Source: an uncultured Bacteroidales bacterium (GTDB lineage Bacteria; Bacteroidota; Bacteroidia; Bacteroidales; JAADJA01). From it: a stretch of 64,000 nt of DNA. Each line of letters starts with the position of its first letter. Within the stretch, counting starts at the first letter, position 1. The position numbers and the translations under genes are program-made. The stretch covers positions 145,894-209,893 of the forward strand of contig CAVPJF010000033.1 of the NCBI GenBank assembly GCA_963705185.1, written 5' to 3'. Shown here one piece after another: positions 1 through 64,000 of the stretch. Under the pieces are notes generated by a model. The model made no database searches, was not told where the DNA came from, and saw only the letters and a list, made by a program, of their open reading frames with translations.

Positions 1-310
1 CCCATAGCGAATTGCTTACACTTTCAATCGATGGGTAATATCGATTTGAAATAAAACCTAAATTTACACCAGTGTTAAACTTACTGCCCAACTCATCAGG
101 ATTGGCGGTAATTAAGTTAATTTCAGTGCTGGGATTAAACTTGCAATAGGCGCTTGTCCATTGCTTTGTGAGATCATACAAATCGGGAGAACACAAAATA
201 GTTATTGTATTATCCTTGACTTTATTGTCTTTTTTCAATACTTCTTTACTAATTGCAAAACTTGAATAAAGGAGTAAAAAACTTACGAAAAGAAGAAATG
301 TCTTTTTCAT
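1..310 (-). CDS. Secreted protein, N-terminal part only (continues past window start); weak resemblance to periplasmic substrate-binding (PstS/PBP-like) proteins
   Basis: ATG at 310..308. Own translation MKKTFLLFVSFLLLYSSFAISKEVLKKDNK...ITILCSPDLYDLTKQWTSAYCKFNP... stays open to position 1. Hydrophobic signal peptide. Absent from the ORF track because no stop lies inside the window. Confidence 0.45.
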   Translation of the reverse strand, partial: MKKTFLLFVSFLLLYSSFAISKEVLKKDNKVKDNTITILCSPDLYDLTKQWTSAYCKFNPSTEINLITANPDELGSKFNTGVNLGFISNRYYPSIESVSNSLW

Positions 311-1046
311 AATATTTAGTTTTAAAATAGTTGTAAAAAAATTCATATATGATTAACTTATATTTTTAAAGGTATTTCAACTTTGATACCAAAGCTATAA
401 ATCAGTTATAACTATATTATATTCAATATTATAACAAAAGAGATGTTTAAAATTCATTCACACTATAGTGTTTAAATATTAAACACTATTGGCATAAACA
501 TTATGTATAGATCAGTAAAACAAGTTTTTAATGATGCTGTAAACAAATTCAACAGCTGTTGAATTAATCACCAGGATTTAATTTTATTTGACGATTAGTT
601 TCCTTTGAAAGAAAAAAAGTTAAAATAGAAATGCATAACCTTTCCGTAAAGACCTTTTGGTTATAATAGCATTGAGCTCCATATGTCCAATTTTTTTAGG
701 AATAAATCGGGTCTATTGAATAGAAGGACAAATTGAAGACTTAAATTATTTAATTGACTTTAAAACAAATAAATTAATCCCAATTTTAGGAGAATGCTAA
801 TTTGGAGATTTAGGAGTAATCAATAAGCTTCGTATCCTTGGAAATTCATAACAGGTTGTACCCCGCATATACCTTTTTGTTTTAGGCACATCTGGAAAAT
901 TGAGGGTCTTTAAGTTTAATAAAAGATAAATGCCAAATACCAGAATATTACAATTGAGTCAGGGTATCCCAAACTTTGACATTGACAAAGGGAAGCGTCA
1001 TTAAATATAGCGGATGAAAATTTGTTGCCTTTAAAGTAATTCCTGC

Positions 1047-2327
1047 TTAATAAAGCATGATTTTCTTATTCGCTTTCAGGTTGTTGCTTCCAATTTTTAT
1101 GTAGTAGATTCCTTTAGGCTGATTTGACAGATCAAGATTTATGGTGTGATTTTCTGTCAGGTTTGAAGTGGTTGATTCATGAATAATCTTCCCTAAAGTA
1201 TTAAAAACAGTTACTGAAATAGTTCCAGGGGCTTGTTCAGTCATTCTTATGCTTATTAATCCAGCTGAAGGATTAGGAAATATTGTAACTGCTTCATTAT
1301 TGTTAATCAATTGATTGTTGATTCCAACCATGGGTAGCGAAACTTCATGAGTTATAAGATCATTGCAATCCATATAGTTGGCAGTAAGCGAAACTATATA
1401 GGTGCCAGCGCTGGCATAGGTGTGGGATGGATTATTTTCAGTACTTGTATTTCCATCACCAAAATCCCATAAATATGAAGTTGCATTTCCAGAATTGTTC
1501 AGAAATTCAACTGTATAATCAATTCCGGAAAAGCTGAATTCGGCGGTTGGTGCAGCATTAACAGTGATCATATTTTGTTTTGTTTCAGTAAGGGAACCAT
1601 TAATCGTTAGACTTACTGTTTTTGGTCCTGGTGTGTTATATGTTACGGTATGAGGACCCACTGTATTGGCTGTAGCAGGTGATGCACCTGCACCAAAATT
1701 CCAGTTCCATGGTTGCGCCAACTGATTGATCAGTGAATGTGACAATTTCACCCTGGCAAATTTCAGTAATATCGGATGAAAAATCTGCAACTAAAGGAAC
1801 AAAATCGAGTTGTATGTCTTTAAAGTAGGTTTGATCAGCAGGGGATATGGATTGGGCTATCTGGACCTTTAGTAAAGGTAAGTGAGTACAAAGGACCCTG
1901 AGCATGTTTTTCAGTAAATTCAACCCAAACGGTATAATCTCCATCCGGTACAATATTACCATCAAGATCAGTGCAATTCCATGTAACAGTATGGGTTTGA
2001 TGGCTAGTGAGTGGTTGAGCCGGTAATGGCATCAACTACATTATAATTGGACGCAGCTTTCCAGGTATACAGATATTGTTTACGCTGGTTTGCCATTGAT
2101 TTGCGGGTTTTAACGAAACCATCAGCATCTTCGACCCAGATGGCGAGAACATGTTTTGGGTGCATAGGTTCCGTTTTGTGTTACTGTTCTTACGGTAAAT
2201 GTTAGTACTCCTCCGGAATTGTGGTTTTTGGGTTTTTCTATGCCAGGTAAGGTGAAGCTGGCAAATAGTAACACTATAAAAAGTGAGATATGCCAAAAGA
2301 CGATGAAATAGTTAAACTTTTTTTCAT
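1047..2327 (-). pseudogene. Frame-disrupted secreted protein: DUF2271-like N-terminus, two PKD domains, T9SS (Por) C-terminal sorting domain
   Basis: Fragments 1047..1790, 1636..1965 and 1835..2035 plus an N-terminal piece join into one protein. PKD signatures WNWNFGAGASP...GPHTVTY and YLWDFGDGNTS...HTYASAGTY. C-terminus FPNPSAGLISI...GIYYIKI is typical of T9SS CTDs. At least 5 frame breaks; two map to homopolymers (T7 at 2318-2324, T4 at 2154-2157). Confidence 0.75.
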
Positions 2328-2392
2328 ATATATAAATTTATGAATTATAATGCAAAATTAAAATAATTCTCTTGAATTTATAAAAATATTAT

Positions 2393-2400
2393 TAATTTTG
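2393..2400 (+). promoter_or_regulatory. Candidate Bacteroidota -7 promoter box (TAnnTTTG) for tRNA-His
   Basis: TAATTTTG lies 14 nt upstream of the tRNA 5' end. A TTG at 2372-2374 sits at roughly -33 spacing. Confidence 0.4.
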
Positions 2401-2413
2401 ACCGCTTGTAAAT

Positions 2414-2488
2414 GGTGGTTGTAGCTCAGCTGGTTAGAGCGTCAGATTGTGGATCTGAAGGCCGTGGGTTCGAGCCCCATCTTCCACC
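2414..2488 (+). tRNA. tRNA-His (anticodon GTG)
   Basis: Hand-folded cloverleaf. Extra G(-1) opposite discriminator C. D stem GCTC/GAGC. Anticodon arm TCAGA-TTGTGGA-TCTGA. T arm GTGGG-TTCGAGC-CCCAT. CCA is not encoded. The acceptor stem has two adjacent U-U mismatches. Confidence 0.9.
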
Positions 2489-2497
2489 CCGGAAAAG

Positions 2498-2536
2498 AAA
2501 AGGAAGTTGATTTAAATTCGGCTTCCTTTTTTTATT
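2498..2536 (+). terminator. Rho-independent terminator after tRNA-His
   Basis: GGAAGTTGA / TTCGGCTTC stem (9 bp including G-U pairs), loop TTTAAAT, followed by a T7 run. Confidence 0.8.
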
Positions 2537-2580
2537 TAGGTAGCTTGACATTTATTTCTGATGAATGATTTAAGCTTTCT

Positions 2581-2709
2581 TTATTTGCCTTGTCTATTAT
2601 CATCTGTGGGTTTTTGCTTTCTCATTTTCCAAAATACCCAGCCGAATCCGATGATAATATGGAGAAGGACAATGGTGGCTGCGATGTAAAGAATGGTTTT
2701 CTCAGACAT
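2581..2709 (-). CDS. Possible 42-aa single-pass membrane peptide
   Basis: ATG..TAA ORF MSEKTILYIAATIVLLHIIIGFGWVFWKMRKQKPTDDNRQGK lies directly downstream of the ThrC-like gene. No other support. Confidence 0.25.
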   Translation of the reverse strand: MSEKTILYIAATIVLLHIIIGFGWVFWKMRKQKPTDDNRQGK

Positions 2710-2717
2710 AATTAAAA

Positions 2718-3953
2718 CTAAAGTTTAAGAAGGGTTTGAATTTCAGCTATTTCTGGTTCAATGGGATCGGGCAAATTTAAAAGAGGTTGAACGGCATTGA
2801 ATATCCTTTAGCCCGCTGCCGGTGAGAAGAACAACATTTCTTGTACCGGTATTAAGCTTGTCCTCTTCATAATATTTCAGCATTCCGGCAAAAGCAGCAG
2901 CCGATGCGGGTTCGGTAAAAATGCCAGTATTGACAGCAAGTTGACGCGAGGCATTGAGAATCTCCTGATCCGTGACAGAAATCGCTTCTCCATGTGTAAT
3001 CGTTGATGTAGCCACGAGCCATATAAAAATTCCGTGGATAATCAACAGCAATTGAATCGGCAATGGTATGGCTTTTCCTGACTTTGAATTCTTCATTCTG
3101 CAAGATTGCTGATCAGATTAGAACTTCCTTCGGCCTGCACTGCAACGATAATGGGAATTTTTTCAATGAGATTTAAAATGAAAAGGTCTTCGAAGCCGCT
3201 GTAAACCCCTGAAATAATTACCCCATCGCCGACAGGAACAAATATCCTGTCGGGGAGATGGTCCGTTCATTTGCTGAAATAGTTCAAAAGCAACCGTTTT
3301 TTTACCTTCAATGGTCAGGGGATTAAAGGCGGTATTGCGATTGTACCAGCCAAATTCTCTTGTGCCTGAATACTCAGTTCAAAAGCATCATCATAGGTTC
3401 CCTGTACAGGAATAATGGTTGCTCCATACATTAAAATCTGGGTGAGCTTGGCAACCGGCGCACCGGAAGGAACAACAATGATGGCTTTTTGTCCCTGGGC
3501 TGCACATATACCTGCGAGGGATGAGCCAGCATTGCCTGTGGAAGCAGTGATGATGGTATTCGAGCCATGTTCTTTGGCGAAAGCAGAGACCAAAGCAGAA
3601 GCACGATCCTTGAAAGAAAATGTCGGATTGAGGGCGTCATCCTTTAACAATAATTCAAATGGCAGGGGTTTGCCAGCAAATCTTTTGAATGCGTAAAGAG
3701 GCGTATTTCCTACACGCAGAGGTGGAAGTGAATTTCAAAGACCGGATAGGGAGCAGGTCGATAAAACCGGATGAGATTAAGTATCGGAAAATGTCTGACT
3801 CATCGGTTATATCTGGTAATCGTAAATGACCCGGAGGACTCCCTGTGGAGGGAGCGAATTGTCATTGCTACAACCGGGACAGAGGTACATGATCTCCGTT
3901 CCGGGATATTCCTTGTCGCAGTTGGGGCAATAATAAACGAATGATTTACTCAT
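2718..3953 (-). pseudogene. Threonine-synthase-like fold-type-II PLP enzyme with N-terminal Cys4 zinc ribbon; frame-disrupted
   Basis: N-terminus MSKSFVYYCPNCDKEYPGTEIMYLCPGCSN. PLP-lysine region NPTFSFKDRASALVSAFAKEHG...ASTGNAGSSLA. C-terminus LLTGSGLKDI..AVQPLLNLPDPIEPE in a shifted frame. At least 5 frame breaks. Its ATG overlaps the upstream stop by 8 nt (ATGAGTAA). Confidence 0.7.
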
Positions 3954-5421
3954 ATTCTTTCAATAACCCGGTTTTTTCATTGAATTCAGTGATCTTTTCA
4001 TCCCATTTATCAATATCTGAATATTGTGATTTCCAGTAATCATTGTTAAACCATTGATCATTCAGTTCTTCAACGGTTTTACCCTGTTGTTCGATCCAGG
4101 TAAAATATTTGAGGTTGTGAATTCTCTTTTTATCATAATGATTCAGTTCAATCATGTAATCAGTTGAAAGTTTCATGAGATCAGCCTCCGAATGAAATGG
4201 CTGCATTTAAGAGAATCAAAAACACCCTGTTTTTCATTTTCTTCTTGTAACCTTGAACGGTACATATCCATTGAATCAGTGGCAACGGTAAAAACCATAT
4301 CATTTTCATTCATTTCGTAATATTTTGCCATTTTTATTGCTCCCATCATATTGGCTATGGAGGAAATCCCGAGAAGTCCCAGCTGATCGATGCCAATGCG
4401 GATCAATACCAATTTCGTTAATCAGATAATTCCTTTCCTGCGTTTTCGTTGAACAGGCGCATGATACGGATATTGGCTTCGTCATCAATTCCGGCGACCA
4501 TATCCATATTTTTTATATTGTGAACCCAGGGAATATGTTTATCGCCAATTCCTTCGATCCGATGGCCGCCATAACCGTTATAAAGCAGGGTAGGACATTG
4601 CAAAGCTTCACCCGCACAAACTTTCAGGAACGGAAATTTTTCCCTGAGATAATCAGTGCTTCCGAGTGTTCCGGCTGATCCCTGTGTTAAGAAAAACTGC
4701 GCTGAACCGGCTTTTGTTAGATTTAATCTGTGAGAAAACTTCTTCCATAGCGGGTCCGGTAATCGCATAGTGCCAGCGTGGATTGCCAAATTCCTCGAAC
4801 TGGTTAAGGTTTACAATTTCATCGCCTCTTTCGGCTTTAAGTTCTTTTACTTTATCATAAATTTCCTTGACATTGCTTTCGCAACCATGTGTAGCAAAAA
4901 CTTCAGCGCCAACCCTGTGAAGCCATTCGAAACGTTCTTTCGACATTTCCTCAGGAAGAACAGCAATGGAATTGCATCCAAGCAGGTAAGAATCGTATGC
5001 ACCACCGCGGCAATAATTACCGGTTGATGGCCATAATGCTTTTTGCCAGGTGGGATCGAACTGGCCGGTAACCAGTTTCTCGACCAGCGGCCCAAATGTA
5101 GCACCTACTTTATGAGCGCCTGTTGGGAAGTATTTACCGATTAGAATAATGATCCTAGCCTTCACTCCGGATAATTCAGAAGGAATTTCAAGGTAATTGA
5201 CTTTTCCAAAACCTCCCCCAAAATCAACCGGTTCGTTTTTCCAGTGTAATCCTGAAAAGGTTCAGTGAGTTCAAATCCCACAGCCCGATATCCTTTAATT
5301 TATCCTTAATTTTCTGAGGGATCAATTCAGGATTGCGCATTTGTTTATAGGTAGGTATTATGATGTGCTGTTCGCGGCAGCGCTCAATGGTATTCGCTAA
5401 AACTTCTTCTTTGCTTTTCAT
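3946..5421 (-). pseudogene. Fold-type-II PLP-dependent enzyme (TrpB/cysteine-synthase superfamily), about 490 aa; frame-disrupted
   Basis: Six ORF fragments (5224..5421, 4653..5165, 4418..4789, 4306..4488, 4173..4412, 3946..4206) read through as one protein. FPTGAHKVGATFGPLV is the candidate PLP-lysine segment, followed by STGNYCRGGAYDS and GSAGTLG. Exact family not recognised. Confidence 0.65.
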
Positions 5422-5553
5422 ACATTATATAATTTGAACATTCCAAAATTCTTTTGCTCCGGTCAAAATTAAAGACATTTCAGCCGCTTTCAAATATGAT
5501 TGTTTTCATCGTCCATTTAGCTCAGAAATGAATGATTTTAAATGTCGCATTTT

Positions 5554-8500
5554 CTAAAATGACAGATGAATTACCAATTCCGAATAATGGTATTTATCAT
5601 CAGCCTGATTTGAAAATGAGTGGCTCGCGTTTTTATACTTAAAAAAAAATTTGCTTCTCAGTGATTCATAGTAATAACCCTGTTTCACTGAATCAAATGA
5701 TTTCCTGTTAGATAATAAATGAGGTTTATTCTTGTAAGGTGCTTCCGAAGTAGGGCAAAAGGTTGAGCAATTCCCGCATTCATTGCACCAGTCGGCAATA
5801 TGGAGAATCTGGTATTTTTGTGTAACCTCGAAAGTTTTCTCGTCTATCAATGGTGATACCGTTTTTTAAAATGAATTTTTTGAAGGTCGAATTTGAACGG
5901 GTTCGATTTGAAATGAAAACATGCAAGGTTAGGACAAACGGTTACACAAAAATTGCAAAGCTCATCGCAAATCAAGACAACGGGAAGCTTCTTTTTGAGC
6001 AGTTCAGCGGGCAGGGTATTCGTAACAAGGTTGAAGTTTTTTCGGTCAGTTAATGAGGTTTCCGGAATCTTAACAGATTTTTCACGTACCGTTTTTTTGA
6101 CCATAAGTTTATTGAAACTCTTCCTGTACCCGTTTTATTTGGTAAAGTCTCAAGTGGATAACCGGCTCTTTTCATGATCAATTCTGCTGTTTTTCTTCCA
6201 TCGGCTATTGCATTGATGATGGTCGAACCCCCTCTTTTTGCATCTCCACCAATAAAAATATTTTGAATTTGAGTTTCATAATCTTTAGTTTCCTTCCCTT
6301 ATTTTTTTTCGATAAAATTAAATTCTGCATCCTGTCCGATAGCAGGAATGACCGTATCGAATTCAAGATCAAATTCTGAATCAGGAATTTCGACTGGCAT
6401 AGGTCTTACGGTTCCATGTTTTTTGTTCAAGATTGATTTTAACACAAGTCAATGATTTGACCTGGTTGTTTATGGTATTGACCTTGACAGGTAAGGTTAA
6501 ATCAATTATAGTGATACCTTCTTCCTCAACTGCTTTTATTTCATCCGGATCGGCTGGCATCAGGGCTTTTGAACGACGATAAAGAATGGTTACCTTTCCA
6601 TTTTTACCCGTTAGCCGAAAAGCTGATCTTGCAGCATCCATAGCCGTATTTCCGCCACCGATCACAGCAATATTTTTTCCTATTTCTGGTCGGATGTCCC
6701 TTGTTTTAATTCAGCAAGGAATTTAAGAGGATCGAGAACTCCCTTGAATTAATTCCATCTATTGCAAATTTTCGTGATGACCAGGCACCCGTTGAGATAT
6801 AAATGAAATTGTATTCCTTCGGATTTCACTAAATCGCAGTTCGTTAATTTCCGAATTAAAGAAAATCTTAACTCCAGCCTTTACTATTCTTTCGAAATCC
6901 TTTTAAGTCCAGCCTCATTCAACCGGAATGCAGGAATTGCTTCGCTAACCATCCCTCCGGCAACATTTTTAGCTTCAAAAACGTCCACTTTAAATCCTGC
7001 AAGATTGAGGTAATGAGCACAGGATAAACCTGATGGTCCTGCTCCAATAATGGCAACTTTATTACCATTGTTAAGATGTTTTTGATGTTGAGAACTGTTC
7101 GTAAATATTTTCTGCAACAAACCGTTTAATTTCCCTTATCAGGAGTGGATCATCATAATTAATCCGGGTACATTTTGTCTGACAAACATGGTCACAAATC
7201 ATACCGGTTGTATTCGGGAAGGGATTGGTCCGAAATATTGCATTAAATGCATATGCAAAATCCCGGCTGACAGCAAAATGCAAATAATCCGGAATATCCT
7301 GATGGGTGGGACAAGTATCAACACAAGGGGCATGAATACAATCAAAGTAATTGAACTTCCTTTCGGTTTTAATATCCGGTTTATGTAGTTCAGTTAGCTG
7401 ATATTCTTTTTCATTCGAGAACCTCATTTGCGTAATTGTAAAGATTAAATTGAGAACCAGCAATGGTATTATTATCTCCGGACGTTTTCCTTATATAATC
7501 TTCAATCGAATATGACTTTTTGAATTCCATTTTTTCCGCAAGGTTAACCAGGTATTGATTTAGTAATCCATATCCGCCGGGTTTTAGCAAATCAGTACAA
7601 ACAGTTACCGGAACTAGTCCACAGGATATTACCTTAGGAGTATTGAAAGCATTTACACCGGCAGAAAATGAGATGTCGAGTAATCCGTTAAAGTCATTTT
7701 GCAGCTTAGCTGCAAGGTTTATTGCAATTGGATGCAAGGCCCTTCCACTCATGTAAATTGTTTTTTCCTCAGGCGGTAATACTTTTTTATGGTTAGTACT
7801 TTCCAAAGTATTGGTAAGCTTCAAACCGAAATAAACCTTGTTTTTATCAGCAGCTTTTTTGAGGGTTATGTATGATTTGCAGAGCGTCGGGATATTTCAG
7901 GTCATGTTCAAAGGCTTCATCCGGAATGATGGTTTCAAAACCACTTTTTTTCAAAATGCTGCATTAGCTTTTCTTTACCAAGAAGCGTGGGATTAAGTTT
8001 GATGATGGTGTGGAGTTTTTTTTCTTCAATCAGGTACAAACCGATTTTTTCGATTTCATCCGGAGGGCAACCATGCATGGTTGAGAGAGTCACATTATCG
8101 GAGATACAATCAGGAATATTTATTTTTCTATTCCCGGATAAATGTCCTGAATCTCATTTATTTTAGCCGCTTTTTGAATGCTACAGTCTTTCATCTGATC
8201 GAGAAACCATTGAACATTTTCCTTTAAAATACCCTTAAGGTCATAACCAATGCTCATATTGAAAATGGTTCCCAAGCTTTCTTCCATTGGATGACCTAAC
8301 TTATCCTTCAGAATATGCACCAATATCCATGCATTTAAGTATTGGTCAAAAGACTCATGAATCTTTAATTCCTGCGACCATTCACAATTATAACCTTCAT
8401 CCTGCATGTCGATACAGGGTTTTGTGACCTCCAATTCATCCATCGTTTGAATGGTTTTTAATTCGATGTATCTGGCGCCGCAAAGCCAGGCAGCAACAAT

Positions 8501-8710
8501 GTTTTGCGACATCTGAGTATGAGGTCCTGCTGCTGTGCCGATGGGAGTTTCGAGCAATTGATCAAAACGAATTAAACGAAAAGGGTCTGTTGGCTTAGGT
8601 TCAAAAAACAATTCTTTAGGAATACCAAAGAAGGAGTCTTTATTATTAAGTTGGTTGAGGGTTATTTCAACCAATTGCCTTAAAGGTAATATCTCAAAAC
8701 CATCCTTCAT
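5554..8710 (-). pseudogene. ygfK: YgfK-like oxidoreductase (DHOD/DPD-like domain, GltD-like FAD/NAD domain, 4Fe-4S domains); frame-disrupted
   Basis: The N-terminus GIPKELFFEP...TPIGTAAGPHTQMSQNIVAAWLCGARYIELKTIQ...KPCIDMQDEGYNCEWSQE tracks the E. coli YgfK N-terminus as I recall it. Dinucleotide fold VAIIGAGPSGLSCA. C-terminus WCNECGNCSTFCP. The 3157-nt span matches a ~1030-1050-aa protein. At least 8 frame breaks. Confidence 0.8.
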
Positions 8711-9661
8711 CAGACGGTTTTAAAACCTGTTTTAAGGTGCAAATTTTCCTTTGAAATCCCGACCAATTCATCACCCTCGATATTACCAAGCGGTTCAATG
8801 TGAATCAGAATGTCAAAAATGTTATCAATGTTTACCTTCAACCTGTTTTCAACCTGCTTGGCTATCAAATGGGCGTCACTCACCTTTGGTGTCTTTATCC
8901 ACTTCAATATCGAGTGCGATCAGGTAAAGTTCAGCAATTTTCCTTACCCTTATTCTATGGGGGTTAAATGCCCCTTCAACTTCTTCTACCGATTGGAAAA
9001 TTTTACTATAAATGTTAGTGTCCTTCAACCCGTCCATCATTTCCAGGTTAGATTCCTTGTAAATATCGAAAGCTACTTTTATAATCCAGATACTTACAAC
9101 CATACCGGTGATACTGTCAAATACCGGCATTTTTAGAATAAAAGTAAAAAGCAGTCCCAGGAGAACCGATGAGGATATTAAAACATCATTCCGCATGTTA
9201 CGGGCATTAGCAATGATCATCTGACTATTGATGCGTTTCCCGATTTTGGACTGCCAGTAAGCTAAAATGGACTTCCCAACGATGCTCAGGCCGGTCACAT
9301 AAATGGCTATCATCATTGGCATTTCGCGCAATTCACCAGAAATGAGTTGCCTTATGGTAGACAGGAACAATTCAGCACCTGCAAAAAAGATGATGAAAGC
9401 CAGAATTTTAGTAGCAGATGTTTCGGCTTTTTTATATCCATAGGGGTATTTCGGATCGGGGGGTTTTGAAATGATGCGGGCTGTAATCAAGGTAATCACG
9501 TAGGTGAGAACATCAGTGGCTGTATCAATTCCATCGCCTATTACAGCAAAACTTCCGGAAATAAATCCCACCAAAATTTTTAAGACAGCCAGGAGTGCGT
9601 TCCCTGCAATTCCAATCCATGAAGCTCGCTGTAACTCGGTTGATCGATTGCGCATTAACAT
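8710..9661 (-). CDS. Cation diffusion facilitator (CDF) family metal efflux transporter; one frame break near 8883
   Basis: GIAGNALLAVLKILVGFISGSFAVIGDGIDTATDVL plus six predicted TM segments and a C-terminal cytoplasmic domain (RIRVRKIAELYLIALDIEVD / HLIAKQVEN...IHIEP). The stop overlaps the ygfK-like ATG by 1 nt. Confidence 0.8.
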
Positions 9662-9756
9662 TAAATTATGGATAAATCCCCTGAATTTTATTATTCTAAC
9701 CCTGACAAAAATAATAATAAAGATTGTATAGTTTTGTGTTATTTCTTACCAACAAA

Positions 9757-10350
9757 ATGAAGACATCCTGCGTAATTCTGGCAGCCGGAAATTCTGAAAG
9801 AATGGGACAGATGAAGCCATTTCTCAGATTTAATAGTAGTTTTACTTTTCTTGAAAAGATCTTACATGTTTATCAATCAACTGTTATAAATAAAATTATA
9901 GTAGTTGTAAATGATGACGTTTATCAACAACTACAACAAATCAAATATAGTAATCTGGAATCTTGCAAGTTTGTCATCAATAAAAATCCGGAAAAGGGAA
10001 GATTCCATTCCATAAAACTTGGAATAAAAGAAGCGATAAATGATTCGCTGGTATTTCTGCAGAATGTTGATAATCCATTTGTGGATAATAAAACCCTTGA
10101 ATTATTGAAGAATGAAATTTGTGATGCAGAATATGCAATTCCGGTTTTTGAAGGAAATTCAGGCCATCCAATACTGTTGTCAGCAAAAGTTGCGAATGCT
10201 ATTATTCAAAATAAAAAAAATAATCCGGACCTAAGGAATGTCTTAAAGTCTTTTCAAAGGTGTGAAGTCAAAGTAAATGATCCTGGAATTTTAGTAAATA
10301 TAAATACACCGGAAGAATATTCGCAACATTTCCTCACCAGAACGAATTAG
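9757..10350 (+). CDS. mocA: MobA/MocA-like molybdenum cofactor nucleotidyltransferase
   Basis: MKTSCVILAAGNSERMGQMKPFL fits the N-terminal NTP-transferase motif. About 197 aa from the ATG at 9757 (the track starts earlier, at a TTG). The 3' end overlaps the convergent xdhB stop. Confidence 0.7.
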   Translation: MKTSCVILAAGNSERMGQMKPFLRFNSSFTFLEKILHVYQSTVINKIIVVVNDDVYQQLQQIKYSNLESCKFVINKNPEKGRFHSIKLGIKEAINDSLVFLQNVDNPFVDNKTLELLKNEICDAEYAIPVFEGNSGHPILLSAKVANAIIQNKKNNPDLRNVLKSFQRCEVKVNDPGILVNINTPEEYSQHFLTRTN

Positions 10351-12647
10351 GTTTCCATTACTTTCTTAAGGTTCTCAATTGATGTTAAAATCATTTCATT
10401 TGTTGCCGGTAAAGAAAACTCAGGTTCAATTTTATGATCGCCAATTGCCGAAATGGCATCTTTGATTGCCATCCAAACCGACAATGCCAGCATGAATGGT
10501 GGTTCTCCCACTGCCTTACTTTGCTTGATAGTATTTGGATTAGGGGCATCTTTTAACAGCTCTACCCTGAAATCTCTGGGGATATCTTTTATGGTTGGTA
10601 TCTTATAGGTATCGGGTGAATGGTTCAGTAAATTACCTTCTTCATCGTATTTTAGATCTTCTGTTGTAACCCATCCCAGGCCCTGGATAAATCCGCCCTC
10701 TATCTGACCGATGTCAATTTTTTCATTCAATGATTTTCCAACGTCATGTAAAATATCCGTTCTTAAAACTTTTACATAACCTGTCAGCGTATCCAGTTCA
10801 ACTTCAGTAACCGCCATTCCAAAGGCAAAATAATGAAAGGGTTTGCCTTTTCCTTTTTGTTTGTCATAATATATCCCCGGAGTTTTGTAGAATCCAGTGG
10901 CACTTAAGCTGGTTTGATTCAGATAGGCAGCGTTGATCAAATCCTTAAAAGATATTTTGTGCTTAGGATAATTCCCATCAAATACAAAGTTATCTTCAAA
11001 AACTATTTTTTTCTTTTTTGAATGACTTTCTATAAATAGATTCAATGCTACTTTCACTAACCTTGATTTTAGCTTTCCAATGGCATCTTTCACTGCCATT
11101 CCATTCAGATCGCTTCCGGATGAGGCCGCTGTAGCTGAGGTGTTTGGAACTCTGGATGTGTTTGTAGCTGCAACCTTAATGAATTCCGGGCTGATTCCCA
11201 GTTCTGAAGAAACGATTTGTAAAATTTTTGTATGAAGTCCCTGACCCATCTCAGTTCCGCCATGATTTACCTGCACTGTTCCATCTTTATAAATATTAAC
11301 CAGCGCTCCGGCTTGGTTAAGAAAAGCAGTCGTGAACGAAATCCCGAATTTAACCGGTGTCATTCCAAGTCCTTTTTTATTGAATTGGTTGTATTGGTTA
11401 AATCGGTCGATTTGTTTCCTTCGATTGAAATAATCTGAAGACTTCACGAGCTGATTATACAACAAAAGCAATCGATTATTTTCGACCTTCTGTCCATAAT
11501 GGGTAATGCTGTTTTTCCCTGATCTGTAAAAATTCAATTTTCTTATCTCTATGGCATCTTTTCCAAGGAACCTTGCAATCCGGTCAATTATATTTTCAAT
11601 AACGGCCATTCCCTGCGGTCCACCAAAACCTCTCATAGCCGTATTCGAAGGTTTATTGGTTTTCCATGAATGACCAATTACCCTTAAGTTGGGAATAAAA
11701 TAGGCATTATCCACATGGAACATGGCTCTTTCCATTATAGCCATCGTAAGATCAGTTGAAGAGCCGGCATCCAAATTCAGGTCGATGTCGATGGACAATA
11801 TCTTGCCATTTTTATTAAAACCCGCTTTATAGTTTGAAAGGGTGTTATGCCTTTTGCCTGTGATGATCTGGTCTTCATCGCGGGTGAGGTGAATTTTAAC
11901 CGGTCTGCCAGTATCTTTTGCAAGCAATGCTGCCCATGCAGCATAATGATTGGCCTGTGTCTCCTTTCCTCCAAAGGCACCACCCATCCTCCTCACTTCA
12001 ACTTCCACCTCATTTTTTTGGATTCCCAGGACTTCAGCAACAATGGCCTGGGTTTCGGAGGGATGTTGAGTTGAACTGTATAGTTTTATTTCTTTTCCCT
12101 CACCCGGCACTGCAAGGCAGGATTGGGTCTCAAGGTACCAATGCTCCTGACTTCCCGTTCTTAGCGTACCTTCAATAATATGATCACAAACTTTGAAGGC
12201 TGCAGAAATGCTTCCACATTCAATTTTTCGGGGTGGTTGTAAGCTGTTTTCTTTTAGAATTGCAGTTTCTAAATCAAGAATTGCTTCCAACGGCTCATAC
12301 TGAATTTCAATCAGCTTTTCAGCTTCACGGGCTATATCTTTATTTTCGGCAGCAATCAAAAGAATAACATGCCCGATAAAATGAACTTCATTTTCAGCAA
12401 GGCAGGGTTCATCATGGATAACAGGTCCCATTTGATTTGCACCCGGTATATCTTTATAAGAAAGGATTGCTTTAACCCCACTCAATGTCCGGGCTTTTTC
12501 ATAACTTATGGATTTGATTTTTGCATGTGCTTGTTTACTGCATACCAGGTGCCCGTATAGCATCTGTTCACCGACCTGAATATCATTCACATAAATCGAT
12601 TCACCCGTGACATGTTTATTAGCGCTATCGTGCGGAAGTAAGCTCAT
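10347..12647 (-). CDS. xdhB: Xanthine dehydrogenase, molybdopterin-binding large subunit (Rhodobacter-type XdhB)
   Basis: Intact 766-aa ORF. RRMGGAFGGKETQ, AMRGFGGPQG and KAVGEPPF match the active-site Glu/Arg/Glu contexts of xanthine oxidoreductases (recalled from the bovine enzyme). Confidence 0.9.
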   Translation of the reverse strand: MSLLPHDSANKHVTGESIYVNDIQVGEQMLYGHLVCSKQAHAKIKSISYEKARTLSGVKAILSYKDIPGANQMGPVIHDEPCLAENEVHFIGHVILLIAAENKDIAREAEKLIEIQYEPLEAILDLETAILKENSLQPPRKIECGSISAAFKVCDHIIEGTLRTGSQEHWYLETQSCLAVPGEGKEIKLYSSTQHPSETQAIVAEVLGIQKNEVEVEVRRMGGAFGGKETQANHYAAWAALLAKDTGRPVKIHLTRDEDQIITGKRHNTLSNYKAGFNKNGKILSIDIDLNLDAGSSTDLTMAIMERAMFHVDNAYFIPNLRVIGHSWKTNKPSNTAMRGFGGPQGMAVIENIIDRIARFLGKDAIEIRKLNFYRSGKNSITHYGQKVENNRLLLLYNQLVKSSDYFNRRKQIDRFNQYNQFNKKGLGMTPVKFGISFTTAFLNQAGALVNIYKDGTVQVNHGGTEMGQGLHTKILQIVSSELGISPEFIKVAATNTSRVPNTSATAASSGSDLNGMAVKDAIGKLKSRLVKVALNLFIESHSKKKKIVFEDNFVFDGNYPKHKISFKDLINAAYLNQTSLSATGFYKTPGIYYDKQKGKGKPFHYFAFGMAVTEVELDTLTGYVKVLRTDILHDVGKSLNEKIDIGQIEGGFIQGLGWVTTEDLKYDEEGNLLNHSPDTYKIPTIKDIPRDFRVELLKDAPNPNTIKQSKAVGEPPFMLALSVWMAIKDAISAIGDHKIEPEFSLPATNEMILTSIENLKKVMET

Positions 12648-14097
12648 ATATGGTTTCTTCGAAGAATTTGATCAATAAATTTTTTGCCGCTGTTTTCCTG
12701 AATTCAGCTCCTGACCGTGCATCTGAAATCGGGGTAAATTCATTTTCAAGTATTTTTTGAGCATGTTGAATATTTTCGAATGTCCATTTTTTATCCATCA
12801 AATAATCCTCAGTTGATTTGGCTCTTTTCGCCAGTTCCGCCATTCCGCCAAAGGCAAGACAGATATCTTTGACTTTGCCATTTTTTAATTCAATCCTAAA
12901 TCCTGCGCTTACAGTAGAAATATCCAAATCTTTTCGCTTGGAGATTTTATAAAACCTGATCAATTGTTCTTTAGGTTTTGGTATGATCAGAGAATGAATG
13001 ATTTCGCCTTTTTTTAAATCAGTTTTTCGATATCCTTTAATAAAGCTTTCAATAGAAAGAGTTCTTTGACCCCTTTTATTTATTAACCTGATTTTGGCAT
13101 TGTAAGCCATTAAAAGCGGAATGGTATCTCCTATGGGTGAAGCTGTCGCAATGTTGCCTCCTAAGGTAGCCAGGTTCCTGATTTGCTTTGATGCAAAAAT
13201 GTTAAGCATTTCGGTAAAAGCAGGTAATGACCCGATTAATTTTAGTCGGATGATCTCGAGAGGTAATCCAGATCCAATGATAAATTCATTTTTATTTTCA
13301 TGAAAGACTTTTAGTTCTTCAATAGCTGAAAGGTCGATTATTTCCTCAATTATTTCAAATCTTTTGGTTTGTTTCAACGCTATATCAGTTGAACCATTTA
13401 TGCAAAGTGCTTTCGGATATTTTTCGGATAAGTTTAAGCTTTCCAGCAGACTTTCAGGTTGAAAATATTTTTGATCAGTGGTGATGATTGAAATCGATCC
13501 TGAAGACGAGGCAATAGTTTTTAAAAGGGATATTGTCTCTTCCTTCTTTTTAGAAAACGGGTCGATTCTAATATTCTGACATGCAGCCTGAGTGGCTTTT
13601 AGGATAGGTTGATACCCTGTGCAACGGCAAAGATTACCTGTCAATGCATCCTCAATTATTTCCCTTGATGGGTTTTTGTAATTTTTATAAAGAGCAAACA
13701 TCGACATAACAATCCCTGGTGTACAATATCCGCATTGGCTTCCATTTAAGTCAACCAGAGCTTGCTGTACCGGATGAAGTTCGATTTCGTAACCATTTTT
13801 TAATGCCAGGTTTTCAACAGTGATCAGCTGTTTACCATGGATCATGGGTAGAAAAACCAGACAGGAATTGACTGCTTTGTAAACCAAAGAATCTTTACTA
13901 TCCAGTTCTGCCAAAACCACTGTGCAGGCTCCACAATCACCTTCGGCACAACCTTCCTTTACTCCTTTGTGGTTCGGAAGTGAGCGCAAATAATTCAATA
14001 CAGTTAATGTTGGACTAAGTTTCTGTTGAATAAAATCGACGTTTACGATCTTATCGTCTAAAACAAAGCTGATTTTATTTTGGTATTGACGCCTCAT
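12625..14097 (-). CDS. xdhA: Xanthine dehydrogenase small subunit (2x[2Fe-2S] plus FAD-binding domain; XdhA)
   Basis: Intact 490 aa. CAEGDCGACTV and CGYCTPG...CRCTGY iron-sulfur motifs are followed by a CO-dehydrogenase-flavoprotein-like domain. 23-nt overlap with xdhB. Confidence 0.9.
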   Translation of the reverse strand: MRRQYQNKISFVLDDKIVNVDFIQQKLSPTLTVLNYLRSLPNHKGVKEGCAEGDCGACTVVLAELDSKDSLVYKAVNSCLVFLPMIHGKQLITVENLALKNGYEIELHPVQQALVDLNGSQCGYCTPGIVMSMFALYKNYKNPSREIIEDALTGNLCRCTGYQPILKATQAACQNIRIDPFSKKKEETISLLKTIASSSGSISIITTDQKYFQPESLLESLNLSEKYPKALCINGSTDIALKQTKRFEIIEEIIDLSAIEELKVFHENKNEFIIGSGLPLEIIRLKLIGSLPAFTEMLNIFASKQIRNLATLGGNIATASPIGDTIPLLMAYNAKIRLINKRGQRTLSIESFIKGYRKTDLKKGEIIHSLIIPKPKEQLIRFYKISKRKDLDISTVSAGFRIELKNGKVKDICLAFGGMAELAKRAKSTEDYLMDKKWTFENIQHAQKILENEFTPISDARSGAEFRKTAAKNLLIKFFEETIYELTSAR

Positions 14098-14861
14098 TTA
14101 TTAATAGAATTCTTTACGTCGATCAGTTTTGCAAGTATACTGATGGCAATCTCCTCAGGAGTCTGTGCGTTGAATTTAATTCCAATGGGCATGTCAACTT
14201 TTTCTAATTCATGCTCGGTCAATATTTTTTGTTCCATTAATCTTTTTCGCGCTAATGCAACTTTCCTCGCACTACCAATCATACCAAGATAAGCAAAAGT
14301 TTTTTTTGCGCAGATTGCAAGCACTTCTTCGTCATATGCATGTTTGGGCGTAACTATAACTATGAAGTCATTTTCATTGAAGCCTATATCCTGAGCAGTT
14401 TTTATATAGTCATCTTGAATCAGCTGGACTCCGGGAATATCCATCGCATCCATTATTTCGTTCCGATGATCGACCAGGCAAATATGGAATCCAAAGTCAA
14501 AAGCATATTTCGCAAGTGCTTTACCAATATGACCAGCTCCAAAAATATACAGGTTCAGGTTTGGAACAATGGGTTCAATGTAAACCTCGGCCGTTCCTCC
14601 GCAATGCATTGATAAATCTTCTTCAAGATTGTAAATGAATTTTTCAGGGTGATTTTGGGCAATGACTTTCCGGGCATCATCGATCACCTTAAATTCAAGG
14701 CTGCCGCCACCAATAGTGCCTTCTATGGTTCCATTTTCGAAAACCAACATTTTTGATCCGGCTTTTCGCGGCGAACTACCCTTAGTTTCAACAATAATGC
14801 AGAATGCAGCTTTTTTGCCGGTATTTTTTATTTCAGCTATTTTGAATAATATATTTTCCAC
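14094..14861 (-). CDS. xdhC: XdhC/CoxI family molybdenum-hydroxylase maturation factor
   Basis: 255 aa. VETKGSSPRKAGSKMLV N-domain and LYIFGAGHIGKAL Rossmann-like domain. ATGA overlap with the xdhA start. Confidence 0.85.
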   Translation of the reverse strand: MENILFKIAEIKNTGKKAAFCIIVETKGSSPRKAGSKMLVFENGTIEGTIGGGSLEFKVIDDARKVIAQNHPEKFIYNLEEDLSMHCGGTAEVYIEPIVPNLNLYIFGAGHIGKALAKYAFDFGFHICLVDHRNEIMDAMDIPGVQLIQDDYIKTAQDIGFNENDFIVIVTPKHAYDEEVLAICAKKTFAYLGMIGSARKVALARKRLMEQKILTEHELEKVDMPIGIKFNAQTPEEIAISILAKLIDVKNSINK

Positions 14862-15384
14862 GTTCTTCTTTTAATCTATATCCTAATGGATTTCTGTTTT
14901 TATATGAAGGTTCGATTAACTCCTTGAGGATCTCATAAATTCTTATAATGTGCTGGTTTTGCTCAGTAGCATTCGCTTCTATTGCTTCAATTTTTTCAAG
15001 TAATTCATGGTAATTCGAAATTAACTTCCGCATTTTAACAAAAACACGCATAATTTGAATATTCACCTGAACTGCAACCGGACTTCTTAAGATTCCGGAT
15101 AACATGGCGACTCCCTGTTCAGTAAAAACCATTGGAAGATGCCTGCTTCCTCCCCAACTTGAGGTGCCAAATTGGTACCTCAAGTTATTGAATTCTTCCA
15201 ATGAGAGTTCAAACATAAAATCATCAGGGAATCGTTCAATATTTCTTCTGACAGCTCTTTTTAAAGTTTTAGTTTCTACACAGTATAAAGCTGCCAGGTC
15301 GGAATCGATCAATACTTTCTGATTTCGGATCACATAAATTTTCCCGGCAATAAATTCTTCTTTTGGTATAAGTTTATTCATCAA
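14833..15384 (-). CDS. ORF6N (KilA-N-related) domain DNA-binding protein
   Basis: 183 aa. IRNQKVLIDSDLAALYCVETKTLKRAVRRNIERFPDDFMFEL...SSWGGSRHLPMVFTEQGVAMLS is the ORF6N pattern as I recall it. The 3' end overlaps the xdhC start by 29 nt. Confidence 0.8.
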   Translation of the reverse strand: MMNKLIPKEEFIAGKIYVIRNQKVLIDSDLAALYCVETKTLKRAVRRNIERFPDDFMFELSLEEFNNLRYQFGTSSWGGSRHLPMVFTEQGVAMLSGILRSPVAVQVNIQIMRVFVKMRKLISNYHELLEKIEAIEANATEQNQHIIRIYEILKELIEPSYKNRNPLGYRLKEERGKYIIQNS

Positions 15385-15396
15385 TCTAACTTTTTA

Positions 15397-15415
15397 AGGT
15401 CACAAATTGTGACCT
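15397..15415. promoter_or_regulatory. Perfect 19-nt palindrome AGGTCACAA-A-TTGTGACCT, candidate operator or terminator
   Basis: 9-bp arms around one central base. It sits in the 37-nt gap between the GT4 stop (15422) and the ORF6N ATG (15384), 12 nt upstream of that ATG. Confidence 0.5.
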
Positions 15416-15421
15416 CAAGAT

Positions 15422-16681
15422 TTATTTATATTTCAGATAAAATTCCAAAAACCTGTCAGCAATGGCTTCCCAGCTATACTCATTCCTAATTAGGACACTC
15501 CCCGCCTTGCCAATTCTTTTTCGCAGAACTTCATCATTTAACAAACTTTTGATTGCATTTGCGAATTCTTCCTCATTCCCAGGATCGACCAGCAATCCAT
15601 TTTTACCCTGAATAATTGCATTCCTGATACCACCGAATTTTGAAGCAATCACCGGACAACCGCAAGCCATCGCTTCCTGGGTAGTCATTCCGAAAGGTTC
15701 AAAAATTGATGGTAAAACAAAAAGCATTGCATTCTGGTAATACGGAAGCATCATATCGTCTCCGATATAACCTACCATATGTACTTTTTCTTTTATGTTC
15801 TTCTCTTCGATGATTTTTCGCATCATGTCGAAAATTTCTATTTCACGGGGCTTTGGATTTGGTGATCCTCCTCCAATAACCAGATGTACATCAGCAAACT
15901 GATGAGCAATTCTTCCATAGGCCTTGAGCAAAAGGTCATGACCTTTATTGGAGTCAATCCGGCTCAGGTTCAAAATATATTTTTCCGGCAAGTTGGTTTT
16001 TATCTTCTTTTCTGAGGCCCTCATCATCCGAAATCTATATATATCAACACCCGGAGGGATGATTTCAATATTGTCTGATTTAAAATTATAAAGACTCTCC
16101 AGTTTTTCCAGCTGAACCGACGAAGTCATTGTCTGTCCTTTCACCGCTTTAAATATTCGAATTTCTTCAGCAATTCGATGTTGGAAATTGAACACCTTTT
16201 CCATTTCTTTCGTATCGCCTCCCATCTGGTCACGTTTCCAGGCACCCAGCGAATGAGCAGTAAAATAGGATGGTTTATCAAAATAATTTGCTACTTCAAG
16301 CATAACAATACCGGCATCGACATAATGCCCATGAAACAGATCATAAGAAAGATTATTTTTACTGATGAACCGAATCATATTGGTGGCTAATTCAGGAAGC
16401 AGGTTATAAATGAATTCTTTTGGAACAAACTCCCAATTTCCACAAGGTATTCTGATTACCCTAACATCGGGATGACCTGGAACCGGATCAACTTGTGCCT
16501 TTGTTTTGTCGAACCATCGGGTGTAAATATCAACTTTTATTCCTTTTCGCGCCAGAGCCTTGGCAAGTTCAAGCACATAAACAACCTGTCCACCGGTATC
16601 GGTAATTCCAAGGGTTGGAACCGGATCAAAATAGCCATGGGTGCTCAGCATGGCGATGTGCTTATAATTTATCCTGTTCAT
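15422..16681 (-). CDS. GT4 glycosyltransferase, sucrose-phosphate-synthase-like (glucosyltransferase domain only)
   Basis: Intact 419 aa. HIAMLSTHGYFDPVPTLGITDTGGQVVYVLELAKALA is the SPS-type N-terminus. C-terminal EPFGMTTQEAMACGCPVIAS is the GT-B/GT4 motif. Confidence 0.75.
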   Translation of the reverse strand: MNRINYKHIAMLSTHGYFDPVPTLGITDTGGQVVYVLELAKALARKGIKVDIYTRWFDKTKAQVDPVPGHPDVRVIRIPCGNWEFVPKEFIYNLLPELATNMIRFISKNNLSYDLFHGHYVDAGIVMLEVANYFDKPSYFTAHSLGAWKRDQMGGDTKEMEKVFNFQHRIAEEIRIFKAVKGQTMTSSVQLEKLESLYNFKSDNIEIIPPGVDIYRFRMMRASEKKIKTNLPEKYILNLSRIDSNKGHDLLLKAYGRIAHQFADVHLVIGGGSPNPKPREIEIFDMMRKIIEEKNIKEKVHMVGYIGDDMMLPYYQNAMLFVLPSIFEPFGMTTQEAMACGCPVIASKFGGIRNAIIQGKNGLLVDPGNEEEFANAIKSLLNDEVLRKRIGKAGSVLIRNEYSWEAIADRFLEFYLKYK

Positions 16682-16744
16682 AATTTTATAGCTTATTGAA
16701 CCGAAAAACTTTTATCAATGATTCAACCAATTCAACCAGAATCA

Positions 16745-17393
16745 TCATTTTTTTACTTTCGAAACATTCCATTCCTTAGAAATAACAATATCAGCCAAAT
16801 CTTTATGCTTTGATATAATTTCATGTTCGATGGTTAGAACCCTGTCGAGGAATTCATCCTGTTTTTCCCGTGCTCTTTTTTTTCTCGATTCAAGGGTATC
16901 CATTTTATTTCTGTCGATAAAAATCCGGCAATTTACATTTTTCAAGGTAGTGGTATACGTTCCTTCGGCGATCAGTACCTTAAATTCTGCAAGATTTATT
17001 TTTTCTTCTCCAATTTCATCTGCATTAAAATCCACCAGGGGTTTTATGATGATCGTTTTACCATTCAGGATATCGAATATGTTTTGATCCAGTAAATCAA
17101 GTTTAACTTCTTGCATTCCGACCCATGAAATATCTTTTTACCCGTTGACGGGCATTGGTTTTTGGCGGAAGTTTAAAATAGTCGTCCTGTCCAAAGATAT
17201 AACTTTGGATATCAAATTCTTTAAGTTTATCAGCAATAGATGCAGCGATTTCCGATTTGCCAGCACCTGATTCGCCCGCAACGGTAATTACGAATTTGTC
17301 GTTGGATTTTTGAATATCTTTAAGAATGAAGTCCACAATCTGACCGGCTGCTTTCCGGTGGTTATCATCGATAATCAAAATATCTCCTTTCAT
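16745..17393 (-). CDS. P-loop kinase of the uridine kinase/phosphoribulokinase family; one frame break near 17105
   Basis: VITVAGESGAGKSEIA Walker A motif, then GQDDYF, LIAEGTY and FIDRNKMDTLESRKKRA. Fragments 17103..17393 and 16745..17116. Confidence 0.65.
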
Positions 17394-17438
17394 ACTATCG
17401 GAAATTAAATTTTACCTTCATCAAAAATACATTTTTTT

Positions 17439-18327
17439 ATGTATTTTCGAAAAATGGAAGTTAGATCAAACAAGATTGGAGATATACGGAACCATTACCG
17501 TCTGAAACTTCTTGATAACTATGAAGAAAGAGAGGCGGATACACTGCTTTTTATGTTGATCGAAGAATTTTCAGGTATTACAAAAACCCGGGTAATTTCT
17601 GAGCCTCACCTTACAGTCACTGAGTCGGAACTGCTGAAAATTCATTTTGCTGTCAAAGATTTAAATAACCATAAACCAATCCAATATATAATTGGTAAGA
17701 CCGAGTTTTATGGTTTGTCTATAAAGGTTAATCCCAATGTTCTGATTCCCCGGCAGGAAACTGAAGAATTGGTCGAATTGGTTATCAGGGAAAATCAACA
17801 TCGGAAAAATCTTCGCATTTTTGATATAGGAACCGGTTCAGGGTGCATTGCCATTGCAATTTCTAAGAATTTACCCACATACTGAAGTTTTAGCTATCGA
17901 TATTTCTCCAGAAGCCATCCAAACAGCTATAAGCAATGCTGAATTGAATGATGCAAAAATAAATTTCTTTTGTCTGGATTTTTTAAATGAAAGTACATGG
18001 TCGAAGTTTGGATTCCTGGATATCATCATCAGCAATCCCCCTTATATCAGGAATTCGGAAAAAGAATTAATGAAGAAAAATGTATTAAACTTTGAACCCG
18101 AAAAAGCCTTATTTGTTGATGATGAGAATCCTCTTGTTTTTTATAAAGCCATTGCTGATTTTGCAAGGCAAAACCTTAATAAATCAGGAAGGATATATTG
18201 CGAAATCAATCAATACCTTGGTAAAGAGATTTTAAATTTATTTGTCAGAGAAGGATTTGCTGATGTATGCCTCTTGAAAGATTTAAATGGAAATGACAGG
18301 ATGATTGCAGCTAAATTAAAAGAATGA
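17439..18327 (+). CDS. prmC: Release-factor glutamine N5-methyltransferase PrmC/HemK; one frame break near 17870
   Basis: IFDIGTGSGCIAIAISK SAM-binding motif and IISNPPYI (NPPY) motif. Fragments 17439..17885 and 17848..18327. Confidence 0.85.
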
Positions 18328-18777
18328 ATTTTCCATAAAGCTTTTAGCTGTGAAATAAATCCCTGGCGAAAAGTTTTCTCTTGGCCCGGCGAAATTTAGT
18401 ATTTGTATTTTATTAAGCTCCAACCAATACATAAATTCCTTTTTATCTATCGGAAAGTTTAGATTTTGAATCCAAAGTGGTTTTTGCAACTCTTTACAGA
18501 TACGATTAGTTAGCAGTGTTCCTGCGTCCATCTTATCCAGGTGAAGGATAATTGTTCCATCGCTGTCTGTTATGTTTCGTCTTGTTCTGATAGGATATTG
18601 AGTGCTTGTTGTTTCAATAAGGGGATAGCGGTATGAAAGGATTCCATCTTCAGCTTTTCTGCCTTTTGGACAATAACCACCGCAAGCTATTCCCTGTTCA
18701 AGAGCAAAATCCAGTGCTGCCCTGTCTACGCCCGTTTGCCCTCCGGAAATGATTTTAATTGAATTAAAAATATCCAT
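18316..18777 (-). CDS. YpsA/SLOG-type 'putative molybdenum carrier' family protein
   Basis: IISGGQTGVDRAALDFALEQGIACGGYCPKGRKAEDG pattern. ATG at 18777 is preferred because the track's TTG start lies inside the upstream terminator tail. Confidence 0.6.
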   Translation of the reverse strand: MDIFNSIKIISGGQTGVDRAALDFALEQGIACGGYCPKGRKAEDGILSYRYPLIETTSTQYPIRTRRNITDSDGTIILHLDKMDAGTLLTNRICKELQKPLWIQNLNFPIDKKEFMYWLELNKIQILNFAGPRENFSPGIYFTAKSFMENSFF

Positions 18778-18796
18778 ATTGAAGTCACTAAAATAC

Positions 18797-18824
18797 AAAA
18801 AGCCCGGAATCTCCGGGCTTTTTC
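18797..18824 (-). terminator. Rho-independent terminator (symmetric A/T flanks)
   Basis: AGCCCGGA / TCCGGGCT 8-bp stem with a 3-nt loop. T-run on the minus strand, A-run on the plus strand. Confidence 0.75.
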
Positions 18825-18849
18825 CAAATTAAGAAATATGAAATAAAAA

Positions 18850-19077
18850 TCAAATGGATGGTTGGATAACTACCATAGACTCTTGATCTTCTTTGAATTG
18901 GGGACGGAGAAAATTTTGATAGGAACGGTCCAATAGAAACGAATTTGGGTGATCCTCGAGGTTCAATACCCAATAGAAACCGTCTTCCTTATTTTTAATG
19001 ATGCAATAAACATCTTTAACTTGAAATTCAATTCCTTCATTTCTGGTTTCTCTTTTTATTTCCATTTTTGCTTCCAT
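18850..19077 (-). CDS. Hypothetical 75-aa protein
   Basis: ORF followed by a clean terminator. No recognisable family. Confidence 0.4.
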   Translation of the reverse strand: MEAKMEIKRETRNEGIEFQVKDVYCIIKNKEDGFYWVLNLEDHPNSFLLDRSYQNFLRPQFKEDQESMVVIQPSI

Positions 19078-19360
19078 TTTTTGTTTCCTCCATTTTTATA
19101 ACACTTATTACCATTTCAATAATTATACAATTATGTAAAATTCAAATAATGAGGGTGTTAGAAAAAAACGAATTTCTCAATATTGGAAAAAATTTTGGTT
19201 TCAGGAATTGTTTTTGGAAAAGAAATATTTTTCAAGCCGTAATTCTTTACAAACATTTTGAGGGTGATTGAACATTTTATTGGACTGAAATGAATCATTT
19301 TCAACTGTCATAGGTTCAGCCATATTTTATTTAATTTTACGCCCTCAAAAATATAAGCAC

Positions 19361-20707
19361 ATGTTTGAAGGACTTTCAGATAAGCTGGAACGATCATTTA
19401 AGATTCTTAAGGGGCACGGACATATCACTGAGATCAATGTAGCGGAAACCCTGAAAGAAGTTAGGAAAGCATTATTGGATGCTGACGTTAATTTTAAAAT
19501 TGCAAAGCAATTTACCGATACAGTTAAAGATAAGGCCATTGGCCAAAAGATTTTAACCTCAGTTTCACCGGGTCAGCTCATGGTTAAAATCGTGCATGAT
19601 GAACTTGCTGAGCTTATGGGCTCGCAATCGTCAGAAATCAACATTAAAGGAAGTCCTGCAACTATTCTTATTGCCGGTTTGCAAGGTTCGGGAAAAACTA
19701 CTTTTTCTGCAAAACTTGCCAATTACCTGAAATCGAAAAAGGGCAGAAATCCATTGTTGGTGGCCTGCGACATTTATCGTCCGGCTGCTATCAACCAGTT
19801 GAAAGTCCTGGGAGAACAAATAGCAGTTAAAGTTTATACCGAAGAAGAAAATAAGAGCCCGGTAAAAATAGCTAAAAACGCCATTGCTCATGCGAAAGAA
19901 TATGGGTATAACCTTATTATCATTGATACTGCTGGCCGTCTTGCCATTGATGAAGATATGATGGATGAAATTGCTAATATCAAACAAGCAGTTAATCCAC
20001 AGGAAATATTATTTGTGGTCGATTCCATGACCGGCCAGGATGCGGTGAATACGGCTAAAGCATTTAATGACCGGCTGAATTATGACGGAGTTGTCTTAAC
20101 CAAGCTTGATGGCGATACCCGGGGTGGGGCAGCGTTAACCATCCGTGCTGTAGTCGACAAACCAATCAAGTTTGTTGGAATTGGTGAGAAAATGGATGCT
20201 ATTGATGTCTTTCATCCAAGCCGGATGGCTGATAGGATTCTTGGGATGGGTGACATTGTTTCGCTGGTAGAGAGAGCCCAGGAGCAGTTTGATGTTGAAG
20301 ATGCCCGGAAGATTCAGAAAAAAATAGCCAGGAACCAGTTCAACTTTAACGACTTCCTGAACCAGATAAAACAAATCAAGAAAATGGGTAATGTGAAAGA
20401 CCTGATGGGCATGATTCCCGGCGTTGGAAAAGCCATTAAAAATATGGATATCGACGACGATGCCTTTAAAGGAATTGAAGCAATTATCCATTCTATGACG
20501 CCAGAAGAACGGGAAGATCCAAAAGTTATGAATGGAAGTCGCCGAAAGAGAATTGCCAAAGGAAGTGGCTCTGATATTCAGGAAGTAAACCAGTTGATCA
20601 AGCAATTTGAAGAAACCCAGAAAATGATGAAGATGATGTCGGGAGGGAAAGGAAAGAACCTGATGAGAGCAATGGCAAATATGAACAAGATGCCCGGAAG
20701 GAAGTGA
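19361..20707 (+). CDS. ffh: Signal recognition particle protein Ffh
   Basis: 448 aa. GLQGSGKTT, DTAGR, KLDGDTRGGAALT and a Met-rich C-terminal M domain. Confidence 0.97.
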   Translation: MFEGLSDKLERSFKILKGHGHITEINVAETLKEVRKALLDADVNFKIAKQFTDTVKDKAIGQKILTSVSPGQLMVKIVHDELAELMGSQSSEINIKGSPATILIAGLQGSGKTTFSAKLANYLKSKKGRNPLLVACDIYRPAAINQLKVLGEQIAVKVYTEEENKSPVKIAKNAIAHAKEYGYNLIIIDTAGRLAIDEDMMDEIANIKQAVNPQEILFVVDSMTGQDAVNTAKAFNDRLNYDGVVLTKLDGDTRGGAALTIRAVVDKPIKFVGIGEKMDAIDVFHPSRMADRILGMGDIVSLVERAQEQFDVEDARKIQKKIARNQFNFNDFLNQIKQIKKMGNVKDLMGMIPGVGKAIKNMDIDDDAFKGIEAIIHSMTPEEREDPKVMNGSRRKRIAKGSGSDIQEVNQLIKQFEETQKMMKMMSGGKGKNLMRAMANMNKMPGRK

Positions 20708-20789
20708 GTTGCTGAATTGTTTGCAAAAGGCATCCCTTCGGGAGAACTGCTGAATTGTTGAAGGTTAAATAAAACTTGAATTACTTTTC

Positions 20790-21671
20790 ATGAAAATTAT
20801 AGATGGTAAAGAAATAGCACGGCAAATTAAATTAGAAATTGCTGCTGAGGTAGCTGCAATTATTGATGATGGGAATGATGGACCGCATTTGGCAGCCATT
20901 CTTGTTGGCGATGATTCTGCCAGTCAGACCTATGTCAGCGGCAAGGAGAAAGCCTGCAAGGAGGTTGGTATTATTTCATCCTTGTATAAACTTCCGGAAT
21001 CGGTTTCTGAAAAAGAATTGCTTGAAGTCATCGATTACCTTAACAATGATGACCATATCAGTGGATTTATCGTTCAATTACCTTTGCCAAAACACATTGA
21101 TGAAAAAAAGATGATCTGCCGAATAAATCCGGCTAAAGACATTGATGGTTTTCATCCTGAAAATTTCGGCCGGATGGCGTTAAACCTGCCGGCCTATATT
21201 CCTGCAACACCTTATGGAATTATGCAACTTATCGAGCGCTATAAAATCGAAACTTCCGGAAAAAATTGCGTTGTGCTTGGCAGAAGTCATATAGTAGGAT
21301 CACCAGTGAGTATTTTATTATCCAGAAAAGCTTATCCCGGAGATGCAACAGTAACTGTTTGCCACAGCCGAACACCCAATCTGAAAGATATTTCTAAAAA
21401 TGCCGATATCCTAATCGTCGCGATGGGACAACCCGAATTTGTTACAAAAGATATGGTAAAGGAGGGTGCAGTGGTGATTGATGTGGGTATTCACCGGATT
21501 CCTTCTGAATCATCAAAATCAGGTTACAAGCTTATAGGTGATGTAAAATTTGATGAGGTTTCAAAAAAAGCCTCCTTCATAACTCCGGTTCCCGGAGGAG
21601 TAGGGCCAATGACAATTGCTGCCCTCCTGATGAATACTTTGAAGGCTTACAAGAAAGAGATTTATTCATGA
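20790..21671 (+). CDS. folD: Bifunctional methylenetetrahydrofolate dehydrogenase/methenyl-THF cyclohydrolase
   Basis: 293 aa. PHLAAILVGDDSASQTYV..K..A, VQLPLP and PVPGGVGPMT motifs. Confidence 0.95.
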   Translation: MKIIDGKEIARQIKLEIAAEVAAIIDDGNDGPHLAAILVGDDSASQTYVSGKEKACKEVGIISSLYKLPESVSEKELLEVIDYLNNDDHISGFIVQLPLPKHIDEKKMICRINPAKDIDGFHPENFGRMALNLPAYIPATPYGIMQLIERYKIETSGKNCVVLGRSHIVGSPVSILLSRKAYPGDATVTVCHSRTPNLKDISKNADILIVAMGQPEFVTKDMVKEGAVVIDVGIHRIPSESSKSGYKLIGDVKFDEVSKKASFITPVPGGVGPMTIAALLMNTLKAYKKEIYS

Positions 21672-21716
21672 TTTATGTCAGTATAGAAATTTAGGTATTT
21701 TATCTTAAAATCAAAT

Positions 21717-22640
21717 ATGAAATTTTTCCAAAGTAGCTTTCTGGTATTTCTGCTCCTTTCTATTTCTTCCTATTTTCTCTATTCACAGCAGACAACAGAA
21801 CTTTATACGATAGTGGAGTTCCCGGCTATGCCTGCTAAATACTGTGATCTGGAAGAAGATATGAAAGAAACCTCCGGTATAATATATTTTGGTGGCAGTG
21901 TTTGGACCATCAATGACAGTGGGGGAGAACCTGAAATTTATAAAATCGACAAAACAACCGGAACTGTCATTCAAAAAGTAATCATACTGAATGGTTCAAA
22001 CAGGGATTGGGAAGATATCACACAGGATGACGACTTTATTTATGTCGGCGATTTTGGCAATAACAATGGAAACCGCGCCGACCTGAAAATCTTTAAGGTT
22101 CCGAAAAGTGAAATCACCGGTAAAAAGAAAGTGGAAGTAAATGCTGAAATAATTGGTTTATCTTATAATGATCAGAAATCATTTTCAGAAAGTAAGCATC
22201 ACCATAATTTTGATTGCGAATCATTGATTTCATTTGGCGACTCCCTGATTATTTTTTCGAAGAACTGGGCGGATGGAAAAACAAGAATGTATAAAATGCC
22301 TAAAATTCCCGGACAATACCAACTTGATCCGCTCGACACCTTTGATGCTGATGGCCTTGTTACCGGAGCAGATTATAATAAGGATTCGAAAAAGCTGGTT
22401 TTAATCGGATACAAAAATCGTTTACCTTTTATCTATTATTTCAGCAATTTTACTGGCAGAAAATTTGATAGTGACCAGGTTTACCGTTTTAATCTCAATA
22501 AAATGAAAGACTCCCAGACAGAAGGTATTGCCTGGCTGAATGATGAAACAATCATTTTTTCAACTGAACAAACAAAATCGTTTTCCCAGCAGGTATTTGA
22601 ATTAAATTTCCAAAGCGTATTTAAGCTTATCGGCGAATGA
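21717..22640 (+). CDS. Secreted hypothetical protein, beta-propeller-like (possible SdiA-regulated/YjiK-like fold)
   Basis: 307 aa with a signal peptide. ETSGIIYFGGSVWTINDSGGEPEIYKID and EDITQDDDFIYVGDFGNN patterns. Family assignment is tentative. Confidence 0.6.
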   Translation: MKFFQSSFLVFLLLSISSYFLYSQQTTELYTIVEFPAMPAKYCDLEEDMKETSGIIYFGGSVWTINDSGGEPEIYKIDKTTGTVIQKVIILNGSNRDWEDITQDDDFIYVGDFGNNNGNRADLKIFKVPKSEITGKKKVEVNAEIIGLSYNDQKSFSESKHHHNFDCESLISFGDSLIIFSKNWADGKTRMYKMPKIPGQYQLDPLDTFDADGLVTGADYNKDSKKLVLIGYKNRLPFIYYFSNFTGRKFDSDQVYRFNLNKMKDSQTEGIAWLNDETIIFSTEQTKSFSQQVFELNFQSVFKLIGE

Positions 22641-23263
22641 CGGAGAATGAGCAATTAGAAAAAGGATTAGCTCTCCCATTGATGGAAGACTTTTATACAT
22701 TGCAGGGAGAAGGATTTCAAACCGGTAAAGCATCTTACTTTTTGCGTATTGGCGGCTGTGATGTAGGCTGCAGCTGGTGTGATGTAAAGGAATCATGGAA
22801 TGCATCCTTGTGGCCCTTGACGGAATCTGATGAAATTGTTAGACGAGTGTTGGATTGCCCGGCGAAATCAGTTGTCATTACCGGCGGAGAGCCACTCATG
22901 TATAACCTGGATTACTTATGCGCTGAACTAAAGAAAAATGGGTTTCAGATTTTTCTGGAAACTTCAGGTTCGCATCCTTTAACGGGTAAGTGGGATTGGA
23001 TTTGTCTTTCTCCAAAGAAATTTAGTCCGCCATTACCGGAAATTTATACCAAAGCAGACGAGTATAAAGTTATCATTCAGTCGAAAGGGGATTTTGAATG
23101 GGCTGAAAAAAATACGGGCAGATTAAGGTCGGATTGCATGTTGTTTTTGCAACCGGAATGGAGTGTAAGGGATATCATAATGGAACCAGTCATTGAATAC
23201 GTAAAAGCTAATCCAAAGTGGAGAATATCATTGCAAAGTCACAAATACATGAGGATTCCCTAA
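22637..23263 (+). CDS. queE: 7-carboxy-7-deazaguanine synthase (radical SAM)
   Basis: 208 aa. TLQGEG...FLRIGGCDVGCSWCD (Cx3Cx2C cluster). The start overlaps the upstream stop (ATGA). Confidence 0.85.
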   Translation: MTENEQLEKGLALPLMEDFYTLQGEGFQTGKASYFLRIGGCDVGCSWCDVKESWNASLWPLTESDEIVRRVLDCPAKSVVITGGEPLMYNLDYLCAELKKNGFQIFLETSGSHPLTGKWDWICLSPKKFSPPLPEIYTKADEYKVIIQSKGDFEWAEKNTGRLRSDCMLFLQPEWSVRDIIMEPVIEYVKANPKWRISLQSHKYMRIP

Positions 23264-23267
23264 AGAA

Positions 23268-23324
23268 GTTCAAAGTTGAAAGGTTCAAAGTTTAAAGTTG
23301 AAGTGCAAATTTCAAGTTTCAAAT
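23268..23324 (+). repeat. Degenerate heptad array, consensus GTTCAAA, about 8 units
   Basis: GTTCAAA GTTGAAA (G)GTTCAAA GTTTAAA GTTGAAG TGCAAAT TTCAAGT TTCAAAT, read directly from the sequence. Confidence 0.8.
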
Positions 23325-25279
23325 ATCCAATTATATGCCATTAAAAATTCAGGGTTGTTTTATTTTTTGCATTTCTTATCCTGTACTCCTTTAATTCTCC
23401 ACTCACAGGAAGAGCTTTCAACAAAATCAAAAAAGGCAAAACAATATTACGAAGCAGGTGAACAATTGCTGCAACAACAAAAAATTGCCGAAGCAAAACT
23501 CAATTTTCAGCAAGCCATTGATGAAGATCCTGATTTTTATGAGGCTTACATGATGATGGGTGAAATTTGCGAACACGAAAAAAACGATTCTGTTGCTGTT
23601 GTGGTTTATAAAAAAGCTGTTGAACTTGATCCTGATCGTTTTCCTGCAGCTTTTCAAATACTTGCAGACATTGAATACAAAAATGGCTGGTACCAGGATG
23701 CCGTGGTTCATTACCAGAAATATCTGAGCTATGAAGGAACTCATGGTGCATCTCAGATCAAAGCTGAAAAGCATCTGGCCAATTGTGAATTTGCTATTAA
23801 TGCAATGCGGAATCCTGTACCCTTTGCTCCAATTAACCTGGGACAAAATGTGAATACAGCGTTTAATGAATATTTTCCCTGTCTTACCGCTGACAATCAA
23901 ACCCTTTTGTTTACAAGACTTCTGCAAGATACCAGGTCAATAACTGGACGCCAGGAAGATTTCTTTGTCAGTATTTACAAAGAGGGCTGGCAGTCTTCAT
24001 CAGAACTCGGACCGCCAATTAATACGGTATACAATGAAGGTGCGCCAACCCTTTCAGCAGATGGTAATATTCTCATTTTTACTGCTTGTGAAAGTATAGA
24101 AGGATATGGTGTCGGCCGTAAAGGATTTGGTAGGTGTGATTTGTTCGTGTCTAAGAAGTCGGGAAATAACTGGTTGGAGCCTTATAACCTTGGAGCTCCT
24201 ATTAGTTCACGTGCCTGGGAATCGCAGCCTTCTATTTCATCCGATGGCAGAACCTTGTATTTTGTCAGCAACCGGAATAACGATTATGACATCTGGTATT
24301 CGAGTGTGAATAATCAAGGAGTATGGTCTGACCCAGTTAAACTCGGACCAAATATTAATACAGATGGTTATGAAGGATCTGTGTTTATCCATCCCGATAA
24401 CCAAACTTTGTACTTTTCGTCAGATGGCCATGTGGGAATGGGTGGTTTGGATATTTTTATGTCAAGAAAGGATAGCGTCGGACAATGGGGACCACCTGTA
24501 AACCTTGGATATCCGATTAATTCATTTAAGGATGATAACAGCATCCTCATCAGTGCCGGTGGGGAACTGGCTATGTTTGCTTCCGACCGGAATGATGGCT
24601 ACGGCGGGCTTGATTTGTATTCTTTTATTCTATATAAAGAAGCCCGCCCGCAAGTTGTAACTTATATGAAAGGTACAGTCTTCGACAGGAATACCGGTGA
24701 AAAACTCGATGCACACTTTGAACTTACTAATCTGAAAACAGGCCTTGTTGCCATCGAATCATTCTCCAATAAAACAACAGGAGATTTCCTGGTTTGCCTC
24801 CCGGCGAATAATGAATATGCGCTTACTGTTTCGAAAGACGGATATTTATTTTATTCTGAAAATTTCAATCTTACCGGTGAAAATCCTTCAACCGATCCTG
24901 TCCTGAAGGATGTTCCTCTTGAACCCCTTGAAACTGGCGCAAAAGTGATCATGAAAAATGTGTTTTTCGAAACCGATCATTACGATTTAATGGAAGAATC
25001 GAAAGATTGAACTGAATAAACTTATTGATCTTTTGAATAAAAATTCTGCCAGTTAAGATCGAGATTGGAGGACATACCGATAATATCGGTAAGCATGAAT
25101 ACAACGTGACACTCTCTGAAAACAGGGCAAAAGCAGTTATTACTTACCTTACAGAAAATGGAATCGCTTCTGACCGTTTAAGCTTTAAAGGATATGGTGA
25201 AACCCAGCCTGTCGACACCAATGAAACCGAAGAGGGCAGGGCCAATAACCGGAGGACTGAGTTTAAAGTAGTGGAATAA
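23298..25279 (+). CDS. TPR plus TolB-like beta-propeller repeats plus C-terminal OmpA-family domain protein; two frame breaks at about 25005 and 25050; start uncertain
   Basis: TPR region (YYEAGEQLLQQQKIAEA..., AVVVYKKAVELDPD). Repeated WD40-like 'ISSDGRTLYFVSNR' units. C-terminus IEIGGHTDNIGKHEYNVTLSENRAKAV...NRRTEFKVVE is OmpA-like. The track start is a TTG inside the heptad array; the ATG at 23336 would need another indel. Confidence 0.8.
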
Positions 25280-25295
25280 ATTTAATGAATGCACA

Positions 25296-25751
25296 ATGAA
25301 ATCAGTAATGCTAATTTGGACGAAAGCTATTTTAATGATCAGCCTCACGCAATTGAGTGACTGCCAGGGACAGTCAAAGGATACTTCGGATATTCAGGGT
25401 CAGATTATATTATCGACAGACAGGGAATCATACACAAAGTCAGATACCATCAGGCTGCTTCTGGAAAATGGTTCGGCTTATGAAATTGGGGTAGGACTCA
25501 GATGCAGCAATTACCTGGAGATGTCCTATCGGAAGAAAGAAATTCAGAATTGGAGCGATAATCTCTGGCTTCCATATATGTCTCTGAAGTGTCCCACTCT
25601 ATTGAATACAATCAAAGCCGGAGCAATCTTCACAAATTCATTACCAGCAGAAATGTTCAACTCAACGGGAACATTTATTCTGCAGGTAGATGTTTCACTA
25701 TTTCCAGACTCTACTCTTACTGTGGTTTCAAATTCCTTTCAGATAAAGTAG
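25296..25751 (+). CDS. Hypothetical secreted protein
   Basis: 151-aa ORF with a hydrophobic N-terminus. No family recognised. Confidence 0.45.
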   Translation: MKSVMLIWTKAILMISLTQLSDCQGQSKDTSDIQGQIILSTDRESYTKSDTIRLLLENGSAYEIGVGLRCSNYLEMSYRKKEIQNWSDNLWLPYMSLKCPTLLNTIKAGAIFTNSLPAEMFNSTGTFILQVDVSLFPDSTLTVVSNSFQIK

Positions 25752-25871
25752 GGAAATGCCATCAGGGGAAATATCGCCCACTCTAAAAATAAAGGAAACT
25801 TAATCTTTTAAGTCATATTGTTTCCGCATTTTCAGGAATGCAATTGCGGCTCTTAAAACATTCCTGCGAAA

Positions 25872-25896
25872 GTCTGCCCGACAACTGTCGGCAGAC
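25872..25896 (-). terminator. GC-rich hairpin, probable osmC terminator
   Basis: GTCTGC(C)CGAC-AACT-GTCGGCAGAC, 10 bp with one bulge, 37 nt downstream of the osmC stop. Only a short T3 tract follows. Confidence 0.4.
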
Positions 25897-25932
25897 AGTG
25901 ACGGAAAGGCCGGAATCCAATAAAATCTCCTG

Positions 25933-26343
25933 TTAATTTAGCTGGGCTGAAACTGTGATATTCGTATTCAATAGTTTTGAGATGGGGCAGTTCTGCTCGG
26001 CATCTTTCACCAATTCGTCGAACTTAGCCTTGTCAATTCCTTTAACCTTGGCTTTTAAATCCAAATGCGAATTGATGATGGCACCATTTTCAAAGTTAAT
26101 GGCGCAGGTGGTTTCAAGGTTGTCCGGGACAAATCCTGCTGCTGTCAGGTTGAAACTCAGCTTCATGGTAAAACAACCGGCATGTGCCGCTGCTACCAAT
26201 TCTTCGGGGTTGGTACCGATGCCTTCTTCAAAACGTGAAGTAAATGAATACTGGGTTTTGCTTAAAACACCACTCTGCGTCGAAAGGTGTCCTTTGCCTT
26301 CCTTACCTGTTCCCTGCCATACGGCTGTTGCTTTTCTCTTCAT
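25933..26343 (-). CDS. osmC: OsmC family peroxiredoxin
   Basis: 136 aa. TNPEELVAAAHAGCFTM and NCPISK carry the two conserved Cys contexts. Confidence 0.9.
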   Translation of the reverse strand: MKRKATAVWQGTGKEGKGHLSTQSGVLSKTQYSFTSRFEEGIGTNPEELVAAAHAGCFTMKLSFNLTAAGFVPDNLETTCAINFENGAIINSHLDLKAKVKGIDKAKFDELVKDAEQNCPISKLLNTNITVSAQLN

Positions 26344-26407
26344 TGTTTTTATTGTTAAAAATTTGACATTTAGTTTTATAAATAATTTTCGGACACTAAA
26401 ATAGTGG

Positions 26408-27328
26408 TTAATTCATTACATGTACATTCGCAAATGTCCTTTTAATGCCTTTATGGTATTTTACACTTGGATAACCCATAATGACGATCAATCCTTCTCT
26501 GCTTGGGTATTTAATACCATATTTTTCACGGAATTTTTTGGCCGCTTTTCCTTTTTGAATAAAAGGATGAACGCCACCAAGCATACAGGTTCCCAATCCC
26601 AATGACTCGGCTGCGATCATGGCATAGGTTGCAGCAATAATCGGATCGGCCGGATCACAATAGGGTGAACCATAAAAATACATGGCAACCGGGGCGTCGT
26701 AAGTGACATGATTTTGACCGGCTTTCATCGAATGGATGTATCCATGAACCAGCGGTCGCAGAAATCCCCTGAACATTTCATCGCCTGCTTTTCCCCAGAA
26801 GGGGCGCATGATGGCAAGAAATGGTTTGGAAACGAAGAACTTGATCTTTTCGAGATACTTGCAATAGTCGTCTGCAAACTGCCTCACTTTTTCCTTTGAG
26901 CCAAGCACAGTCACTCCAACATCAGAAGGCGGCAATCCCATAGGTGCAGTTTTTGATGCCTCAAGTACTTTGTCGATCAGTTCCTGCTCAACAGGTTTGT
27001 CTTTGAATTCCCTAATGCTTCTCCTTCGTTTGTAAAGGTTCAGAATAGATTCGTAGTCCGCTGCAGATTCTTTTTCTGGCAGGGGGAACAGATCGTTGAC
27101 CGAAGTAAAGCGTCCTTCAATGGTGATTGCGTCCTGCGGGCAAATAGCCATGCAATGCCCGCATCCGATGCAGCCAAAAAAAGGTGTTCCTGATGTATGG
27201 GCTTTACCATCTTTCATTACAATGCTGAAGTCTTTGCACACGTCAACACATAAACCACATCCATTGCATTTTTCCTGGTCAATGGTAATCCGGGCGGCTT
27301 CTTTTGTTCTTGAGGTTGGAATTGCCAT
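26408..27328 (-). CDS. Nitroreductase-family protein with N-terminal 2x[4Fe-4S] ferredoxin domain
   Basis: 306 aa. CNGCGLCVDVCK and CIGCGHCMAICP, then RRSIREFKDKPV nitroreductase fold. Confidence 0.8.
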   Translation of the reverse strand: MAIPTSRTKEAARITIDQEKCNGCGLCVDVCKDFSIVMKDGKAHTSGTPFFGCIGCGHCMAICPQDAITIEGRFTSVNDLFPLPEKESAADYESILNLYKRRRSIREFKDKPVEQELIDKVLEASKTAPMGLPPSDVGVTVLGSKEKVRQFADDYCKYLEKIKFFVSKPFLAIMRPFWGKAGDEMFRGFLRPLVHGYIHSMKAGQNHVTYDAPVAMYFYGSPYCDPADPIIAATYAMIAAESLGLGTCMLGGVHPFIQKGKAAKKFREKYGIKYPSREGLIVIMGYPSVKYHKGIKRTFANVHVMN

Positions 27329-27420
27329 AATTTATTCGTTTTTACCAATAAATGAAATCATGCGTTTATACATTTAAATTAATTACAAAAATATTTAAGC
27401 ATGTGCATGTTGTGAAATAA

Positions 27421-28117
27421 TTAATTAAAAATCTCTACCCGCCAGTCGCCCGGCTCACTGATTTTAAATTCAAAGATGGCATAGATTTGCTGTGTACGGA
27501 GTTTGTTCCATGTTGTATAATTTACTTTGATCACCACAGGGAAATTGATATTTTCATAGCCTATTAAATAACCAAGATTTGTTTCGGTTCCGCTATTGGA
27601 AGAAATCAGCAGGTTGGTAATACCGGTATTTCTCATTCCATTTTGCTGGAAATCAATCAAAACTCTGTTTAAAATATCTCCCTGCTTGTAAATGTTGTAC
27701 CGGTCAATGCTTGTTTTTGAGATCACCTCTGGTTCTTTTGGTTTGGGACCAAGGTATCTGTCATTTTCCCATAAACCGGAAACGATGGTATCTTTTTCGC
27801 TGACTTTAAATTTTAATTCACCTTCACCTTCCCGAATTCCATTTTTCCAGTCACCCGTGTAGTTGTCGCCGTTGGCCCATGTATAAGAGCCTTTTCCCCA
27901 GGGCAAGCCTTCTTTGAATTGACCTTCATAAGTATCTGTCCCTACCGATTTTCCTTTGCCATCTGCCAGCCCTTTTTTACATTTGCCGGTATAGGTACCG
28001 CTGATTTCGGGTTTAAGAACCTTGCATTCCTCCTGTGCGACAAGGAGATTTATTAAACCTGATAGTGCCGAAAAGAATCACAAAGCTAACATTGATTTTT
28101 ACCAGTAAATTTTTCAT
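27421..28117 (-). CDS. MORN-repeat secreted protein; one frame break in the signal peptide
   Basis: YTGKCKKGLADGKGKSV..YEGQFKEGLPWGKGSYTWANGDNYTGDWKNGIREGEG MORN repeats. The break maps to an A4 run at 28071-28074. Confidence 0.7.
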
Positions 28118-28143
28118 GATTATATGTTTTTGGTTAGATCATT

Positions 28144-29537
28144 TTATTTACCGATCATCTTAGGATCAAATTTCAAAGCAGCTTCCCGGTCAAATTCATT
28201 TTCCCACCGGGCAATCACAGCGGTAGCAAGGCAATTCCCAATTACATTAACGGAAGTTCGCGCCATATCCATCAATTCGTCAATTCCAAGTATAATGAAA
28301 ATGGGCCAAACGGGTAAACCAAAATTTGCAGCAGTTGCCAGCAGGATTACAAGCGATGCGCGGGGCACCCCGGCAACACCTTTGCTGGTCAGCATCAGTG
28401 TAAATACAATTACCAGTTGCTTTTCGAAAGAAAGATGGATACCCGTGATCTGTGCAATAAAAATCGTTGCAAGTGAAAGATAAAGCGTTGTGCCGTCGAG
28501 GTTGAAGCTGTATCCCGTAGGCATAACAAAGGCAACTATTTTGCGCGGTACACCAAATTTCTCCATTGCTTCCATGGCAATGGGTAAAGCTGATTCACTG
28601 CTTGTGGTTGCAAAGGCAATGGACGCAGGCTCCGAAACAGCCCGGATAAAATTGCGGATTGGGATTTTTAAAAACAGAGCAATAGGCAGAAGCACAAGGA
28701 GCAGGAAAATTATAAGCGCCACATAGAGGGTCATGAGCAATTTAAAAAGATTGAACAGAATATCAAGCCCCATGTGCCCGACAGAATATGCAATAGCTGC
28801 AAAAACCGCCACGGGCGCAAAATACATGATGAGATTGGTAAATTTAAACATCGTTTCAGCAAGACTTTCCGCAAACCGCAGCATAGAAGTTTTGTGCTTT
28901 TCTTTCAGCATGGCAACTGCTATTCCGAAAATGATGCTGAATATCACAATTTGCAGTACCTGCCCTTCATAAACAGCTTTTGCAATATTTTCGGGAAAGA
29001 CATGAAGAATGATCTCCTGGGTCGTTTGCTTTTTAACTTCCGGCATAGCAGATTGTTCCGCACCATCCGGCAAATTGACACCAACACCGGCTTTACTTAG
29101 ATTAATAGCAGCGAGCCCTATAAAGAGAGCGATGGTTGATACAATTTCAAAATAAACAATGGATTTCCAGCCCATTCTGCCTACCTGCTTAAGATTCGAA
29201 TGGCCGGCAATACCAACTACAAGGGTAGCAAAAAGCAAGGGAGCAATAATCGTTTTTACCAGATTCAGAAAAATTTTGCTGAACAATTGCAGGTTCAATG
29301 GAATTCAGGAAGGTCATATCCGAATTCTGCTCCCACTATCATACTAATAAGAATCCAGGTAGTAAGATTCTTTTTGATAAAAGCATAAAAAATGATTACT
29401 GCAATCGTGAGCCAACGTAGCACTAAATTCAGGATTCCGGGAACGTCGGCGATATGGTAAATTGAAATTACATGGGTAAAGGCGGTGATGGTGATCATCA
29501 CCAGCAGGGTAAGCAGGATTGTCCTTGGCTTAAACAT
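28144..29537 (-). CDS. Dicarboxylate/amino acid:cation symporter (DAACS/GltP family); one frame break near 29300
   Basis: TIIAPLLFATLVVGIAG, MPTGYSFNLDGTTLY, ARTSVNVIGNCLAT. An extra N-terminal TM segment is encoded by 29295..29537. The break is at a GG run (29300-29301). Confidence 0.85.
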
Positions 29538-29748
29538 TTGTTTACTTTAAAAATTAAAGTTAACCGTCCGGCAAAAGTATGAAAACAACCCAAACAATAA
29601 CCAACAGTTATTTTAGAAATCTGAAATTATATTACAAGAAGACCAACACTCATCGGGATCCATTAAAACTTATTTTATAATTTTATGCCTTTAAGTTTTA
29701 CTCCTGAAAGATTGTTGTAATTTGCAAAGCCTTTTAGAATAGTGCAGG

Positions 29749-31112
29749 ATGAAAAAAATTTGTCTGATTATCAGTGTCCTATTATTGGTTACCGGATGCG
29801 CTTCCAAACGGTTTACCAAGCAAGCAGCTAAGTTCGAACAAGCAGGGTTGTACGAAGATGCTGCTGAATATTACTATAAAGCTGTTAAAAAGAAAGATAG
29901 TAATGTCGAAGCAAAACTTGGATTAAGAAAAAATGGGCAGATGGGTCTGGACCAGAAGCTTTCAGTATTTTTAACGGCTTACAATAGCGCCAATTACGAA
30001 AAGGCTGTGTCGGAATATCAAAATGCAGAAATCTACTACAGGAAAATAAAAATGGTGGGAGTCGATCTGAACTTCCCCGATTCTTATCGAACCTATTACC
30101 AGGAGGCAAAAGACGATTACTTAAATAAAAAATATGCCGATGGTTTAGACAAACTAAACCGTGAAGAATTTACAGCTGCGCAGACTTGTTTTTGAAGAAA
30201 TAATGAATGTCGATCCTTCTTACAAAGATGTCTATGATAAATTTACCATTGCCAAGTTTGAACCCATGTACCGCGAAGCTAATAGCTTATTGGATAACGG
30301 TCAATACAGGAAAGCCTATTACAAATTTGCAGAAATATCAAAGTCAGCAAAAGGATATAAACAATCGGAAGCCCTGAAAGAAGAAGCTCTGGAAAAAGGA
30401 ACGCTAACCATCCTGGTGACTGATTTTACCATTGCAAAAATGATTCAACCCGAGACTTCAAAAATAGTCACAAACAAGGTTAGAGCGAGCCTTCAGGAAC
30501 TTAGCAATCCTTTCATAAAAATTATTGACGCATCTTCAGTAAATCCCGGCATATTTGATAAAGGGAAAATCGATTTACAGGCAGCGAACCTCGCAGGAAT
30601 AAAAACCATTGTATCGGGTCATATTACTGAGATTATCAAAACTGAAGGTAAGCTGAATAAAACTACACGAAAAGGTTATCTCAAAGAAGTGTATAAAGTT
30701 GCGGATGCTTCCGGACATGAAATTGAGAAGATTAGATGGAACAAAACGGAATACACTGAATTTGATATGGAAAATTCCGCGAAGCTGAACCTGAGTTTTA
30801 AAATGGTTTCAACCATAAATGGGGAAGTCTGTACCAGCGAAATTTTTAATCTCAGCAATTCCGATAAATTACATTATGCCAAAGTTTGATGGCGAAAAAA
30901 AGAACCTTGTTCCGGGTTACTGGAAGTATAAGGATACCAATTCCCCGGAAGATGTGATAAAAAACAATACCGGAGACATCAATGCATTGAAACAACTGCT
31001 AAATGCTCAGCAAACAATTAAAACAACGGCTATATTACTCGATGAATTAATTGATCGTGCAGTAAATGGGATTACCAATAAAGTTGACAAATACAATCCT
31101 GAAGGTAAATGA
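29749..31112 (+). CDS. Lipoprotein with TPR-like N-terminal region and a C-terminal domain of uncertain family (CsgG/LpoB-like?); two frame breaks
   Basis: Lipobox LLLVTGCASK. Fragments 29749..30195, 30161..30889 and 30819..31112 are contiguous in sense. The stop overlaps the next ATG. Confidence 0.55.
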
Positions 31113-32465
31113 AAGGACATTTTCTAGTATTAATGGTTCTTTTAACGGCATGCGCAGCTAAAAAGCAAGTAGCTGAATTTGAAGCCCAACCATCCTGGAT
31201 GAAGCAGAAACCGATTATCCCGGGATATTATGTCGGAATAGGAAGCGCAAAAAAAGTTGGAACTTCCTCAGAGTATATTGCCAATGCACGAAAAGATGCT
31301 CTCGCCGACCTGTCTGGAGAAGTTTCTACACAAATCAGCTCCACTTCAGTTTATCATACCATCGAAAATAATTATGGTCACGTTGAATCGTATGATCAGC
31401 GTATTGAAACGACAGTTGAAGATTATCTTGAAGGATTTGAACCGGTTGAATATTATGAAAATAATGATTCCTATTGGGTCTATTTCCGCATCAGCAAAGA
31501 AATATATGCAGAAAAGAAAGAATTGAAGAAACAGGAAGCACTCATGACTGCATTGGCGAAATACAATTCAGGAATTGAGGAAGAAAAATCTTTCAGGCCT
31601 AAAGAGGCATTGACATTTTACTTGCAGGGGCTTCAAGCAATAAAGCCTTATCTTAAAGAAGAAACATCGGTAACCTACAATGAAAGTAAAACTGATATTG
31701 GTAATCAGTTGTTCTCTGCCATGGACCAGGTATTGGCGGCATTGACCATTGAACCCGAAATCGGGGAAATAAAAGTTAAAAGAGGGGAATCACCAGGTCA
31801 AAGTTTAAAGTTCAAGGTGCGATACAAAGATGTTCCTGCCAATGGAATTCCGGTTGAATTTACCTATACCGGAGGCTACCTGAAAACTGATCGTCAAAAC
31901 TCAGATGGAAATGGCTTAGTTTTTCTGCAACCCGAAGTGATCTATTCCAGAAATATGCAGGAGCAAATTACAGCAATTATAAATCTTAAGGAAATTGCTT
32001 CAAAAGCTGTTGAGGATACTTTCATCCGTGGCTTAATTTTAAAAAAGTCTATTCAGCCGGCAATTGTTAAAATTACCATCGAATCTCCTTCCATGGCTCT
32101 TAGAATTTCTGAAAATTGTTGTGACGGGGATGAATGCTCCAGGTTGAAACAGGTCTTTAATCAGAATGCAATAAGTGCCGGTTTATCAATTCATTGACAA
32201 CGATCCGTCAGATTTTACTTTTAGCCTAAGTTATAATGTCAATCCCGGTACCAGTGCCGGAGGTCTTGTTTCTGTTGATCTTAAAGGTGAAATTAAACTA
32301 ACGGATAAAAGCAATAAAACAATTTGGACCAAAGAAATTAGCGGAATAAGGGGTGTGGGAGTTAATGGGAGAGAATCGAGAGAAAAGGCATTTGATGAAT
32401 TTAAAACCGCACTTGACCGCAACTATATTAAGCAAGGTTTGGACAAAATTAATTCTGGCTTCTGA
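31109..32465 (+). CDS. LPP20-like lipoprotein; one frame break near 32190
   Basis: Lipobox VLLTACAAKK. YYVGIGSAKKVG..ARKDALADLSGEVSTQISS resembles the LPP20 domain. Fragments 31109..32197 and 32175..32465. Confidence 0.5.
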
Positions 32466-32637
32466 TTTAAATTAGGAGTCTTTTACACAGAAGAATTAGA
32501 ATGCACAAGCTTTTTCTAATGAGTAACTTTATGAAGCTTCCTTGAGGGAAACCAGGTAAAAAATTATAAAAATCATCCCGGAATAATTGCCGGGTACTTC
32601 AAATTACTAAATTTGCCAGACTACAAAAAGCAGTATT

Positions 32638-34833
32638 ATGATTAAGAGATTTCTACTATTCTTTATTTTTCTTTTTATAGTTTTCATTGCAAAACCTGAT
32701 GAGGGAATGTGGATCCCAATGTTTCTCGGAGAGTTAAACGAAGACGAAATGCAGGCGATGGGCATGCGAATTACCGCTGAAGATATTTATAGTGAGAACC
32801 ATTCAAGCCTGAAGGATGCCATTGTTATTTTTGGTGGTGGCTGCACCGGTGTAGTCATTTCAAGTGAAGGGCTTATTCTGACAAATCATCATTGTGGAAA
32901 TGGTTATATACAATCCCATTCCTCCCTTGAAAACGATTATCTGTCAAAGGGATTTTGGGCTATGAACCGTTCGGAGGAACTGCCTAATCCTGGATTGAAG
33001 GTTATTTTCCTTGTCAGGATGCAGGAAGTGACTTCTGATGTTTTGGACAGTATTGATGATGGGATGAATGAGGCTGAAAGATTTTTCAAAATCTCAGAAA
33101 ATATTAAAAAAATCAAAGAGGAGGCAGTCAAGGACACCCATTACAGCGCAGAGGTAAAATCTTTTTTTTACAATAACCGTTATTTCCTTTTTATCAATGA
33201 GGTGTTTGAAGATGTAAGGCTGGTGGGTGTGCCTCCATCAAATATCGGCAATTTCGGAGGTGATACTGATAATTGGATGTGGCCAAGACATACCGGCGAT
33301 TTTTCAATGTTCAGGATTTATGCTGATAGCGCCAATAAACCTGCAAAATATTCTGAACAAAATGTTCCTTATAAATCCAAAAGGCATCTTTACATTTCAA
33401 CCAAAGGCATTAATGAAGGTGACTTTACCTTCGTATTCGGTTATCCCGGTAGCACCCAGGAATATATTCCCTCATTCGGAATTGATATGCAGGTCAATGT
33501 ATTAAATCCTATTCGGATCAGCCTGAGGGAAAAAAAGCTGGAAATTTATAACTCAGCCATGAAGGAAAGCAGGGAGGTCAGAATTCAATATGCAGCCAAG
33601 CGATCAGGGATTGCCAATGGTTGGAAAAAAGCAATTGGTGAAAGCCGTGGGATTAAAAATTTAAAAACAGTTGAAAAGAAACAGGCATTTGAGCAGGATT
33701 TTGAAAAATGGACGAATACTACTGAATTGACTGCTGAGAAGTACGGAGGATTAATAGATGAAATGGCTAAAACTTACAAGGAACTGATCCCGGTTAATCT
33801 AAAATTCAATTATTTGCGTGAGTCTATTCAGAGCATTGAAATAATCCGATATGCCCGGTCATTCTTAGATCTTGTTAAAGCAAGCAAAAATAAAAACACT
33901 GAACAATCTGAGATTACAAAGTTAACCGACCAGTTGAAAAAATCGGGTGAGCAGCATTTCAAAAATTATCAGCCCGATATTGATAAGGAAATCTTCGAAG
34001 TAATGATGACAGACTATTGCGAAAATAATGATCGACTGGATTGGCCTGAGGTGATTAATGACCTTTATGATGATTATAAGGGTGATATTTACCGGTTGGC
34101 TGAAATGGTTTTCACAAAATCAATCTTTAGCTCAGAAGCAAGAGTTTCCGATCTGCTCAATAATTATAAATCGAAGAATTGCAGTACCATTGAAAAAGAT
34201 CTATCTTTCAGAATTGCCATCGGAGTGGCTGATTACGCTGAAAAATTTCTGGTGCCTGTGATGACAAAAAATAGCGCAGCGATTGATAGCATGATGCGGA
34301 TATACATGAGAGCCCAAATGGAAATGCAACCCATGAAGAAGTTCTATCCTGATGCTAATTTTACTTTACGGGTGGCATATGGTAATGTGAAAGGTTATCA
34401 TCCGGATGATGCGGTTACCTATAAGTATTTTACGACACTTGATGGAATACTGGAAAAGGAAGATCCGGATATCTATGATTATGTGGTGGAAGATAAACTT
34501 AAGGAACTATATAAAAATAAAGATTACGGACCTTATTCAAATCAGGATGGGAAAATGCATGTTTGCTTTACTGCTACCAATCATACATCAGGCGGAAATT
34601 CAGGTAGTCCGGTGCTCGACGCTGATGGGAATCTGATTGGATTAAATTTTGACCGTTGCTGGGAAGGTACGATGAGCGATCTGGAGTATGACATTTCACA
34701 TTGCAGGAATATTGCCCTCGACATTCGCTATTGTTTGTTTATTATCGATAAATTTGCAGGTGCTAAGCATTTAATTGATGAAATGACAATACTCACTATA
34801 AATGATAACCAGCAATCTACCCAGCTGTACTAA
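32638..34833 (+). CDS. S46 family dipeptidyl-peptidase (DPP7/DPP11-like)
   Basis: 731 aa. PDEGMWIP N-terminus after the signal peptide, ILTNHHCG (catalytic His), GDTDNWMWPRHTGDFS, GGNSGSPV (catalytic Ser). Confidence 0.9.
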   Translation: MIKRFLLFFIFLFIVFIAKPDEGMWIPMFLGELNEDEMQAMGMRITAEDIYSENHSSLKDAIVIFGGGCTGVVISSEGLILTNHHCGNGYIQSHSSLENDYLSKGFWAMNRSEELPNPGLKVIFLVRMQEVTSDVLDSIDDGMNEAERFFKISENIKKIKEEAVKDTHYSAEVKSFFYNNRYFLFINEVFEDVRLVGVPPSNIGNFGGDTDNWMWPRHTGDFSMFRIYADSANKPAKYSEQNVPYKSKRHLYISTKGINEGDFTFVFGYPGSTQEYIPSFGIDMQVNVLNPIRISLREKKLEIYNSAMKESREVRIQYAAKRSGIANGWKKAIGESRGIKNLKTVEKKQAFEQDFEKWTNTTELTAEKYGGLIDEMAKTYKELIPVNLKFNYLRESIQSIEIIRYARSFLDLVKASKNKNTEQSEITKLTDQLKKSGEQHFKNYQPDIDKEIFEVMMTDYCENNDRLDWPEVINDLYDDYKGDIYRLAEMVFTKSIFSSEARVSDLLNNYKSKNCSTIEKDLSFRIAIGVADYAEKFLVPVMTKNSAAIDSMMRIYMRAQMEMQPMKKFYPDANFTLRVAYGNVKGYHPDDAVTYKYFTTLDGILEKEDPDIYDYVVEDKLKELYKNKDYGPYSNQDGKMHVCFTATNHTSGGNSGSPVLDADGNLIGLNFDRCWEGTMSDLEYDISHCRNIALDIRYCLFIIDKFAGAKHLIDEMTILTINDNQQSTQLY

Positions 34834-34865
34834 CTTTTACTGAAAATCAGTTAATTTCTATTCAT

Positions 34866-35219
34866 ATGATCAAGATTTATCACAATCCCCGATGTAAAAA
34901 ATCTCGATCGGGTGTGGAATACCTGAAGCAAAAAGGATTAGAGTTTAAGGTGGTGGAATATATGAAGAAGCCATTCACAATAGCAGACCTGAAAGAAGTT
35001 TTAGCAAAATTGAACTTGAGTCCGCAGGACATCATTCGTGAACAGGAGGAAATTTATAAGAAACAATTCAAAGGCAGAAGTTTTACAAATGAGGAATGGA
35101 TAAAAATACTGATTGAAAATCCAAACCTGATTAAAAGGCCGATAGTGGAAAAAGATTATAAAGCTGTTTGGGCCGATCCGCCTGATAAAATTGATGATCT
35201 GTTTAAATTGAAGAAATGA
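34866..35219 (+). CDS. ArsC/Spx/YffB family protein
   Basis: 117 aa. IKIYHNPRCKKSRSG...LIKRPIV. Confidence 0.8.
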   Translation: MIKIYHNPRCKKSRSGVEYLKQKGLEFKVVEYMKKPFTIADLKEVLAKLNLSPQDIIREQEEIYKKQFKGRSFTNEEWIKILIENPNLIKRPIVEKDYKAVWADPPDKIDDLFKLKK

Positions 35220-35263
35220 TTTTAATCCAATTATAAATTCACACATCAATAAATTTTTACAAT

Positions 35264-36649
35264 ATGAAATACAGAGTTGAGAAAGACACGATGGGACCGG
35301 TTGAAGTCCCGGCCGATAAATATTGGGGAGCACAAACCCAGCGGTCAAAAATGAATTTCCTGATCGGTGATCCGGGTTCCATGCCCATTGAGATCATCCG
35401 GGCATTTGCTTACCTTAAAAAAGCAGCTGCATTGACCAACCACGACCTTGGAGTTTTGGCAGAAGATAAAACCAAACTCATCAGTCAGGTTTGTGATGAA
35501 ATCCTCGAAGGAAAATTGGATGATAACTTCCCGCTGGTCATATGGCAAACCGGTTCGGGTACCCAGTCAAACATGAACCTTAATGAGGTTATTGCCAACA
35601 GGGCACATGTGCTGAGTGGTGGCAAATTAGGTGAAGGGAAGAAGATTATTCATCCGAATGACGATGTAAATAAATCGCAATCATCGAATGATACATTTCC
35701 GACAGCTATGCACATCGCCGCATACAAGATGATCGTTGAAACCACCATCCCGGGAGTAACTAAACTCAGAAATACACTGGCAGCAAAAGCAGAGGAGTTC
35801 AAGGGAATTGTTAAAACCGGACGCACTCACCTGATGGATGCTACTCCGCTTACCCTGGGTCAGGAGTTTTCGGGTTATGTCGCACAACTTGATCATGGAA
35901 TAAAGGCGCTCAATGCAACGCTTGACCATCTTAAGGAACTTGCTCTTGGAGGTACGGCTGTTGGAACAGGAATCAATACTCCAAAAGGCTATGCAGTGAA
36001 AGTTGCAGAAAAAATTGCTGAACTCACCGGACATCCTTTTCGGACGGCTGAAAATAAATTTGAATCTTTGTCGGCTCATGATGCTATGGTGGAAGCATCC
36101 GGCGCTCTAAAAACCCTTGCCGTAAGCCTGATGCATATTGCCAATAATACCCGGATGCTTGCTTCCGGTCCCCGTTGCGGAATAGGGGAGATCATCTTTC
36201 CGGAAAATGAACCGGGTTCATCCATCATGCCCGGCAAAGTGAATCCCACACAGTCGGAAGCTTTGTCGATGGTTTGTGCTCAGGTTATCGGAAACGATGC
36301 AGCTATTACAGTTGGTGGTATGCATGGCCATTTTCAGTTGAACGTATTTAAACCGGTGATGATCTATAATCTCTTAATGGCAGCTCGCTTGCTGGGTGAA
36401 GCTTGTGTATCATACAATGACAATTGCGCCGTTGGTATTCAGGCTAACCTGCCATTTATAAAGAAGAACCTGGAAAATTCACTCATGCTTGTTACCGCTC
36501 TCAACACCCATATCGGGTATGAAAAAGCAGCCGAAATTGCCAAGAAAGCTCATAAGGAAGGATTGACCTTAAGGGAAGCTGCTTTAGGATTGGGCTATGT
36601 AACCGATGACGAATTCAATCAATGGGTTGACCCACGAAAAATGATTTAA
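35264..36649 (+). CDS. fumC: Class II fumarate hydratase
   Basis: 461 aa. [16 protein letters not shown] signature, [23 protein letters not shown]. Confidence 0.97.
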
Positions 36650-36676
36650 ACTGAAGCAGAATAAGATTCGTCCGGG

Positions 36677-38227
36677 TTACTGGAAAGAAACTTTATTCAT
36701 ATAGAAAACAACTCTTTTATCTGTATCGGATTGGGAGTTGTTTTTTATTGTCTGGAATCCATAAGCCAGAAAGTAGTTGTCGTACCAGTATTCCATGCTG
36801 CTTTTAGAGTCAGCCATGATTTTGTCATTCACAAACATGGATTCGATTGGATAGTATTCGACGCCTTCAACTACGTTAGTCCCATTAAATATCTTAGCAC
36901 CGATTTTGCCCTCACGGTTGTATGCCAGTACGGTTTCATTTTCTATAAAATAGACAATTACCCGGTTGGTCAGATCAAACGTGAGGATATTAAATATTTC
37001 CATTCCATTATCCCAAAGTTTGTTTCCATTTCGGTCGAAACAGGAAATGAATGCGTTGAAATACTTGTACCCGTCGAATACTTCGTAGGAAACAGGCATG
37101 GGACGACCATAATAATCATAATAGGTGCTGGTTACGGTATGGTACTCTTCATAAAAGGCTTCACCAATAAAATAATAGAGTGAGTCTTTCTGCACTATGT
37201 CGTGAATTAACAGGTCGAATTCAGGTGAATATTTATCCGAATCCTCATCGCTCTTACTTGCCTTTTTTTGAGCCTGCTGATATTCTTTGCTTTTCAGGTA
37301 TCCGGTCATGTTTTCCAGCTCAAGAAAGCTGAAGTATTGGCTTCCCTGCTGAGTGTTGTTGTCAATCTTTATTGAAAAGAAGCCTGTGGATGAATTATTA
37401 AAGTAGTTTTTTTTATCAATAGAACTGCCTTTTACATAATCATATGTTCCAATGATCATCCGTTCTGTTTGATTAATGGTAACCAATTTACCCGAGTTCA
37501 GCTTTTTGTTTTCCTGAGGACTAATTATAATTGAATTGATATTGGTGTCATTTATATCAAATTCTTTCAGCAGTAAATAGTTTTCTGTCTTTGAAGCAAA
37601 AACGTTGAAAATCCCAACATAGGAATTATTAAGAGTATCAATATAAATATTTTCAAACCTTGAAGTAACCTCCATAAGTTCGTAAACAGTCTTTGCCTCT
37701 TTGGTAGTCATGTTCAAACTGAAAATCATACTTTGCTCCTCGTCCAAATCAATCCCTGCAACCAGATGATCTCCCAAAACATCAAAATCAACGAGCTTTG
37801 CATTTTCAGGCAAGTTTCCGCTGAATAATTCATATCTACCAGACGGAATATTAATCCTCAGTACCTGGTAATTGAATGCTTCTTTTTTCTTTTTTTCAGT
37901 GTCATGAAAAAAAAGATAGAGGTTATCGCCGTTTAGGATTTTTCTTCTGAAAGACATATTTTCATAGACAGGCACATCTTTTTTCCAGAACTCCTGCATA
38001 AATTTATTATAGGAAATGAAAGTCCAGAATTTGTAATTGTCCTGCAGAACAGTTGTTTCATAAAAAAATATCAATCCATTGTCACCACAGGTAGTAACTT
38101 TGTAATTGGCTTCATCCGATTTGGATTCAATCTCGATCCTGAGGGGAGGATCGTTTTGTCCAAAAGTCATCATTGGAACAACCAATAATAAGACAAAGCG
38201 TGTAAAGAATTTTAAATATAGTTTCAT
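36677..38227 (-). CDS. Hypothetical secreted protein, 516 aa
   Basis: Intact ORF with a signal peptide (VLLLVVPMMTFGQ). Aromatic-rich and Asn-rich. No family recognised. Confidence 0.6.
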   Translation of the reverse strand: MKLYLKFFTRFVLLLVVPMMTFGQNDPPLRIEIESKSDEANYKVTTCGDNGLIFFYETTVLQDNYKFWTFISYNKFMQEFWKKDVPVYENMSFRRKILNGDNLYLFFHDTEKKKKEAFNYQVLRINIPSGRYELFSGNLPENAKLVDFDVLGDHLVAGIDLDEEQSMIFSLNMTTKEAKTVYELMEVTSRFENIYIDTLNNSYVGIFNVFASKTENYLLLKEFDINDTNINSIIISPQENKKLNSGKLVTINQTERMIIGTYDYVKGSSIDKKNYFNNSSTGFFSIKIDNNTQQGSQYFSFLELENMTGYLKSKEYQQAQKKASKSDEDSDKYSPEFDLLIHDIVQKDSLYYFIGEAFYEEYHTVTSTYYDYYGRPMPVSYEVFDGYKYFNAFISCFDRNGNKLWDNGMEIFNILTFDLTNRVIVYFIENETVLAYNREGKIGAKIFNGTNVVEGVEYYPIESMFVNDKIMADSKSSMEYWYDNYFLAYGFQTIKNNSQSDTDKRVVFYMNKVSFQ

Positions 38228-38322
38228 TTTGACCCGGATACCCTGATGAAGTTCAATTTACAAAAATAACAAGTATTGCTTATTCCAAACGGTGTCATGA
38301 AGGAATTATTGAATGAAAAAAG

Positions 38323-38350
38323 AAAAGTCCCCTGACTCCAGAGGACTTTT
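38323..38350 (-). terminator. Rho-independent terminator downstream of the large surface-protein gene
   Basis: GAAAAGTCC / GGACTTTTC 9-bp stem, followed by a T-run on the minus strand. Confidence 0.75.
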
Positions 38351-38369
38351 CAACTTTTTTCTTAATAAT

Positions 38370-41300
38370 TTAATTCAAGATCAACTTCTTCGCAATTGTT
38401 TGACCGGTTTGCTCATCGGAGATCAGAATAAAATATACTCCGGCATTAAGGTCTGATAAGTCCTTATTGTAAACAGTATCCGATATTTTAAATTCCTCAA
38501 TTAAACTGCCGGATACCGAAAGGATCTTTACATTTTCGAAACCATTACCCGGTTTCACAATGCTGATTATACCATTTGAAGGATTCGGATAAATCCTGAA
38601 TAAATCATCCATGTTGATTTGGTTGTCAGAACTTAAATCTTCTTCACCCGTTGATTTCAATATCATCTACTTCCCATGTAGCTGAAGCAACTGCAGTTGA
38701 CGTAAACTGGAATGCAATATAAACTGCTGCACCATTAAATCCTGAAAGATCAACTTCACCTGATGGAGTCAATTCCCAATTTCCAGGGGACTTAATGAAT
38801 GTAAGGTCGTCCAGGTGCCGGAATAAGGATTTCCACCGCCATCATAGTCGATAGAAATTTTTACCTCAAGGTCATTTCCGGTATAATTTTTAGCATTCTG
38901 GAAAGTAAGAACCTCATTGATGTAATTATCCAGATCAAGAGCAGGAGAAATTAGCCAGTCATCGTTTTCAAACGGTGCACCTTCAAATCCACTCATGCTT
39001 GCAAAGGCGTATTATTGATACCAAAGGTATTGTCCCTATCCCAAACCTGATCGCCGGTTACTGAAATTGTGTCCAATTACCCAAGCTTTCATCGAAGTTT
39101 TCAGCTTCAATGGTCACCACAACAGTTCGTAGTTATGGCTTCAGCAGTTGGAGCAGTGCCATCATTTTTATAATTGATGTTGCCCCATTATTGGTATATG
39201 GATAAATCGAGAAATAGTAAGTGGTATTAGATGTCAAGCCAGAAAAAGAAGCTTGTTCAATCCCAAAAGCAATGTTTAATGCACCGGAACCATCGCTTAA
39301 ATCAGTATCATCGGGAACCGGGGTTCCATCAGCAGGCACAGGCAATGAAGCTGAGGTACCTGCAAAAATAATGTACATTTCAGGCAATTGGCTGCCGGTA
39401 GCATCTGTCCATCCAAGGTCAACAGAGTTGCTCGTTGCGTTTGCATCAAAGCCTGTGGGATAATTGGAAGGTTCAGGAATAAATAATGTTGTTGCATTAG
39501 CAGCAGGTGCAGTGCCATCAGTTTTATAGTTGGTACTGGCACCACTATTGGTATAAGGATAAATTACAAAGTAGAAAGTATTCCCTGGATCAAGACCTGC
39601 GAAAGAAGCTGTTTCCAAACCATAGGCAACATTTATTGCACCAGAACCATCACTTAAATCAAGATCATTTACAACTGGTATTCCATCAACGGGAACAGGC
39701 AATGAGGCAGAACTACCGGCATAAATGAGGTACATTTCGGGTAGCTGGCCACCAATGGCGTCAGTCCATGAAAGTGCGATTGCGTTAATTGTAGCATTGG
39801 CATCAAAACCTGTCGGATAATTGGAAGGCTCTGGTGTTAATGTAGTAGTTGCATTTGCAGTTGGAGCAGTACCGTCAGTTTTATAGTCGGTATTGATGCC
39901 GGTATTGGTAAAAGGATAGATCACAAAATGATAAGTAATCTCCAGGATCAAGTCCGGCAAATGCAGCTTCTTCCAAACCAAAGGCAACATTTAATGCACC
40001 TGAGCCATCGCTCAAGTCAAGGTCATCAGCAACAGGTGTTCCATCAACCGGTAAGGGTAATGAAGAACTGGTTCCTGCGAATATGATGTATTGACTGGGA
40101 AGTTGTGTTCCAGTGGCATCCGTCCATGTGACAAGAATCGTTGTTCCAGTAGCATCGGCTGAAAAACTAGTTGGATAATTGGAAGGCTCAGGAAAGATGG
40201 TTGCTTCTTCTTCTCCGGTAATTTCAATATCGTCTATTTCCCAGGTTGCGGAAGCAGCTGGCTGTGGAAGTATATTTAAATGCCACATAAACGGCAGTTC
40301 CATTATATCCTGAGAGATCAACCTCTCCGGAGTATGTCCAAACAAAACCAGATGGAGCTAGAATATAAGTCAGATTTGTCCATGTTGCTGAATTTGGATC
40401 ACCTCCTCCATCGTAGTTCGTCGAAACTTTGAGTTCAAGATCGTTTCCTGTATAATTTTTTGCATTCTGGAATGTAATCATTTCATTGATATAATTATTC
40501 AAATTCAAAGCCGGAGAAATCAGCCAGTCTTCATTTTCAAAGGCTTGGCCTTCGTAACCACTCATGCTTGCACAAGGTGTACTACCAATGCCAAAAGTAT
40601 TATCTCTGTCCCAAACTTGAGTTCCTATAACTGAAATGGGTGTCCAATTTCCCCACGAATCATTGAAATTCTCAGACTCTATTGTCACTACCACTATGTT
40701 CTCTGTGGTGGCATCATCTGACGGAGCTACACCATCGGTTTTATAATTTATATTTACACCACTGTTAGTATAAGGATAAATCGTAAAATAATATATCGTG
40801 GCAGGTAAAAGGTCGCTGAATGAAGCTTCCTGTATCCCATAAGAAATATTCAGTACTGCCGAGCCATCACTCAGGTCGGGATCATTGGTAACCGGGGTAC
40901 CATCAACCGGAACAGGCAAGCTGGAGCTTATGCCTGCATAAAGGATGTATTTATCAGGAAGCTGAGTCCCGATGGCATCGGTCCATGTCAGATTGATTGA
41001 AAGGCCTTCTGCCACAGCAGTGAAATCAGTGGGATAATTTGACGGTTCAGGATCAATGGTTGCGCCTTCTTCACCCGTGATAACAATATCATCAATTTCC
41101 CATGTTGCAGATGCTGTTGTATTGCAGGTATAATGAAAAGCAATGTATACAGTTCCATTGTAAGATGAAATATCTAACAAACCTGAAGAAGTCCATGCCC
41201 AGCTTCCCGGACATAGGGTAAAGGCCAATGAAGTCCAGGTTGCCGAATAGGGATCTCCACCACCATCATAATCGGTAGAAATTTTACATTCCAAATCCGG

Positions 41301-42446
41301 GCCGGTGTAATTTTTGGCATTAAAAAACTCAAGAATTTCATTGTCGTAATCGTCAAAATTCATTGCCGGGGAAATCAACCAGTCATCATTGTCCAAAGGT
41401 CCACCTGAATATCCGCTTATTCTGGCGCAAGGAGTATTGTTGATGCCAAAAGTATTGTTACGGTCCCAAACCTGGTCTCCAATTACGCTGATTGTAGTCC
41501 AGTTACCCCACGATACATCAAAATTTTCTGCTTCAATGGTTGTAATACTGGAGGTTGTTGCATTTGCTGTCGGAACGGTTCCATTGGTTTTAAAATCAAT
41601 GTTTGGTCCGCTGTTGGTGTAAGAATAAATGGAAAAGTAATAAGTTGTATTGCTCTCTAGTCCACTGAATGAAGCTGCTTCCATTCCATAATCTACATTT
41701 ATTGCGCCACTTCCGTCAGAAAGGTCAGTATCGTTTGGAACCGGTTCCCCATCCGAGGGGACGGGAAGGGTTGAATTAATTCCAGCCATGACAATATAAC
41801 CCGATGGTAACTGTGCTCCCACAGCATCTGTCCAGGATAAGATTTATGCCCAATCCTGCTGCTGATGCTGCGAAATCAGTGGGGTAATTTGTAGGTTCAG
41901 GATAAATAGTAATGTCACCGGTAAACTCGAAATCGTCATAAAAGACACCTCCACCGGATGTGCTGTTTTCCTGGTAAACCCTCACTTCAAACCTGAATCC
42001 ATCGGCCCCGACAGGGGCAGTGAGTAAAACATTGAAATTTTGCCAGCTGGGATTATCCTTGAATAAGTTGAAGGTCGCAATACATCCGCATTATCAGGTA
42101 ATGTTGTTCCACCTGATAACCAATATGACCAGATTCTCGTTCTTGCAGCCGGATCGTTATCATAATACCAGTAACTAATGGTATATTCCTGGCCTGCTGT
42201 GATCCCGGACAACTCCTGATTGAATTTTTTTGAAGTGGTTGTCGAAGTATGCCTGGCTGCTGAATTTCCGCCATGAACGGTGGTCGTTTCCTGCGTTATA
42301 TTTTCCACCAAACCCCATCCGTCAGGGACACCTGCTGTCCAAGATTCGAGATCACCGTTAACAACCAGATTCTGTGATTTTGCTGTATTGCTAAAAGAGA
42401 AAAAAACCGACAATACAATAACCGGAAGTAAATAAGACTTTGTCAT
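38370..42446 (-). pseudogene. Giant modular T9SS cargo protein (about 1350 aa): CBM-like N-domain, alternating FN3-like and 'choice-of-anchor J'-like modules, T9SS CTD; heavily frame-disrupted
   Basis: Signal peptide MTKSYLLPVIVLSVFF. Six FN3-like modules (PEPSNYPT.F.A......L.WTDA.G.QLP..Y.I.AG.S.SLP.P.DG.PV..D.DLSDGSGA.N...G.E.A.F.GL...T.Y.F.IYPYTN). Three modules with WDRDNTFG...DDWLISPA...F.NAKNYTG.DLE.K.S.DYDGGG.P. CTD IYPNPSNGIISI. At least 8 frame breaks. Confidence 0.75.
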
Positions 42447-42535
42447 AACAATTAAAATTTTTAAAATTACTGAAGTAAATATTTTAAATACTGTGTTTTA
42501 TTACCAGACAATCTGAAAAAAAAGAACATCAGAAT

Positions 42536-43615
42536 CTAGTACCTGTTAATATTATTTAAATCTTCAAAGGCAACTTTTAATCTTTCGATCGTACTTTTTT
42601 CGCCTTCACGCAACCATTTTCTGGGATCATAATACTTTTTATTTGGCTTATCTTCACCTTCAGGGTTGCCAATTTGTCCCTGAAGGTAGCCATGGAATTT
42701 AGCATCATATTTTCTAACACCATCCCACATTGCCCATTGGGTATCGGTGTCAATGTTCATTTTGATAACACCATAAGAAATGGCTTCCCTTATTTCTTCC
42801 CTGCTCGAGCCGGATCCGCCATGGAATACAAAATTTACCGGTTTTTCGCCAGTATTAAATTTTTTCCGGATATAATCCTGGGAATTTTTAAGAATGACAG
42901 GTTGCAATTTTACATTACCCGGCTTATAAACCCCATGCACATTGCCAAAGGAGGCAGCAACTGTGAATTGGTCACTGATTTTCAACAATTCCTCATAAGC
43001 AAAAGCAACATCTTCAGGTTGGGTATATAACCTGGAGCTGTCAATGCCTGTGTTGTCGACACCATCTTCTTCACCGCCTGTAACACCTAACTCAATTTCG
43101 AGCACCATTCCTATTTTGCTCATTCGCTCAAGGTATTTTTTACAGGTTTCAATATTTTCTTTAATTGGCTCTTCTGACAGGTCAAGCATGTGAGAGCTGA
43201 ACAATGGTTTTCCATGTTTTTTAAAATGCTCCTCTCCTTTTGTTAGCAATCCATCGATCCATGGTAATAATTTGCGTGCGGCATGGTCTGTATGAACAAT
43301 TACTGGTATTCCATAGAACTCAGCTATGCGGTGAATATGTATTGCTCCGGAAATGGCGCCGGCAATGGCAGCCTGTTCATTGGTATTTGGCAGGCCCTGT
43401 CCTGCATAGAATATGGCACCACCATTTGAAAACTGAATGATAACAGGTGAGTTAACTAATTTTGCAGCCTCCAGCACAGCGTTCACTGAATTAGTTCCAA
43501 CAACATTTACCGCAGGTAGGGCAAATTGATTTTTTTTAGCAAAAGCAAATAATTTCTGCAGATCATCACCGGCAGCAACACCGGGTTTTATTTGATCCGA
43601 TATTTTTTCTGACAT
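42536..43615 (-). CDS. fbaA: Class II fructose-1,6-bisphosphate aldolase
   Basis: 359 aa. VIVHTDHA, MLDLSEE, FVFHGGSGS, long FbaA-type. Confidence 0.95.
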   Translation of the reverse strand: MSEKISDQIKPGVAAGDDLQKLFAFAKKNQFALPAVNVVGTNSVNAVLEAAKLVNSPVIIQFSNGGAIFYAGQGLPNTNEQAAIAGAISGAIHIHRIAEFYGIPVIVHTDHAARKLLPWIDGLLTKGEEHFKKHGKPLFSSHMLDLSEEPIKENIETCKKYLERMSKIGMVLEIELGVTGGEEDGVDNTGIDSSRLYTQPEDVAFAYEELLKISDQFTVAASFGNVHGVYKPGNVKLQPVILKNSQDYIRKKFNTGEKPVNFVFHGGSGSSREEIREAISYGVIKMNIDTDTQWAMWDGVRKYDAKFHGYLQGQIGNPEGEDKPNKKYYDPRKWLREGEKSTIERLKVAFEDLNNINRY

Positions 43616-43746
43616 AATATTAAATCTTTAAATAATTAATAATAAAAATTAAAAGGAGAGCAAAGTTACTCAAATTGCAAAACTGAACATTAACATTGAG
43701 TTAAATTGTTAATAAATATGGATAATTCAATTGTGAAAATCTTTTC

Positions 43747-43754
43747 TACTTTTG
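43747..43754 (+). promoter_or_regulatory. Candidate -7 promoter box TACTTTTG (TAnnTTTG) about 100 nt upstream of tRNA-Arg
   Basis: Motif match only. No convincing -33 TTTG at canonical spacing. A near-match (TATTTTG) lies closer, at 43836-43842. Confidence 0.3.
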
Positions 43755-43791
43755 CACCCAAAGATTTGCTAAGGTATATGAGTCTATAATC

Positions 43792-43848
43792 TTTAAATCA
43801 TAAATCTTACACCTGAAATCGTGAATCTAAAATCGTATTTTGTAAATC
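43792..43848 (+). repeat. Heptad-phased AAATC array in the tRNA-Arg leader
   Basis: TTTAAATC ATAAATC TTACACC TGAAATC GTGAATC TAAAATC GTATTTT GTAAATC. The terminal C positions are 43799, 43806, 43820, 43827, 43834 and 43848, so all spacings are multiples of 7. Confidence 0.75.
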
Positions 43849-43855
43849 ATTTAAG

Positions 43856-43928
43856 GGTCCCGTAGTTCAACTGGATAGAATCCCAGATTCCGGTTCTGGG
43901 GGTGGGGGTTCGAGTCCTCCCGGGATCA
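43856..43928 (+). tRNA. tRNA-Arg (anticodon CCG)
   Basis: Hand-folded. Acceptor GGTCCCG/CGGGATC. D stem GTTC/GAAT. Anticodon arm CCAGA-TTCCGGT-TCTGG. T arm GGGGG-TTCGAGT-CCTCC. Discriminator A. CCA is not encoded. Confidence 0.9.
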
Positions 43929-43930
43929 CA

Positions 43931-43958
43931 AAAAACCCGCTAAAGGCGGGCTTTTTTA
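43931..43958 (+). terminator. Rho-independent terminator after tRNA-Arg
   Basis: A-run, CCCGC-TAAAG-GCGGG hairpin, then T6. Confidence 0.8.
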
Positions 43959-43959
43959 T

Positions 43960-43994
43960 TTTCAAAGTCAGGTGTTTTAAGTTCAAAGTAATTT
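43960..43994 (+). repeat. Degenerate GTTCAAA-type heptad array, 5 units
   Basis: TTTCAAA GTCAGGT GTTTTAA GTTCAAA GTAATTT, in phase. Confidence 0.6.
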
Positions 43995-44038
43995 TTAAAA
44001 GCGCAATTCTTATGCTCCTACTGCGCTTATTCCCTGAT

Positions 44039-44359
44039 CTAATAGGTTTGCATGCAGATTTTAATTAACCTTTTCTGTTTTCCTTCCTTCCGGCATGTAG
44101 GACAGTACTCATGCTTGGTAGTATGCTCTAAACCGCAGCTTGGACAGCAATAATGTACAATTTTCAATACATTTTTCTTAGGCGAGTTTAAAGCGTAAAT
44201 AAATCCAATTATTGGGGTGAGAAAAATGCTGCATAAAAAAACTTTTCCAATGCCGCTTTCTTTGCCTGATCCAAGTTTGGCAGCAGTTGCAGCCAATAAT
44301 ATATAACAGGCGGTACAGATAAAAATTAAATCCGAACTGTAGTTTTCTAAAATTTTCAT
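44039..44359 (-). CDS. Small membrane protein with C-terminal zinc-ribbon
   Basis: Two or three hydrophobic segments, then HYCCPSCGLEHTTKHEYCPTCRKEG. Start taken at the internal ATG (MKILEN...). Confidence 0.5.
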   Translation of the reverse strand: MKILENYSSDLIFICTACYILLAATAAKLGSGKESGIGKVFLCSIFLTPIIGFIYALNSPKKNVLKIVHYCCPSCGLEHTTKHEYCPTCRKEGKQKRLIKICMQTY

Positions 44360-44550
44360 TAGCTTATATTTTAAATTGAATGTTCGCAATTTTTAACTGA
44401 TACGTAGTAATTTGCAGAAAAGTTCGCAAAATGTCGGTCAAAATGAATGATTTAAGCAAAAGGCATTCTGTAAACTATTATTGATGGATTAATAAAAAGT
44501 AAAATTAGGATATGTAGTGTTTACCAAGGTTTTCGGTGGAAAATAAAAAA

Positions 44551-44573
44551 AGGCTGCTTCGCAGAAGCAGCCT
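44551..44573 (-). terminator. Rho-independent terminator downstream of the LTD surface-protein gene
   Basis: AGGCTGCTTC-GCA-GAAGCAGCCT, 10-bp stem. T7 run on the minus strand. Confidence 0.8.
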
Positions 44574-44600
44574 TAGTAACTGTATTTCAATAATTATTTC

Positions 44601-47600
44601 TTAATTCGGGACCTGGGTGCTCTTAATGTTATTATTTGGAACCCAAAAATCATTTTTATCTTTATTCGAAACCTGGGTATTCATATTCAGATCAGCTCCC
44701 AAATAGCCGTTCTTTCCGGCATCCACTTTCCATCCTGATGGTGATTTATCTGCAGTATTCACATTTCCATCAGCATTGATATCTCCTGAAGCCATTCCCT
44801 ATACTCCGGTCTCAAGTATTTTATATCCGCGGTTCACCTAAATAAACTTGATCGAAGCCCGTTGTGAAATCATAAATTACAGTTCCGCTGGGTGTAATAC
44901 CAGCTGAACTCATGATGCCCACATGATTTCTACTCCAGATAACTAAGTAAAGAATTATTAATAGTATTGGTGAAACTTGGTAAGCAGTTCCATCAAGACT
45001 CACAATACTTCCATCAGTTTTAAGTAATGGCAGGAACCTGGGCAATTCTTGTAGCAGAAGTCGCTGTCAGCAGGACTTGTAGCATCCCTTAGTTCAATAA
45101 GAACATAATCGACAGTTCCGGCTGGGAAAGAAGTGACCGATTGGGTACCGTTATAAAGCCATTTTGGTGTATTGTTTCCATAGTATGGCAAAGCAGGGTA
45201 AAGGGTTGAATAAGTGGAAGAAGATTATTGGTTAATAAATCAGTTTTCATCAAATTCGTTCCTGCATCATAAGGTCCTTCAAGGAAAACTTTCAAGTCGA
45301 GTGAGAACCCGATAATCCCAGTAAATTGTCCGGTGCCAAGTGTTCCTGGAGAACCCAGATCTCCTGCTATTCCAACAAAAGATGGCTCACGTAAAGTAGA
45401 AATTATCCATTTGGTACCGTCATTATTATTATCAGTTGGTAAACCAGCAAAAATCATGGATGCGCCCGTTGGATCAAGCCCAACTGTTCCGCCATCCCGC
45501 ATAATCCTGTCAATCTCCGTGACCCCATCAGGAAGTAAAAGTACAATTTCGTCATCCGTATTTCCAATTGCAAAAGCAACAGGAAAAACATAATTACAGG
45601 TATATCCTCCATTGGTCACACCGTCAGCATTATTTCCGAGTGCGGCAAAACTATGTGCAGGAACGACAAAAGATCCGGTAATGGTAAATGAATTTGTTCC
45701 ATCATCTTTAACAATACAGCCATTCAAATCGACAGCTTAGCATCCTCATTGTTGAAAATTTCAAACCATTCGCCAACTGCCATCTAATACAGTTAATGGA
45801 TCCTGCAATAATTTCAGTAATAATGATATCAGGTAAAGTATAAGCCACAACATTGAATGGTGCGCTTGTGCCAGGTGTTAAGTCCAAAAGGATTGGTATC
45901 TGTGGCTGTTATGGTTACATTGGTTCCGGTTGGAGCCATTTTAACACCAGTTACGATAATTTCATTTGTTCCGCTAAAATGGTTCCTGAAGTTGTACTTC
46001 CCACGACAAAATTAACTGTTCCTCCTGTACCGCCATTGGTAGTAAGATTAAAGTTAACATTTGAAGTTAACAACGGCCGGATTTCCCAAATGCATCCTGT
46101 GATTGCACTGTAACACTGAAATTCGGAATTTTCATAATGGATCAACGCCACCATTTACCGAAGTAATAGCGAGTTTAGTGGCAGGATTTACGATGTTAAC
46201 AACAATATCAGCATGATTTCTCGGATTAATACGGTAAAATGCCAGGTGATTCGTATTATACCAGTCAACAACTCCGGTTATGGATTGATAATTTTCTCCG
46301 ACAGTAAGATAACAGTTAAAAAATGAAAATCAACATTATCACCAATATGGAAATAATAAGTATTCGCTCCACTGACCCAACTGCACCTGTAATCGTAATT
46401 TGTTGCATCATAAGAGAGAACAGTGAAATTTTGAATTTTTGCCAACTGGCTCTTCCCATGATTCAGCAGGATTAGTATTAACAGCAATGGTTTCACTAAT
46501 ATCAGATCCATTAATTACGATTGGACCATAAGGTGTATTACCGGAAGAAATGATTGAAATCAATAAAGGATTTTCAAGCTCTGTTAGACTATTAAAGACA
46601 TCTTTTGTGGCGGTAAAAAATTTGATCACCAACAGCAACAAGGGCATGAAAAGGAGTGCTAAAAATCAAAACGCCATGATATTGACCTGCGGCATCACTG
46701 ACCCATACATCATTAAAAGCATCATTGGCAGATACAATTCCATTGAAAGTGCAGATGAGTATTATCCATTACACCTCCTGGATTATTAGAATTAGTAAAT
46801 GTAAATGGCATAATACCGGCATAAAAATCAAATTTGAAGAATTCGCATCATCAGATATATTATCAAGGGTAATATCAGTTGCCATTGGCGAATTGGCGCC
46901 GGTAAGATGAACCAGTTTAGCATCGGTACCATCAATTGCTGCACCTGAAAATGATAGTATTTGCGGTTCCTGACAAACTATAATCGCCCGGATCAACAGC
47001 AGTAACATCAAGATTATAAACCACATCAATTGCAGTTGTACTAATGGCATAAGCTTTGACAATGGATGGGAACAACTAGCTCCTCCAAAGGATTGATTGT
47101 TGTTTATAGCACCTTTTGTGTGGGCTGCAGGTGCTTGCCAGGTGAAACTACTATAACTTGTTCCTGAACCTGCAAGCTGTAATGAATAACCCACGGGCGT
47201 CGTTGAACTCCTTCAGATGCACCAATATCTGTTGATAAAAACCTCCTGCAGGACCACTCACAGCAGTAAATGTTCCTTCATAGCTTAAAAATTGTCCGGT
47301 TATAAAGTTCCCTGATAGCTTAAAGCAATTCCATCCGGTGGCCCGTTTTGTATTGAAGACCATCAGCAGGATAGGTAAATGAATAAAAAGTAAAATTCCC
47401 AGATGTAATTCCAACAGTAAATAGATCCAGAGTCTTATTATTATAGGATGCTCCACCGTTTCAGTTATATAAATCTACCCTGAAATCACTTAATGTATAG
47501 GTACCGGCATTTTCAATAACGATTTCAACAAATTCATTGACATCAGTACCCGTATTGTCATAATGGAATTCATTGATCCAGGCATTTTGCGCCAGGGTTG

Positions 47601-47660
47601 TCATAAATGGTAAAATGATCATCCTGTGATCATTGTTAATTGTAAAAAAATCTTTTTCAT
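44601..47660 (-). pseudogene. Large secreted protein(s) with lamin-tail-domain (LTD) modules and a dockerin-like Ca-binding C-terminus; heavily frame-disrupted
   Basis: Own reconstruction of the N-terminus: MKKIFLQLTMIT/..LPFMTTLAQNAWINEFHYDNTGTDVNEFVEIVIENAGTYTLSDF. Internal LTD: ...FVVPAHSFAALGNNADG...IGNTDDEIVLLLPDGVTEIDRI. C-terminus GDINADGNVNTADK...GADLNMNTQVSNKDKN. More than 10 frame breaks, so it could be one gene or two. Confidence 0.6.
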
Positions 47661-47898
47661 AATAATTAATTTTTAATTGTTTTTATATTTTCGGTTCATT
47701 ATTAATTCATCATTCGGAACAAAGGTTAAACCATCCTGATCAATTCAAAAAAAAATTGAAAAGGGAAGCAAATTTAATTCTTTTACGTTAATATTTTGTT
47801 AAAATTCTTTCAAACAATATTAACATTTTGTCAAGTTATTAATTGAATGAATAAAACTAAGTTAAGCAGGATTGAACTGATTTTTTTGCCAAATGCTT

Positions 47899-49235
47899 TT
47901 ATCCTTTCGGTTTACTGCCAAGAATGGTCATCCCGATAATGGCCGCAACCAATGATGCCCCGAAAATCCCGGCCTTGGCTATCTGCACATATTCGTCATT
48001 GGCAAACGCAAGACCGGAGATGAAAATGGACATGGTAAACCCGATGCCGGCCAGGAAAGCTACGCCATAAATATGCCGCCACTGCGTGCCTTCTGGGAGT
48101 TCGGCAAAACCTGAACCTACCACCAGCCTTGTAAAAACAGGTTATCCCGATAGCTTTGCCCAGCACCAGCCCGAACATGATGCCCAGAGCAATGGGATGC
48201 AGCATGAGGGTTAAAAAGCTTCCTTCCATGTGAATGCCGGCATTTGCCAGACGCAAAAACAGGCAGGATAATATAAGCTGTGATCGGGTGCAGCGCATGT
48301 TCAAGCTTTTGGAGCGGAGTGGTTGCGTGCCGGCTTATTTTTTCGATGTCGCTCACCAGGTGAGCCTGCTTCTGCGTAAGCAGCGATACATCGTTCGGTT
48401 TCGCATTCTTGAATTTTTCGAGCAGATCGGTGAGCCGGTCGATATAAGTAACTTCAGTAATTTTGGTCCGAACCGGAATGGTGAGGGCTATCAGCACCCC
48501 GGCAATGGTGGCATGCACCCCCGACTGGATAAAAGCAACCCAAACACCCAGAAGACCAACAACGGCATAAAACACCGCCCTTCGCACACCCAGCCTGTTG
48601 GCAATTGCCAGAACCCCAAGAAAAATTCCGGCGGTTATCAGTTCGTTGATATTAATGGTATCGGTGTAAAAAATAGCAATCACCAATACGGCACCCAGGT
48701 CGTCGGCGATGGCCAGTGCTGTAAGAAAAATCTTCAGGCTCACAGGCACTTTTTTACCCAGCAGCGAAATAATCCCCAGCGCAAACGCAATATCGGTAGC
48801 CATGGGTATTCCCCAGCCATCTAAATATTCAGGATTTTGGTAATTGATCAGCACATATATAATTGCCGGAAAGATCATCCCGCCAAAAGCCGCCATGATG
48901 GGTAAACTTGCTTTCTTAACCGACGAAAGCTCTCCGGCCAGTACTTCTCGCTTAATTTCCAGCCCCACGGTGAAGAAAAAAACCGCCATCAGTCCATCGT
49001 TTATCCAGTGCTGGATGGAGTATTTCATCTCAAAATCACCAAAGGAAAAACCCAGCTTTATCTCGTGCCATAGGTGGTGGTAATATGGGTACCATTGCGA
49101 GTTGGCCCACGTCACTGCAACGATAGTTACCAGGATAAGGATTATACCGCCAAGCGATTCTCCGGTAATGTAATTTGCAATATTAAATCCCTGAGAAGCT
49201 CTTTTTTGATTTGATTCCATGCTTTCATTATTCAA
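47899..49235 (-). CDS. nhaA: Na+/H+ antiporter NhaA; two frame breaks
   Basis: FFFTVGLEIKREVLAGELS, ALAIADDLGAVLVIAIFY (DD motif), IAGVLIALTIP. Fragments 48117..49235, 47996..48304 and 47899..48123. Confidence 0.85.
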
Positions 49236-49445
49236 ACTACAAAAATAGGAATAGTTTAACCTGAAAAATTGACTTTTTGAATGGAAAAAACTGTCAAAAT
49301 TTCAACGAGCTTTTCAGAAGAAAATGATTCATTTTCAATAAAATATAAAATTATTTCCGACTGTTATTTATATCAGGAATAAAATTTGAGAGGATGATTT
49401 TGAATCGTTATTTGACAATTAAATTAATGTTTAACAAAAAATTAA

Positions 49446-49453
49446 AAGGAGGA
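49446..49453 (+). promoter_or_regulatory. Strong Shine-Dalgarno AAGGAGGA, 7 nt upstream of the hsp20 ATG
   Basis: Read directly. The other start regions I inspected in this window (ffh, folD, accC, osmC, fumC) show no comparable purine box. Confidence 0.55.
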
Positions 49454-49460
49454 CCACATT

Positions 49461-49910
49461 ATGACACTCTTAAAAAGAACCGACAGTTATCGTCCATCCT
49501 TGCCGTCTCTTTTCGACAATTTGTTTTCAAGAGACCTGATGGACTGGAGTAATTTTAATTTCTCACCCACCAACACTACGCTGCCTGCGGTAAACATCAG
49601 GGAGACCAAAGATGATTTCCTGATTGAAGTGGCTGCGCCTGGTTTGGATAAAAAGGATTTCAAAGTGAACCTGGAGAATAACCAGCTTGTAATTTCTTCG
49701 GAGCATAAAGAAGAAAAGAAATCAGACGAAGAAAATTATACACGGAGAGAATTCAGCTACCAGTCGTTCCAGCGCTCGTTTACCGTTGATGAGCGCCAGG
49801 TGGAGGGGGATAAGATCACTGCAAAGTATTGCGATGGTATCCTGTGCATCACACTTCCAAAAAAGGAGGAAGTGAAGCCCAAACCACCGAGAGAGATTAA
49901 AATTTCATAA
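49461..49910 (+). CDS. Hsp20/alpha-crystallin family small heat-shock protein
   Basis: 149 aa. PAVNIRETKDDFLIEVAAPGL.K.DFKV......L.IS...........Y.RRE..Y..F.RSF.L, ending GILCITLPK. Confidence 0.92.
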   Translation: MTLLKRTDSYRPSLPSLFDNLFSRDLMDWSNFNFSPTNTTLPAVNIRETKDDFLIEVAAPGLDKKDFKVNLENNQLVISSEHKEEKKSDEENYTRREFSYQSFQRSFTVDERQVEGDKITAKYCDGILCITLPKKEEVKPKPPREIKIS

Positions 49911-49929
49911 CCGGAAATGGTTAAAAAAA

Positions 49930-49958
49930 AGGCTGTCGATTGGGGCAGTCTTTTTTTT
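49930..49958. terminator. Bidirectional terminator between convergent hsp20 and the DegT-family gene
   Basis: A8 run, an ~8-bp stem including two G-U pairs (AGGCTGTC / GGGCAGTCT), then a T8 run. Confidence 0.65.
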
Positions 49959-49972
49959 AGAATTAATGCTTT

Positions 49973-51176
49973 CTAACTCTCTACTGAATTGATAACTGAT
50001 TTTATAACTTCTTTTACCAGATCATCCGTTAGGTCGTAATAAACCGGCAGGCTGATTTCCCTCGAATAATTATCATAAGTTACAGGATAGTCCTCAATGT
50101 TGTATCCCCTGGATTTATAATAGGTCATCATTGGCAGAGGAATAAAATGGACATTTACAGTTACTCCGCTCTCATATATTTTCCGGATGATGTCATCGCG
50201 CCGGGACTCAGTTATGTTTTTAATCCTGAGCAGGTAAGCGTGGTAGGATGATTTCTTTTCTTTGGTTTCGTAAACCGGCACCTGTGCCCATTCTTTCTTG
50301 CTAAATGCCGCTGAATAGGAATCGAAAATATGTTTACGTCTTATAAGCATGTCTTCGTCATATCGTTCCAGTTCCACCATACCCATGGCAGCCTGTATGT
50401 CGGTCATGTTGAACTTGTATCCCGGTTCGATGATGTCGTATCGCCAGCCACCCAATTGCGTTTTCGAAAAAGCATCCTTGGTCTGTCCGTGAAGTGATTT
50501 GATTTTTAGGTATTGCTGAATAGCCGAATTATCAAAAGGTGCTGGCAGATTCAGGCAAACAGCGCCACCTTCAGCGGTGGTCAGATTTTTTACGGCGTGA
50601 AAAGAATAGACGGTTATATCAGTCAAACTCCCGGTCTTTTTCCCTTTATAAACTGCTCCAATGCTATGGGCTGCATCTGCAAGCACCAGAATATCTACCC
50701 AAATGCTTTTGTTCTTCAGTTGCCGGATTGAATTGAGATCGAATGTCTTTTCTTCTCACCAGTTCATTGATTTCATCATAATCACATGGAAATCCACCAA
50801 GATCGACAGGAATAATTGCTTTGGTCCTTGGAGTGATTGTCTTTTCAATGTTTTTCACAGAAATATTAAAATCATCTCCAATATCTACAAATACCGGTTT
50901 GGCGCCACAGTGGACCACCACATTAGCAGTTGCAGAGTATGTGTAAGCTGGAACGATTACCTCATCACCCTCTTTTACACCGAACCAGCGAAGCATCAGT
51001 TCCAATCCGGCGGAAGCTGAATTGACGCAAAGGGTAGTTTTATGGCCACCGTATTTTGTAAGAGCTTCTTCAAATTTTTTAACCTTTGGACCGGTTGTAA
51101 TCCAACCTGATTTTAGTGTGTCGATCACCTCATCGATGATCTTTTGGTCCATACGGGGCGGGGAAAATGGAATCAT
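49973..51176 (-). CDS. DegT/DnrJ/EryC1/StrS family sugar aminotransferase; one frame break near 50675
   Basis: SGWITTGPKVKKFE, DAAHSIGA, SFHAVKNLTTAEGG (PLP lysine). Fragments 50664..51176 and 49973..50686. Confidence 0.85.
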
Positions 51177-51183
51177 AATGTTA

Positions 51184-51225
51184 GTTCAAAGTTCAAAGTT
51201 CGAGGTTCAAAGTTTAGAGTTAGGT
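51184..51225 (+). repeat. Heptad tandem array GTTCAAA x6 (most regular copy)
   Basis: GTTCAAA GTTCAAA GTTCGAG GTTCAAA GTTTAGA GTTAGGT. It starts 8 nt upstream of the DegT-family ATG, in the 85-nt purC-to-DegT spacer. Confidence 0.85.
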
Positions 51226-51261
51226 TTGCCAACTGCCGAGTGCCTATTGTCTTTTTATTAA

Positions 51262-52212
51262 TTAAAGTTTAGCATCGAGAAATGCCATGATATTTTGCTC
51301 AATACGATGGATGATATCAGCTGCATCGGATTTCTGAAATTTCTCACCAGTGATGTTTTCGTATAATTCAATGTACCGTTCCGACACGCTCTTAACATAT
51401 TCATCAGTCATAAACGGAACCTTCTGTCCCTCTTTTCCCTGGAATCCGTTTTCCATTAGCCATTCCCGAACAAATTCTTTCGAAAGCTGTTTTTGGTTTT
51501 CACCTTTGGCAAACCTTTCCTCATAGCCATCTTTATAAAAATATCTTGAAGAATCTGGTGTATGGATTTCATCGATCAGGTAAATCTTTCCATTCCTTTT
51601 ACCGAATTCATATTTAGTATCCACAAGGATCAATCCTTTCTCTGCCGCCATTTCGGTCCCTCTTTTAAACAGTGCCTTGGTGTATTTTTCAAGCATTTCA
51701 TAATCTTCGGCAGAAACAATTCCCTGCCGGATGATCTCTTCCTTTGAAATATCCTCGTCGTGCCCTTCGGCTGCTTTTGTTGTAGGTGTAACAATTGGTT
51801 CGGGGAAACGCTCATGCTCTTTCATGCCATCGGGAATAGGAACACCGCAAATTTGCCGTGCACCGTTTTTATATGTTCTCCAAGAGCTTCCGGTGAGGTA
51901 ACCACGAATGATCATTTCAAGAGGAAAGGGTTTGCAAAAATGACCGATTGTAACCATCGGATCAGGAGCCGCAATCTTCCAGTTAGGACATATATCAGCC
52001 GTTGCATCCAGGAATTTTGCTGCAATCTGATTCAGTACCTGACCCTTGTAAGGAATTCCTTTTGGCAATACCACATCAAATGCCGAAATCCTGTCGGAAA
52101 CGATCATCACCATAAATTTATCATCGATGTTGTAAACATCTCTTACTTTCCCAACATAAAGATTTTTTTGCTTTGGAAAATGGAAAGAAGTTTTTGTTAT
52201 TGCGTTACTCAT
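51262..52212 (-). CDS. purC: Phosphoribosylaminoimidazole-succinocarboxamide (SAICAR) synthase, long form
   Basis: 316 aa. [29 protein letters not shown]. Confidence 0.92.
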
Positions 52213-52266
52213 ATTTGTTGATGTTTAATTGTTTTTTAATTTAATGTATCTATACTGATATTATTA

Positions 52267-53211
52267 TTACTTATTACTATAAGCCCTGATGATTTTCGTC
52301 ACCAGGCTGTGCCTTACTACATCCCGGTCGTCGAGGTAAATAAAATCGATCCCCTCAATTTCTTTCAACAGTTGTTCAGCTTGCTTTAGGCCTGAACTCT
52401 GATTCCTGGGAAGATCTATTTGAGTAATATCGCCTGTCACAAAGAATTTGGCCGATTTCCCCATTCTTGTTATAAACATTTTAAGTTGCATTTCGGTTGA
52501 ATTTTGAGCTTCATCCAGTATTGCATAAGCATAATCAAGTGTTCGTCCCCGCATAAAAGCCAACGGTGCAATTTCGATGGTTCCGTCTTCCAGGTATTTT
52601 AAAAGTTTTTGCGTCGGAAGCATGTCTTTAAGCGCATCATACAAAGGTTGCAGGTAGGGGTCAAGTTTGTCACGCAGGTCACCGGGTAAAAATCCAAGGT
52701 TTTCACCGGCTTCCACCGCAGGCCTCGTTAAAATGATCCTTTTCACTTCCTTAGCCCTTAGCGCCCTGACAGCAAGCGCCACAGCGGTATATGTTTTGCC
52801 TGTTCCTGCTGGACCGATGGCGAAGACCAGATCATTTTTCTCAGAACTTTCAACCATCTTTCGTTGGTTGGGTGTGAGGGCTTTTACAAGCAAGCCATTG
52901 TTCCCATACACAAGAATTCCGTTCGAAGGACCTGTGGATGCTATCGTTGCAGGGTAATCTTCTTCTCCCAATATCTGCCTGATTTCAGCTTCGCCTAGTT
53001 TGCCAAACCTTTCATAACTCATTAAAAGCATATTGAATTTCTCTTCAAACTCATCCATTTCTTCCAACTTGCCAATGATTTTGATTTCATCTCCACGGGC
53101 AATAATCTTCATTTTTGGGAAATAGAATTTGATGAGCTCAAGGTTTTTATCGTTTACACCATAAATGTCTAGGGGATTGTAGGAAGAAATGCTGATGATG
53201 CGTTCGTTCAT
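52267..53211 (-). CDS. phoH: PhoH family ATPase
   Basis: 314 aa. GPAGTGKTYTAVA, ILDEAQN, TGDITQIDLP. Confidence 0.92.
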   Translation of the reverse strand: MNERIISISSYNPLDIYGVNDKNLELIKFYFPKMKIIARGDEIKIIGKLEEMDEFEEKFNMLLMSYERFGKLGEAEIRQILGEEDYPATIASTGPSNGILVYGNNGLLVKALTPNQRKMVESSEKNDLVFAIGPAGTGKTYTAVALAVRALRAKEVKRIILTRPAVEAGENLGFLPGDLRDKLDPYLQPLYDALKDMLPTQKLLKYLEDGTIEIAPLAFMRGRTLDYAYAILDEAQNSTEMQLKMFITRMGKSAKFFVTGDITQIDLPRNQSSGLKQAEQLLKEIEGIDFIYLDDRDVVRHSLVTKIIRAYSNK

Positions 53212-53357
53212 GCTGTGTTTAGTATGTAAACGATAAATTAAATTTTTTTATGATCAATTTAGTAAAAAAAGCTGTCCATATTATTTTAATACTAACTTTG
53301 ATTCCTGCAAAATTACAAGAATTTGGATTCTTTGTTCACTGATGTTAAGATAAATTT

Positions 53358-54131
53358 ATGCCGATTATAACCCTTACCAGCGACTGGGGTTTGAAAGACC
53401 ATTATTTGGGTGCAGTGAAGGGCGCCATTTTGAGCCGGTTGCCCGAAGCATTGATCATTGACATTACCCATACCATTCCTTCTTTTAATTCAGAACAGGC
53501 AGCTTTTATACTTAAGAATGCCTGGTCTAATTATCCAAAAGGAACTGTCCACATTATCGCTGTTAACACCGAAGAATCGGAAAAATTTCCGCATACTGCC
53601 ATCGAATATAACGGACACTATTTTATCGGAACCGATAATGGAATCTTTTCACTGCTTTGTGATAAACCTCCGGATAAAATCGTTGAGATTCAGGTTCCGC
53701 AGGATACGGATTATTTCACCTTTTCCACACGCGATCGTTTTGTGAAAGTTGCTATCCATCTTGCTAAAGGAGGAAGGATTGAGGAGCTGGGAAAAGTGAA
53801 AAATAGAATCCTCGAAAAGATCTTGCTCAAGCCTGTCATAGATAAGGAGGTTATCAAAGGGCATGTCATGTATATCGACTCATACGAAAACGTGATCACC
53901 AACATTACTGAACCCGTATTCAATGAAAAAAAGAAAGGCCACAAATTTTCCATCTTTTTCAGGTCATATGAAATAAAAAAGATCAGCCGGTCATACCAGG
54001 ATGTCCCGCCGGGTGAAATACTCGCTCTTTTCGATTCCAACCGCTACCTCGAAATCGCAATCAACCAGGGCAATGCAGCCGGACTATTGGGATTGGATTA
54101 TAAGGATATGATCAGGATTGAGTTCCATTAA
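53358..54131 (+). CDS. SAM hydroxide adenosyltransferase family (DUF62) protein
   Basis: 257 aa. ITLTSDWGLKDHYLGAVKGAI...DITH N-terminal pattern. Confidence 0.7.
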   Translation: MPIITLTSDWGLKDHYLGAVKGAILSRLPEALIIDITHTIPSFNSEQAAFILKNAWSNYPKGTVHIIAVNTEESEKFPHTAIEYNGHYFIGTDNGIFSLLCDKPPDKIVEIQVPQDTDYFTFSTRDRFVKVAIHLAKGGRIEELGKVKNRILEKILLKPVIDKEVIKGHVMYIDSYENVITNITEPVFNEKKKGHKFSIFFRSYEIKKISRSYQDVPPGEILALFDSNRYLEIAINQGNAAGLLGLDYKDMIRIEFH

Positions 54132-55360
54132 CCAAAAAACAAATACCCCATAACAATCGCGGCTATTATGCCTGCAAAATCAGCCAGCAGGCCGCAACCG
54201 AGAGCATATCTGGTTTTCTTTATTCCAACAGAGCCAAAATAAACGGCCAGGATATAAAATGTGGTATCTGCTGAACCCTGCACTATGCAGGAAACCCTGC
54301 CGGCAAATGAATCGGCGCCGAATGTCTTCATGGCATCCACCATCATACCCCTTGCACCACTTCCGCTCAAAGGCTTCATGAAAGCAGTTGGAAGGGCATC
54401 CACAAAAGAGGTATCAACATTAATAGCTGCAAATCCGCTTCGGATGCCTTCGATCACCATCTCCATCGCACCGGATGCCCTGAAAGCACCGATGGCTACT
54501 AATATCGCAATCAGGAAGGGAATAATTTTTATGGCGACACCAAAACCTTCCTTAGCTCCTTCGATAAACGATTCATAAATATTGATCTTTTTCCTTAATC
54601 CCAGAAGCATAAAAAAGATGATTATTGAAAACAGGATAATGTTACTCGCAATGGATGAAATTTGGTTGATCTGCTCTTTCGGCAAGCCTGAAAAATAATA
54701 GATGATCCCGAACACCATAAGGGTAAGTCCGCCAATGTATGCCAGTATCACTTTGTCGAAAAGGTTGATCCGCTGGTAAATAGCCACTGATACCAATCCA
54801 ACAAGGGTAGAGAAAAAAGTGGCCAGCAAAATCGGTATGAAAATATCCGAAGGATTGGCAGCACCAAGCTGGGCTCTGAAGACCATAATGCTTATAGGAA
54901 GTATAGTCAGTCCGGAAGTGTTCAGTACCAAAAACATGATCATAGGGTTGGATGCAGTATCCTTTTGGGTATTGGTTTCCTGCATTTCCTTCATAGCTTT
55001 TAGACCCAAGGGAGTAGCTGCATTATCCAGCCCCAGCATATTGGCTGCAAAGTTCATCATGATGGAACCGGTTGCCGGATGGTTTTTTGGGAGGTCAGGA
55101 AAAAGTCTTGCAAAGAAAGGTCCGACAATACGTGAGAATACTTTTACAATTCCTCCCATCTCGCCAATTTTCATCAATCCCATCCATAGGGTTAGCACTC
55201 CGGTCAATCCCAGTGAAATCTCAAAACCAGTTTTTGCGCTGTCAAAGGTTCCGTTCACCATGTTGGGGAATACTTCCATATCGCCATAAAAGATCAATCT
55301 GAAAAGGCCAACTATAAAAGCAATGATGAAAAAAGCGATCCAGATATAATTCAGCGCCAT
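54128..55360 (-). CDS. Nucleoside-recognition-domain membrane protein (fused SpmA/SpmB-like)
   Basis: 410 aa, polytopic. Gate-domain-like GMMKIGE..G and NMLGLDNAATPLGLKAM. Confidence 0.6.
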   Translation of the reverse strand: MALNYIWIAFFIIAFIVGLFRLIFYGDMEVFPNMVNGTFDSAKTGFEISLGLTGVLTLWMGLMKIGEMGGIVKVFSRIVGPFFARLFPDLPKNHPATGSIMMNFAANMLGLDNAATPLGLKAMKEMQETNTQKDTASNPMIMFLVLNTSGLTILPISIMVFRAQLGAANPSDIFIPILLATFFSTLVGLVSVAIYQRINLFDKVILAYIGGLTLMVFGIIYYFSGLPKEQINQISSIASNIILFSIIIFFMLLGLRKKINIYESFIEGAKEGFGVAIKIIPFLIAILVAIGAFRASGAMEMVIEGIRSGFAAINVDTSFVDALPTAFMKPLSGSGARGMMVDAMKTFGADSFAGRVSCIVQGSADTTFYILAVYFGSVGIKKTRYALGCGLLADFAGIIAAIVMGYLFFG

Positions 55361-55691
55361 ATTTTTTTATATCAGAACCCGAAAGTAAATTAAAATTAAA
55401 CTTTACCAACTACAATGCTAAATTGTTTACTAATAAATGAATGTTAATAATTACCAATGAGGTTGTTTTCATTTGTCAGTTTCTTCATGCTGGTTCGATA
55501 AATTTAGGCTCTTTAAACAATTGATATCCGATTTCACCTTATTCAAAGGCGATAAACTATTATCTCCATAAACCCATTAATCACAAATTAAAAATTAGTT
55601 ATTTTTACACTTTCATTACATGGAACTTTTTGACAATTTAACTGTTTGTTAGTTTCGTTGTCTATCAACATCGAATTTTATAGAGAATTAT

Positions 55692-57200
55692 ATGATCAGA
55701 AAAGTACTGGTTGCCAACAGGGGCGAAATTGCTGTGCGTGTGATGCGGACCTGTCGCGAGATGGGCATCATTTCGGTAGCGGTTTATTCTGATGCTGACC
55801 GCACCTCCCTTCATGTGCGCTACGCCGATGAAGCCTATTATATCGGGCCCTCACCCTCGAATGAGAGCTATCTTGTAATTGACAAGATCATTGCGGCTGC
55901 AAAGAAATCAAAGTCAGATGCTATTCATCCGGGTTATGGATTCCTTTCGGAGAATGCAGCATTTTCGGAACGATGCAAAAAGGAAGGTATCATTTTTATC
56001 GGTCCTTCTGCTGATTCAATTTCTACGATGGGCGACAAGATCAGCGCCCGTAAAACCATTTCAAAAGCCGGTGTTCCGGTGGTTCCCGGTACCAAAGAAC
56101 CGCTGACAGGGGAAGAAGAAGCAAAAAAAGTAATTAAAAAAATCGGCCTTCCGGTTATGATCAAAGCTTCAGCAGGAGGAGGAGGCAAAGGAATGCGTCT
56201 TGTTAAAAATGAAAAAGACATCGTGTCTTTCTATCGTGCAGCCCGTTCGGAAGCGAAAGCTGCTTTTGGTAATGAAGCTGTATATGTGGAAAAATATATC
56301 GAATCGCCCCACCATATTGAATTTCAAATCCTGGCCGACATGCATGGCAACACTATTCACCTTTTCGAAAGAGAGTGTTCCGTTCAGCGAAGGCACCAGA
56401 AAGTAATTGAAGAGACACCAAGCCCGCTGATGACACCTAAAGTCAGGCAGGAAATGGGCAAACACGCTGTGGCTGCAGCAAAAGCTTGTGGCTATTATGG
56501 AGCAGGTACTATAGAATTCATTGTTGACGATAAGTTGAACTATTACTTCCTTGAAATGAATACCAGGCTTCAGGTCGAGCATCCCATCACTGAAAGGGTT
56601 GTTGGTATTGACCTTGTGAGAGAGCAGATCAATATTGCTAATGGATTGAAACTATCATACAAACAAAAAGACCTTTACCAAAACGGCCATGCCATAGAAT
56701 GCCGGATTTATGCAGAAGATCCTGATAACAATTTCATGCCCAGTCCGGGAGTCATTCAACACATCACTGAGCCTTTGGGTTTTGGCGTGAGGCATGATGG
56801 TTATGTTTATGAAGGTTTTAAAATTCCGATCTACTATGATCCCTTGATTTCGAAACTAATTGTATGGGGAAAGACGAGAGATGAAGCTATTGCACGAATG
56901 AAGAGGGCTTTGCATTCGTATAAAATCACCGGCGTTAAGACATCTATAAAATTCCTTGAGAAGATAATGAATTGTCCTGATTTTATTGAAGGAAACTACA
57001 ATACCCATTTTATTGAAAAGAATAAAAACTTTCTCGAAGAAAAGGATATATGCAAGGGAGATTGCAAAGCCATTGCTATTATTGCCGCCTTTATTGATTA
57101 TCATAACCGGATTGAGAAAGCGCAGCACAATATTTCTACTGGCAATACTTCGAATAGCTGGAAATTGAGCAATAGGAAAAAAAGTATGTTCAGGGTTTAA
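55692..57200 (+). CDS. accC: Biotin carboxylase subunit of acyl-CoA carboxylase
   Basis: 502 aa. KVLVANRGEIAVRVMRTCREMGI, GGGGKGMR, EMNTRLQVEHP. Confidence 0.95.
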   Translation: MIRKVLVANRGEIAVRVMRTCREMGIISVAVYSDADRTSLHVRYADEAYYIGPSPSNESYLVIDKIIAAAKKSKSDAIHPGYGFLSENAAFSERCKKEGIIFIGPSADSISTMGDKISARKTISKAGVPVVPGTKEPLTGEEEAKKVIKKIGLPVMIKASAGGGGKGMRLVKNEKDIVSFYRAARSEAKAAFGNEAVYVEKYIESPHHIEFQILADMHGNTIHLFERECSVQRRHQKVIEETPSPLMTPKVRQEMGKHAVAAAKACGYYGAGTIEFIVDDKLNYYFLEMNTRLQVEHPITERVVGIDLVREQINIANGLKLSYKQKDLYQNGHAIECRIYAEDPDNNFMPSPGVIQHITEPLGFGVRHDGYVYEGFKIPIYYDPLISKLIVWGKTRDEAIARMKRALHSYKITGVKTSIKFLEKIMNCPDFIEGNYNTHFIEKNKNFLEEKDICKGDCKAIAIIAAFIDYHNRIEKAQHNISTGNTSNSWKLSNRKKSMFRV

Positions 57201-57214
57201 TTAAACGAAAACTT

Positions 57215-57721
57215 ATGGCATTAGAGATTAACATTGACGGGCAATCGGTAAATGTAGAATTGCTAAGTGAAAAAGATAACAAGTACCAGGTTTCCATTGA
57301 TGGAAAGGTTTATGACGTAGATCTTGTGATGGTGGAAAAGGGCGTCTACTCTGTACTTTATAAGAACAAATCCTACAATGTTGAACTGGTTCCCGGGAGA
57401 GAACCAAAGACCTATACCATCGATACCCTTTATAATTCTTATGACGTTGATATTCTGGATGCCGAAGCCAAATATCTCAAAGGAAGGAAGCAGGATCATT
57501 TAGAGGACAACCTGGCTATTTCATCACCAATGCCAGGCAAGGTTGTCAAGATTCTTGTAAAAATCGGTGATAAAGTTAATGCCGGAGATACTGTTATCAT
57601 TGTCTCAGCAATGAAGATGGAAAGTGAATATAAAGTGAAAAATGACAGGATCATCAAAGATATCTTAGTAAAAGAAGGGGATACTATTGATGGAAATCAG
57701 CCCCTGATTATCATTGAATAA
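57215..57721 (+). CDS. Biotin carboxyl carrier protein (biotinyl domain)
   Basis: 168 aa. C-terminal SPMPGKVVKILVKIGDKVNAGDTVIIVSAMKMESEY with the AMKM biotinylation site. Confidence 0.9.
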   Translation: MALEINIDGQSVNVELLSEKDNKYQVSIDGKVYDVDLVMVEKGVYSVLYKNKSYNVELVPGREPKTYTIDTLYNSYDVDILDAEAKYLKGRKQDHLEDNLAISSPMPGKVVKILVKIGDKVNAGDTVIIVSAMKMESEYKVKNDRIIKDILVKEGDTIDGNQPLIIIE

Positions 57722-57745
57722 TTACCGAATTAAAAACCAAGTATT

Positions 57746-59281
57746 ATGTCATTAGAGGATAAATTCAAGCAATTTGAAGAACGGAATAAGCTGGCCGAAT
57801 TAGGCGGTGGAAAAGAAAGAATTGACAAGCAACACAGTGCCGGCCGGAAAACCGCCAGGGAGAGAATAAAAGATTTGCTTGATCCTGAAACTTTCGTTGA
57901 GGTAGATAAATTTGTCACTCACCGGGCTACAGATTTTGGCATGGATAAAAACCGGATCATGGGCGATGGTTTAGTTGCAGGATATGGTAAAATTGATGGC
58001 CGGTTGGTTTATGTTTTTGCACAGGATTTTACTGTATTCGGTGGTACCCTGAGCAGAGCCAACGCCGATAAAATAATCAAGGTAATGGATCTGGCTCTTA
58101 AGATGGGTGCTCCGGTTATAGGGTTAAACGATTCAGGAGGTGCACGTATTCAGGAGGGTGTTGAAAGTCTTGCCGGATATGCAGATATATTTTACCGCAA
58201 TACAATCGTATCTGGAGTAATCCCTCAAATTTCAGCCGTTCTTGGACCTTGTGCTGGTGGTGCAGTATATTCACCTGCAATTACCGATTTTATTCTAATG
58301 GTGAAAAATACAAGCTTTATGTTTGTTACTGGTCCTGAAGTAATCAAAACCGTTACTCACGAAGAAGTAACTATGGAAGATTTGGGTGGAGCAATGACCC
58401 ATAATTCGAAGAGCGGAGTTGCTCATTTTTTAGCTGAAAATGATGAGCAGGCAATGATGATGGTACGTGAGCTTTTGAGTTTCATTCCTTCCAACAATAT
58501 GGAAGACCCACCCATTAAGCCATGCACCGATGATATTCATCGTGAAGATGAAAGACTGCAGACCATTGTACCGGATGATCCTAATAAACCATACGATATA
58601 AAAGAAATCATCAACACGGTGGTGGATGAGCATAATTTCTTTGAGGTGATGCCATATTATGCCCAGAACATCATAATTGGTTTTGCCAGGTTTGGTGGCC
58701 GTCCTGTTGGCATAGTTGCCAATCAGCCAGCAAATCTTGCCGGTGTTCTTGATATTAATTCCTCAACAAAAGGAGCGCGATTTGTAAGATTTTGCGATGC
58801 ATTCAATATTCCGCTGATTACATTTGTCGATGTGCCAGGTTTTCTGCCGGGAACAGCCCAGGAATTTGGAGGTATTATCAAGCATGGAGCTAAATTATTA
58901 TATGCATTTGCAGAGGCTACTGTTCCAAAGATTACTATTATTACAAGGAAAGCCTACGGCGGTGCTTATGACGTGATGTCGAGCAAGCATATTGGTGCGG
59001 ATGTGAATTTTGCTTATCCTACGGCAGAAATTGCAGTTATGGGTCCAGCAGGTGCGGTTAATATTATCTTCAAGGATAAATTAAGTGAACAGGATAAGCA
59101 GCAGGCTGTGGAAGACTATAAAAAAACTTTCGCCAGCCCTTACAAAGCTGCTGCTTTAGGTTATATTGATGAAATTATTTTTCCGAAACAAACCCGGTTC
59201 AAAATAATACAAGCATTGGATATGACTCAGAACAAGGCAAAATCACATCCGGCGAAAAAACATGGGAATATACCTCTATAA
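57746..59281 (+). CDS. Acyl-CoA carboxylase carboxyltransferase subunit (propionyl-CoA carboxylase beta / methylmalonyl-CoA decarboxylase alpha family)
   Basis: 511 aa. [62 protein letters not shown]. Confidence 0.93.
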
Positions 59282-59283
59282 TA

Positions 59284-59736
59284 TTAAGATTTGGGAGCGT
59301 TTTCGTTTTCGAAAAGCTGTTTGTATAGTATTTCTTTTTCTTCCTTTACCTGTTCAATGGCAAGATTCAGAGTGTTATTGATTTTCTCAACCTGATCGGG
59401 GACTTCGTCAATATTGATATGATCCCGGGTGTTATTTTCGAGCCGCCTGATATCTTGCTTGATATCATTTATGCAGAATATATCAACTGAAGATTTTAAT
59501 TTATGAGCCAGTTTACTTACACCATCATAATCTTCTTTTTGGAAGCATTTATTCAACTCCGTCAGACTTTCAGGTGTAGCCTGTAAAAATATTTTGACCA
59601 TTTGAAATATTGCTTTTTGGTCCCCGCCAAGCATCTCATTTAAGTTAGTCAAATCAAACATTTTTTTTGAATCTATAGCCATGCTTTCTTTATTTTGTAT
59701 GGGTAACTGAATTAATTTATCAAAAAATTTTAACAT
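59284..59736 (-). CDS. Hpt (histidine phosphotransfer) domain protein; start uncertain
   Basis: LAHKLKSSVDIFCI carries the phospho-accepting His context (HKLKGS-like). The track start is a TTG; in-frame ATGs lie at 59736 and 59682. Confidence 0.7.
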   Translation of the reverse strand: MLKFFDKLIQLPIQNKESMAIDSKKMFDLTNLNEMLGGDQKAIFQMVKIFLQATPESLTELNKCFQKEDYDGVSKLAHKLKSSVDIFCINDIKQDIRRLENNTRDHINIDEVPDQVEKINNTLNLAIEQVKEEKEILYKQLFENENAPKS

Positions 59737-59924
59737 TGTATAACCTTTTAGCAACTATTATACCATATATTCAAGTGCTTGTGAGCAAATAAATTAATGG
59801 GAAAACAACTCTTGTCGTATTTCTCTAATTGAAAAATTTAATGTAAAATTGAAAATTACCACAATTGTTGATTAGTTGAATTCACAGTTAGCTATAAGAT
59901 TTAAACAAATGACATTTTTATATA

Positions 59925-61268
59925 CTAAAGTTCATTATTTTTTAACATTCGGTAAATAGTCGATTTGCCTATATCAAGTTTCTTGGCAACTACCATTACG
60001 TTATTATTGTATTTCTGAAGATAGAATTTGATGATCTTACGAACATATCCTTCCAATGAATCTTCTTCAAGAAGGAAATCACTTTTAGCGTTGGTGGAAT
60101 TGAATGTAATATGATCTTCTTCAATTGTCTGGGAATTTGTCATAACACAGGCCAGCTCCATAACTGCTTTTAATTCACGAACATTGCCGGGAAAAGGATA
60201 CTTTAAAAGTTTTTCCTGTGCTTTCGATGAAATTTCCAGCCTGGTCATTTTATTCTCCTTGCAAAATTCATCAACAAAGGATTTCGCAAGAATAAGAATA
60301 TCGTTACCACGAAATCGTAATGGTGGTATTTCAATAGGCAGTCCCAGTAATCGATAATATAAATCCTCTCTGAAATTTCCTTTTTGAACCTCTTTTGCAA
60401 GATTTCTGTTAGTCGCTACGATCACCCGCGCATCAAATTTTATCGGTTTATTACCTCCCACCCGGGTAAGTTCCTTTTCCTGGATAACACGCAACAATTT
60501 TGCCTGCATATTCAAATCCATTTCACCAATTTCATCAAGGAAGATAGTGCCTTTGTTGGCCAATTCAAATTTGCCGATTTTCCGTGAGTTGGCGCCAGTA
60601 AAAGAACCCTTCTCATGACCGAAAAACTCACTTTCTATTAACTCACTGGGTATGGCAGTTACATTGATAGGCACGAAGGAATACTTTACTCGGGATGAAT
60701 TATAATGGATAGCTTTGGCCACAAGTTCCTTTCCAGTACCTGTTTCTCCATAAAGCGAAACCGTGATGTTGGTGTAAGTGGCTTTTTCAATTAGCTGAAA
60801 TATTTGTTTTATTGCTGCACTGTTTCCTTTTATAATCTTTTTAAATTCATACTTCTTACCAATTTCTTCTTTTAATACATTGATCTCCTCCTTTAATTCT
60901 ATCCTCTCCTTTATATTCTTCAATGTATTCCATAAACGTTCTTTGGTATCTTCATCCTTCACAAAATAATCGTATGCACCATCCTTCAAAAGCCTTACAG
61001 CAGTAGCAACATCTTCCTGCCCTGAAACAATAACAATCGGGATTTCTGGATTAAACTCCCTGACCTTCTTAATCACTTCAAAACCTGAAATATCCGGTAA
61101 AGAATAATCAAGGGAAATTAGTGAAGGATTTTGGTACAAATTCTTCAGACATTCAGAACCGGTTTCAAATTTTATTACTTCATTGTCGGGATTTAATGAC
61201 AGATGATATTTCAGCATTTCACCATACAAAGGATCATCTTCAACAATGAATATCTTGAATGAATTCAT
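59925..61268 (-). CDS. Sigma-54-dependent response regulator (REC, AAA+, Fis-type HTH; NtrC family)
   Basis: 447 aa. REC Asp in LISLDYSLPD, GETGTGKE Walker A, GSFTGA (GAFTGA-type sigma-54 contact loop), C-terminal HTH. Confidence 0.92.
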   Translation of the reverse strand: MNSFKIFIVEDDPLYGEMLKYHLSLNPDNEVIKFETGSECLKNLYQNPSLISLDYSLPDISGFEVIKKVREFNPEIPIVIVSGQEDVATAVRLLKDGAYDYFVKDEDTKERLWNTLKNIKERIELKEEINVLKEEIGKKYEFKKIIKGNSAAIKQIFQLIEKATYTNITVSLYGETGTGKELVAKAIHYNSSRVKYSFVPINVTAIPSELIESEFFGHEKGSFTGANSRKIGKFELANKGTIFLDEIGEMDLNMQAKLLRVIQEKELTRVGGNKPIKFDARVIVATNRNLAKEVQKGNFREDLYYRLLGLPIEIPPLRFRGNDILILAKSFVDEFCKENKMTRLEISSKAQEKLLKYPFPGNVRELKAVMELACVMTNSQTIEEDHITFNSTNAKSDFLLEEDSLEGYVRKIIKFYLQKYNNNVMVVAKKLDIGKSTIYRMLKNNEL

Positions 61269-61857
61269 AGAAATTTATTTCGTTTCGAATTTACTACTTT
61301 TTTGTTTTCCCAAAATGAGAAAAGTTTACCAAAATTTTTTTTATTTCCACAACAGCCAGAAACTGAATGATTTTTATTTATTTTTAAACATTATAAATCA
61401 ATTACTTGCAAATTATGTGCTTTCTTAATTAATAAAAACAGGAATATTACGAAGAATTATAACCATTTGTTACATATTAATTTACGATAGCAACGTTTAT
61501 TGATTCATCGAATTCAGTTTTAATTTTAAGTCTTGAAAGGTTTAAGTATTTTTTTAAGCCCGTCTCGAAAGCCAAAAATGAAAATATCTATAACCTGCCA
61601 ACCAATTCAATAACTCTTTCAAGAAAGGCTGAAACTCCAAATCACAAAAACCTGTGAAACTGAGAATATCAATAATTTCTCTTTATAGAAATTTGGTTTC
61701 TTTATGGCTAAAAAAAGTTGCAGAGCAGACTCCCTATTTTGTTATCAAAGGCATGTCATGAATGCCTCCATATATAGGATGAGTTAAATGAAAATTATGT
61801 CTGATATCTAAAAAATAGTTAGAAAATATGCGTGAGGTTTGACTTTATAAATTGCGA

Positions 61858-64000
61858 TTAAAGTTTCTTTTTCACTTCAACTTCTTCATACCCCTCGATG
61901 ATATCAGCTACTTTAACATCATTGAAATTTTCAATGTTCAATCCGCATTCATAGCCGGATTTCACTTCTTTCACATCATCTTTAAATCGTTTAAGTGAAC
62001 CCAGGTTTCCTGTGTAAACAACAATTCCATCACGAATGATCCGGACTCTTGTATTCCTTGTAATGGTACCATCAAGCACCATACAACCCGCAACGGTTCC
62101 TACTTTCGTAATTTTAAATACTTCCCGTACCTCGACATTGCAGACAATTTTTTCTTCAATATCAGGTGAAAGCATTCCCTCCATGGCGGCTTTAATTTCT
62201 TCAATCGCCTGGTAAATAATCGAATAAAGCCTGATATCGATTTGTTCCTGCTCGGCAAGTTTCCTTGCGCTTAATGAAGGACGAACCTGGAACGCAACTA
62301 TAACCGCATCAGACGCAGAAGCAAGCATGACATCTGTTTCTGTAACTGCACCAACAGATTTATGAATAATATTAACCTGGATTTGCTCATTGGACAATTT
62401 CAGCAATGAATCTGAAAGGGCTTCGACTGAACCATCCACATCACCTTTGACAATGATATTAAGTTCTTTGAAATCACCAATTGCAATTCTTCGTCCGATT
62501 TCGTCGAGGGTAATGTGTTTCTGTGTCCTGATTCCCTGTTCACGCTGCAATTGCTGACGTTTGTTTGCAATTGCTTTGGCTTCTTTTTCATCTTTCAACA
62601 CCTTAAATATATCCCCAGCCTGAGGAGCACCATTTAAACCTAGCAATAATAGTGGAGTGGAGGGACCGGCACTGACAATTCTCTGGTTCCGCTCATTGTA
62701 CATAGCTTTAACCTTACCGAAAGTAGAACCGGCCAGAACAACATCACCTGTTTGAAGAGTTCCTTCCTGAACCAGCAATTTAGCTACGTAACCCCGGCCT
62801 TTATCGAGTGAACTTTCGATTACCGTTCCTAATGCAAGTTTGTCAGGATTTGCTTTCAGATCAAGAAGTTCGGCTTCAAGCAAAACTTTATCCAGTAAAA
62901 CCTCGATGTTAATCCTTGTTTGGCCGATATGTCCTGACTTTGATATTTGCCACCCCAATCTTCCACCAGGATATTCATCTTCGAAAGCTCTTCTTTTATT
63001 TTCTCAGGGTTGGCTCCCGGTTTATCAATTTTATTAATGGCAAAAACAATAGGGACCCCTGCTGCCTGTGCATGATTTATGGCTTCACGGGTCTGGGGCA
63101 TCACGTTATCGTCAGCTGCCACAACGATGATAGCAACATCAGTTACTTTGGCGCCTCTTGCCCTCATGGCTGTGAAGGCCTCGTGACCGGGAGTGTCGAG
63201 GAATGTAATTTTTTTACCAGCATCTGTTATAAATTCATAAGCTCCGATGTGCTGGGTGATACCTCCGGCTTCACCGTCAACAACGTTGGCTTTCCTGATA
63301 AAGTCAAGTAACTTTGTTTTACCATGATCAACATGCCCCATTACTGTAACGATTGGAGCTCTGGGTACCAGGTCTTCAGGATTATCTTCTTCCGCCGCTT
63401 CCTGAACTGCATCCTGAAAATCAGCACTTACAAATTCAATTTTGTAACCGAATTCTTCAGCAACCAGAGCAAGCGTTTCGGCGTCAAGCCTTTGGTTGAT
63501 TGAAACAAAAAGTCCCAGGGTCATACAGGTTGAAATAATCTGGTTTACCTGCACATTCATCATGTTTGCCAGTTCATTTGCTGTGACAAATTCTGTCACC
63601 TTGATGACATTCTTTTCTTCTTCAATCTTGTCGAGCTCTTTCTGCTTAAGATGACTTATGGTTTGTCTTTTTTCCCTGCGGTATTTTGAAGTTTTGGATT
63701 TACCAACACCTGTAAGTTTTGCCAGAGTTTCCTTTATCTGCTGCTGAATATCACCTTCAGTTATTTCAGGACGTTCTCTCTCTTTTCTGACTCGCTTATC
63801 TTTAAACCTTTGATGGATATGTTTTTTTTCTGGCTCCTGACTTCTTTTATCTTTAACTTGTAAATCAGTCTGGTCTGGTTTTTTCCTGATCCGTCTCCTT
63901 TTTTTCTTCCTTGAGGACATATCAGGATCTTTGGATGAAGCTACAGGTTTTTTATCTGTTTTCTTCTTTTCTGCCGGGAGCTCAATTTTATCAAGTATCT
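61858..64000 (-). CDS. infB: Translation initiation factor IF-2 (N-terminus beyond window end); one frame break at about 62912
   Basis: [16 protein letters not shown] (G1), [14 protein letters not shown]-terminal domains. The frame stays open through position 64000. Fragments 62856..63920 and 61858..62958. Confidence 0.95.

Follow-up and report, generated by a model that had tools for sequence, protein, structure and literature searches.

Gene content and gene boundaries

The window (the whole stretch of DNA analysed, 64 kb, from an uncultured Bacteroidales bacterium) carries two gene groups on the minus strand, xdhC-xdhA-xdhB and a second one (operon 2) comprising the genes of a CDF transporter, YgfK, PLP-489 and the ThrC-like PLP-419; a mocA-like gene is placed between them on the plus strand. 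The features are as follows:

2415..2490, plus strand: tRNA-His(GTG), found by ARAGORN and Rfam; antisense to operon 2 and directly downstream of it
2718..3953, minus strand: PLP-419, fold-type-II PLP enzyme, ThrC-like, preceded at the N-terminus by a zinc ribbon of four Cys; 7 indels
3946..5421, minus strand: PLP-489, fold-type-II PLP enzyme of 489 aa, CysK/CBS-like and extended at both termini; 5 indels (near 5244, 4694, 4429, 4392 and 4189)
5425..8710, minus strand: YgfK (2,8-dioxopurine oxidoreductase family), ca. 1090 aa; 15–18 indels and 1–3 in-frame stops; fragments match TIGR03315
8710..9661, minus strand: CDF cation-efflux transporter; Pfam Cation_efflux and ZT_dimer; one +1 indel near 8887
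9757..10350, plus strand: mocA-like NTP transferase; Pfam NTP_transf_3
10347..12647, minus strand: xdhB, xanthine dehydrogenase molybdopterin subunit, 766 aa, intact; Pfam Ald_Xan_dh_C, MoCoBD_1/2
12625..14097, minus strand: xdhA, xanthine dehydrogenase small subunit (2Fe-2S + FAD), 490 aa, intact; Pfam Fer2_2, FAD_binding_5, CO_deh_flav_C
14094..14861, minus strand: xdhC-like accessory/maturation protein, 255 aa, intact; Pfam XdhC_CoxI and XdhC_C

Both dehydrogenase subunits score above their equivalog cut-offs, xdhA with 543.1 bits on TIGR02963 (cut-off 467) and xdhB with 1026.5 bits on TIGR02965 (849.5); xdhC reaches 151.7 bits on TIGR02964, slightly below the cut-off of 161.6. The initial annotation had described this operon as intact and coupled, and so it was found: the junctions overlap by 4 nt and 23 nt, and no frameshift was detected in the alignment of xdhC to its homologue in the related locus L001. 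In the two above-cut-off subunits and the coupled junctions the group resembles the Rhodobacter/Pseudomonas-type XdhAB + XdhC; it differs in that xdhC is placed first, not last, and scores slightly below the cut-off. A conserved ORF6N-domain gene overlaps the xdhC start.

The mocA reading frame (9724–10350) opens at TTG 9724, the probable start being ATG 9757. Its MobA-like NTP_transf_3 domain is clear; the product remains below the equivalog cut-off of TIGR03310 (MocA / YgfJ; 112.4 vs 186.45 bits). The genes mocA and xdhB are convergent and their stop codons overlap (TAG 10348–10350 and TAA 10347–10349, respectively), as reported initially. As in the E. coli cluster, for which the reference order mocA-ygfK-ssnA-ygfM-xdhD had been given correctly, mocA adjoins ygfK.

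The CDF fragment of the window gave 133 bits on PF01545, with Cation_efflux and ZT_dimer both above cut-offs; the intact L001 orthologue gave 215.8 bits on TIGR01297 (cut-off 82.35), the nearest named models being MamM, MamB and FieF. The stop codon of the CDF gene (8710–8712) and the ATG of ygfK (8708–8710) share 1 nt.

The frame-corrected YgfK scored 872.3 bits on TIGR03315, above the cut-off of 835.3, and the gene identities proposed in the initial annotation were borne out; the intact YgfK of the relative L085 scored 908.3 bits. Identity to E. coli YgfK is 40–58% over the aligned pieces. The window protein is a member of this family and the putative orthologue of E. coli NADPH:2,8-dioxopurine oxidoreductase, whose substrate it would be expected to share; NADPH-dependent 2,8-dioxopurine reduction is established for the E. 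coli enzyme only (bioRxiv 10.1101/2025.04.24.650524; 10.1101/2025.05.19.654654). The repaired ygfK ends with TAA 3 nt ahead of the PLP-489 ATG at 5421, and the stop of PLP-489 (3946–3948) and the ATG of PLP-419 (3951–3953) give an 8-nt gene overlap. The gene order of operon 2 and its 1-nt and 8-nt overlaps stand as first described, and the 132-nt gap between ygfK and the PLP gene does not: it is an artefact of an ORF at 5554–5850 that had been taken for the end of YgfK.

Reading frames of operon 2

All four genes of operon 2 are interrupted in the window sequence. Frameshifts were mapped by frameshift-aware alignment to intact homologues; ca. 31 repairs were needed, distributed as 1 in the CDF gene (ca. 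8887), 15–18 in ygfK, 5 in PLP-489 and 7 in PLP-419, and zero shifts were found across xdhCAB and the GT4 gene. YgfK has no uninterrupted reading frame in the window sequence, the counts of frameshifts (15–18) and of in-frame stops (1–3) varying with the reference. That the frames had to be repaired was recognised initially, the extent of the damage being understated.

Two origins of the indels were weighed, errors of assembly and true decay of a pseudogene cluster in a lineage that has lost the YgfK branch, the frameshifts then being real mutations. Decay would be consistent with the density of ca. 35 indels in 7.2 kb against 0 in the neighbouring 7.8 kb, with the absence of SsnA, HyuA and Se-dependent xanthine dehydrogenase (Se-XDH) neighbours in the clade of the window, with the weak association of the indels with homopolymers (31% vs 17% background, p = 0.03), and with two 1-nt insertions in PLP-489 that are common to the window and the sister contig L086 and that random error does not explain. 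The indel patch, however, disregards operon borders: it spans 1.7–8.9 kb and crosses the tRNA into an unrelated downstream PKD/T9SS gene, and a second patch was found ca. 40 kb off in nhaA, with two or three +1 shifts. Frameshifts also occur in sister contigs from this project, there at other positions and in other genes, xdhA and xdhB included. In the clade members L003, L041 and L042 the genes of YgfK, PLP-489 and PLP-419 are free of internal frameshifts; L041 has only single shifts, confined to the outermost parts of four genes, and L042 has a lone shift in xdhB. Near-invariant positions are mismatched at 2/196 in PLP-489 and at 1/80 in PLP-419, both within the control range, and dN/dS (window vs L086) is 0.04–0.18 for the broken genes as compared with 0.10–0.19 for the intact xdh genes. 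Because of the dN/dS and invariant-site tests the indels are judged most likely to be assembly errors, and decay is considered quite unlikely.

Properties of the two PLP enzymes

PLP-489 scored 51.5 bits on PALP (PF00291), above the gathering score of 35, and only 90.7 bits on the CysK model TIGR01139 (cut-off 350.95). The models of diaminopropionate (DAP) ammonia-lyases (TIGR03528, TIGR01747) were failed as well, the best value being 18.6 bits on NF006058 (cut-off 276); E. coli YgeX, taken as a control, scored 651. CysK and CBS are nonetheless its nearest relatives in both sequence and structure, at an identity of ca. 25%: K104 (the PLP-lysine), STGNY (the carboxylate-binding Asn loop) and GSAGTLG (the phosphate-binding Gly loop) line up with their CysK counterparts; around the lysine, PLP-489 reads TGAHKVG where CysK has SxKDR. 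An AF2 model (pLDDT 76.5, pTM 0.82) had CysK and CBS as best PDB neighbours; its superposition on CysK, CBS and beta-cyanoalanine synthase gave TM values, normalised to the target, of 0.75–0.79. In contrast to CysK, PLP-489 has additional helical regions of ca. 70 aa (N-terminal) and ca. 100 aa (C-terminal). The family is 72–90% identical across phyla.

PLP-419 scored 214.1 bits on PALP (gathering score 35) and passed the generic thrC model TIGR00260 (cut-off 167.1) with 182.5 bits for the corrected window protein and 187.3 bits for the L001 protein. It remained below the cut-offs of all subfamily ThrC models: PRK08197, 209–214 vs 303; PRK05638, 211–224 vs 421; PRK06450, 179–188 vs 301; PRK08329, 170–174 vs 358. 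The nearest PDB matches are ThrC (ca. 168 bits); matches to solved DAP ammonia-lyases are weak (31–33 bits). Its architecture, a Cys4 ribbon followed by a ThrC-like PALP domain, is that of the zinc-ribbon (archaeal-type) threonine synthases (PRK08197 / PRK05638) and of ThrC paralogues such as cysteate synthase; it differs from them in the sub-cut-off subfamily scores and in a purine-catabolism context instead of thrA/thrB, the neighbours being YgfK, YgeW and Xdh genes and not a thr operon.

Conservation of the gene neighbourhood

PLP-489 occurs in no fewer than 578 of the GTDB species representatives. YgfK lies upstream of it in 35 of the 49 loci having enough flank and PLP-419 downstream in 39/58, the triad YgfK-PLP-489-PLP-419 being present in 25/41. 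When only the pathway and cluster genes screened for are considered, the nearest gene upstream of PLP-489 in 80 loci is YgfK (35), YqeA (17) or YgeW (15), i.e., 67/80 (68 including one SsnA). The same 80 GTDB loci further contain YgeW (26), Se-XDH-type genes (25), SsnA (19), YqeA (19), YgeY (15) and HyuA (10), and in some loci YqeB and YqeC were also found. The arrangement YgfK-PLP-PLP is far beyond chance, since it recurs in dozens of species; environmental anaerobes commonly have it. The adjacency claimed in the initial annotation is conserved in relatives across phyla.

Two principal orders were observed: YgfK-P489-P419-SeXDH-SsnA-u206-HyuA in the Bacteroidota type, and HyuA-SsnA-YgfK-YgeY-YgeW-(YqeA)-P489-P419 in Cloacimonadota, Lentisphaeria and Neomarinimicrobiota (Marinimicrobia), where P489 occupies the slot after ygeW that is taken by ygeX in E. 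coli. The Bacteroidota-type loci L083–L085 carry the Se-XDH-type gene; that of L085, the sole one tested by HMM, gave 855 bits on TIGR03311 (cut-off 830). A score of 560 bits on TIGR02033 (cut-off 393) was obtained for the hydantoinase. The corresponding proteins are 58–66% (YgeW) and 52–69% (YgeY) identical to those of E. coli.

The reference system, described by Liu et al. (2025) and Li et al. (2025), is the cluster for the 2,8-dioxopurine (reductive uric acid) pathway in E. coli and Clostridium sporogenes, which comprises xdhD/ygfM or xdhAC together with ygfK, ssnA, hyuA, ygeW, yqeA, ygeY and ygeX. Common to both are a YgfK above the TIGR03315 cut-off in the window and, in the relatives, Se-dependent XDH, SsnA-like, HyuA-like, YgeW, YgeY and YqeA proteins. 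The difference lies in YgeX: no orthologue was found in 86 loci (the top match, 64 bits, is to P419; YgeW and YgeY, by comparison, score 400–600 bits), and two other fold-type-II PLP enzymes stand in its place. The initial view that the usual partners had been replaced is accordingly to be corrected, YgeX alone being absent from the relatives. The hosts also differ, being environmental Bacteroidota, Cloacimonadota and others, phyla unnamed in the published SsnA survey.

Proposed function of the PLP pair

The locus is considered, with moderate probability, to be a purine-catabolic island that is biologically intact, poorly assembled at ca. 1.7–8.9 kb, and provided with the PLP pair in place of YgeX. 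XdhAB with XdhC, assigned by family membership, would convert hypoxanthine and xanthine into urate, MocA may provide the cytosine-dinucleotide molybdenum cofactor to a partner hydroxylase, and YgfK would carry out the dearomatisation in the anaerobic, reductive pathway of urate breakdown. The PLP pair, encoded directly 3' of ygfK, would act at the amino-acid end of this pathway, where it would split 2,3-diaminopropionate, or perhaps albizziin, its 3-ureido precursor, by beta-elimination to give pyruvate plus ammonia or urea. It would thereby replace YgeX, absent from every related cluster, at the terminal diaminopropionate ammonia-lyase step; a known pathway would thus end in two uncharacterised PLP enzymes instead of the known final enzyme. 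This substitution, suggested in the initial annotation and favoured by the neighbourhood data, is deduced from three things: where the genes lie, what they co-occur with, and a CysK-like core of the beta-elimination/replacement type. A possible division of labour would be that of D- and L-specific lyases, of a racemase and a lyase, or of a urea-lyase and an ammonia-lyase.

YgeX / DpaL (TIGR03528) is likewise a fold-type-II PLP enzyme, located at the same place after ygeW, and beta-elimination from a beta-substituted alanine is the chemistry proposed here for the pair. PLP-489 and PLP-419, however, belong to subfamilies separate from YgeX, and the replacement is therefore non-orthologous at best. 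Further points count against it: two enzymes are present where one lyase would suffice for the YgeX step; PLP-419 scores above the cut-off of the generic thrC model and bears the NCBI name "threonine synthase"; and in the published enzymology the product of YgfK was undetectable without SsnA, a gene absent from the 64 kb.

The names in the databases and the generic thrC score of PLP-419 would agree with ordinary enzymes of amino-acid biosynthesis (cysteine-synthase-like and threonine synthase) that adjoin ygfK incidentally: PLP-419 is a threonine synthase in the JGI records as well, the JGI label of PLP-489 is "cysteine synthase", and PLP-489 is solitary in Spirochaetota loci. PLP-419 is nevertheless not simply a housekeeping enzyme, because it fails every subfamily ThrC model and co-travels with purine genes; PLP-489 has the low CysK score (91 vs 351) and the two extensions absent from CysK; and in at least 6 phyla, with gene orders that differ, the pair lies amid YgeW/YqeA/YgfK and Xdh genes, which is unexpected for a chance neighbour. 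Incidental adjacency is thus regarded as very unlikely. Membership of the housekeeping ThrC/CysK groups, named in the initial annotation as a ground for refutation, is clearly excluded for PLP-489 and less clearly for PLP-419.

A role of YgfK and the two PLP enzymes in selenium or cofactor handling for a Se-dependent molybdenum hydroxylase (e.g., in the synthesis or breakdown of a selenocysteine-like donor), not in catabolism, is suggested by the legacy YgfK annotation "putative selenate reductase", by the TIGR03311 Se-dependent XDH directly 3' of PLP-419 in relatives and by YqeB and YqeC in some loci. CysK-type enzymes are able to use selenide, which also speaks for such a role. On the other hand, the clade of the window retains the triad with no Se-XDH nearby, and outside Bacteroidota the commonest neighbours of PLP-489 are the catabolic YgeW and YqeA. 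Purified E. coli YgfK reduces 2,8-dioxopurine, selenate being neither required nor stimulatory (10.1101/2025.04.24.650524). Selenium handling is held to be highly improbable.

The PLP enzymes might also shorten the pathway, one of them acting as a urea-lyase on albizziin (3-ureidoalanine) and rendering YgeY dispensable, the other serving a second beta-substituted intermediate. CysK relatives take ureido-type groups, an O-ureidoserine synthase is among the PDB matches, and in the Bacteroidota-type clusters of L083–L085 SsnA and HyuA are present, YgeY, YgeW and YqeA being absent from the same gene run. Against this, YgeY occurs in 15 loci (with PLP-489 by construction and with PLP-419 in most), where YgeX only is bypassed, and YgeW or YgeY is close by in certain loci of Bacteroidota (L009, L036); a shortened pathway is considered unlikely. 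Replacement of YgeX is the reading retained. PLP-489 is also solitary in unrelated contexts in other MAGs besides those of Spirochaetota, and YgfK is missing from 9 of the 26 PLP-489 loci with full flanks; therefore, its role may be broader than purine catabolism.

Cluster variant of the window's clade

The clade of the window has a truncated version of the cluster, plus a clade-specific CDF transporter. SsnA, HyuA, Se-XDH/XdhD, YgeW, YqeA and YgeY gave no match within the 64-kb window; a urate-reducing Mo hydroxylase of the XdhD/DOPDH type was not found there either, the Se-XDH query reaching the classical XdhAB only (28% identity). In contrast to the reference cluster, the clade thus combines XdhAB + XdhC and the CDF gene with the lack of nearby Se-XDH, SsnA and HyuA, which are located 3' in other Bacteroidota and would be encoded elsewhere in the genome or be missing. 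The CDF gene, noted initially as a cluster partner, is indeed present in the window but confined to this clade (7 related loci and the window), and is probably a clade-specific insertion translationally coupled to ygfK. The tRNA-His at the end of the cluster keeps its position in L001, L003, L041 and L086, is missing in L083 and L085, and is the cluster boundary in the window's clade.

Gene layout of the island

The island represents, in truncated form, an undescribed and widespread variant of the recently solved reductive urate (2,8-dioxopurine) pathway. On balance it was read as a purine island in which two fold-type-II PLP enzymes, PLP-489 (CysK/CBS-like) and PLP-419 (ThrC-like), stand in place of YgeX, the 2,3-diaminopropionate ammonia-lyase. 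The following features were located (window positions):

14094–14861, minus strand: xdhC, intact; TIGR02964, 151.7 bits, just below the cut-off of 161.6
12625–14097, minus strand: xdhA, intact; 543 bits, cut-off 467; 4-nt overlap with xdhC
10347–12647, minus strand: xdhB, intact; 1026 bits, cut-off 849.5; 23-nt overlap with xdhA
9724–10350, plus strand: mocA (MobA/MocA-like) ORF, likely ATG at 9757; converges on xdhB
3946–5421, minus strand: PLP-489
2718–3953, minus strand: PLP-419
1047–2296: PKD/Por_Secre_tail protein (Pfam)

The products of xdhA and xdhB belong firmly to the Rhodobacter/Pseudomonas-type xanthine dehydrogenase families (Pfam, NCBIfam), and the PKD/Por_Secre_tail protein places the organism in Bacteroidota. 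The stop codon of mocA (TAG, 10348–10350) overlaps that of xdhB (TAA, 10347–10349). The order of operon 2 in the initial annotation (CDF transporter, YgfK, PLP-489, PLP-419; minus strand) was reproduced, and the 1-nt CDF/YgfK and 8-nt PLP-489/PLP-419 overlaps are real; the 132-nt gap reported between ygfK and the first PLP gene was an artefact, the repaired YgfK stopping 3 nt before the PLP-489 ATG and giving 872 bits on TIGR03315 (cut-off 835).

No other gene of the island has diverged nearly as far as mocA (43% identity to the protein at 8362–8946 of the related contig L001; neighbours 69–88%); its product fell short of the equivalog cut-off for MocA and matched best to the N-terminal half of the DVU_1551 NTP-transferase family. 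A gene at 14833–15384 (minus strand), encoding a protein with an ORF6N (KilA-N-like DNA-binding) domain, shares 29 nt with the start of xdhC; it is conserved upstream of xdhC in the related loci L002, L083 and L086, and may encode a regulator transcribed together with the xdh operon. Rfam at gathering thresholds returned two tRNAs as the only RNA features of the window; a sigma-70 promoter/terminator scan, uninformative for Bacteroidota, gave nothing above shuffled expectation.

Broken reading frames

None of the four operon 2 genes is open in the window sequence. Frameshifts were mapped by frameshift-aware protein-to-DNA alignment against intact homologues of related contigs.

Frameshifts per gene
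GT4, xdhC, xdhA, xdhB: 0
CDF: 1 (~8887)
YgfK: 15–18, with 1–3 in-frame stops, varying with the reference
PLP-489: 5
PLP-419: 7
PKD gene, beyond the antisense tRNA-His: 4

About 35 indels, mostly 1-nt insertions, were counted in 1710–8887 versus none in 8888–16681, and the patch disregards transcription-unit borders. A second broken patch at 44600–48300, hitting unrelated genes, supports patchy assembly error across the contig; it includes nhaA (47892–49235), with +1 shifts at 48251, 48109 and ~47925, and a large LTD-domain-like gene (44.6–47.6 kb) broken up into many short ORFs.

Decay of the operon was weighed at sites that are the same in at least 97% of family members (near-invariant sites) and by dN/dS between the window and L086, a contig of the same ENA project (window 1–15561 vs L086 3–15481; ~88% identity over the aligned stretch). 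Differences at near-invariant sites numbered 2/196 in repaired PLP-489 and 1/80 in repaired PLP-419, both within the range of intact controls; dN/dS: PLP-489 0.039, CDF 0.054, YgfK 0.157, PLP-419 0.133, PKD 0.18; intact xdh genes 0.10–0.19. The broken genes are thus under purifying selection throughout, and the pseudogene reading was rejected, both tests agreeing. Sister contigs of the same project (Flye-style names) carry other frameshifts, many of them in xdhA and xdhB (L002, L086); the YgfK and PLP genes are intact in three other clade members (L003, L041, L042), and L001 has intact PLP genes and a YgfK with two frameshifts. From the invariant sites, dN/dS, the patch borders and the sister contigs, the operon 2 frameshifts are very probably an assembly artefact. 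The island first described is real, and was read across ~31 probable assembly errors.

The origin of the errors was considered further. Homopolymer-driven nanopore error is an insufficient explanation, the enrichment near homopolymers being weak (9/35 indels at ±6 nt, same as background; 11/35, 31%, at ±12 nt vs 17% background, p = 0.03). Two single-base insertions in PLP-489 (~5244 and ~4429; e.g., ACA[C]TGG) are common to the window and L086 despite the strong purifying selection on this gene between them; the suspected cause is a systematic error in the consensus or polishing across strains. Identity to L086 was 98–99% in the flanks (1–1000, 14001–15561) and 79–93% per kb in 1001–14000; dS was 0.05 in xdhC and 0.3–1.9 from xdhA through the PKD gene. 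This pattern suggests that the purine island varies between strains or was exchanged by recombination, which could also account for the poor local consensus. As a practical caution, indel-error patches in this long-read MAG mimic an operon-specific pseudogene cluster.

Published pathway

Reconstitution of the pathway dates from 2025, in two studies limited to E. coli and Clostridia (10.1101/2025.04.24.650524; 10.1101/2025.05.19.654654); the steps are as follows: urate to 2,8-dioxopurine (XdhD/DOPDH); 2,8-dioxopurine to a reduced product (YgfK, NADPH-dependent, selenate not needed); this product to ureidomethyl-hydantoin (SsnA); ureidomethyl-hydantoin to 2,3-diureidopropionate (HyuA); 2,3-diureidopropionate to albizziin (YgeW/YqeA or UacY); albizziin to 2,3-diaminopropionate (YgeY); 2,3-diaminopropionate to pyruvate and NH3 (YgeX). 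In the published survey any PF00291 protein near SsnA was counted as YgeX, and the phyla covered were Pseudomonadota, Bacillota, Chloroflexota, Actinomycetota, Spirochaetota and Elusimicrobiota (10.1101/2025.04.24.650524; 10.1101/2025.05.19.654654).

Conservation of the YgfK/PLP-489/PLP-419 association

A protein search with PLP-489 gave at least 8000 candidates, the best 120 of which were all at least 79% identical, came from Bacteroidales, KSB1, Desulfosarcina, Cloacimonadota and Chlorobi, and carried no more specific name than 'pyridoxal-phosphate dependent enzyme' or 'cysteine synthase'; the family is very large and unusually conserved. Cross-phylum identity was 72–90% for PLP-489 and 41–66% for PLP-419. 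With each GTDB species represented by a single genome, a scan confirmed at least 578 PLP-489 loci. Neighbourhoods were tabulated for the best 80 of these with 10-kb flanks, a non-random sample of the most query-like loci: YgfK upstream of PLP-489, 35/49 loci with enough flank; PLP-419 downstream, 39/58; all three together, 25/41. The adjacency of YgfK to the two PLP enzymes, on which the initial annotation had staked its claim, is therefore kept in related genomes. In 68 of the 80 loci the closest upstream gene among those screened was YgfK, YqeA, YgeW or SsnA.

PLP-489 was also found as a stand-alone gene in Spirochaetota and in other or unclassified MAGs, amid unrelated neighbours (sugar kinase, aldolase, 2-hydroxyacid dehydrogenase, O-antigen ligase) that gave no functional lead; its role may therefore exceed purine catabolism.

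The same 80 loci were queried with the E. coli K-12 cluster proteins: YgeW, 26/80 (58–66% identity to E. coli); YgeY, 15/80 (52–69%); YqeA, 19/80 (43–51%). The typical order was HyuA-SsnA-YgfK-YgeY-YgeW-PLP489-PLP419-Xdh in Cloacimonadota and SsnA-YgeY-YgeW-PLP489-PLP419-XdhA-YgfK-GuaD-XdhD in Lentisphaeria/Neomarinimicrobiota. No YgeX orthologue was found among the PLP-489 loci examined, the best YgeX-query matches reaching 55–64 bits and sitting on PLP-419 wherever coordinates were checked. The E. coli cluster has the order ygeW-ygeX, whereas the PLP-489 loci have YgeW-(YqeA)-PLP489. Many environmental anaerobes thus keep the upstream genes, without YgeX and with two conserved, unstudied PLP enzymes; PLP-489 itself occurs in at least 578 species representatives.

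The two PLP enzymes

PLP-489: Assignment as CysK was rejected (91 bits, cut-off 351). The aligned sequence keeps the CysK Schiff-base lysine (TGAHKVG), the carboxylate-binding STGN loop and the GSAGTLG phosphate loop; the AlphaFold model (pLDDT 76.5, pTM 0.82) superposes on CysK, CBS and beta-cyanoalanine synthase with target-normalised TM 0.75–0.79. The structure search returned generic CysK/CBS neighbours only, the extra N- and C-terminal helical regions being unmatched. By analogy with these enzymes the core is one for beta-elimination/beta-replacement chemistry on beta-substituted alanines, a class that includes both diaminopropionate and albizziin.

PLP-419: The protein consists of a Cys4 zinc ribbon and a ThrC-like domain, is named 'threonine synthase' at NCBI, and passes the generic thrC model (182–187 bits, cut-off 167) and none of the subfamily models. 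Neither PLP-489 nor PLP-419 belongs to the diaminopropionate ammonia-lyase family, and no description of this form was found in the literature.

The pair would convert a C3 amino acid to pyruvate as the terminal step, in the place of YgeX. Because the hydantoinase of the pathway is D-specific and an alternative enzyme resembles D-aminoacylases, the intermediates may be D-configured; a racemase/lyase or a D/L enzyme pair is therefore one possibility, and albizziin urea-lyase is another possible role within the pair. The initial annotation, which had the PLP enzymes either standing in for a YgeX-type step or building or degrading an unusual amino acid, was partly right, the first proposal being the one retained here. 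As candidates for the last step in place of YgeX, both enzymes are well suited to testing, with a defined substrate set. More tentatively, the two might work together as a PLP module not described before, completing the anaerobic 2,8-dioxopurine pathway in Bacteroidota, Cloacimonadota, Lentisphaerota, Neomarinimicrobiota (Marinimicrobia) and related environmental anaerobes by chemistry unlike that of YgeX (e.g., an albizziin urea-lyase or, for D-configured intermediates, a racemase paired with a lyase); if so, the pathway known from gut Bacillota and E. coli would have a separate counterpart that is widespread in the environment. The misleading annotations 'cysteine synthase', 'threonine synthase' and 'selenate reductase' are corrected.

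Truncated cluster of the window's clade

The CDF gene was found only in the window's clade (window, L001–L004, L041, L042, L086), where it invariably separates mocA from ygfK and is coupled to the latter. Se-dependent xanthine dehydrogenase (Se-XDH), SsnA, HyuA and a 206–207-aa protein (u206) are absent from the cluster across this clade. An antisense tRNA-His(GTG) directly follows PLP-419, and the PKD/T9SS gene comes next, in 5/5 CDF-bearing members scanned for tRNAs:

window, 2415–2490
L001, 16251–16325
L003, 12853–12927
L041, 12927–13001
L086, 12989–13063

The tRNA is likely a rearrangement breakpoint, since other Bacteroidota continue at this point with Se-XDH, SsnA, u206 and HyuA. A search of the 64-kb window gave no SsnA, HyuA, Se-XDH, u206, YgeW, YgeX, YgeY, YqeA, YqeC, GuaD or purine permeases. 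The genes missing from the clade's cluster are expected elsewhere in the genome, because the YgfK product was undetectable without SsnA in the published work (10.1101/2025.04.24.650524; 10.1101/2025.05.19.654654).

In the related loci L083–L085 mocA lies on the opposite strand, with xdhC beside it in L085 and full xdhCAB upstream in L083; the forward strand carries YgfK, PLP-489, PLP-419, an 848–850-aa Mo hydroxylase, an amidohydrolase, a 206-aa protein and a second amidohydrolase (Pfam). NCBIfam assignments: Mo hydroxylase, Se-dependent XDH (TIGR03311, 855; cut-off 830); first amidohydrolase, SsnA-like (378; cut-off 444); second amidohydrolase, D-hydantoinase/dihydropyrimidinase (560; cut-off 393).

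The conserved u206, which gave no Pfam or NCBIfam match, lies between the SsnA-like and HyuA-like genes of Bacteroidota-type clusters (L085 17095–17715; L083 18485–19108; L084 11078–11698; also L009) and could account for a missing decarbamoylation step. In one relative the cluster is followed by an FdhF/YdeP-family molybdopterin oxidoreductase (L085 19272–21446; TIGR01701, 696; cut-off 582), which may be an electron-donor module, recalling the formate-dependent urate utilisation proteins of E. coli.
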